A stretch of DNA of 39,341 bases from Candidatus Rokuibacteriota bacterium (GCA_016184305.1 JACPCX010000191.1:1-39341), one strand, 5' to 3'; positions 1-39,341 are shown, counted from the first letter of the stretch. Program-made: numbers and translations. Notes: generated from the sequence alone by a model not told the origin.

Positions 1-99
1 GCACCGGCGGGCTGGAGCGCCTACGCCTATAGCTCCACCGCCTCGGGAACCTTCACCATCTCGGCGAGCGGCGACAGCACCACCGTCAGCTTGCCGTAA
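1..99 (+). CDS. 3' end of a probable type IV pilin-like protein (partial)
   Basis: Frame +1 reads APAGWSAYAYSSTASGTFTISASGDSTTVSLP-stop (TAA 97-99); 13 of 32 residues are Ser/Thr, with a 'Y.Y...TFTI.A.G' beta-strand pattern like pilin C-termini. It is followed by a strong hairpin and pilus genes. The diagnostic N-terminus lies outside the window. Confidence 0.5.
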   Translation, partial: APAGWSAYAYSSTASGTFTISASGDSTTVSLP

Positions 100-124
100 G
101 GACCGCGGATCGCACGGTACGACC

Positions 125-156
125 GGTGGGGGAGGGGGCTCATCCCCTCCCCCACC
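125..156 (+). terminator. Perfect 13-bp stem-loop (terminator or mRNA-stabilising hairpin)
   Basis: GGTGGGGGAGGGG-gctcat-CCCCTCCCCCACC directly after the upstream stop; no clear U-tract. Confidence 0.7.
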
Positions 157-174
157 CGAACTTCACGGCCCTCC

Positions 175-1893
175 ATGGCCGCCGCGTGGCCGCCGCTTCT
201 GCTTCTCCTCCTGCTGGGCGCGGTGGCCTTCTCCAATGTCCCGGGCTTCGAGCTGGTCTGGGACGACCAGCATTTCCTCGTCCACAGCACGACCCTGACT
301 CACGGGTCGCCCGCCGCCCTCTTCGCCTCTGACTTCGGGCTCGACGGCTCGGGCAGCGGCTACTATCGCCCGCTCGTGACGCTCAGCTTCTTTCTGGAGC
401 ACCGCATGTTCGGCACAAGCCCGGCGGGCTACCACGTGATGAACGTCCTCTATCATCTGGGGGCGACGCTCGCCTTGGTGTGGGCCGCAGCAAGGGCCCT
501 GGGCAGCCGCGAGGCGGCCTGGCTCGCCGGCCTCGTGTTCGTGCTCCACCCGATCCACACCGAGTCCGTGGCGTTTGTCTCCGGCCGCACCGACATCCTG
601 GCAACGCTCGTCTTCCTCCTGGCCTTCGGCTGCTATACGCGCTGGGAGCGTGGGCGCCCCGCGTGGGCGCTGGCGTCGCTTTTCGGGTTCGCCGCGGCAT
701 TACTCGCCAAGGAGCCCGCCATCGTGCTCCCCGCCGTGCTCTTGGCCTGGGAGCTGACCCTCGCTCGCGTGGAACGCGGGGCACTCGCGCCAGCCCGGGT
801 CGCTGCCAGGCTTTCCCCGTTCCTCGTGCTGGCCCTCGCGTATCTCGGCGTGAGGCGGTGGGTGCTCGGATCGCTCCCGGGGCTGCCGCTGGGCCAAGAG
901 AGCCTCGCCAGTCGGATGGCGGAGGGACTCCAGTCGCTCGGCCGCTACCTGCTCCTGCTCGTCGCGCCCTACCCGGCGAACCCCGACTATGTGCTCGATC
1001 CACCCGCCGCCTGGATCTCCTGGGCCATCGCCGGGGCACTCCTGGCCGTGCTGGCCGTGGCGGTGGGGACCGCCGTCGCCTGGCGGCACTCGAGGCTCCC
1101 CGCGTTTCTGGCGCTGTGGCTGCTCCTGACCCTTCTGCCGGCCACGCCCTTCATGCCCTGGGGCCCCGCGCAGATGGCCGAGCGCTTCCTCTACCTCCCA
1201 TCCGCGGCCTTCGCGCTCTTCCTGGGATGGATCGGCCGGCGCTGGCTCCCCAGCCGTGGCGCCCTCGAGAGGCAGCTCGACGCCCGTCAGGCGCTGGCTG
1301 GTTGCGCCGCAGCCGCGCTCCTGCTGGGGGCCCTCGGCCTCACCCTGTACCGCAACGAGGACTGGCGTGACCCGGAGCGCCTCTTCGCCCGCATGGAGGC
1401 GTCCTCGCCCCGCTCGTGGAAAGCGGCGGTGAACCTGGGCCATCTCCATCAGCAGCGGGACGAGCTGCCGGCCGCCGGTGCCGCGTTCAGGAAGGCGCTG
1501 GCACTCCAGCCCGATCTGCCTTCCGCGCTCATGGGGCTCGCGGTAGTGGAGAGCCGCCTCGGCATCCACGAGGACGCGATCCGGCTCGGGCGGCGCGCGC
1601 TGGCACTGGCTCCCGGGAGCGACCTGATGGACCTGCAGCTCGGCTTCGTCTTCAGCAACGCGGGCGATCACACGGCCGCTGCCGAGCGGTTCGCGGAGGC
1701 GGCACGCAAGAACCCGCGGCGCCTCGACGCGCGCTATCACCTGGCGCTGGAGCTCGCGCGCGCCGGGCAGGAGGCCCAGGCCCGGGCGGCGCTCCGCGAG
1801 GCGGAGGCCCTCTCGCGAAGCCTCGGACTCCCTCCTTCGACCTCGGGCGCGCGCGAGCTGGCCCGCGCGACCCTCGCCCCAGCCCCCCGATGA
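175..1893 (+). CDS. TMTC-like GT-C membrane glycosyltransferase with C-terminal TPRs (putative protein O-mannosyltransferase), copy 1
   Basis: Many TM segments; motifs VWDD, YYRPL, HPIHTESVAFVSGRTD, LLAKE, AERFLYLPS and RNEDW match TMTC-family hallmarks; about four TPR repeats at the C-terminus. Confidence 0.8.
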   Translation: MAAAWPPLLLLLLLGAVAFSNVPGFELVWDDQHFLVHSTTLTHGSPAALFASDFGLDGSGSGYYRPLVTLSFFLEHRMFGTSPAGYHVMNVLYHLGATLALVWAAARALGSREAAWLAGLVFVLHPIHTESVAFVSGRTDILATLVFLLAFGCYTRWERGRPAWALASLFGFAAALLAKEPAIVLPAVLLAWELTLARVERGALAPARVAARLSPFLVLALAYLGVRRWVLGSLPGLPLGQESLASRMAEGLQSLGRYLLLLVAPYPANPDYVLDPPAAWISWAIAGALLAVLAVAVGTAVAWRHSRLPAFLALWLLLTLLPATPFMPWGPAQMAERFLYLPSAAFALFLGWIGRRWLPSRGALERQLDARQALAGCAAAALLLGALGLTLYRNEDWRDPERLFARMEASSPRSWKAAVNLGHLHQQRDELPAAGAAFRKALALQPDLPSALMGLAVVESRLGIHEDAIRLGRRALALAPGSDLMDLQLGFVFSNAGDHTAAAERFAEAARKNPRRLDARYHLALELARAGQEAQARAALREAEALSRSLGLPPSTSGARELARATLAPAPR

Positions 1894-2114
1894 GCGCTTG
1901 CGCGAAGAGGCCCCGGTAATGCGGGCGTTCCGATGAGCGCTTGCGCGAAGAGGCCCAACCGCAACGTGAGGTCCTCCACATTCAGGCGTGACGAAGAGAC
2001 CGCTTGCGCGAAGAGGCCCAACCGCAACCCGATGTCATCTACATTCAGGCGTCCTGAATGATCGCGTGCGCGAAGAGGCCCAACCGCAGCGCGACGTCTT
2101 CCACGTTCAACCGA
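1890..2114. repeat. Four-copy direct repeat with core GC(T/G)TGCGCGAAGAGGCCC(AACCGCA), unit about 62-63 bp
   Basis: Cores start at 1896, 1939, 2002 and 2064 (spacings 43, 63, 62). Copies 2-4 also share a downstream TC(C/T)AC(A/G)TTCA motif; copy 1 is truncated. Confidence 0.9.
1933..2061 (+). CDS. Possible 42-aa repeat peptide (MSACAKRPNRNVRSSTFRRDEE-TACAKRPNRNPMSSTFRRPE)
   Basis: ATG 1933 to TGA 2061, made of repeat copies 2 and 3; its stop overlaps ATG 2058 (ATGA). May not be expressed. Confidence 0.3.
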   Translation: MSACAKRPNRNVRSSTFRRDEETACAKRPNRNPMSSTFRRPE

Positions 2115-3974
2115 GATAATAAGAGATCCGCGCGCGCGGTGTGGCTCTGCGTGGCACTGGCAGCCGTCCTCGGCTACGCCGCCACGCTCACCTACGACTT
2201 CGTCTGGGACGACACGCTTCTGATCCAGCGCAGCTGGCACCTGCACCAGTGGCGGTCGCTGCCCGCGATCCTGGGCTCCCATTTCTGGGCCGAGGTCCAG
2301 GAGGCGAGCCACTACTACCGCCCGCTGGTGACGCTGAGCTTCTTCGCCGACGTGCAGCTCTGGGGGCTCACCCCGGCCGGCTTCCACCTGACCAACCTGC
2401 TGGTGCACCTGGCCACATCACTGGCCGTCCTGGCCCTGGGCCGGCGGCTCACGGGCAGCCTATGGGCTGGAGGGATCGCCGGCCTCGTCTTCGCGCTCCA
2501 CCCACTGCACACGGAGTCGGTCGCCTTCATCTCCGGGCGCAGCGACGTCCTGGCGACGCTCTTCTTCCTCTGGGCGCTCCTGGCCTATGCGGCCTGGTGG
2601 GACACGGGCCGGCGCTGGACGTATGGGTTGTCGCTGGCGTCGTTCTTCCTCGCGCTCATGGCCAAGGAGGTGGCCGCCACCCTGCCAGCCGTCTTGCTGC
2701 TCTACGACTGGGCCGCGCGCGGCGGTGTGGCGAGCCCGCGCGCGGTGGGCCGCGCAGTGCTCCGCTGCTCCGGGCACCTCGGGATCATGGCGCTCTACGC
2801 GGGCATCCGCCTCGTGGCCCTCGGCCGGATCGTGGACGCGGAGGCGAGCGCGTGGGGGAGTCTGCTCACCCGGCTCCTCACCACGCTGGACATCGTCGCC
2901 ACCTACGTCCGGCTCACCGTCATCCCGTATCCCGCCAACTCCTACCCGCTGATCGTGCCGGTGATCTTCCCCGGGAGCCCGCGCTTCTGGCTCGGCATGG
3001 CGCTGCTCGCGGTGGGGCTCGGGCTGACCGCATGGGCGGCGTGGCGCTCGCGCGTGATCGGCTTCGGCGCCCTCTGGTTCTGGGTCACCCTGATCCCCTT
3101 CGCGGGGGTGAACCTGCTGTCCCTGTCCACCGCCATCATGGCGGAGCGCTTCCTCTACCTCCCCACCGTCGGGTTCTGCCTCGTGGTGGGCATGCTCTTC
3201 TGGAAATTCCTGGGCGCGGTGGACGTGTCGGCCTCGAGTCAGCTCCGCCCGGCGCCGGCGCTGGCGCTGGCCGGGACCGTGGTGATCTACGCGCTGCTGA
3301 CACTCTGGCGCAACGAGGACTGGAAGGACAACTACCGCCTGTATTCCCGCATGGTCGAGACCTCGCCCCAGACCGCCCTGCCGCGGGTGAACCTCGCCTT
3401 CACCCAGTTCCTTCGGGGCGAGATCGTGGAGGCGGATCTCCATCTGCAGAAGGCCGTGTCCCTCATGCCCGAGAATCCCCGGGCGCGGGTCGGGCTGGGC
3501 CTCACCCGGACCTTGCTCGGCCATACGGAACAGGGACTCGAGCATGCGCTCAAGGCCCAGGCCTACGCGCCCCACAACCCCGATATTCTCGCCACGCTCG
3601 GCACGATCTATCTGTACCGGGAGGAGCCCGCCCGGGCCATCGCTCACCTCGAGGAGTCGCTCCGCCTGAACCCCCACCAGGTACACGCCTCGCTCAACCT
3701 GGCCCTGGCGCTCCACAAGCTCGGACGGCAGGCCGAGGCCGAGGCCGTCCTCACGCGTGGAGCCAAGCTGGCCGAGCTCCTGAGCCCCGGGCTTCCGCTG
3801 GTGGACCGGATCACGGCCGAGGTATATGCCGGGCGCGAGCCAGCCAGGGCGGGCGCGGCATGGGAACGGTACATCGCCCGGCTCCGCGCCATGGGCGAGC
3901 GGGCCCACACCCAGCAGGCGGACCTGGCCTATGCCGAACAGCAGCTGGCGAAGCTCCGCGGAGATGGGCAGTGA
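2058..3974 (+). CDS. TMTC-like GT-C membrane glycosyltransferase with TPRs, copy 2 (true start may be near GTG 2139)
   Basis: FVWDD, YYRPL, HPLHTESVAFISGRSD, MAKE, AERFLYLPT, RNEDW and C-terminal TPRs; paralogue of 175-1893. The first ~20 aa derive from repeat copy 4. Confidence 0.8.
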   Translation: MIACAKRPNRSATSSTFNRDNKRSARAVWLCVALAAVLGYAATLTYDFVWDDTLLIQRSWHLHQWRSLPAILGSHFWAEVQEASHYYRPLVTLSFFADVQLWGLTPAGFHLTNLLVHLATSLAVLALGRRLTGSLWAGGIAGLVFALHPLHTESVAFISGRSDVLATLFFLWALLAYAAWWDTGRRWTYGLSLASFFLALMAKEVAATLPAVLLLYDWAARGGVASPRAVGRAVLRCSGHLGIMALYAGIRLVALGRIVDAEASAWGSLLTRLLTTLDIVATYVRLTVIPYPANSYPLIVPVIFPGSPRFWLGMALLAVGLGLTAWAAWRSRVIGFGALWFWVTLIPFAGVNLLSLSTAIMAERFLYLPTVGFCLVVGMLFWKFLGAVDVSASSQLRPAPALALAGTVVIYALLTLWRNEDWKDNYRLYSRMVETSPQTALPRVNLAFTQFLRGEIVEADLHLQKAVSLMPENPRARVGLGLTRTLLGHTEQGLEHALKAQAYAPHNPDILATLGTIYLYREEPARAIAHLEESLRLNPHQVHASLNLALALHKLGRQAEAEAVLTRGAKLAELLSPGLPLVDRITAEVYAGREPARAGAAWERYIARLRAMGERAHTQQADLAYAEQQLAKLRGDGQ

Positions 3975-4741
3975 CGGCGCCGGGCGCACTTCTCCCCTCG
4001 TTCCTCGTCTTCGTCTTCGGGCTCTTCGTGGGAAGCTTCCTCAACGTCGTCATCGCGCGACTGCCGGAGCGGCGGAGCATCGTCACGCCGCGATCGGCCT
4101 GTCCGCGCTGCGAAAGGCCGATCCCCTGGTACGACAACGTGCCGCTCCTGTCCTTCGCCCTCCTCGCAGGGCGCTGCCGGTACTGCCGGGCGCCGATCTC
4201 GTGGCGCTATCCCGTCGTGGAAGCCGCCACCGGCGGCCTGTTCCTGCTCGCGCTGGCGCGGCGCGGGCTCTCGCTCGACCTCGTGAGCGCGCTCGTCCTG
4301 CTGGCGGCGCTCGTGGCCGTCACGGGCATCGACCTCGACCACCAGATCATCCCGGACGTCATCACGGTCCCCGGCATCGCGGTGGGGCTGGCATGCAGCC
4401 TTGTCACCGGGCAGCCCCGCTGGCTCGAATCCCTCATCGGTGCCGTCGTGGGAGGCGGCCTCTTCCTCCTGATCATCGTCGCCAGCGGCGGCGGCATGGG
4501 GGGAGGAGACATGAAGCTCGGCGCCATGCTCGGGGCGTTCCTGGGGTGGCGGCTGCTGCTCGTGGGGGTCATGATCTCCGTGCTGGCGGGCGGCGTCGTG
4601 GCCATCGCCCTGCTGGCGCTCAGGCGCCGGGGCAGGAAGGACGCCGTCCCGTTCGGCCCTTTCCTCGCTCTGGGCGGCGCGCTCGCGCTGCTCTGGGGCG
4701 AGAGAATCCTCCAGTGGTATCTGACGGCCTTCGTCAGATGA
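3971..4741 (+). CDS. pilD: Prepilin peptidase/N-methyltransferase (A24)
   Basis: GSFLNVVIARLP, CPRC...CRYC zinc motif, IDLDHQIIPD, GMGGGDMKL, VPFGPFLA; GTG start overlaps the upstream stop (GTGA). Confidence 0.95.
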   Translation: MTAPGALLPSFLVFVFGLFVGSFLNVVIARLPERRSIVTPRSACPRCERPIPWYDNVPLLSFALLAGRCRYCRAPISWRYPVVEAATGGLFLLALARRGLSLDLVSALVLLAALVAVTGIDLDHQIIPDVITVPGIAVGLACSLVTGQPRWLESLIGAVVGGGLFLLIIVASGGGMGGGDMKLGAMLGAFLGWRLLLVGVMISVLAGGVVAIALLALRRRGRKDAVPFGPFLALGGALALLWGERILQWYLTAFVR

Positions 4742-4943
4742 GAGCCGCTCCGAGGGCCGTCATGGGCATGACGTCACGCGTGTTCGCTTTGGGGGGTACC
4801 GCAACCCCATCAGGACTGGAGGCGGGGCACGCCCGTTCCCTGGTTGCGCTGTTTTTGCGGCCCTGGCCGCCACGCGAGGGCGCAGAGCGCGGGTTGCGCG
4901 CGGCAAACGGCAACCGCCCATGCACCAACTTCGGCCCACCCCG

Positions 4944-4960
4944 CTGGCCTCCTTCTTGCT
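4944..4960 (+). promoter_or_regulatory. sigma54 (-24/-12) promoter for the minor pilin operon
   Basis: CTGGCCTCCTTCTTGCT: GG at 4946-47 and GC at 4958-59 with exactly 10 nt between, ~50 nt upstream of ATG 5010. Confidence 0.6.
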
Positions 4961-5009
4961 AGACTTCACGGTGAGCCCGCATAGCGGCGGAAAGGCTGGT
5001 CACAGACAC

Positions 5010-5483
5010 ATGGCTCCTGTACGCGTTGAGAGACAGACGGCGCAAGCAGGGTTCAGCCTGGCCGAATTGCTGGTTGTCATCGCGGTCATCGGCATCCTCG
5101 CCGGCATGACGGTGCCGTTCTTCATCAGCTACTACCAGAGCGCGGCGCTCAAGGCCGCGGCCGAGGAGCTCGTGACCTTCCTGAACCAGGGACGCCAGAT
5201 CGCCATCAAGGAGAACCAGTCGGTGTGCGTCCAGACCACGTCCGGCGCCATCCAGATGCGCGTCAGCGGCTGCAGCGGGACGCTCTGGGTCGGGCCAGGC
5301 ACGGATGCGTCCGGGAACTGGAAGGTCCCGCAGGGCTTCACCCTCGGCAGCACGGCCACTGCGGTGTTCAGCTACCTGGGGGCGGCCTCCCCCGCGGCGA
5401 CGTACACCGTGACGAACAGCGCCAATGGCAAGACGCTCTCCGTGACCCTGTCGGCCTCGGGCCGGGTCAACGTCGGGCCCTGA
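5010..5483 (+). CDS. Minor pilin, FimT/FimU/GspH-like
   Basis: Class III signal QAG|FSLAELLVVIAVIGILAG with E5; 'GRQIAIKENQSVCV' FimT-like segment. Confidence 0.85.
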   Translation: MAPVRVERQTAQAGFSLAELLVVIAVIGILAGMTVPFFISYYQSAALKAAAEELVTFLNQGRQIAIKENQSVCVQTTSGAIQMRVSGCSGTLWVGPGTDASGNWKVPQGFTLGSTATAVFSYLGAASPAATYTVTNSANGKTLSVTLSASGRVNVGP

Positions 5484-5495
5484 GGGGACACGGCC

Positions 5496-5981
5496 ATGCG
5501 ACGGCGCGTGACGAACCAGCACGGCATGACCCTCGCGGAGGTGCTCGTCGCCATCGCGATCATCGGCGTCGGGCTCGCGGCGCTGGCCGCGGCCATCCCC
5601 ATCGCGGGCTACGGGATCCAGGAGGGGAGCCAGCTCTCGACGGCCACCTTCCTCGCCAACGCGCGGCTCGAGCAGGCGAAGAACGCGGTGTGGACCACCA
5701 CCCCAGACGTGGACAACCTCGGCGTGTCGTCCGGCAGCGCGGCCCCACAGACGGCTGGGATCACGACCTTCCCCGACGAGAATCCCATCGCGGCGCCATA
5801 CACGGCCTACACCCGCACGGTGCGCGTCACCGACTGCAGCGCTGGGGGCGGGTGCGCGGGCATCACCAATGCGAACCTCCGCCAGGTGACGGTGACCGTG
5901 ACCTACCGGCCGCTGACCGGCGTGGGGCAGAGCCCGGCCACCAAGTCGGCGGCCGTGACGATGCTGCTCGCGAAGAGGTGA
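5496..5981 (+). CDS. Minor pilin, PilV/GspI-like
   Basis: QHG|MTLAEVLVAIAIIGVG; 'ATFLANARLEQAK'; C-terminal 'LRQVTVTVTY'. Confidence 0.85.
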   Translation: MRRRVTNQHGMTLAEVLVAIAIIGVGLAALAAAIPIAGYGIQEGSQLSTATFLANARLEQAKNAVWTTTPDVDNLGVSSGSAAPQTAGITTFPDENPIAAPYTAYTRTVRVTDCSAGGGCAGITNANLRQVTVTVTYRPLTGVGQSPATKSAAVTMLLAKR

Positions 5982-5986
5982 GCGCC

Positions 5987-6520
5987 ATGCGGCGGATGCT
6001 CAGGGACCAGCGCGGCTTCACCCTCACCGAGCTGCTCGTGGTGACGGCCGTGCTCGCGATCGTGCTGGGCGCCGTGATCCTCATCCAGCAGAAGGGGCAG
6101 GAAGCCTACATCATGGGCTCGAACCGGGTCGAGACCCAGCAGAACGCCCGGGTGGCGCTGGACCTCATGACACGCGAGCTCCGCTCGGCGACGGCTATCA
6201 CCGCCATTCCCAGCGGCACCAACATGACCTTCACCGACCAGAACGGGGCCTCCGTGCAGTACCAGCTCGCCAGCGGCAACCTGACCCGGTCCACGGGGGG
6301 CATCGCGACGATCCTCATCGGGGGCGTCCAGTCGCTGGCCTTCACCTACTTCTCGGCCTACAACGGCCAGACCAATACCGGCACGAGCACCGGAACCGCC
6401 TCGGCCGTCAAGGTCATCAAGATCACTCTCGAGACCGGGACGGAGGAGGCCGCCGGCACCGGCTCCTTCGCGAGGCAGTTCGCGAAGATGGAGTCGATGG
6501 TGCGGCTGCGGAACATGTGA
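5987..6520 (+). CDS. Minor pilin, PilW/GspJ-like
   Basis: QRG|FTLTELLVVTAVL; 'QQNARVALDLMTRELRSA'; C-terminal 'VRLRN'. Confidence 0.9.
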   Translation: MRRMLRDQRGFTLTELLVVTAVLAIVLGAVILIQQKGQEAYIMGSNRVETQQNARVALDLMTRELRSATAITAIPSGTNMTFTDQNGASVQYQLASGNLTRSTGGIATILIGGVQSLAFTYFSAYNGQTNTGTSTGTASAVKVIKITLETGTEEAAGTGSFARQFAKMESMVRLRNM

Positions 6521-6534
6521 TGGGGAGGAGAGAC

Positions 6535-7758
6535 ATGGATATTCGCCGACTCGCCCGGATCCTCTGCGGCCAGCGCGGCATCGCGCTGCCGATGGCCCTC
6601 ATCGCGCTGCTGATCCTCACGGCGCTGGTGGTGGCGTTCTCGGTGCTCTCCACCTCCGAGCCCACCATCGCCGCCAACCATCTGCGCGTGGCCCAGGCCC
6701 GGGCCCTGGCCGAGGCCGGTGTGGAGCGCGCCGCCTGGGCGCTCACCAACAAGGATGCGACGGGCGGCCTCGCCGATCCGCTGCCCTCGATCGTGCCCGC
6801 GCCCTACGACGGGAGCGTGCTCGTCCCGGTCTTGGTGGGCGCCACCCAGGTCGGTGGCTTCCGCGTCACCGTGGCCGGCGGCGCCCAGAGCAACGAGCGC
6901 ACCGTCGCCGCCGTGGGCTGGGTCCCCACGGACGCGAGCAGCGACGGCCGGACCAAGGCGCACCAGCGCATCACGGCGACCTTGGCCAAGATCCGGTTCC
7001 TCGACCCGCCCTGCGCGCTCTGCGTCCGCGGCGACCTGGACGTGGGAGGGAACTCGACGGTCGACTCACGCTCGGACACGACCTGCGGGAACAAGTCGGG
7101 GACCATCACCACGGGCACCACGACCATCGGCAGCGGCGCGGCCGACGTGTGGGGGGCCGACGGCAACAACACCAGGAACCAGACGGGCACGGCGCCCCCT
7201 GCTGACATCGTGAACGGCTACAGCACGGCCAGCTTCGACAGCTATCTCTTCACCAGCAGCGACCTCGACGCGCTCAAGGCCATCGCCAAGGCCCGCGGGA
7301 CCTACTACCAGGGCGCCGTGACCTTCAACTCATCGTTCCGGATGCCCAACGGCATCATCTTCGTGGACACGACCACGGGGAACAACATCACGGACTCGAC
7401 GCCCACGTCGGAGTTCGCGGCCCTCAGCATCCACGGAGGCGCCCCGGCGGATGCCAGCGGCATCTTCAGCGGCTGGATCATCTCCAACGGCGGCATCAAC
7501 ATCAGCGGCGACTTCCGGATGCACGGCATGGTGTACGCGGTCAACGACATCTCCTATACGGGGACGGGGACGGGGGAGATCGTGGGGCAGATGATCTCGC
7601 AGAACATCCGCGACACCGTGGCCACGTCCATTGACACCAACACGGGCGGCAACGCCGCCGTCATCTACAACTGCGCCTATGCCAGGACCGGCGGCGGCCA
7701 GATCCCCCAGAGCTGGTTCGTCAAGGCGGGCACGTACAAGGAAGTCGCCGACCCGTGA
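6535..7758 (+). CDS. Large PilX/GspK-like minor pilin with extended Gly/Thr/Ser-rich C-terminal domain
   Basis: QRG|IALPMALIALLIL lacking E5; 'QARALAEAGVERA' PilX N-terminal motif; GAGGAG RBS before ATG 6535. Confidence 0.85.
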   Translation: MDIRRLARILCGQRGIALPMALIALLILTALVVAFSVLSTSEPTIAANHLRVAQARALAEAGVERAAWALTNKDATGGLADPLPSIVPAPYDGSVLVPVLVGATQVGGFRVTVAGGAQSNERTVAAVGWVPTDASSDGRTKAHQRITATLAKIRFLDPPCALCVRGDLDVGGNSTVDSRSDTTCGNKSGTITTGTTTIGSGAADVWGADGNNTRNQTGTAPPADIVNGYSTASFDSYLFTSSDLDALKAIAKARGTYYQGAVTFNSSFRMPNGIIFVDTTTGNNITDSTPTSEFAALSIHGGAPADASGIFSGWIISNGGINISGDFRMHGMVYAVNDISYTGTGTGEIVGQMISQNIRDTVATSIDTNTGGNAAVIYNCAYARTGGGQIPQSWFVKAGTYKEVADP

Positions 7759-8468
7759 GGCCCCTGGCCGCCTCGGTCCGCTCGGGGGATTGGCTGCTGC
7801 TGGGGATCCTGCTGCTGACCGCCTGCGAGGCTCCGCCGCCGCCGCGGGCCGAGCCCGATCTCGCGACCCAGGCGGCCCAGGCGCTCGACCAGGGAGAGTA
7901 CGCCAAGGCCGCGGACCTCTACCGGCGGGCGCTGGAAGCGTCGCCACAGAGCCTGCCGCTCCATTACGGCCTGGCCGTGGCGGCCTCCTACCTCGACCTG
8001 AAGGAGGAGGCGATCCGCGAGTTCAGGTGGGTGCTCGAGCGGGGTGCGCCGGGCTCAGCCGAGGTGGAGGCCGCTCGCAGATGGCTCGCCAGCGTGGGCG
8101 CCCTGCCGCGGCCGGCGGTCGCCGCGATGCCGGCTGGCGGGGAGCGCGAGCTGGGCAACGCCAGCCTCGAGGGACGGGTGGTCTTCGGCGAGGGGCAGGA
8201 CTTGCGGCCGATGGTGCGCAAGGCGCTGATCCTCGTCGGACAGCCGGGCACGCCCACCAAGGAGGAGCGCTACAACCTGCGAACCGATGAGGAGGGGCAG
8301 TACCGGTTCCCCAGCGTGGCCCCCGGCCCCTACATGCTCACCGATCGGGTCGCAGGCCCCGTGATCTGGCGGCTGCGCGTGGAACTTCAGCCCAGCCAGG
8401 AGATGACGCTGAACCTCGACCCCGCCAACAGCGTGAAGGTGCGCGACGATTTCCCCAACCTGAAGTAG
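7755..8468 (+). CDS. Lipoprotein with TPR and C-terminal carboxypeptidase-regulatory-like beta domain
   Basis: Lipobox LLTA|C; TPR pair (GEYAKAADLYRRALEASP); 'RTDEEGQYRFPSVAPGPY' motif; GTGA-coupled to the PilX-like gene. Confidence 0.7.
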   Translation: MRPLAASVRSGDWLLLGILLLTACEAPPPPRAEPDLATQAAQALDQGEYAKAADLYRRALEASPQSLPLHYGLAVAASYLDLKEEAIREFRWVLERGAPGSAEVEAARRWLASVGALPRPAVAAMPAGGERELGNASLEGRVVFGEGQDLRPMVRKALILVGQPGTPTKEERYNLRTDEEGQYRFPSVAPGPYMLTDRVAGPVIWRLRVELQPSQEMTLNLDPANSVKVRDDFPNLK

Positions 8469-8650
8469 TCTGCCCTGGGCGCATCCCCCATATGAGGCGT
8501 CGATTGTTTTTTCGCAGCGGTTTGGCGGGGCCCGTATACATTAGTCACCTGTTCGGGGCCTTTCCTCACGCTCACTTATCCGCCGGCTGAGCCGCGTGCC
8601 CCGGGGGCGGTCCCCGGGGAGCAGGCGCGGCAGCGGGCACGGAGCCGACC

Positions 8651-9712
8651 ATGGCGCTGTTCGGGCTGGGGAAGAAGCAGGCGACCTTCGGGCTGGACAT
8701 CGGATCCAGCAGCGTGAAGGTGGTCGAGCTCGCCGAGGGGCGGGGCGGGCTCACGCTCCTGTCCTTCGCCACGATCGCCTTGCCCCGCGACGTCATCGGC
8801 GAGGGCACCATCAAGGACCCGTCCGTCGTCGCCGAGGCGATCAAGGAGTGCGTCGAGAAGGCGGGGATCAAGACCAAGACCGCCGTCATCTCCGTCTCCG
8901 GGCGCGAGGCCATGACGAAGCGGGTCCCGATCCCGAAGGTGTCGCCCAAGGAGCTGGCCGACGCCATCTGGCTCGAGGCCGAGCACCACATCCCCTTCGC
9001 CGTGGACGACGTGTTCCTCGACTATCAGGTGGTGGGTGAGGCGGGGAACACCATGGACGTCATGGTCGTGGCGGTCAAGCGAGTGAAGGTGCTCGAGTAC
9101 GTAACGGCGGTCGAGGAGGCCGGGTTCGAGGTCGGGGTGGTGGATCTCGATGCCTTCGCCATCCAGAACCAGTACGAGATGAATAATCCCGGCGACAGTG
9201 GCGAGGCCGTGGCTCTCATCGACATCGGCGCCAGCTTCATGAAGACCAACGTCATCCGTGGCGGCGGCTCCATCTTCGCCCGCGACGTCCCCTTCGGCGG
9301 CCATCACTATACCGAGGCCATCGCCCAGCGGCTGAACATCCCCTTCGAGAAGGCCGAGGCCGCGAAGCAGGGGCAGGAGGTGGGCGTCAACTGGGAGGAC
9401 ATGGTCCCGGCGCTCGAGTCGGTCTCGCGGGATCTGTCGCTGGAAGTGCAGCGGATCTTCGACTACTTCGCCTCCGCCGCCGAGCACGAGCGGATCGGCA
9501 AGATCGTGCTCTCCGGGGGCTGCGCGCGGCTGGCCGGGCTCGACGAGTTCCTCTCCTCCTCGTGGGGGATCCCCGCGGAGCTGGCGCGGCCCTTCCAGGG
9601 GGTGCAGGTGGATGCGGCCCGCTTCCCCGCCCACGAGATCGACCAAATCGGGCCGGGGCTGGCGGTGGCGGTGGGACTGGGGCTCCGGCGTCCGGGGGAC
9701 AAGCCGGCATGA
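8651..9712 (+). CDS. pilM: Type IV pilus assembly protein PilM
   Basis: GLDIGSSSVKVVEL, LIDIGA, LSGGCA, C-terminal AVAVGLGLR. Confidence 0.95.
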   Translation: MALFGLGKKQATFGLDIGSSSVKVVELAEGRGGLTLLSFATIALPRDVIGEGTIKDPSVVAEAIKECVEKAGIKTKTAVISVSGREAMTKRVPIPKVSPKELADAIWLEAEHHIPFAVDDVFLDYQVVGEAGNTMDVMVVAVKRVKVLEYVTAVEEAGFEVGVVDLDAFAIQNQYEMNNPGDSGEAVALIDIGASFMKTNVIRGGGSIFARDVPFGGHHYTEAIAQRLNIPFEKAEAAKQGQEVGVNWEDMVPALESVSRDLSLEVQRIFDYFASAAEHERIGKIVLSGGCARLAGLDEFLSSSWGIPAELARPFQGVQVDAARFPAHEIDQIGPGLAVAVGLGLRRPGDKPA

Positions 9713-10257
9713 TCAAGATCAACCTGGCGCCGCCTACCGCGAAGAAGCGATTCTCGATCGGCATGCCAGGCTTCAACCTGGGGATCCTCTTCGGCATCCT
9801 GTTCGTCGTGGTGGTCGGAGCTGTCGGCCTCTGGTGGTGGACGCTCGACTCGGAGGTGCAGGGCCTGAACCGCCAGATCGCCGAGAATCAGAAGGAGATC
9901 ACCCGGCTGAAGCAGGTGATCGCCGAGGGCCAGCGCTTCAAGCGGGAGAAGGAGGAGCTCGAGCGCCGGGTCAACGCCATCGAGTCCGTGGCCCGCCTGC
10001 AGACGCGCCCCGTGTACCTGCTCGATGCCGTGGCCGACATGCTCACGAAGGACCTGTGGCTCACGCGGATGGAGGAGAAAGGGCAGCAGCTCCGCTTCGC
10101 CGGCACCACGTACTCCTCAACGGCGCTGGCCGACTTCATGGCGAACCTGAAGGCCTCCGGGAAGTTCAAGGACGTGGACCTGCTGGAGTCGCGCCAGGAC
10201 CTGACCAAGTCGCCGCGGACGATCACCTTCGAGGTGTCGTGCCGCTTCGAGATCTGA
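9709..10257 (+). CDS. pilN: PilN
   Basis: N-terminal MIKINL PilM-binding motif, TM segment, coiled coil, 'LADFMANLKASGKF'. Confidence 0.92.
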   Translation: MIKINLAPPTAKKRFSIGMPGFNLGILFGILFVVVVGAVGLWWWTLDSEVQGLNRQIAENQKEITRLKQVIAEGQRFKREKEELERRVNAIESVARLQTRPVYLLDAVADMLTKDLWLTRMEEKGQQLRFAGTTYSSTALADFMANLKASGKFKDVDLLESRQDLTKSPRTITFEVSCRFEI

Positions 10258-10260
10258 GCC

Positions 10261-10926
10261 ATGGCCTTCCTGGATCCCATCTACGCCCTGCCGACGCCCC
10301 AGAAGGTCATCCTGGGGGTGCTGCCGCTCGTGGCCGTGGGGGCGCTCGGCTGGTTCCTGCTCATCTCGCCCAAGACGGACGAGCGCGACAGCCTCTTCCA
10401 GCGAAACGAGACGCTCCGCGCCGAGGTGATGAAGGCGAGGGCCGACGAGGCCAACCTGCGGCCTTTCCGCCTCCAGGCCGAGGCGCTGCGCAAGCGGCTC
10501 GAGGCCGCCAAGGAGCGTCTCCCGGCCGAGAAGGACATCCCGAGGCTTTACCGGCAGGTCTCGGACCTGGCCATCCAGTCGGGGCTGGGCGTGGCCCTGT
10601 TCCAGCCCAGGCCGCCCGAGGAGCGCGCCGTCTTCGCCGAGGTGCCCATCACCCTGACGGCCGAGGCGGGCTACCACCAGCTCGGCGCCTTCTTCGACAG
10701 GGTGGCCCGACTGCCCCGGGTGGTGACCCTCGGCGACTTCAAGGTTTCCGGCATCGGTAAACCGACCGGGACAATCCGTGCCGAGATGACGCTCGCGACC
10801 TACGTCTTCCGGGCCGAGGGAGCGCCAGGACCCGGTAAGCCGGGGGTGCCGGCGAGGCCTGCGGCCGGAGCCGCTCCGCCTGCGCCACCCGCGCCGGCCG
10901 CGCCGCGCCCGGGAGCCCGCCCATGA
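10261..10926 (+). CDS. pilO: PilO
   Basis: TM segment, coiled coil, 'LPAEKDIPRL', 'GYHQLGAFFDRVARLPRVV'. Confidence 0.92.
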   Translation: MAFLDPIYALPTPQKVILGVLPLVAVGALGWFLLISPKTDERDSLFQRNETLRAEVMKARADEANLRPFRLQAEALRKRLEAAKERLPAEKDIPRLYRQVSDLAIQSGLGVALFQPRPPEERAVFAEVPITLTAEAGYHQLGAFFDRVARLPRVVTLGDFKVSGIGKPTGTIRAEMTLATYVFRAEGAPGPGKPGVPARPAAGAAPPAPPAPAAPRPGARP

Positions 10927-11393
10927 TCGCCCGTGGCGCGCTGCTGCTGGCGGCCCTGACGCTCGTGCTCGCGGGCTGCGGAGGCGGAGCGCCATCGACA
11001 CCGCCGGGTCCACCCGCTCCGGGGCCGGTCGTCACACCCCCGCCGCCAAAGCCGCCGGGCATGGCCGCCCTGGCCGAGGCGGGCGCGCCGCTGCCGCCCA
11101 TCCCCTACGCAACCAAGCAGCGCCGCGATCCATTCAGCCCGGTGGTGATCGTGAGCCAGGGCGGCAAGGGGCTCCAGGTAGGCTCGGTGAAGCTGGTGGG
11201 GGTCATCCAGGGACGGCAGTGGCCGCTGGCGCTGGTCGAGGCGCCGGACGGCATCGGCTACATCCTCAAGCCGGGCGACACGCTGGGCGACGGCCGCGTG
11301 ACCCAGATCACCGCGGACTCGGTGAGCTTCGCCGTTGCCGGGCCGCCGAGCCAGAAGTCGAGCAGCGTGACGCTCAGCTTGAGAACGGACTGA
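10923..11393 (+). CDS. pilP: PilP lipoprotein
   Basis: Lipobox LAG|C, Pro-rich linker, 'RRDPF', 'KLVGVI', 'ALVEAPDGIGYILKPGD'. Confidence 0.9.
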   Translation: MIARGALLLAALTLVLAGCGGGAPSTPPGPPAPGPVVTPPPPKPPGMAALAEAGAPLPPIPYATKQRRDPFSPVVIVSQGGKGLQVGSVKLVGVIQGRQWPLALVEAPDGIGYILKPGDTLGDGRVTQITADSVSFAVAGPPSQKSSSVTLSLRTD

Positions 11394-11408
11394 GAGAGGG
11401 GTGAGGTC

Positions 11409-13784
11409 ATGAAGGGTATGGCGCGCATCGCGACGTTCCTGCTGGTGATCGGGCTCCTGAGCCCGGAGATCAGCAGAGCCCAGACCGCACCCGTCCAGCT
11501 CAGGAACGTGAGCATCGACCGCGCGGCCGACGGCGTGACCGTGAAGATCAAGACCAGCGGACCGGCCCGCTACCAGGCCACGCTGATGGAGTCCCCGACC
11601 CGGCTCGTGATCGACATGGCGGACACCGTGTACGGCTGGAGCAGCCAGAGTCTCACGCCCGACATGGCCCCCATCAAGGAGATCCGCGGCAGCCAGTGGA
11701 AGCCCGGGACCTCACGCATCGTCCTCGAGCTGACCCGGAAGGTCGGCTATCGCATCGAGCAGGGCGCGGATGGGCTGTCCGTGATCCTGGACGCCTCGGC
11801 CACCGCCAGGAGCGAGAGGATGCCGGCCCCGGAGCCGGCGCGACGCCCGGAGCCAAAGCCCGACGTGAAGGCCGAGGCGAAGGTCGAGGCGCCCGCGCCT
11901 GCCCCCGCTCCCGCCCGGATCGCCCAGACCGCGGCCGCGACGACTCGGCCGATGGCGAGCGCCCAGGCTGTCCCCGCACCCATCCGCCTGGCCCAGGCCC
12001 AGCCCTCTGTCCAGGCCCCGGCCGCCAATGGCTCGCGCCTCATCTCCATGGACTTCAAGGACGCCGACGTCGTGAATCTCTTCCGCATCCTCGCCGCCGA
12101 GAGCGGCCGGAACATCGTGGTGGGCGACGACGTCAAGGGGAAGGCCTCCATCTCCCTCCGCAACGTGACCTGGGAGCAGGCCCTGGAGGTGATCCTCGAG
12201 GTGCGGGGCTTGCAGAAGATCGAGAAGGGCGGCGTCATCCGCATCGTCTCCACGGAGCAGCTCGGCAAGGAGCGGGAGGCCGTGGCCCGGTTGAACGAGG
12301 CCAAGCTCAAGGCGGAGATCGACACCCGCACCAAGCTCGCCGAGGCGCAGCTCAAGGAGGCCGATCTCGCGGCCAAGCGGCTCAACGCCCAGGCAGCGGC
12401 CGAGGAGGCCAGGGCGCGCGGCCCGTTGCGCGAGGAAACGATCCGCCTCTCCTATGCCGATCCCGAGGAGGTGGCGCGGACGCTCCAGGGCATACTCGGC
12501 ATTCCGCCCGAGGGCACGGCGCCGGTGCCGTCGCAACCGCTCGTGCCGCAGGTGCTCCCGAGCGGCGCCACGCCCGCGGCTGCCCCCGGCACAGGCGGCC
12601 AGCCCTATATCGCCGAACAACCGTTCTCGCAGATGTTCGGCCCGCAGGCCGGACAGGCAGGGCTGCGGCCAGTGGTGTCGGTGAGCCAGGACGTGCTGGC
12701 CAAGGGCATCACGATCCGCTCCCACAAGCCCACGAACACCATCTTCATCCGCCACTACGCCGCCGACCTCGAGCGGATCAAGAAGCTGATCCGCGAGCAG
12801 CTCGACGTGCCGCTGCCCCAGGTCAAGATCGAGGCGCGGATGGAGATCCTGGACCGCAATGCGCTGGAGGCCATCGGCGTGCAGTGGGGCGGCGCAGCCG
12901 CGCGCAATGTCTTCAACCGCGCCACGCTGGTCGGCCAGGGCTTCCAGTCGGCGCCGAGCGGCGTGCCGGGGCTGACCTTGCCCGTGGTCGGCGGCGTGCT
13001 CCAGCCCGACGGCTCCACCATCTCCATCAACCCCACGGCCCAGTCGGGCATCCTCCCCGTCAACCAGAACGTGACGCTGAATCGGCTGCTGCCCGTGGAG
13101 ACGACCACGGGGCTGCCCATGGGCGGCAACCTGGTGAACCTGCCCTTCTCGCTGCTGCCCAACGCCGCCAGCGCCGTACCCGCCGGCGGCATCGCCTTCG
13201 GCATCATCGGCACCAAGCTCAACATCAACCTGGCGCTGCAGGCCCTCGAGACCCAGGGCAAGACGCGGACGCTGGCGCGCCCCGAGATCGTGACCGTGGA
13301 GAACAGCAAGGCCTCCGTCACCCTCGGCGAGGAGATCCCCTACGCCACGGTGAGCAGCGCCGGCACCCAGATCCAGTTCAAGGAGGCCGTGCTCAAGCTC
13401 GAGGTCACGCCCACCGTGATCCGCGAGAAGATCGGCGGCGAGGACATCACCAAGATCAAGATGGTGGTCCTGGTCGAGAACAACTCGCGTGGCGACACCC
13501 TCAGCCCCGCCCCCGGGGTGAGCGTGCCGCTCATCAACCGAAGAAAGACCGAGACCCAGGTGCTCATGAGGGAAGGCGAGCGGCTGGTGATCGGCGGCGT
13601 GACGCAGTCCGTCCAGCAGAACACCGTCCGCAAGGTCCCGCTCTTCGGTGACATCCCGGTGCTCGGCTGGCTCTTCAAGCAGCGGGAGAACTTCGAGACT
13701 GGCCGCGAGCTGGTGGTGTTCGTGACGCCCACCATCCTCAAGACGGACGGCGCCCAGCCGGCGCAGGCCGCGCCGGGCAAGTAG
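11409..13784 (+). CDS. pilQ: Type IV pilus secretin PilQ with N-terminal AMIN domain
   Basis: AMIN-like 'PTRLVIDM', N0 '[10 protein letters not shown]', 'PQVKIEAR', secretin signature '[18 protein letters not shown]...[10 protein letters not shown]'. Confidence 0.95.
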
Positions 13785-13788
13785 GCTC

Positions 13789-14961
13789 GTGAGCGGGACG
13801 TTCCGCTTCCTCACCGCGGGGGAATCCCACGGCGAGGGGCTGACCGCTGTCATCGAGGGTGTCCCGGCCGGCCTGTCGCTGACCGAGGCCGACATCAACG
13901 AGGACCTGGCGCGGCGGCAGCGCGGCTACGGCCGCGGCGGCCGCATGAAGATCGAGCGCGACCAGGCCCACATCTCCTCGGGGTTGCGCTGGGGCGTGAC
14001 GCTGGGCAGCCCCATCACGCTATCCATCCAGAACCGCGACTGGGAGAACTGGAAGACCACCATGGCCGTCGGCGAGCCGCCGGCTGGCGCCCCCGCCAAG
14101 GCCGTGACGCGGCCGCGGCCCGGGCACGCCGATCTGGCCGGCGCCATGAAGTACGGCCACCGCGACATCCGCAATGTGCTGGAGCGCTCCAGTGCCCGGG
14201 AGACCACCGCGCGCGTGGCCGTGGCCGGAGTCGCCAAGCGGTTCCTGGCGGAATTCGGCATCTCGATCCTGAGCCACGTCATCGAGATCGGAGGGTTGCG
14301 CATCGTCCCCCTCGAGCTGCCCTGGGAGGAGATCAGGCGCCGCGCCGAGGCCTCGGAGGTTCGCTGCGCCGACCCCACCGCCGAGCGGGCCATGATCGAG
14401 GCCATCGACCAGGCCAGGGCCACGGGGGACACGCTGGGAGGCGTCTTCGAGGTGGTGGCCCTGGGCTGCCCCGTGGGTCTCGGCTCCTATGTGCACTGGG
14501 ATCGCAAGCTCGACGGACGGCTCGCCCAGGCGTTCTGCTCCATCCACGCGATCAAGGGCGCCGAGTTCGGCATGGGCTTCGAGGCCGCCCGCCGCCCCGG
14601 CTCCCAGGTCCACGACGAGATCCTCTTCGACAGGGACGCGGGCTTCAGCCGGCGCACCAACAGCGCCGGTGGGCTCGAGGGCGGCGTGACCAACGGCCAG
14701 CCCGTGATCGTGCGCGCCGTCATGAAGCCCATCGCGACGCTCCGGCGCCCGCTCCAGTCCGTGGACGTCGAGACGAAGGTAGTGGTGGAGGCCGTGGTGG
14801 AGCGGAGCGATGTCTGCGCGGTGCCCGCTGCGGGAGTGGTGGGCGAGGCCATGATGGCCATCACGCTCGCCCAGGCCGTCCTCGAGAAGTTCGGCGGCGA
14901 CAGCCTCGAGGAGATCCGCCGGAACTACCAGGGCTACCAGGACTCCCTCAAGCGCTGGTAA
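13789..14961 (+). CDS. aroC: Chorismate synthase
   Basis: [45 protein letters not shown]. Confidence 0.97.
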
Positions 14962-15012
14962 CCCCGCCCCGGTTGCGGCGGCACCCCAGTACATTACATT
15001 CAAGCGAGCAAG

Positions 15013-16095
15013 ATGATAGACATCGCGGTGAACCTGGGGGCGCGCTCCTACCGTATCCTCGTGGGCCCAGATCTCCTGCGCGCGGTCGGCGCCGAGCTCT
15101 CCCATTACGGCGTGGGCGGCAGGGTGGCCGTGCTGAGCGACGAGCCGGTCATGGCGCTCCACGGTCGCCAGGTCGTGGAGGGCCTCGAGGCCGCCGGCTT
15201 CTCGGTGACGGAGATCCGCCTGCCCGCAGGCGAAGCGGCCAAAACCCTCGCCACCGCCGAGCGGGCATGGGACGCGCTCCTCGCGGCGGGCCTGGACCGG
15301 ACCTCCACCGTGGTGGCCGTGGGCGGCGGCGCGGTCGGAGATCTCTCCGGGTTCGTGGCGGCCACGTACATGCGCGGGGTGAACTTTGTCCAGGTGCCCA
15401 CCACGCTCCTGGCCCAGGTGGACGCCTCCATCGGCGGCAAGACCGCGATCGACCACCCGCGCGCCAAGAACCTGATCGGCGCCTTTCACCAGCCGAAGTT
15501 CGTCGTGGCTGACCCGGCCGTCCTCCTCACGCTCCCGGAGCGGGAGTTCCGATCGGGGCTCGCTGAGGTCATCAAGCACGGAATCGTGCTCGACGCCGCC
15601 TACTTCGCCGACCTGGAGGCGCACCTGTCCGCGCTCCTGGCGCGCGATCTCCCGACGCTGACCCGGGTCGTGGCCGGGTCGTGCCGGATCAAGGCCGCGG
15701 TGGTGGAGCGTGACGAGCAGGAGGCGGAGCTGCGCGCGGTGCTGAACTACGGCCACACCATCGGCCACGCGGTGGAGGCGGTTACCGGCTTCGAGCGGTG
15801 GACGCACGGGGAGGCGGTGGCGCTCGGCATCGCCGCGGAGGCACGGCTGGCCGAGCGGCTCGGCATCGCCGGCGCTGACGCGACGGCGAGGCAGACCGGG
15901 ATCCTCCAGGCGGTGGGCCTGCCGGTGAGGGGGTCGGGAGCCGAGCCCGCGGCCGTCATCGAGGCCCTGGCCCGAGACAAGAAGGCAAGGGATGGCCGGG
16001 TGCCGTTCGTGCTCGCCCCGAGGATCGGCGCCTTCCGCCTCGTCTTCGACGTGCCGCAGGCGGCCGTGCTGGAGACCCTGGAAGAGCTCGCCTGA
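15013..16095 (+). CDS. aroB: 3-dehydroquinate synthase
   Basis: GGGAVGDLSGF, PTTLLAQVDASIGGKT, KNLIGAFHQP, LNYGHTIGHA, HGEAV, DKK. Confidence 0.97.
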   Translation: MIDIAVNLGARSYRILVGPDLLRAVGAELSHYGVGGRVAVLSDEPVMALHGRQVVEGLEAAGFSVTEIRLPAGEAAKTLATAERAWDALLAAGLDRTSTVVAVGGGAVGDLSGFVAATYMRGVNFVQVPTTLLAQVDASIGGKTAIDHPRAKNLIGAFHQPKFVVADPAVLLTLPEREFRSGLAEVIKHGIVLDAAYFADLEAHLSALLARDLPTLTRVVAGSCRIKAAVVERDEQEAELRAVLNYGHTIGHAVEAVTGFERWTHGEAVALGIAAEARLAERLGIAGADATARQTGILQAVGLPVRGSGAEPAAVIEALARDKKARDGRVPFVLAPRIGAFRLVFDVPQAAVLETLEELA

Positions 16096-16101
16096 GCTCG
16101 A

Positions 16102-16130
16102 TTGACTGGACGCGGCGACCCACGTATAAC
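16102..16130 (+). promoter_or_regulatory. sigma70-type promoter
   Basis: TTGACT-17 nt-TATAAC, with 9 nt between the -10 element and ATG 16140. Confidence 0.65.
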
Positions 16131-16139
16131 GAAATCGCC

Positions 16140-16802
16140 ATGGTTCAGCCGGTGCCTCGGGTCGGCGGGGACGTCGCGGCCCAGGAAGCCGCCCAGAGCG
16201 CCATCCGCCGCTACGAGGAGCGGCTCGCGAAGGATCCCGCGTCGGTCGCCTTCGCCCCCCTGGCGGATGCGTATCGCAAGGCGGGCCGGAGCCGCGAGGC
16301 GATCAGGCTGTGCCGCGAGGGACTCGATCGCGTCCCTCACTACACGACGGCGCGACTCGTGCTCGCCAAGGCGCTCCTGGACGAGGGCGACCCGGATGGG
16401 GCCGCGGCCGAGCTTCGGGCGCTCGTGGCGAGCGGAGCGAAGGACCCGGAGGCACACCGGCTCCTGGCGCAGCTCGATCGACTTGCCGGCCGGCTCGATG
16501 ACGCGATGACCCACCTCGAGCAGGCGGCGAAGCTGGACCCGGGGGACCGCGAGTCGCGCGTCACGCTGGAGCTCCTGAAGGGCGACGGCCGCCTCCCGGA
16601 CGGCTCGCCGCTCGCCGGGCTCCTGGCCGACGACACGTTCGCCACGCTCTCGTTCGGGGCGGCCTGCCTCGGGCAGGGGCTCTGCGAGGACGCCGCGCAG
16701 ATCTTCCTGCGGCTGCTCAAGAGGAATCCGGGAGACGCCCGGGCCCGCTCGCTGCTCGAGCAGGCGGTTCGGACCAGGACCCAAAAACGGAAGGGACCAT
16801 AA
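16140..16802 (+). CDS. TPR protein
   Basis: 'DPASVAFAPLADAYRKAG...AIRLCREGL' TPR pattern; family typically found after aroB. Confidence 0.85.
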   Translation: MVQPVPRVGGDVAAQEAAQSAIRRYEERLAKDPASVAFAPLADAYRKAGRSREAIRLCREGLDRVPHYTTARLVLAKALLDEGDPDGAAAELRALVASGAKDPEAHRLLAQLDRLAGRLDDAMTHLEQAAKLDPGDRESRVTLELLKGDGRLPDGSPLAGLLADDTFATLSFGAACLGQGLCEDAAQIFLRLLKRNPGDARARSLLEQAVRTRTQKRKGP

Positions 16803-16806
16803 CGCG

Positions 16807-17376
16807 ATGCAAGTGTCCACGGCTGAGTTCAAGAAGGGCCTCAAGATCCAGTTCGACGGGGCGCCCTACTCCATCGTCGACTTCCAGCACGTCAAGCCCG
16901 GCAAGGGCGGGGCGTTCGTCCGCACCAAGCTCAAGCACCTCAAGCTCGGGAGGGTCATCGACAACACCTTCCGCGCGGGCGAGAAGGTGGAGCTGGTGGA
17001 CTTCGACGAGAAGCGCATGCAGTACATGTACAAGGACGACCGGCTCCACTTCATGGATGTCGAGACCTACGAGCAGATCTCGCTCTCGCCCGAGGAGGTC
17101 GGGGATGCCCGGGACTTCCTCAAGGAGAACATCGAGGTCGAGATCCTCTTCATCGACGGCAGCCCCGTCACGGTGGAGCTGCCGAACTTCATCGATCTGC
17201 AGATCGCCGAGACCGATCCGGGCATGCGCGGCGACACCGCCTCCGGGGGCTCCAAGCCCGCCCGGCTGGAAACGGGGGCGGTCGTCCAGGTGCCGCTCTT
17301 CCTCAACGTGGGCGATGTGGTGAAGGTCGACACGCGCAGCGGCGAGTACCTCGGCCGCGTCGCGGCAGCGGGGTAG
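16807..17376 (+). CDS. efp: Elongation factor P
   Basis: HVKPGKGGAFVRTKLK, 'RGDTASGGSKPARLETG', 'VPLFL..GD.VKVDTR.GEY'. Confidence 0.97.
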   Translation: MQVSTAEFKKGLKIQFDGAPYSIVDFQHVKPGKGGAFVRTKLKHLKLGRVIDNTFRAGEKVELVDFDEKRMQYMYKDDRLHFMDVETYEQISLSPEEVGDARDFLKENIEVEILFIDGSPVTVELPNFIDLQIAETDPGMRGDTASGGSKPARLETGAVVQVPLFLNVGDVVKVDTRSGEYLGRVAAAG

Positions 17377-17380
17377 CGGC

Positions 17381-17869
<489 letters not shown>

Positions 17870-17899
17870 GACCGGACGACCTGGTCCCCTCCCGCACCC

Positions 17900-19234
<1,335 letters not shown>

Positions 19235-19240
19235 CCGGCC

Positions 19241-19885
19241 GTGATGTTCCCCACGCCGCTCTACGTGATCCTGGACCGCGCAGCGGCCCGCGGGCGCGAG
19301 CTGCCCGCCCTCCTCGAGGCGGTTCTCGCCGGCGGGGGCCGCGTGGTCCAGCTCCGGGAGAAGACCATGCCCATGGCGGAGCTGTTTCCGCTGGCGCGGA
19401 CGCTGCGGGAGCGCTGCCGCCGGGCCGGTGCGCTCTTCATCGTCAACGACCGCGCGGATCTGGCGCTGGCGCTCGGAGCGGACGGGCTCCACGTGGGGCA
19501 GGAGGACTTGCCGGCAGCAGCCGCGCGCCGCATCCTCCGCCCGGGGATGATCCTGGGCGTCTCGACCCACGACGAGCCCCAGGCCCGCCGGGCGAGGGAG
19601 GACGGCGCCGACTACATCGCGGTGGGCAGCATCTTCCCGACTGGCACCAAGGCCGGGTTCCAGCTGGTAGGGCTCGATCTCCTGAGGGAGCTCCGCCCCC
19701 GGCTCGGCGTTCCAGTGGTCGCCATCGGAGGCATCACGGAGGCCAATGTCGCTCAAGTGATGGAGGCCGGCGCCGATGCGGCAGCAGTGATCTCTGCCGT
19801 CTGCGGCACCGCCGATCCAAGGGAGGCGACGGCCCGCCTCCTCGAGGTCATGCCGAGGCCCGGCCCGGTTCAGGACAGTCGTTGA
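19241..19885 (+). CDS. thiE: Thiamine-phosphate synthase
   Basis: VQLREK, IVNDRADLA, GLHVGQED, GVSTH, PTGTK, VAIGGI. Confidence 0.93.
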   Translation: MMFPTPLYVILDRAAARGRELPALLEAVLAGGGRVVQLREKTMPMAELFPLARTLRERCRRAGALFIVNDRADLALALGADGLHVGQEDLPAAAARRILRPGMILGVSTHDEPQARRAREDGADYIAVGSIFPTGTKAGFQLVGLDLLRELRPRLGVPVVAIGGITEANVAQVMEAGADAAAVISAVCGTADPREATARLLEVMPRPGPVQDSR

Positions 19886-19909
19886 CCGTGAAACAGGAAC
19901 GGTTATAAT
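19882..19909 (+). promoter_or_regulatory. sigma70-type promoter of the liv operon
   Basis: TTGACC-16 nt-TATAAT upstream of the GAGGAGG RBS and ATG 19956. Confidence 0.65.
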
Positions 19910-19955
19910 ATCGTCGCCCTTAACCCTTACCCGCCCTGTGTTGAGGAGGGAACCG

Positions 19956-21164
19956 ATGAGAACCGTACGACTCCGCTATCTGCTGGTCGGATTCGCTGCT
20001 CTCGCGCTGGTGCTCCCTGTCACCTCGCTGACGGATGCCCAGTCCAAGGGCACCATCAAGATCGCCACGCAGAGTCCGCTCTCGGGCGGTCAGGCCGCGC
20101 TGGGCGAAGGCATCAAGCTCGCCACCCAGCTCGCCATCGAGAAGCTGAAGGGGCCCATCGAGAAGCTCGGCTTCAAGGTGGAGCTGGTCCCCTTCGACGA
20201 CCAGGCCAAGCCCGATGTCGGTGTCGCCAACGCGGCGAACATCATCGCCGACAAGGACATCCTCGTGGTGGTGGGGCACCTGAACTCGGGCGTCGCCATC
20301 CCGTCCTCCGAGAAGTACAAGGAATCCCAGCTGGCCATGGTCTCCCCCGCCAACACGAACCCGACGATCACCGACCGCAACTACCTGAACGTCAGCCGGG
20401 TCTGCGGCCGCGACGACGTCCAGGGCGTGGTGGGCGCCGAGTTCGCCAAGACCGTGCTCAAGGCCAAGACCGCGTACGTGGTCCACGACAAGACCGCCTA
20501 CGGCCAGGGCGTGGCCGAGTTCTTCAAGGCCGACGCCGAGAAGAAGGGGATCAAGATCCTGGGCTTCGAGGGCACCGAGGAAAAGTCCAACTTCGACCCG
20601 ATCATCACGCCCATGAAGGCCAAGAACCCGGATCTGATCTACTTCGGCGGCATCTACGACCAGGCGGCGCCCTTCTTCAAGCAGGCGCGCGAGAAGGGGG
20701 TCAAGGCCCAGTTCATGGGCCCCGACGGGATGGACTCCACGGATCTCGTCAAGATCGGCGGCAAAGCGGTCGTGGGCATGCACTACTCGACGGTCGCGGG
20801 TCCCGTCGAGAAGTACCCTGCCGCGAAGGCCTTCAAGGCAGAGTACAAGGAGAAGTTCAAGAAGGACCCGGAGCCCTTCGCGGCCCAGGCCTATGACTCG
20901 GCAGCCATCGGGATGAAGGCCATCGAGGCCGCCATCAAGGCCAATGGCGGGAAGGTGCCGAGCCGCGAGCAGGTCTCCGTCGCCGTGCGGAAGACGAAGC
21001 ACACGGGGATCACGGGAACGATCGAGTTCGACGAGAAGGGCGATCCGAAGAAGGCCCTCTACTTCGTGCTCCAGGTGGCCTCCGACGACCCGGCCAAGTG
21101 GGGCGACAACAAGGAAAAGAAGAAGCTCGAGATCGCCGCACCGCCGCTCAAGAAGAAGTTGTAA
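19956..21164 (+). CDS. Branched-chain amino acid ABC transporter substrate-binding protein (LivK/LivJ family)
   Basis: Signal peptide, 'IKIATQSPLSG', 'DDQAKP', 'VVGHLNSG', 'GRDDVQG', 'YGQGVA'. Confidence 0.92.
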   Translation: MRTVRLRYLLVGFAALALVLPVTSLTDAQSKGTIKIATQSPLSGGQAALGEGIKLATQLAIEKLKGPIEKLGFKVELVPFDDQAKPDVGVANAANIIADKDILVVVGHLNSGVAIPSSEKYKESQLAMVSPANTNPTITDRNYLNVSRVCGRDDVQGVVGAEFAKTVLKAKTAYVVHDKTAYGQGVAEFFKADAEKKGIKILGFEGTEEKSNFDPIITPMKAKNPDLIYFGGIYDQAAPFFKQAREKGVKAQFMGPDGMDSTDLVKIGGKAVVGMHYSTVAGPVEKYPAAKAFKAEYKEKFKKDPEPFAAQAYDSAAIGMKAIEAAIKANGGKVPSREQVSVAVRKTKHTGITGTIEFDEKGDPKKALYFVLQVASDDPAKWGDNKEKKKLEIAAPPLKKKL

Positions 21165-21181
21165 CTCCCTGCATGAACCGG

Positions 21182-21218
21182 CAAAGGGGAGGGGCCCGGT
21201 AGCGGCTCCTCCCCTTTG
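21182..21218 (+). terminator. Intercistronic stem-loop after the binding-protein gene
   Basis: CAAAGGGGAGGGGCC-loop-GGCTCCTCCCCTTTG followed by T-rich bases. Confidence 0.7.
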
Positions 21219-21235
21219 TGCTGTTTCGAGGCCCC

Positions 21236-22203
21236 ATGGACTTTCCGCTCCTGATCGGGATCTTCCCCCAGGTCCTCCTCGACGGACTCGTCCTGGGCTT
21301 CATGTACGCGCTCATCGCCCTCGGGTACACCATGGTGTACGGGGTGCTGGAGTTCATCAACTTCGCCCACTCGGAGATCTTCGTGGTGGGCGCCTTCGTG
21401 GGTGTCGAGATCCTCCTCACGCTCCAGGCCGCCGGGCTGCTGGAGATCTTCTCGCCGTTCCTCGTGCTGCTCGTGGTGCTGCTGCTCGGCATGCTCGCCA
21501 GCGGCCTCCTGGCCGTGGCGGTGGAGCGCGTCGCCTACCGGCCGCTCCGCGGCGCGCCGCGGCTCATCCCGCTGATCTCGGCCATCGGCGTGTCCTTCTT
21601 CCTCCAGGACGCCGTGAGGCTCGTCGAGAGCATCTGGCGGAACGCCTTCAACCTCGTCTACCCGACGATGGACACGCTCAACATCCGGTACAGCTTCACC
21701 GAGACCATCGATGTCTCGGTGAAGTCCCTCGTGGTCATCGTGGCCTCGCTCCTCATGCTGTGGGGGCTCCACGCCCTGGTCAACCGCACCAAGATCGGCA
21801 AGGCCATCCGCGCCGTGGCCGAGGACCAGGCGACGGCCAGCCTCATGGGGATCAATGTCAACCGGATGATCTCCCTGACCTTCCTCATCGGCGGCGCCAT
21901 GGGCGGGGCGGCGGGCGTGCTCTTCGGCGTCCAGTACAGCCTGGTCAACCCGTACACGGGCTTCATCCCCGGCCTGAAGGCCTTCACCGCCGCGGTGCTC
22001 GGCGGCATCGGCAATATTCCCGGGGCCATGCTGGGCGGGCTCGTCCTCGGGCTCCTGGAGGCGTTCGCGGCCTCGTACCTGTCGCTCCTCACGGGCGGGG
22101 CCTTCGGCGCCGAGTACAAGGACATCTTCGCCTTCTCCATCCTCATCCTGATCCTCATCTTCCGGCCCAAGGGTCTCCTGGGCGAGGTCGTCAGGGAGCG
22201 CGC

Positions 22204-22207
<4 letters not shown>
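21236..22207 (+). CDS. livH: Branched-chain amino acid ABC permease
   Basis: YALIALGYTMVYG..INFAH, GKAIRAVAED, KAFTAAVLGGIG, RPKGLLG. Confidence 0.93.
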
Positions 22208-23437
<1,230 letters not shown>

Positions 23438-23438
23438 C

Positions 23439-24228
23439 ATGGCGGTCATCCTCGAGGCCAGGGGCGTCACGAAGCGGTTCGGCGGGCTCACCGCGCTCGA
23501 CTCGCTGGACTTCGAGCTCGAGGAGGGCCACATCGCCTCGATCATCGGGCCCAACGGCGCCGGCAAGACCACCTTCTTCAACGTCTTCACGGGGATCTAC
23601 GTTCCTGAGGAAGGGACGGTGACCCTCCGGGGTGTTCCCATCCTCGGCCGCCGTCCCGACCAGATCACCGCGCTCGGCATCTGCCGCACCTTCCAGAACA
23701 TCCGGCTCTTCGCCAACATGACCGTGGCCGAGAACGTGCTGGTGGGCATGCACAGCCAGGTGCCGCTGACGCTGTGGGACGTGCTGGCGCGAAGCGGCCG
23801 CTGGAAGCGCGAGGAGAACGAGCTCTGGCAGCGAGCGGGCGGGCTGCTGAGCCTGGTGGGGCTCCGGGACAAGGCCAACGAGCTGGCGCGCAACATGCCC
23901 TACGGCGACCAGCGCCGCCTCGAGATCGGCCGCGCGCTGGCCTCGCGGCCGGCCGTGCTCCTGCTCGACGAGCCCACCGCGGGCATGACCCAGGGCGAGG
24001 CCCGCACCCTCATGGACCTCCTTCGCCGCCTGATCCGCGAACTCTCCCTCACGATCCTGCTCATCGAGCACAACATGCGCGTGGTCATGGAGGTCTCGGA
24101 CCGCGTCACCGTGCTGGACTACGGGCAGAAGATCGCGGAGGGCCAGGCTGCCGATGTCCAGAAGAACCCGCGCGTGGTGGAGGCCTACCTGGGCAGGAAG
24201 AAGCCGGGGCTCCCCGCGGGGGGCGTCC

Positions 24229-24236
<8 letters not shown>
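23439..24236 (+). CDS. livG: ABC ATP-binding protein
   Basis: GPNGAGKTT, RTFQNIRLF, LLLDEPTAG, IEHNM, VVEAYLG. Confidence 0.93.
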
Positions 24237-24948
<712 letters not shown>

Positions 24949-24961
24949 GGAGATCGCAGAC

Positions 24962-25423
24962 ATGATCACGCAGGGACTCAGCTTCGAGGAGCACACGGTC
25001 GGCGCCACCTACCGGACGCAGGCGCGCACGGTGTCGGAGGCCGACATCTGCGCCTTCGTCAACCTGTGCGGCTTCACCGAGCCGCTCTTCTACGACATGG
25101 AGTACGTGGCGCGGGAGTCGGTGTTCAAGGGTCGCCCGGCCCCCGGCGCCCTCACCTTCGCCTTGTCGGAGGGGCTCATCATCCAGACCGGCCTGATCCA
25201 CGGCACGGGCATGGCATACCTCGGCGGGGAAATCCGGATCGTCGGGCCCGTGCTGGCTGGCGACACCCTCAGCGTCTCCGTCACGGTGGCGGACAAGCGG
25301 GAGACGAAGAGGACCGACCGCGGCATCGTCACCTACAGGCACCAGGTCACGAATCAGCGCGGCGAGGTGGTCCTGGACGCCGTGGTCAAACGGATGATCA
25401 GGCGGACCGACGCCCGGGGCTGA
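24962..25423 (+). CDS. MaoC-like (hotdog-fold) dehydratase
   Basis: 'ARTVSEADICAFVNLCG..EPLF.D.EY', 'GPVLAGDTL', 'NQRGEVV'. Confidence 0.85.
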   Translation: MITQGLSFEEHTVGATYRTQARTVSEADICAFVNLCGFTEPLFYDMEYVARESVFKGRPAPGALTFALSEGLIIQTGLIHGTGMAYLGGEIRIVGPVLAGDTLSVSVTVADKRETKRTDRGIVTYRHQVTNQRGEVVLDAVVKRMIRRTDARG

Positions 25424-26397
25424 TGCTCGTCCTCTCCCGCAGCGACCTGGAGCCACTCCTCTCCCCTGCCGACGTGATCCGGGCTGTCGAGGGCGCGTTC
25501 CGCGAGCACGCCGCCGGCCGGGTCCAGACGCTGCCCCGGGCGATCCTGCCGATGGCGCGGGGCGCGGTCTTCCTCTCCATGGCGTCGGCCGTCCCGCGCC
25601 GGCGCGCGCTCGGCACCAAGCTGGTGACCGTGGTGCCGCAGAACCGGCGGCGGGGGCTCCCGACCATCCACGCCTCCTATCTCCTCACCGATCCCACGAG
25701 CGGGGCGCCGCTCTGCCTGATGGAGGCGGCCTTCCTCACCGCGATCCGCACGGGCGCCACCTCGGCGCTGGCCGCGCGGCTGCTCTCCCGCCGCGACGTC
25801 TCCACGGTCGCCTGCTTCGGCGCGGGCGTCCAGGCGGCCTTGCAGCTGCGCTGTCTCCAGGTCGTGCGGCCCTTCGAGCATGTCCTGGTCGTCGGGCGCA
25901 GGCCGGAGCGGGCCCGCATCTTCGCCGAGCGCATGCGGGAGACGCTGGACGTCGACGTCCAGGTCTCCTGGGATCGACAGGCCGCCGTGGCCGGCGCCGA
26001 CCTGATCACCTGCGCCACCACGTCGGCGACGCCCGTCTTCAGCGGGCGCGACGTGCGACCGGGCACGCATGTGGACGCCGTCGGCGCCTTCAGGCCGACG
26101 AGCCGGGAGGTGGACACGACGCTGGTCACGCGGGCGCGCATCGTGGTGGACACCTACGAGGGGGCGTGGGAGGAGGCGGGCGACATCCTCATCCCGCTGC
26201 GCGCGCGGGCCATCTCACGGCGGCACATCCGGGCGGAGCTCGCCGAGGTGGTGTCGGGCCGGCGGCGCGGACGCACCTCCCCCGAAGACATCACGCTCTT
26301 CAAGTCCGTGGGCTGGGCCGCCGAGGATGCGACGACGGCACGGCTCGCCTATGATCGGGCCGTGGCAGCGCATGTCGGCACGGAGGTGCGGCTCTGA
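25423..26397 (+). CDS. Ornithine cyclodeaminase/mu-crystallin family protein
   Basis: 'KLVTVVPQN..RGLPT', 'LTAIRTGATSA', GAGVQA, 'EAGD', 'ITLFKSVG.A.ED'; TGATG coupling to the MaoC-like gene. Confidence 0.92.
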   Translation: MLVLSRSDLEPLLSPADVIRAVEGAFREHAAGRVQTLPRAILPMARGAVFLSMASAVPRRRALGTKLVTVVPQNRRRGLPTIHASYLLTDPTSGAPLCLMEAAFLTAIRTGATSALAARLLSRRDVSTVACFGAGVQAALQLRCLQVVRPFEHVLVVGRRPERARIFAERMRETLDVDVQVSWDRQAAVAGADLITCATTSATPVFSGRDVRPGTHVDAVGAFRPTSREVDTTLVTRARIVVDTYEGAWEEAGDILIPLRARAISRRHIRAELAEVVSGRRRGRTSPEDITLFKSVGWAAEDATTARLAYDRAVAAHVGTEVRL

Positions 26398-26476
26398 GCC
26401 GGACCGGGCGGATCGCGCAGATCGGCGTCTCCCCGGGCGGCGTCCCCACCCTGCCGGTGGAAGGGGAGGCCGAGAG

Positions 26477-27649
26477 ATGACGCGCCCGGCCGACGCCATC
26501 ATCATCGGAGGCGGCGTCACCGGCGTCTCCACCGCCTTCCACCTGGCCGGCCGCGGCCTGCGCCGCGTCCTGGTGCTCGAGCGCAAGTTCCTGGCCGCCG
26601 GCGGCACCGGGCGCTCGGTGGGCATCGTCCGTCAGCTCTACCCCACGCGCGAGACCACCCTGATGGTCATGCGCTCGCTCGCGGTGTTCCAGGATTTCCG
26701 CGAGCAGGTCGCCGGGGACTCGGGCTACGTGCAGTGCGGAGCGCTGATCGGCGTCTCTCCCGCCATGCGCCCGACGCTCGAGAAGACGCTCGCGCTCCAG
26801 AAAACGCTGGGCGTCACGGCCGAGATCCTCAAGCCCGAGGATCTCCCGCGGCTCGAGGCCCGGATCGATCCCTCCGGCCTCGGGGCAATCCTGTACGAGC
26901 CCGCCTCGGGCTATGGCGATCCGTCCGCCGTCACCGCCGGGTTCGCCGAGGCCGCGAGGCGGCGCTCCGTCACCATCGAGCAGGGCGTCGAGGTGGTCGC
27001 GATTCACCGGCTCGGCGATCGCGTGACCGGCGTGTTGACCTCATCGGGCGAGCGCATCGACGCCCCCGTGGTCGTCAACGCCGCGGGGCTCTGGGCGCCA
27101 GGGGTGGCCCGGCTCGCCGGGCTCGAGCTGCCCATCGTGGTCGGGCGACACGCGGTCTTCATCGTCCAGCGCGACCCCGCGTTCGGCCCGGCGCATGCGG
27201 TGTACCTCGATCTGGCGGGCGGCAGCTATGTCCGACCGGAGACCGGCGCGCTCACGCTCACCGGCTCGCTCACCGACGACGAGACACAGCACCCCATGGA
27301 CCCGGACCTCCTGGGGGCCGAGGTCGGCTTCGACGAGGCGAGCGAGGCGCTGGCGCGCACGGCCCGCGCCATTCCGCGGCTTGCGGACTCGCGCTGGAGG
27401 CGCGGCTACGCGGGCGCCTTCGACATCACGCCGGACTGGATGCCGATCCTCGACGAGTCTCCCGTGTCGGGCTTCTTCATCGCCGCCGGGATGTCGGGCC
27501 ACGGCTTCAAGCTCGCGCCTGCCGTGGGCGAGATGATGGCGGCGCTGATCACGGGCGGCCTTCCCCCGGTGAGCCTGGCCCCCTTCCGGCTCGGGCGCTT
27601 CGTCTCGCGCGAGGCCACAGGGACCTTCGTGTCCTCGTACCTCTCGTGA
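26477..27649 (+). CDS. FAD-dependent oxidoreductase (DAO/sarcosine oxidase beta family)
   Basis: IIGGGVTG Rossmann motif, 'VVNAAGLWA', 'TPDWMPIL', 'GMSGHGFKLAPAVG'. Confidence 0.9.
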   Translation: MTRPADAIIIGGGVTGVSTAFHLAGRGLRRVLVLERKFLAAGGTGRSVGIVRQLYPTRETTLMVMRSLAVFQDFREQVAGDSGYVQCGALIGVSPAMRPTLEKTLALQKTLGVTAEILKPEDLPRLEARIDPSGLGAILYEPASGYGDPSAVTAGFAEAARRRSVTIEQGVEVVAIHRLGDRVTGVLTSSGERIDAPVVVNAAGLWAPGVARLAGLELPIVVGRHAVFIVQRDPAFGPAHAVYLDLAGGSYVRPETGALTLTGSLTDDETQHPMDPDLLGAEVGFDEASEALARTARAIPRLADSRWRRGYAGAFDITPDWMPILDESPVSGFFIAAGMSGHGFKLAPAVGEMMAALITGGLPPVSLAPFRLGRFVSREATGTFVSSYLS

Positions 27650-29418
27650 CGGCCGATCCCTCCGAGACCGGCCCGACGCCGGTCACGGGCGTGGTGAGTC
27701 CCAGAGCCCGCTCGGCGCTCATCGGGATGGCCGGCGCGCTCTCGGTGACCGCGGTCTGGGTCGGGAGCCTCGCGTCCGGGCCCTACCAGATCACCTATGG
27801 CCGGCACGGGTGGGGCCAGGCCGAGATGGTCTTCCTGCTGCACTACGTCCTCTTCGGCCTCCCGGGGATCCTGCTCGTCACGGCCGGCCTGACGGGGGCC
27901 GCGCGGGGCCGCCTCGTGGCCCTGTTCGAGCGGCTCCCGCGCCTCTCCGTCGCCGACGGGCGCGCGCTGGCTCTCGGGGCGACCGCGCTCGTCTTCCTCG
28001 CAGTGACGGGGACGCGCGTGGGCCTCCTCCGGGACACGGCGGTCACCGACGACGAGAACGTGTATGCCTTCATGGCCACGGTCTTGGCGTCCGGCCGTCT
28101 CTTCGTGCCGTCGCTCCCCGAGGCGATCCGTCCCTTCTTCGACAACCAGTTCATGATCAACAACGGCAAGTGGTACGGCATCTACTTCCCCGGCTACCCG
28201 GCCGTGCTCGCCGCCGGGGAATGGCTCCACGTGACCCGGTGGGTGCCCACCGTGGCAGCGGCGCTCACGGTCCCGATCGCCTTCTCCGCGACACGGCGGG
28301 TCTTCGGCCAGCGCGCGGCCGTGCTCGTCCTGCCCCTGATGCTCCTCTCCCCCTTCTTCGTGTTCTCCTCGGCGACCTTCCTGGCCCACTCGACAGTGGG
28401 GCTGCTCTTCATGGCCTTCGTGTACGCCGCCCTCCGCGTGTCGGAGCGGCCCGGGGCCGCCGGCTGGTGGCTCGCGGCCGGCGTGGCGCTCGGGTGGGCC
28501 GGCCTCACCCGCCCACTGTCGGCCGCGGCCTTCGCCGCGCCCTGGGTCGGCTGGCTCGGCTGGCGGCTCTGGAAGGACCGCGCGCGCCAGGCCCGCCGAG
28601 GCGCGGTCCTCTTCTGCCTGGTCGGCGCCGCAACGCTGGCCACCTTCTTCGCCTACAACAGCGCGCTGTCAGGCTCTCCGCTCACCACGGGCTATCACAC
28701 CTTCGGCCGCATCAATGGATTCAGCTTCACGCTGGGCGCGCTGCCGGCGCCGGGGCCGCTGCCGAGCCTGCACGAGCTGTCGTACACGCTGGGCCGGCTC
28801 AACTTCTGGCTCCTCGGGTGGCCCCTCTCACTGATCTTCCTCCCGTTCTTCCGGCGCTCCACCGCCGGCATGCTGCTCTTCCTCGGCACAGCAGCGGTGC
28901 TGGTCGCCTATGCCGCCAGCACCGTGCCCAGCATCAACGTGGTGGGCCCGGTCCACTACGCTGACATCGTGGTGCCTCTGCTGGTCCTCTCGGCGAGCGG
29001 GATCGAGGGGCTGGTGGAGCGGGTCAGCGCCTGGGGTATCCCGTCGCTGACGCCGGGCCACGTCCTCGCGGCCTCCGTGACGGCCATGCTCTGCGCGGCC
29101 GTCACGTTCCTGCCCGTGTACGGCTCATCGCTCCGGGCCATGTCGGCGCTGGCGCGCGCACCGTATGACCTCGTGGAAGAGCGCGGCCTCGACAATGCGG
29201 TGGTCTTCGTCCACAGTCTTCCCGCCCTGCACGTGCATCCGGGCGCCTGGGTCTACTCCCACCGCAACAACTCGCCCGACCTCTCCGACCGCGTGCTCTT
29301 CGTCAGATACCTGGGCCCGGAGAGGAACACGGAGCTCATGCGGTACCTGCCGAATCGCGCGCCGTACGCCATGGGCATGCGCGGCACCGAGCTTGTGCTG
29401 CGCCCCATCGAGCCATGA
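27646..29418 (+). CDS. GT-C fold (ArnT/PMT-like) membrane glycosyltransferase
   Basis: Multi-TM protein; 'TDDENVY.F.A..LA.GRL', 'GKWYGIYFPGYP', 'TFLAHS', 'TRP'; soluble C-terminal region (NAVVFV...NSPDL). Confidence 0.7.
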   Translation: MTADPSETGPTPVTGVVSPRARSALIGMAGALSVTAVWVGSLASGPYQITYGRHGWGQAEMVFLLHYVLFGLPGILLVTAGLTGAARGRLVALFERLPRLSVADGRALALGATALVFLAVTGTRVGLLRDTAVTDDENVYAFMATVLASGRLFVPSLPEAIRPFFDNQFMINNGKWYGIYFPGYPAVLAAGEWLHVTRWVPTVAAALTVPIAFSATRRVFGQRAAVLVLPLMLLSPFFVFSSATFLAHSTVGLLFMAFVYAALRVSERPGAAGWWLAAGVALGWAGLTRPLSAAAFAAPWVGWLGWRLWKDRARQARRGAVLFCLVGAATLATFFAYNSALSGSPLTTGYHTFGRINGFSFTLGALPAPGPLPSLHELSYTLGRLNFWLLGWPLSLIFLPFFRRSTAGMLLFLGTAAVLVAYAASTVPSINVVGPVHYADIVVPLLVLSASGIEGLVERVSAWGIPSLTPGHVLAASVTAMLCAAVTFLPVYGSSLRAMSALARAPYDLVEERGLDNAVVFVHSLPALHVHPGAWVYSHRNNSPDLSDRVLFVRYLGPERNTELMRYLPNRAPYAMGMRGTELVLRPIEP

Positions 29419-29560
29419 GCCCATCCTTCGTCTTCTCCCGCCGGCCGCCGGGCTGGACTGACCCCGGGATCGTCCGGGATGAGGGTGTCTGCCCTCATCA
29501 CCGCGGAGCAGATCGACGCGGCGGTGGCCACGCTCGGCGAGGCCATCAACGCCGCCTCTC
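29415..29560 (+). pseudogene. Collapsed class-III aminotransferase remnant (N- and C-terminal stubs joined)
   Basis: MSPSFVFSR...PGIVRDEGV resembles the 'P.ivrgeG' N-terminus and is followed at once, out of frame, by LITAEQIDAAVATLGEAINAA, resembling the C-terminal helix. Confidence 0.5.
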
Positions 29561-30176
29561 CTCGATCGTGGTGGACCTGTCGGCGGGGAACCTCTACCTG
29601 GGCCTCTTCCTGACCATGATCGCCTCGCTCATCCTGGGCATGGGCGTGCCCACCACGCCCACCTACATCATCATGGCGACGCTTACGGCGCCCGCCCTGG
29701 TGGCGGTGGGCCGGGCGAACGAGATGGAGATCCCGATCATCGCCGTCCACCTCTTCGTCTTCTACTTCGGGATCCTGGCCGACGACACGCCGCCCGTGGG
29801 CCTCGCCGCCTAGGCCGCCGCCGGGATCGCCCGCTCCGACCCGATCAAGACCGGCTGGCGCGCCTTCTCGCTGGACATGCGGACGTTCCTGCTGCCCTAC
29901 ATGTTCATCACGGCGCCGGCCATGCTGCTGATCAACACCACGGTCCTCGAGGCGGCGTGGATCTTCGTGACCGCCTCCGTGGGCATGTACGGCCTGGCCG
30001 CGGCCATGCAGGGCTACCTGATCACCGAGGCCCGCTGGTGGGAACGCGTGGTGCTCTTCGTCTGCGCCATCGGTCTCGTGCACCCGGGCCTCTCTACCGA
30101 TGTGGCGGGCGCCGCCGGCTTCGCCGTCGTGTACGCGGCCCAGCGCCGGCGGGCCCCTGGGGCGCCGCTGCTGTAG
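29556..30176 (+). pseudogene. C-terminal fragment of a TRAP 4TM/12TM fused permease with an internal stop
   Basis: ILGMGVPTTPTYII, HLFVFYFGILADDTPPVGLAA*AAAGIARSDP.KTG; TAG at 29811-29813 where Tyr/Phe is usual; no N-terminal part. Confidence 0.85.
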
Positions 30177-30217
30177 CGCGCGGTGGAGAACGGCGGGTGT
30201 GCTGGCTGCGCGCCCGC

Positions 30218-30659
30218 TCAGCGCCCCAGGAAGTGCGGCTTGCGCTTCTCGGCGAACGCCTTCGGCCCCTCCACCGCGTCCAGAGTGCCGCGCAGCGAGG
30301 CCGACAGCATGTCCTCGACCCGCAGCCCCTCCGCCAGCGGCAGGCTGAGCCCGCGCAGGATCGCCTCCTTGGCGGCCCTGAGCGCGAGCGGGCCGCGCTC
30401 GCAGAGCGTCTGCGCCCACGCCAGCGCCGCCGGCATCACCTGGGAAGGCTCCACCACCTTGGTGACGAGGCCGATGCGGAGCGCCTCCTGGGCGTCGATC
30501 GGCTCGGCCAGCAGGGACAGCTCCATCGCCTTCGCAAGCGGGACGGCTCGCGGCAGCCGCTGCGTCCCCCCGCCCCCGGGGATGATCGCCCAGCGCACCT
30601 CGGTGAGCGCGAAGCGCGAGGTCGTGGACGCCACGCGGAGGTCGCAGGCGGGCAATTGA
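30218..30659 (-). pseudogene. Enoyl-CoA hydratase/isomerase C-terminal fragment
   Basis: ACDLRVA...FALTEV..AIIPGGGGTQRLPR, AQEALRIGLV, AFAEKRKP; the N-terminal third or more is absent. Confidence 0.8.
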
Positions 30660-30744
30660 TGCCACCACGTCAAGCGAGAGGCCAGCCGGCTTCATCCCAT
30701 CTATCCTCGCAGCACCCTCGGCCGCTCGTTCATGGTCTTGTCGC

Positions 30745-30878
30745 TGGCCGGCCGTGTAGTCGGGCACGGCATCCGCCCGCGGCGCCGAGACCGCGATGAA
30801 CTTGGTCGTTGGCTCGATGCTCACCCACCTGGCCTTGCTCTCGTCGACCCCGTTGATCGTGGCGAGGGCGGGAAAGCC
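30745..30878 (-). pseudogene. Internal fragment of an NMT1/THI5-like ABC substrate-binding protein
   Basis: Minus strand reads GFPALATINGVDESKARWVSIEPTTKFIAVSAPRADAVPDY. Confidence 0.45.
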
Positions 30879-30957
30879 CTAGGGTGCTCTCCCGCTGGTT
30901 CAGGTGCGGGATCGCCGGCCCACTCATGCTACGATCCCACCGGGGAGGTGATGCTGC

Positions 30958-31170
30958 ATGACTGCCCGTGACGCGACCGCCGAGGTGTTCTGGACGGCCT
31001 TTCGCACCTTGCCTCGCGCATCTCGCGAGGCCGTGCTCGGCCGACTGCTCCGGGACCGCCGCACCCGCGAGGACCTCCTCGACGGCGCGGTGTCTCTCGC
31101 GAGGGCCACCGAGAAGAGCATCCCGTACGAGAAGGTGCGCGTGCATCTGAGGAAGACCGGGCGGCTGTGA
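30958..31170 (+). CDS. Putative antitoxin
   Basis: 70 aa with GGAGG RBS; 'REDLLD...A..EKSIPYEKV' tail typical of RelE/ParE partners; GTGA overlap with the toxin. Confidence 0.7.
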   Translation: MTARDATAEVFWTAFRTLPRASREAVLGRLLRDRRTREDLLDGAVSLARATEKSIPYEKVRVHLRKTGRL

Positions 31171-31424
31171 CCTACGCCGTCCTCATCAAGCCCTCGGCCA
31201 GGCGTGAGCTCGAAGCCCTTCCCGACCAACTTCTCCGGCGTACCGACCGTGTCATCACCTCCCTGGGCGCTGATCCCCGCCCTCGGGGCTCCATCAAGCT
31301 TCGCGGGATGGCCGACCTGTTCCGGGTGCGGGTCGGTGACTACCGCGTCGTCTACCGGGTCGACGACGTGGCGCGAGTCGTGGAAGTGACGAGGATCGGC
31401 CACCGGCGGGACGTGTATCGCTGA
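31167..31424 (+). CDS. RelE/ParE family toxin
   Basis: 'SARRELEAL', 'L..DPRP.G..KL.G', 'RVRVGDYRVVY', 'IGHRRDVYR'. Confidence 0.92.
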   Translation: MTYAVLIKPSARRELEALPDQLLRRTDRVITSLGADPRPRGSIKLRGMADLFRVRVGDYRVVYRVDDVARVVEVTRIGHRRDVYR

Positions 31425-31431
31425 GATTGTG

Positions 31432-31722
31432 ATGCGCATCTCGCCGATGCGCCGGCATCGTGCTGCCCTTCGAGCGCCCCGGGCACATGGGGGGGACGTC
31501 CGCGACGCGCTGGTGGGCCTCGGGAACGAGGTCCGGACTTTCGCCCACCGGCGCGACAACCCGCTCTGGATGATCCCCTTCGAGTGCATCGCGGCCGACG
31601 CCGTCTTCTTCACCAAAGAGCGCTACGCGTTGCGGGCCCTCGAGGCCGTGGGCCTCGAGAACCTCCACTCCCTGCTGCGCGATCGGCTCCTGGGGCGGCC
31701 GGCGTCCGAGTCGGGGAGGTGA
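31432..31722 (+). pseudogene. Short ORF, possibly an internally deleted CgeB-like glycosyltransferase remnant
   Basis: 'DVRDALVGLGNEVRTF' resembles a GT-B N-terminal helix-strand; 'DNP.W......ADAVFFTKER' resembles CgeB-type segments; far too short for an intact enzyme. Confidence 0.35.
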
Positions 31723-31827
31723 CGTCACGGTGACGGGGACCACGGACGGGGCGGCCGCCGCCGGAGGGCGTTCATGTGGGCTATCCTCTGAGGAAGTCCG
31801 TGATCGGCCCGTCCCGCCGGGCCGAGG

Positions 31828-32276
31828 TCAGCGGGTGGCTTCGACGGCGATGCGGACCAGCGTGCCCCCGGGGAGCGTTCCGGAGAGATCCAGGGTGCGG
31901 CCGCCGACCTCGAGCCGATGCTCGGTGTACGGATGGACGAACAGCGAAAGCTCCGGGAGGCGCTGGTTCAGGCCGAACTGGCGGATGAGGCCGTCGCGGA
32001 TCTCGTACTGGTCGCCCGGCTGTAGCTCCGGAAGCCCGGGCCCGAAGGTGCCGAAGGAGGTCTCGCGGACGACGAGATCCCCCGCGACGCCCACCTCGAA
32101 GATGCCGCCCACCCGCGTCTGCGAGACGGAGTGCACGTAGGACAGGGTGAAGCGCTCGCGGGGGGCCACCAGGAGCCGCAGGAGGACGCGGCCGGCCTTG
32201 GCGTCCTTATGACGGCGAGCAGGCCGCGAAAACGACTGCGCGAGCGCCAGCGGCGACGACGGACGACCACCGCCAC
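31828..32276 (-). pseudogene. DUF1850-family protein with frameshifted 5' end
   Basis: 'FTLSYVHSVSQT.V...F.V', 'TFGPGLP'; directly downstream of a TAXI gene end; the RBS-proximal start (GTG ~32276) is out of frame with the conserved body. Confidence 0.65.
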
Positions 32277-32283
32277 TCCTCCG

Positions 32284-32540
32284 CTACTTCTTGACGCCCT
32301 TCTCCTTGAAGAACTTCTCCGCGCCGGGGTGCAGGGGGATCGGCATGCCGTTGAGCGCCGTCTCGAGCGTCAGGCTCTTGGCCGCCGAGTGCGCCTCGTG
32401 GAACTGCTTGAGGTCGTCGAAGATGGCCTTGGTGAACTTGTAGACCAGGTCCTCCGGCAGCTCGGCCCTGGCCACCATCATCGCCATGACAGCCACCGTC
32501 TGCGCCTCGGCCTGGTCCTTGTAGGTGTTGGCGGGCACTT
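32284..32540 (-). pseudogene. C-terminal fragment of a TAXI-family TRAP solute-binding protein
   Basis: VPANTY, 'LPEDLVYKFTKAIF', 'IPLHPGAEKFFKE'; similarity ends near 32540 and there is no signal peptide. Confidence 0.85.
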
Positions 32541-32643
32541 GAAGCCTCCTTGAGGGGTGGTCGAATGGATGGCGCTCCGGGACGGGCCGGAGGTGCCGCA
32601 AGGATAGGAGCAATCATGGTGCCGGTCAAGGCCGTCAGGCGCC

Positions 32644-32672
32644 TTGACGCCCTGCGAAGCGGCTCTTACACT
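32644..32672 (+). promoter_or_regulatory. sigma70-type promoter, probably leaderless
   Basis: TTGACG-17 nt-TACACT, with 8 nt to ATG 32681 and no RBS. Confidence 0.65.
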
Positions 32673-32680
32673 AGCGCGCG

Positions 32681-34789
32681 ATGGCCCTGTCCTCACGCGG
32701 CACTTCCCGCATCGGCGTCGATATCGGCGGCACGTTCACGGATCTCGTCTGGGTGGACGAGGCCACGGGCGCGGTGCGCGTCGGCAAGGTGCTCACGACG
32801 CCGAAGGATCCCGCACAGGCGGTGGAGCAAGGAATCGTGGCGCTGCTTCAGGAAGCCGGGAGCGCGCCCGCGAGCGTCCGCACACTCATCCACGGCACAA
32901 CGCTGGCGACCAACGCGCTCATCGAGCGCAAGGGCGCCCGGACCGGTCTGCTCACCACGGCGGGCTTCCGCGACGCGCTCGAGATCGGCCGCGAGGGGCG
33001 GTACGACATGTACGATCTCTTCATCGACCAGCCCACTCCCCTCGTCCCGCGCCACCTGCGCCTGGAGGTCCCGGAGCGGCTCCTCCCGGACGGCAGCGTC
33101 CTCCGCGCGCTCGACGAAGAGGGGGCGCGGGCGGCCATCGCCGCCCTCATGGCCCAGGGCGTGGAGGCCATCGCGATCTCGCTGCTCCACGCCTACCGCA
33201 ATCCTGCCCACGAGCGAATCCTCGCCGCCCTGGTCGCACAGATGGCCCCTGGCCTGCCCGTCTCCTGCTCGTCCGAGGTGGTGCCCGAGATCCGCGAGTT
33301 CGAGCGCACCTCGACCACCGTGGCCAACGTGTACGTGATGCCGCTCATGGCACGCTACCTCGACGACCTCGAGCGCAAGCTCGCCGAGATGGGCATCCCC
33401 GGGCGCTTCTACATCATGCTCTCCTCGGGCGGCATCGCCACGCCCGAGACGGCCAAGCGGTTGCCGATCCGCCTCGTGGAGTCGGGCCCCGCGGCCGGCG
33501 CCCTGGCCGCGGCGCAGGCGGCGCGACAGATGAGCGCCGACCGGCTGCTCTCCTTCGACATGGGCGGCACCACGGCCAAGGCCTGCGTCATCGACGGCGG
33601 CCAGCCCCTCGTGGCGCGCGAGTTCGAGGTGGCCCGCGCCGACCGCTTCAAGAAGGGCTCGGGGCTGCCGATCCGCGTCCCCGTCATCGAGATGATCGAG
33701 ATCGGCGCCGGCGGCGGCTCCATCGCGCGCGTGGACCGGATGGGGCTCTTGAAGGTCGGCCCCCGGAGCGCCGGCGCCGATCCGGGCCCGGCCTGCTATG
33801 CTCTCGGCGGCACCGAGCCCACCGTCACCGACGCCGACCTCCTCCTCGGCTACCTCGACCCCGACTTCTTCCTCGGGGGCCGCATGCGGCTCGACGTGGA
33901 CGCTGCCCGCCGCGCCATCGAGGAGCGCGTGGCGGGCCCCATGGGGCTGTCCCTCATCGAGGCCGCCTGGGGCATCCACCGCGTGGTCAACGAGAACATG
34001 GCCGCCGCGGCCCGCATCCACGGCATTGAGCGCGGCCGTGACCTGCGGGCCTACCCGCTCTTCGCCTTCGGGGGCGCGGGTCCCGTGCATGCCTGGAACG
34101 TGGGCCGCATCCTGAAGGTCCCCCGCGTCCTGATCCCCTTCGCCGCCGGCGCCATCTCGGCCTATGGCCTCCTGGCCGCGCCGCTGGCCTTCGACTTCGT
34201 GCGCACGGCCCCCCAGGGGCTCGACCGTGCCGACTGGGGGCAGGTCAACCGGCTCCTGTCCGAGATGGAGGCGGAAGGACGGGAGGTGCTGAGCCGCGCG
34301 GGGGTGGCCGAGCGGGACATGGCCTTTCGCCGCAGCGCCGAGATGCGCTACCTGGGCCAGGGGCACGAGGTGGAGGGCGCCGTCCCCGGGGGCTCGCTCG
34401 GGCCGCAGAGCCTCGCGCCCGTCACGGCCGCCTTCGAGGACGCCTACCGGCGGCTCTACAGCCGGACGCCAATGGGCGTCGCCATCGAGGCGCTGAACTG
34501 GCGCGTCGTGGTCTCGGGCCCCGCGCCGAGCGTCTCGGCCAAGGAGGGCCCAGCCGAGGGGCCCAGCTCCGCAGGCATCGAGCCCGACGTCAAGAAACGC
34601 CGGCGGGCCTACTTCCCCGAGGCGGGGGGCCACGCGGACACGCCGGTCTACGACCGCTATGCCCTCCGCCACGGCATGTGCATAGACGGGCCCGCCATCA
34701 TCGAGGAGCGCGAGTCCACGACGATCATCGGCCCCGGGGCCATCGTCCAGGTGGACGGGCGGCTCACCCTCGTGGCGAGACTGCTCTGA
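32681..34789 (+). CDS. Hydantoinase A/5-oxoprolinase family ATP-dependent subunit
   Basis: GVDIGGTFTD, HGTTLATNALIE, ESGPAAG, DMGGTT, IGAGGGSIA, SAGADPGPACY, FGGAGP. Confidence 0.93.
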   Translation: MALSSRGTSRIGVDIGGTFTDLVWVDEATGAVRVGKVLTTPKDPAQAVEQGIVALLQEAGSAPASVRTLIHGTTLATNALIERKGARTGLLTTAGFRDALEIGREGRYDMYDLFIDQPTPLVPRHLRLEVPERLLPDGSVLRALDEEGARAAIAALMAQGVEAIAISLLHAYRNPAHERILAALVAQMAPGLPVSCSSEVVPEIREFERTSTTVANVYVMPLMARYLDDLERKLAEMGIPGRFYIMLSSGGIATPETAKRLPIRLVESGPAAGALAAAQAARQMSADRLLSFDMGGTTAKACVIDGGQPLVAREFEVARADRFKKGSGLPIRVPVIEMIEIGAGGGSIARVDRMGLLKVGPRSAGADPGPACYALGGTEPTVTDADLLLGYLDPDFFLGGRMRLDVDAARRAIEERVAGPMGLSLIEAAWGIHRVVNENMAAAARIHGIERGRDLRAYPLFAFGGAGPVHAWNVGRILKVPRVLIPFAAGAISAYGLLAAPLAFDFVRTAPQGLDRADWGQVNRLLSEMEAEGREVLSRAGVAERDMAFRRSAEMRYLGQGHEVEGAVPGGSLGPQSLAPVTAAFEDAYRRLYSRTPMGVAIEALNWRVVVSGPAPSVSAKEGPAEGPSSAGIEPDVKKRRRAYFPEAGGHADTPVYDRYALRHGMCIDGPAIIEERESTTIIGPGAIVQVDGRLTLVARLL

Positions 34790-35601
34790 TGCGCCCGACC
34801 GATCACGCCTACGTCCCTCGGGAGGCCCTGGCCGTATTGACCGCGCGGACCCTCGAGAACAGCCACCGCTGTCTTCTCGAGGTCCTCGAGCCGGGCATGA
34901 CGGTGCTCGACGTCGGCTGCGGTCCCGGCACGCTCACCATGGGGATAGCCCGGCGTGTGGACCCTGGCAGCGTGGTGGGGATGGACCTCAACCCCGAGAT
35001 GATCGCCGCCGCCGAGAAGGCGAGCCCGCCCGGCCAGATCCCGAACCTCGTCTTCTACAAGGGCGACGTCCGCCAGAGCGGCTGGCAGGCGGAGTTCGAC
35101 CTGGTCAACGCTGCGCGTGTCCTGCAGTGGATCCCCGACGCCGAGACCGCGCTCGGAGCCATGGCGCGCGCCGTGAGGGCCGGCGGCCAGGTGGTCGTTC
35201 TCGACTACGACCACACGAGGGCCGAGTGGAGCCGGCCGCCTGGCGCCTGGACGAGCTTCTACCGGGCCTTCCTCGAGTGGCGCGAGGCCGGAGGGCTCGA
35301 CAACGCCATCATCGGGCGGGTGCCGGGGATGTGCAGCGCCGCCGGTCTCGTGGACATCCGCGTGACGCCGCTCGTCGAGACGGTGCGGTCCGGCGACGCG
35401 GACTTCCTGCGCGTGGCCGGTGCCTGGCGGCTCGTGGCCGACAGCCGGGGACGCCAGATGGTCGCGGCAGGCCATCTCGACGAGGACGAGCGCCTGGCCG
35501 CCGTCCAGGCCTTCACCGCCTGGATGCAGACGGAGGACGCCGCGCAGACTACCCACGAGGCCTGCGTGGTGGCCCGCCGGCCCCCGGAGTCCCGCCGGTG
35601 A
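34789..35601 (+). CDS. Class I SAM-dependent methyltransferase
   Basis: VLDVGCGPG motif I, 'VVGMD', 'FDLVNAARVLQW'; TGATG-coupled to the A subunit. Confidence 0.9.
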   Translation: MRPTDHAYVPREALAVLTARTLENSHRCLLEVLEPGMTVLDVGCGPGTLTMGIARRVDPGSVVGMDLNPEMIAAAEKASPPGQIPNLVFYKGDVRQSGWQAEFDLVNAARVLQWIPDAETALGAMARAVRAGGQVVVLDYDHTRAEWSRPPGAWTSFYRAFLEWREAGGLDNAIIGRVPGMCSAAGLVDIRVTPLVETVRSGDADFLRVAGAWRLVADSRGRQMVAAGHLDEDERLAAVQAFTAWMQTEDAAQTTHEACVVARRPPESRR

Positions 35602-35606
35602 GCGCC

Positions 35607-37229
35607 ATGGATCCCGTCACGCTCGACATCTGCTGGAACCGGCTGATCGGCGTGGTCAACGAGCAGGCGGCCGCGCTGCAGCGGACCTCGTTCACCTCCG
35701 TGGTGCGGGAGGCCGGCGATCTCTCGGCAGGGGTCTTCGACCGCCGTGGCTACATGATCGCCCAGGCCGTGACGGGCACGCCGGGCCACATCAACTCCAT
35801 GGCGCTCTGCATGAAGCACGTGCTCGCGGCGCACCCCATCGGGTCGCTCCGGGCCGGCGATGTCCTCATCACCAACGATCCCTGGAAGACCTCCGGGCAC
35901 CTCAACGACGTCACGATCGTGACCCCGGTCTTCAGGGGGCGGCACTGCGTCGCGCTCTTCGCCTCCACCTGCCACACGGCCGACATCGGCGGGCATGTGC
36001 TCTCCGCGGAGGCGCGCGAGGTATACGAGGAGGGGCTCTTCATCCCCATCATGAAGCTCTACGAGGCGGGCGACCTGAACACCTCGCTGGCCGCGCTCAT
36101 CCAGGCCAATACCCGCCTCCCCGACCTCGTGATGGGGGACTTCCATGCCCAGATCGCCGGGGGGGCCGTGGGCGGCGACAGGCTGCTGGAGTTCATGGAG
36201 GAGTTCGGCCTCGACACGCTCGAGCCGCTGGCGGACAAGATCATCGGCAGGACCGAGCGCGCCATGCGGGAGTCCATTGCCCGCCTCAGGCCGGGGGCCT
36301 ACACCTACAGCATCACCTCCGACGGCTTCGGGGAGCCCGTCACCATCGCGGTGCGCTGCGAGGTGCGCGGCGACGAGCTCCACGTCGATTACGCGGGCTC
36401 CTCGCCCGAGAGCCGGCGCGGCATCAACGTCGTGATGAACTACACGGAGGCCTACACCACCTACGGGGTGAAGATCGTCGTGAGCCCGGATGTGCCCAAC
36501 AACGAGGGCGCGTTCCGTCCGCTCCGGATCACGGCACCCGAGGGCAGCATCCTCAACTGCCGCCCTCCGGCGCCCGTGGCCGCGCGCCACATCATCGGCC
36601 ACCTCCTGCCCCACGTGGTGGCGGGCGCCCTGAAGGAGGCGCTCCCGGAGCACGTGATGGCCGAGGGCTCCGCCAACATCTGGGGAGTCCAGGTGGCGGG
36701 CAAGGACGAGGCCGGCACGCCCTTCACCTACATCTTCTTCACCTCGGGCGGCACGGGGGCGCGGAGCAGCAAGGACGGGCTCTCCGCCACGGCCTTCCCT
36801 TCGGGGGTGCTGGGCACGCCGGTGGAGGTCATCGAGTCGCTGTCGCCGCTCATCGTCGAGAAGAAGGCGCTGCGCGAGGAGTCGGGGGGCGACGGCCGGT
36901 ATCGCGGCGGGCTCGGCCAGGAGATCGCTTTCCGCGTGCGGACCCGCGAGCCTTATGTCTGCTCGGTCCTCTGCGACCGCACCCGCGTCCCGGCCCAGGG
37001 TTTCTTCGGCGGCGAGTCCGGCGCCCCGGGCGAGGTACTCGTGAACGGCCGCGCGCCCGCCAACCCCAAGGCCGAGCAGGCGCTGCCTCCCGACGCGCTG
37101 GTGGAGATCCGTCTTCCGGGCGGCGGCGGCTACGGCCCGCCGGCCCAGCGCGATCCGGCGCTCAGGGCCCGCGACAGGCTGGAGGGCTACGCGACAGGAA
37201 CGCCTTCCGTGCCGGTGTCGGAGGCTTGA
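35607..37229 (+). CDS. Hydantoinase B/5-oxoprolinase family subunit
   Basis: MDPVTL, RTSFTSVVREAGD, NDPW..SGHLND, H.ADIGG, EEGL, SGGDG.YRGGLG, GGGGYG. Confidence 0.93.
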   Translation: MDPVTLDICWNRLIGVVNEQAAALQRTSFTSVVREAGDLSAGVFDRRGYMIAQAVTGTPGHINSMALCMKHVLAAHPIGSLRAGDVLITNDPWKTSGHLNDVTIVTPVFRGRHCVALFASTCHTADIGGHVLSAEAREVYEEGLFIPIMKLYEAGDLNTSLAALIQANTRLPDLVMGDFHAQIAGGAVGGDRLLEFMEEFGLDTLEPLADKIIGRTERAMRESIARLRPGAYTYSITSDGFGEPVTIAVRCEVRGDELHVDYAGSSPESRRGINVVMNYTEAYTTYGVKIVVSPDVPNNEGAFRPLRITAPEGSILNCRPPAPVAARHIIGHLLPHVVAGALKEALPEHVMAEGSANIWGVQVAGKDEAGTPFTYIFFTSGGTGARSSKDGLSATAFPSGVLGTPVEVIESLSPLIVEKKALREESGGDGRYRGGLGQEIAFRVRTREPYVCSVLCDRTRVPAQGFFGGESGAPGEVLVNGRAPANPKAEQALPPDALVEIRLPGGGGYGPPAQRDPALRARDRLEGYATGTPSVPVSEA

Positions 37230-37377
37230 AGACGGAGGTTTCCAGCGCGGCTGACGGCGCCAGGCTCCGCGTCAGGAAGGCGGGCGGAGAGCACGGTCTG
37301 GTGGCTGACTACGACTGTTGGCCCGATACCATGAGCCCACCGGACGCCGGGAGCCCCAAGCCGTCAAACTGACCCAC

Positions 37378-37530
37378 CACCTGTTCGCCCTTGACGTTTT
37401 GGCGCGTCCACGCTGTGGCGGCCAGCTGCGTCTCATCGCCCCCCTGCAGGACTCCCACGCCGTGCGCACGATCCTCGCCCACCTCGGTCTCTGGCTCTCC
37501 CCCGAGCCCCCCGGCCAGCCCCACCCGCGC
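37378..37530 (+). mobile_element. Degenerate C-terminal remnant of an IS91-like (Y2/HUH) transposase
   Basis: LFALDVLARPRCGGQLRLIA.LQD...VRTILAHLGL matches the 'F..DVL.CP.CGG.LRLIA...DP..I..IL.HLGL' tail, with the first Cys lost. Confidence 0.6.
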
Positions 37531-37592
37531 GAGCCACCCTCGCGTAGCCCCGCCGCGCGCGTCGGCGGGGACCTCTGCTACACTACGGGCTG

Positions 37593-37895
37593 ATGGCCGA
37601 CGACGGCCCGAAGAGCGCGTTCGAGCTGGCGATGGAGCGGCTCCGGCAGAAGGACAAGGAGGCCGGCGTCGACGAGCGCCCACTCACCGACACGCAGAAG
37701 GCCGCCATCGCCGAGGCCCGCCAGTTCTACGAAGCGAAGGTCGCCGAGCGCGAGATCCTCCACCAGGCCGCGCTTCACCAGGCCGGGACCCAGGAGGAGG
37801 TCGAAAGGCTGGCCGAGGACCTCCGGCGCGACAAGGAGAGGCTGGCGAGCGATCGCGACCGGAAGATCGCCACGGCCAGGAGAGGGGAGTCCTAG
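37593..37895 (+). CDS. Conserved hypothetical helical/coiled-coil protein
   Basis: MADDGPKSAFELAMERL...; host-like codon usage; extended -10 TGCTACACT at 37576-37584. Confidence 0.75.
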   Translation: MADDGPKSAFELAMERLRQKDKEAGVDERPLTDTQKAAIAEARQFYEAKVAEREILHQAALHQAGTQEEVERLAEDLRRDKERLASDRDRKIATARRGES

Positions 37896-38002
37896 CGCGA
37901 CGGGGCAGCGGGTCGCCGCTCCGAGTCGACGGCCCCGGCTCCACCGAATTCGACGCGGGAAGGGCTCACGCCCGCGCCGCGAATGACAGGGGGAACACCA
38001 CC

Positions 38003-38776
38003 ATGCCGACGATCGTCCGCGACGGAATCAAGCTGGCCTACGAGGATCGGGGGGCCGGCCGGCCCGCATTCGTGTTCGTCCACGGCTGGACCTGCAACCG
38101 GTCCTTCTTCGCCCCCCAGGCGGAGTACTTCGCCCGGCGGCACCGCGTGGTGTCCCTCGACCTGCGCGGCCACGGCGAGAGCGACAAGCCGGAGGGGCCG
38201 TATCCGATCGCCGCCTACGCCGACGACATCGCGCACGTGATCGGCCAGCTCGGCCTCGGCAAGGTCGTGGCCGTCGGACACAGCATGGGCGGCATCACCG
38301 TCCTGCAGCTCGGCGCCGCCCACCCCGACAAGACGGCCGGCATCGTCATGGTCGATCCGGCGCCGCTCGTCTTCCCGCCCGAGCTCAAGGCCGGCGTCGA
38401 GGCCATCGTGAGCGCCATGGAGGCGGGGAACCAGGAGCCGCGCCGGCAGTTCATCGCGAACAACCTCTTCATGCCGAGCTCCGACAAGAGGCTCGTGGAC
38501 GAGGTGCTGAAGGTCATGATGGCCGCGCCCAGCCACGTCGCCGCCGCCGCGATGAAGGGGATCCTCGCTTTCGACGGGCCCGCCGTCGCCGCCCGGTGCC
38601 AGGTCCCGGCGCTCCACCTGGCCGCCACGCCGCCGCTCAACCCGCCGCACCTCATGTCGCAATGGCTGCCGACCGTCGTCAACGGCTGGACGGTGGGCGC
38701 CGGCCACTTCAACATGATGGAAGTGCCCGATCAGGTGAACGCGATGATCGAGGGCTTCCTCCGCCACCACGTCTGA
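38003..38776 (+). CDS. Alpha/beta hydrolase
   Basis: FVHGW, DLRGHGES, nucleophile GHSMGG, C-terminal GAGHF. Confidence 0.92.
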   Translation: MPTIVRDGIKLAYEDRGAGRPAFVFVHGWTCNRSFFAPQAEYFARRHRVVSLDLRGHGESDKPEGPYPIAAYADDIAHVIGQLGLGKVVAVGHSMGGITVLQLGAAHPDKTAGIVMVDPAPLVFPPELKAGVEAIVSAMEAGNQEPRRQFIANNLFMPSSDKRLVDEVLKVMMAAPSHVAAAAMKGILAFDGPAVAARCQVPALHLAATPPLNPPHLMSQWLPTVVNGWTVGAGHFNMMEVPDQVNAMIEGFLRHHV

Positions 38777-38930
38777 CGCGGGCGAGCACGAGTGAGGCGG
38801 CCCTCTCGGCGTGCCAAAGGCGCTGTACGACGCCTTGCCCGTAGACGAGCCCGAGCGCCGGCGGCGCCAGCGAGTAGCCGAGGAAAGGGGGAGCATGCGG
38901 CGGATCTCGTCCCGCGTCGCCTGGCCCTTA

Positions 38931-38946
38931 TGGCACGCCCCGTGCT
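38931..38946 (+). promoter_or_regulatory. sigma54 (-24/-12) promoter
   Basis: TGGCACGCCCCGTGCT: GG-N10-GC with a canonical TGGCAC. Confidence 0.7.
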
Positions 38947-39053
38947 AGACTCTGGCTGCCGTCACCGAGGTCACTCCGATGCACACACCTCATGAAGCGG
39001 ATCGAGCCCACGCATCGAATGCCCACGCATCCACCGGCGGAGGTCACCTGCCC

Positions 39054-39341
39054 ATGCTGACGAAGCTCACGGCCCTCACCGCATCCCTGCTCCTCGCGCT
39101 GTCGATCGTGTCCGAGGCGCCTGCCCAGGCACCGAAGGAGATCGTCATCGGCGTCCTCTACCCGCTCTCGGGCCCCGTGGCCCAGGTGGGCATCGACTCG
39201 GTGAACGCGGTCAAGCTCGCCACCGAGATCATCAACACCGGTGGCTCCACGCTCAACCTCCCGCTGGGCAAGACGGCCGGGCTGCCGGGGCTCGGCGGCG
39301 CCAAGATCCGGCTCGTCATCGTGGACCACCAGGGCAAGCCC
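39054..39341 (+). CDS. ABC transporter substrate-binding protein, LivJ-like (partial, 5' end)
   Basis: MLTKLTAL... signal peptide, 'IVIGVLYPLSG', 'GLPGLGGAKIRLVIVDHQGKP'; GGAGG RBS; runs off the window end. Confidence 0.85.
   Translation, partial: MLTKLTALTASLLLALSIVSEAPAQAPKEIVIGVLYPLSGPVAQVGIDSVNAVKLATEIINTGGSTLNLPLGKTAGLPGLGGAKIRLVIVDHQGKP

Follow-up and report, generated by a model that had tools for sequence, protein, structure and literature searches.

Two paralogous genes, here called GTC1 and GTC2, sit inside a complete type IVa pilus cluster of a Candidatus Rokuibacteriota bacterium, and their products are predicted to be inner-membrane GT-C glycosyltransferases which probably modify the pilus subunits in a scheme like that of TfpW. 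The DNA analysed is a stretch of 39,341 nucleotides (the window), which begins at base 1 of its contig (C239).

Organization of the locus

The gene order is pilA, 75 nt, GTC1, 164 nt, GTC2, a GTGA overlap, pilD, the minor pilins and pilMNOPQ (Table 1). Because the window begins with the first base of the contig, only 32 codons of pilA are present. Their translation matches the C-terminal ends of full-length PilA-like pilins of the 135-aa class at three related loci (L008, L015 and L017), each of these pilins being encoded directly upstream of a GTC1 ortholog. The pilin of L015 matches N_methyl (1.3e-10) and T2SSG. The pilin-like gene that a preliminary description of this DNA had placed before GTC1 is this 3' end of pilA. 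In the same genome, the end of contig C120 carries pilT-pilC-pilS-pilR together with a pilin N-terminus.

Table 1. Features of the pilus and glycosyltransferase locus, with positions in the window
Feature	Position	Strand	Remarks
pilA 3' end (32 codons + stop)	1-99	+	Major pilin gene, truncated at contig start; TAA at 97-99
GTC1, GT-C membrane glycosyltransferase (predicted) with C-terminal TPR domain, 572 aa	175-1893	+	GTC2 paralog; Pfam TPR
Four tandem copies of a 55-nt core	1892-2114	+	Repeat family D1; spacing 43, 63, 62 nt
GTC2, GT-C membrane glycosyltransferase (predicted) with C-terminal TPR domain, 638 aa	2058-3974	+	AF2 model, fold matches
pilD, prepilin peptidase	3971-4741	+	A24_N_bact 1.2e-34, Peptidase_A24 1.2e-19
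Minor pilin, GspH/FimT-like	4920-5483	+	N_methyl 3.6e-07, GspH 9.1e-06; S+T 18.7%
Minor pilin, PilV-like	5496-5981	+	N_methyl 9.3e-08; weak sub-cutoff NCBIfam PilV, GspI
Minor pilin, PilW-like	5978-6520	+	N_methyl 2e-08; S+T 20.0%
PilX-like large minor pilin	6517-7758	+	PilX_N 2.8e-05, 24.5 bits (cutoff 25.5)
TPR + CarboxypepD_reg-like protein, lipoprotein-type N-terminus	7755-8468	+	TPR_19 26.2 bits (cutoff 25); CarboxypepD_reg 27.7 bits (below cutoff 32.3)
pilM	8651-9712	+	PilM_2 1.9e-74
pilN	9709-10257	+	PilN 5.9e-15
pilO	10261-10926	+	PilO 1.8e-31
pilP	10923-11393	+	PilP 5.4e-07
pilQ	11409-13784	+	Secretin 7.5e-41 plus AMIN

The GTC2 stop codon overlaps the GTG start of pilD within the GTGA at 3971-3974. 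This coupling, seen already in the preliminary description, holds, and pilD is identified by its matches to both A24 families. The four genes that follow pilD, previously read as T/S-rich minor pilins, are indeed of this type. Three of them match N_methyl above the cutoff and the fourth matches PilX_N just below it. Ser plus Thr makes up 18-20% of their residues, whereas the proteome mean is 9.8%, and all of them rank at the 98.8th percentile or higher among 2425 called genes. Pilins are usually rich in Ser and Thr, and the enrichment carries no weight as proof. The product of the next gene, whose translation can be read as having a lipobox (LLTAC), is possibly a pilotin.

To be noted, the first 19 codons of GTC2 fall in the fourth copy of a dispersed tandem repeat of 62-63 nt, which is a caveat for this region. 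The D1 copies run from the stop codon of GTC1 across the spacer into the beginning of GTC2. A 14-nt core of the repeat occurs 16 times in the genome, clustered on 9 contigs. It recurs at the GTC1/GTC2 junction of L006, a relative with 95% identity whose assembly contains a stretch of N there.

Motifs, domains and predicted fold

GTC1 and GTC2 share 36% identity over 567 columns (BLASTP, E 1e-78). In both, a WDD motif (residues 29-31 in GTC1 and 50-52 in GTC2) stands directly after TM1. It is followed by YYRPL (63-67 and 86-90), HP(I/L)HTESVAF(V/I)SGR(T/S)D (125-140 and 148-163), KE (179-180 and 203-204), AERFLYLP (335-342 and 362-369) and RNEDW (393-397 and 418-422). Alignments of 45 and 31 relatives show no variation at the key motif residues, among them D51, D52, R88, H151, E153, R161, D163, K203, E204 and E363-P369 of GTC2 and likewise D30/D31 of GTC1. 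Pfam TPR matches are found in both proteins, at residues 416-482 in GTC1. The earlier reading of two GT-C plus TPR paralogs, with every named motif, therefore stands. Neither full-length protein matches PMT or PMT_2 in the Pfam scan. A fragment of GTC1 (residues 101-200) approaches both families, with 24.1 bits for PMT_2 (cutoff 26.1) and 21.3 bits for PMT (cutoff 22.7), and GTC2 reaches 17.3 bits for PMT_2, below the cutoff.

The AF2 model of GTC2 (pLDDT 88.4, pTM 0.88) contains 11 long helices, after which the TPR domain starts at about residue 425. Over residues about 15-450 the membrane domain matches GT-C enzymes that glycosylate proteins or lipids, namely STT3 (Z 21.2), AglB (21.1), Pmt1-Pmt2 (20.9), Pmt4 (20.4), ArnT (19.0) and PglB (17.4). 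The TPR domain matches PilW (2vq2, Z 17.9) and PilF (2fi7, Z 17.7), to roughly the same degree as it matches other TPR proteins. No solved TMTC structure appears in the Foldseek and VIA-align lists, the former being filled by TPR proteins, and no TMTC chain of the PDB is matched by sequence among the best 60 of 90.

Relation to the TMTC family

Animal TMTC1-4 are cadherin O-mannosyltransferases, and their family is presumably CAZy GT105, the label used in the preliminary description, where GTC1 and GTC2 were called TMTC-like. In the sections of a published account that list them (PMC7801869), the TMTC motifs are DD and SHKSYRP in EL1, HPxHT at the end of TM3, a D/K pair in EL2/EL3 and AER in EL5. 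The counterparts in GTC2 are WDD, SHYYRP, HPLHTESV, GRSD...KE and AERFLYLP, and those in GTC1 are the same except for SGYYRP, with loop placement taken from the helix order of the GTC2 model and not from superposition. For TMTCs and for solved GT-Cs, those sections give the DD, the R in AER and the D/K pair roles in catalysis and in binding of phosphate (PMC7801869), and the matching residues are invariant in 45 relatives.

The HMM comparison with DUF1736, proposed earlier as a check, came out negative. Pfam TMTC_DUF1736 gave no match at E up to 10 in GTC1, in GTC2 or in the whole genome in six frames, and PF08409 is carried by 0 of 120 relatives among the matches listed. The search itself works, as it gives matches over the cutoff in 15 of the 201 sampled genomes of the phylum. 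The sequence comparison with DUF1736-positive proteins covered bacterial ones of the same phylum, which align with GTC2 at 31% over 587 columns (L089 ORF, E 1.3e-54) and with GTC1 at 33% over 530 columns (L088 ORF, E 5.7e-46). The DUF1736 segment itself, the TM7-TM8 loop, aligns with GTC residues about 255-300 but is diverged, and this loop of GTC2 is without the Asp of the ADY(S)YN stretch. Thus, the description as TMTC-like is retained for the motifs and the full-length similarity of about 30% to DUF1736-positive proteins, but not for the Pfam family, and the likeness is real at the motif and superfamily level. An Atlas DUF1736 cluster at rank 21 (score 0.92) is a lead only.

Conservation of the pilus linkage

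A gene-neighbourhood survey, also suggested in the preliminary description, shows that the pilin linkage is kept across phyla. At 16 of 73 testable related loci, or 17 of 79 with L042, an ORF with a pilin motif starts no more than 1.5 kb upstream and has the same orientation. The remaining 57 of 73 loci, without an adjacent pilin, give an upper bound on absence because the motif expression is strict and missed three of the four minor pilins of the window. Adjacency of a pilin and a GT-C/TPR gene spans at least five phyla, with loci assigned by record titles to Rokubacteria/Methylomirabilota, Omnitrophota, UBP14, Nitrospinota and Acidobacteriota, besides L017 (Verrucomicrobiia) and L023. The pilD gene directly follows the GTC2 ortholog at 9 Rokubacteria-type loci and at L023 and L043, and at the latter two the order pilin-GTC-pilD is found at only about 30% protein identity. 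GTC1 orthologs are found in 10 of the 201 genomes of the phylum sample. The order pilA-GTC2-pilD occurs more often, which makes GTC2 look like the core enzyme, with GTC1 seemingly a lineage-restricted addition.

The genome (88.8% complete) holds 8 paralogs at 5 loci, and at four of these loci a pilus marker is no more than 10 kb away. Contig C218 has the order pilin, GTC, GTC, PMT_2, contig C175 carries a GTC pair near minor pilins and pilM, and on C154 a PilT/PilB-family ATPase is followed by a GTC. As 5.4% of the genome is within 10 kb of pilus markers, a rough binomial P is 4e-5, with markers partly picked post hoc. No pilus gene is found within 10 kb of the locus on C71, so the family reaches beyond pilin work. 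In the annotation of public pipelines, relatives go by 'protein O-mannosyl-transferase' or 'glycosyltransferase family 39', and many carry the JGI label 'Tfp pilus assembly protein PilF'.

This breadth bears on the possibility that GTC1 and GTC2 serve general O-glycosylation of periplasmic proteins, in the style of actinobacterial Pmt or broad PglL. Pilins would then be some among many substrates, and co-expression rather than specificity would explain why the genes stand in the pilus cluster. The size of the family would agree with it, with 8 paralogs here and, of the 561 pattern matches from species-representative genomes, 502 that are relatives, as would the 55 of 79 related loci without a pilus marker and the first two pipeline names. 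We nevertheless consider it doubtful, given the adjacency of pilin and GTC, with pilD or pilM, kept across phyla at about 30% identity, and the pilus linkage of four of the five loci in this genome.

Sugar donor and acceptor

No donor-synthesis gene is found in the window. In a genome search for a polyprenol-phosphate-mannose synthase, as the preliminary description had advised, Dpm1-like GT2 genes do exist elsewhere, but none has a tie to GTC1 or GTC2. The preliminary description hinted at mannose and at modification of the minor pilins; neither finds support in this analysis. Contig C175 carries a DPPRS-DprE1-DprE2 operon, the gene set of the D-Araf donor pathway (NF008977 273.9 bits, over the cutoff; DprE1 392 and DprE2 168 bits, under the cutoffs), which likewise shows no tie to GTC1 or GTC2. 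Its neighbours, LptD at 9 of 10 loci and an ArnB-like aminotransferase at 7 of 10, indicate envelope glycolipid work. A DprE1-like match is absent from 4 of 10 genomes with a GTC1 ortholog.

This operon with its neighbours would fit a non-protein acceptor needed for pilus function, such as lipid A/LPS core (as for ArnT), exopolysaccharide or peptidoglycan-linked polymers. ArnT is also among the top fold matches of GTC2, and TMTC and TfpW are both reported to have it as their closest template (PMC7801869; bioRxiv 10.1101/2020.04.19.049825). Such an acceptor is nonetheless quite improbable: at none of the 10 loci is a GT-C/TPR gene, or any other GT-C gene tested, found within about 8 kb of the operon, the periplasmic TPR is the protein-binding module of TfpW and TMTC and is absent in ArnT, and the conserved neighbour is the pilin gene itself. 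It is hardly credible that the two proteins act mainly as TPR scaffolds or pilotin-like pilus assembly factors with the GT-C domain as a mere membrane anchor, as the PilW and PilF matches and the JGI label might imply, for TPR matches of this kind are unspecific, the minor pilins are followed by a distinct gene for a TPR lipoprotein, and the catalytic-type membrane-domain residues invariant across 45 sequences argue for an active enzyme.

Proposed function

In our preferred reading, modification of pilus subunits, GTC1 and GTC2 would each have a cytoplasmic K/R-rich N-terminus, 11 TM helices, a periplasmic Asp-Asp loop after TM1 and a periplasmic TPR domain. A polyprenyl-phosphate-linked sugar would be built on the cytoplasmic face and then flipped into the periplasm. 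Prepilins would be anchored in the inner membrane through their N-terminal helix and would expose their globular part to the periplasm. The TPR domain would grip the pilin while the GT-C domain, presumably active, moves the putative sugar onto Ser/Thr hydroxyls, and this glycosylation would precede polymerisation of the PilD-processed subunits by PilBCMNOPQ. The likely acceptor would be the PilA encoded just upstream of GTC1, and possibly the minor pilins too. The two paralogs may divide this labour between them.

Comparison with known glycosyltransferases

PglL/TfpO (PilO) enzymes are pilin-modifying membrane enzymes, as proposed for the GTCs. They form a separate family of the Wzy_C/O-antigen-ligase type and transfer preassembled undecaprenyl-pyrophosphate glycans. 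An assignment of GTC1 and GTC2 to this type is rejected, as their membrane parts gave no Wzy_C/O-antigen-ligase Pfam match up to an E of 10. The tfpO gene also stands right after pilA, according to the comparative remarks in the TfpW preprint (bioRxiv 10.1101/2020.04.19.049825).

The PMT family (GT39) shares the GT-C fold (Z 20.4-20.9) and the sub-threshold PMT and PMT_2 similarity on the TM3-TM5 region, and its Ser/Thr O-glycosylation from a polyprenyl-phosphate sugar is the chemistry proposed for the GTCs. The GTCs differ in staying below the Pfam cutoffs and in having a TPR tail, and the MIR-domain family is absent from their Pfam scans. TMTC1-4 combine an 11-TM GT-C domain with a C-terminal TPR domain, as in GTC1 and GTC2, but their acceptor is cadherin whereas that of the GTCs would be pilin.

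The closest parallel is TfpW. The parts of the preprint that characterise it (bioRxiv 10.1101/2020.04.19.049825) describe a GT-C protein of 646 aa with a cytoplasmic N-terminus, 11 predicted TM helices, a large periplasmic TPR domain, an essential DDx motif in periplasmic loop 1 and ArnT as best structural template. Its gene is immediately downstream of pilA, and it O-links a sugar to pilin Ser/Thr and is required for O-glycosylation of Pseudomonas group IV pilins. As far as a second source covers the point, the sugar-donor genes are unlinked from pilA-tfpW in Pseudomonas (PMC12369383). The TfpW hosts are P. aeruginosa group IV / P. paraeruginosa (Pa5196, PA7), and the enzyme is a pilin D-arabinofuranosyltransferase (PSPA7_5160). 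The contrast once drawn between this locus and characterised pilin glycosylation fails on what is described for TfpW, and because TfpW shows both the architecture and the gene position of the GTCs, both are already known. Compared by description, GTC2 with 638 aa has the same layout, loop motif and gene position: 11 TM plus TPR, WDD after TM1 and a gene directly downstream of a pilin gene are all present here. Furthermore, a loop-4 stretch, Y-x6-P-[Y]-P...P, resembles the reported Y-x6-PF-x7-P of TfpW. The present system differs in its two tandem paralogs between pilA and pilD, inside a full pilus cluster, and in its host, an uncultured (soil) Rokubacterium. The scheme established for TfpW in Pseudomonas is the one that we propose for GTC1 and GTC2.

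Gene organization around GTC1 and GTC2

The window has a G+C content of 70%, and its first 14 kb carry a pilin gene, the two GT-C/TPR genes GTC1 and GTC2, pilD and further pilus genes on one strand (table below). As the preliminary description had reported, GTC2 and pilD are coupled, with the GTC2 stop codon and the GTG start of pilD sharing the sequence GTGA. Base 1 of the window is also base 1 of its contig, C239. This contig break cuts the first gene, so that the window by itself does not show whether it is a pilin. The 32 residues that remain correspond to C-terminal ends of complete PilA-type pilins lying directly upstream of GTC1 orthologs at three related loci, in keeping with the earlier assignment as a pilin. 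One of these three pilins matches N_methyl and T2SSG.

The end of another contig (C120) of the same genome, which is 3.2 Mb and 88.8% complete, carries pilT, pilC, a PilS-like kinase, a sigma-54 PilR-like regulator and a pilin N-terminus. The gene order there is the one observed upstream of pilA in a related locus, L015. Based on this order and on the two pilin pieces, C120 and C239 are very probably adjacent in the genome, with pilA split between them. Joined, they would form one complete type IVa pilus cluster containing two GT-C genes. At the end of C120, a pilin N-terminus runs into unrelated sequence and a second pilin N-terminus follows at the very end. Possible readings are a tandem pair of pilin genes, a pilin pseudogene, and a variable pilin locus that collapsed in the assembly. 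The assembly of a relative (locus L006) breaks at the same place too. An orphan PilA paralog, very similar to the pilin family of the cluster and without an adjoining GT-C gene, is found on contig C25. The pilins are rich in Ser and Thr as previously described (18-20% Ser plus Thr, proteome mean 9.8%). Such richness is common in pilins.

A tandem repeat with four units of 62-63 nt runs from the GTC1 stop through the spacer to the GTC2 start. Every unit has an ATG-led stretch resembling the GTC2 N-terminus, so that short ORFs overlap the stop of GTC1 and the start of GTC2, in both cases as ATGA. The 14-nt core of the repeat occurs 16 times in the genome, clustered on 9 contigs. It is also present at this junction in L006, a relative with 95% identity whose assembly breaks into N there. 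The repeat resembles a small, dispersed tandem-repeat element, and the GTC2 start codon seems to come from it.

Features of the pilus cluster, of the other GT-C/TPR (GTC) loci in the same genome, and of related regions
Contig or locus	Feature	Position	Strand	Remark
C239 (window)	pilin gene, last 32 codons	1-99	+	cut by contig start
C239	GTC1	175-1893	+	GT-C/TPR gene
C239	tandem repeat	1892-2114		GTC1-GTC2 junction
C239	GTC2	2058-3974	+	GT-C/TPR gene
C239	pilD	3971-4741	+	GTG start overlaps GTC2 stop
C239	four minor pilins	4920-7758	+
C239	TPR/CarboxypepD_reg-like protein	7755-8468	+
C239	pilM, N, O, P, Q	8651-13784	+
C120 (L102)	pilin N-termini at contig end	75862-76712		pilA very probably continued at window 1-99
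C25	orphan PilA paralog	22182-22601
C218	YfhO-like, pilin, GTC, GTC, PMT_2			paralog locus
C218 (L001, L094)	second pilin-linked island	5039-20588
C175	GTC pair			minor pilins, pilM, pilQ, pilC within ~20 kb
C175	DPPRS-DprE1-DprE2 operon	37144-40096		L093 5145-8100
C154	PilT/PilB-family ATPase, GTC, GGDEF			paralog locus
C71	GTC			no pilus gene within 10 kb
L011 (related locus)	GTC2-like gene and neighbours	3237-7674		pilin-less locus

Fold of GTC2 and relation to TMTC

GTC1 and GTC2 are paralogs (36% identity over 567 columns, E 1e-78). All motifs named for them in the preliminary description are found in both proteins, and their key residues do not vary in either alignment of relatives (45 and 31 sequences). 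TPR repeats are the only Pfam or NCBIfam matches of the full-length proteins, while short N-terminal pieces score slightly below the Pfam cutoffs for PMT_2 and PMT. In PDB sequence searches with both proteins, the matches listed were all of TPR type. The AlphaFold2 model of GTC2, built from 45 sequences, is confident (pLDDT 88.4, pTM 0.88) and contains eleven long helices, after which a TPR solenoid begins at about residue 425. The matches listed by Foldseek for the full model were all TPR proteins. The GT-C fold became visible only with VIA-align over all cluster representatives (48,161 chains), where the membrane domain aligned with STT3 at Z 21.2 over 331 residues (rmsd 4.2), with AglB at 21.1, Pmt1-Pmt2 at 20.9, Pmt4 at 20.4, ArnT at 19.0, PglB at 17.4 and AftA at 15.6. 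The model shows a predicted GT-C fold of the polyprenyl-phosphate-linked-sugar type, and the near-tied Z scores single out no family. No solved TMTC structure for superposition was among the Foldseek or VIA-align results listed. From the K/R-rich N-terminus and the odd helix count we infer that the WDD loop and the TPR domain of both proteins are periplasmic. Complex prediction with GTC1 residues 1-400 and GTC2 residues 1-430, for a possible Pmt1-Pmt2-like heterodimer, scored 0.00 in both runs, with controls not folded, and weighs neither for nor against such a pair.

The motifs given in a study of TMTC (PMC7801869) are DD and SHKSYRP, both in loop 1, HPIHT where TM3 ends, an Asp/Lys pair shared between loops 2 and 3, AER(V) within loop 5, and the DUF1736 loop that joins TM7 and TM8. 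Judged against this description, GTC2 has similar motifs, namely WDD, SHYYRP, HPLHTESV, GRSD...KE and AERFLYLP; those of GTC1 are the same except for SGYYRP. GTC1 and GTC2 fail the Pfam test that defines TMTC: TMTC_DUF1736 has no match in either protein or in any frame of the genome, and is found in none of the 120 relatives listed. The Pfam model itself works in this phylum, with matches over cutoff in 15 of 201 sampled genomes. Its positives fall mostly in one other family (14/18), and the window's own family contributes 2/125. Both proteins align with DUF1736-positive bacterial proteins over nearly their whole length (29-33% identity, E down to 1.3e-54), and the DUF1736 segment aligns with a diverged Y-x6-P-Y-P-A-N stretch. 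This alignment and the shared motif set place GTC1 and GTC2 in one superfamily with the bacterial DUF1736 proteins. The proposed likeness to TMTC thus stands for the motifs and the superfamily alignment and fails for the Pfam match.

Linkage to pilus genes

We surveyed 79 related loci from species-representative genomes, of which 73 extend 700 nt or more upstream of the GT-C gene. In 16 of these 73, a prepilin-motif ORF begins on the same strand within the preceding 1.5 kb; with L042, a locus with a shorter flank, adjacency is observed in 17/79. The linked loci come from Rokubacteria-type genomes, seven Omnitrophota, UBP14, Nitrospinota, Acidobacteriota and one unclassified bacterium, and the distance from the pilin stop to the GT-C match is mostly 77-310 nt. 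The Acidobacteriota locus has three tandem pilins followed by three GT-C genes. Two loci (L023 and L043) retain the pilin-GTC-pilD order at only ~30% identity, and in the nine Rokubacteria-type loci with pilus genes the GTC2 ortholog is directly followed by pilD. Six further loci at 57-58% identity are without pilin and pilD. The conserved linkage expected earlier is therefore observed, across several phyla. Against it, 55 of the 79 loci have no pilus marker whatsoever. In less probable rival explanations, GTC1 and GTC2 would glycosylate a broad spectrum of proteins, use a non-protein acceptor or have a scaffold role.

Within the source genome, eight GT-C/TPR paralogs are found at five loci. 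Four of the five lie within 10 kb of a pilus marker, as does 5.4% of the genome; by a binomial test (~4e-5), which is rough and partly post hoc, this is unlikely to arise by chance.

One of these loci opens a second pilin-linked glycosylation island on C218. It contains, in order, a YfhO-like membrane protein, a PilA-like pilin whose tail is rich in Ser, Thr and Pro, two GT-C/TPR paralogs and a PMT_2 GT-C, next two unannotated proteins (one a 768-aa membrane protein) and a Dpm1/AglJ-like GT2, and after these sugar-nucleotide genes (epimerase/dehydratase, radical SAM, sugar kinase). At L011, one of the six pilin-less loci, a small Ras-like GTPase, two Roadblock/LC7 proteins and a 692-aa PilB-type ATPase carrying an MshEN domain are encoded just upstream of the GTC2-like gene, and a TPR protein is also among its neighbours. 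Such sets are present in some Rokubacteria, and we take this one to be reminiscent of the MglA/MglB polarity control of pilus motility. The L010, L013, L017 and L018 group has 53-58% identical orthologs in the same gene order. These contigs are labelled Dormiibacterota, Deferrimicrobiaceae, Verrucomicrobiia or Nitrosocosmicus (an archaeon), and they are probably mis-binned Rokubacteria.

Candidate sugar donors

Mannose had been suggested as the sugar. The window contains no donor-synthesis gene, and no result here shows mannose to be the sugar. Elsewhere in the genome there are 12 GT2 matches. The best NCBIfam matches of the GT2 in the C218 island are dolichyl-phosphate hexose transferases, below cutoff. 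Another GT2, on contig C10, shares its operon with genes for a PMT-type GT-C, a methyltransferase and a membrane protein of DUF2079, and is 52% identical to the GT2 directly after the pilin-linked GT-C in four Omnitrophota loci. From this Omnitrophota cassette, a polyprenyl-phosphate hexose donor is slightly favoured. A GtrA-type flippase was not found in the 88.8%-complete genome.

D-arabinofuranose was considered as well. An operon on C175 encodes a decaprenyl-phosphate phosphoribosyltransferase (DPPRS, over the NCBIfam cutoff), a DprE1-like oxidase and a DprE2-like reductase, preceded by an ArnB/PseC-like aminotransferase and LptD. Of 10 relatives examined, 9 have the order LptD-(aminotransferase)-DPPRS-DprE1-DprE2, and the ArnB-like aminotransferase flanks the operon in 7 of the 10. 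DPPRS-DprE1-DprE2 is the minimal set for pilin arabinosylation in a PAO1 background, according to a preprint (bioRxiv 10.1101/2020.04.19.049825). In none of the 79 related loci does a DPPRS or DprE1 gene lie 8 kb or less from the GT-C gene, and none of the 10 operon loci has a GT-C nearby. In the phylum sample, a DprE1-like gene is present in 35/201 genomes and a GTC1 ortholog in 10/201, with an overlap of 6; the former thus occurs in 6/10 GTC1-positive genomes, and the latter is absent from 29/35 DprE1-positive ones. The distribution of DprE1-like genes does not track that of GTC1 orthologs. With all three routes negative, arabinose is not claimed. The C175 operon points to a donor pathway of mycobacterial type, for arabinose or an amino-pentose, that would be linked to the outer membrane in some Rokubacteria.

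Proposed function and comparison with TfpW

We consider it fairly probable that GTC1 and GTC2, TfpW-like and TMTC-related, O-glycosylate the major pilin in the periplasm, and perhaps the minor pilins too. GTC1 would be a lineage-restricted addition to a conserved core enzyme, GTC2. A wider proposal, which we regard as unlikely, is that the bacterial TMTC-like GT-C/TPR family, which is very large, is at root a type IV pilus glycosylation family, in which each pilus gene set recruits its own enzyme or pair (here at four of five loci, with three tandem pairs). The paralogs would share the work, as first sugar and extension or as major and minor pilins, with a polyprenyl-phosphate hexose and not D-Araf, and the animal TMTCs would be an offshoot. 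If true, this would provide a defined substrate class for bacterial TMTC homologues and a tractable model of how a TPR domain chooses Ser/Thr sites on beta-strands. Pilin glycosylation alters the surface chemistry of the pilus. In Pseudomonas it guards against pilus-specific phages, as stated in two reports (bioRxiv 10.1101/150227; PMC11841053).

Our literature search on pilin glycosylation by GT-C/tetratricopeptide enzymes found only the preprint on TfpW, the D-arabinofuranosyltransferase of Pseudomonas group IV pilins (bioRxiv 10.1101/2020.04.19.049825). Papers on Rokubacteria pili included none on pilin glycosylation, by title or abstract, and those on TMTC with prokaryotic GT-C or bacterial pilin gave no account of the function of this clade.

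In the TfpW preprint (bioRxiv 10.1101/2020.04.19.049825), TfpW is described as a 646-aa GT-C whose N-terminus is cytoplasmic. It has 11 predicted TM helices, a large TPR domain in the periplasm and an essential DDx in loop 1, and ArnT is its best structural template (same source). The tfpW gene lies directly downstream of pilA, homologs lie beside pilA in several proteobacteria, and loss of TfpW abolishes O-linked D-arabinofuranosylation of pilin Ser/Thr (same source). The preliminary description had set the present pathway apart from characterised pilin glycosylation and listed TfpW among the other enzymes. This contrast does not hold, since TfpW, as the preprint describes it, has the same architecture and gene position; the likeness is one of design, with TfpW compared by description only. 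In Rokubacteria, Omnitrophota, Acidobacteriota, Nitrospinota and further uncultured lineages, the TfpW-type design appears to be conserved beside pilin genes. GT-C/TPR pilin O-glycosylation would then be widespread in environmental bacteria, and the bacterial relatives of animal TMTC O-mannosyltransferases would have a natural substrate in pilins. The GTC1/GTC2 locus is not a new kind of system; it widens the bacterial TMTC-like family and possibly gives it a substrate.
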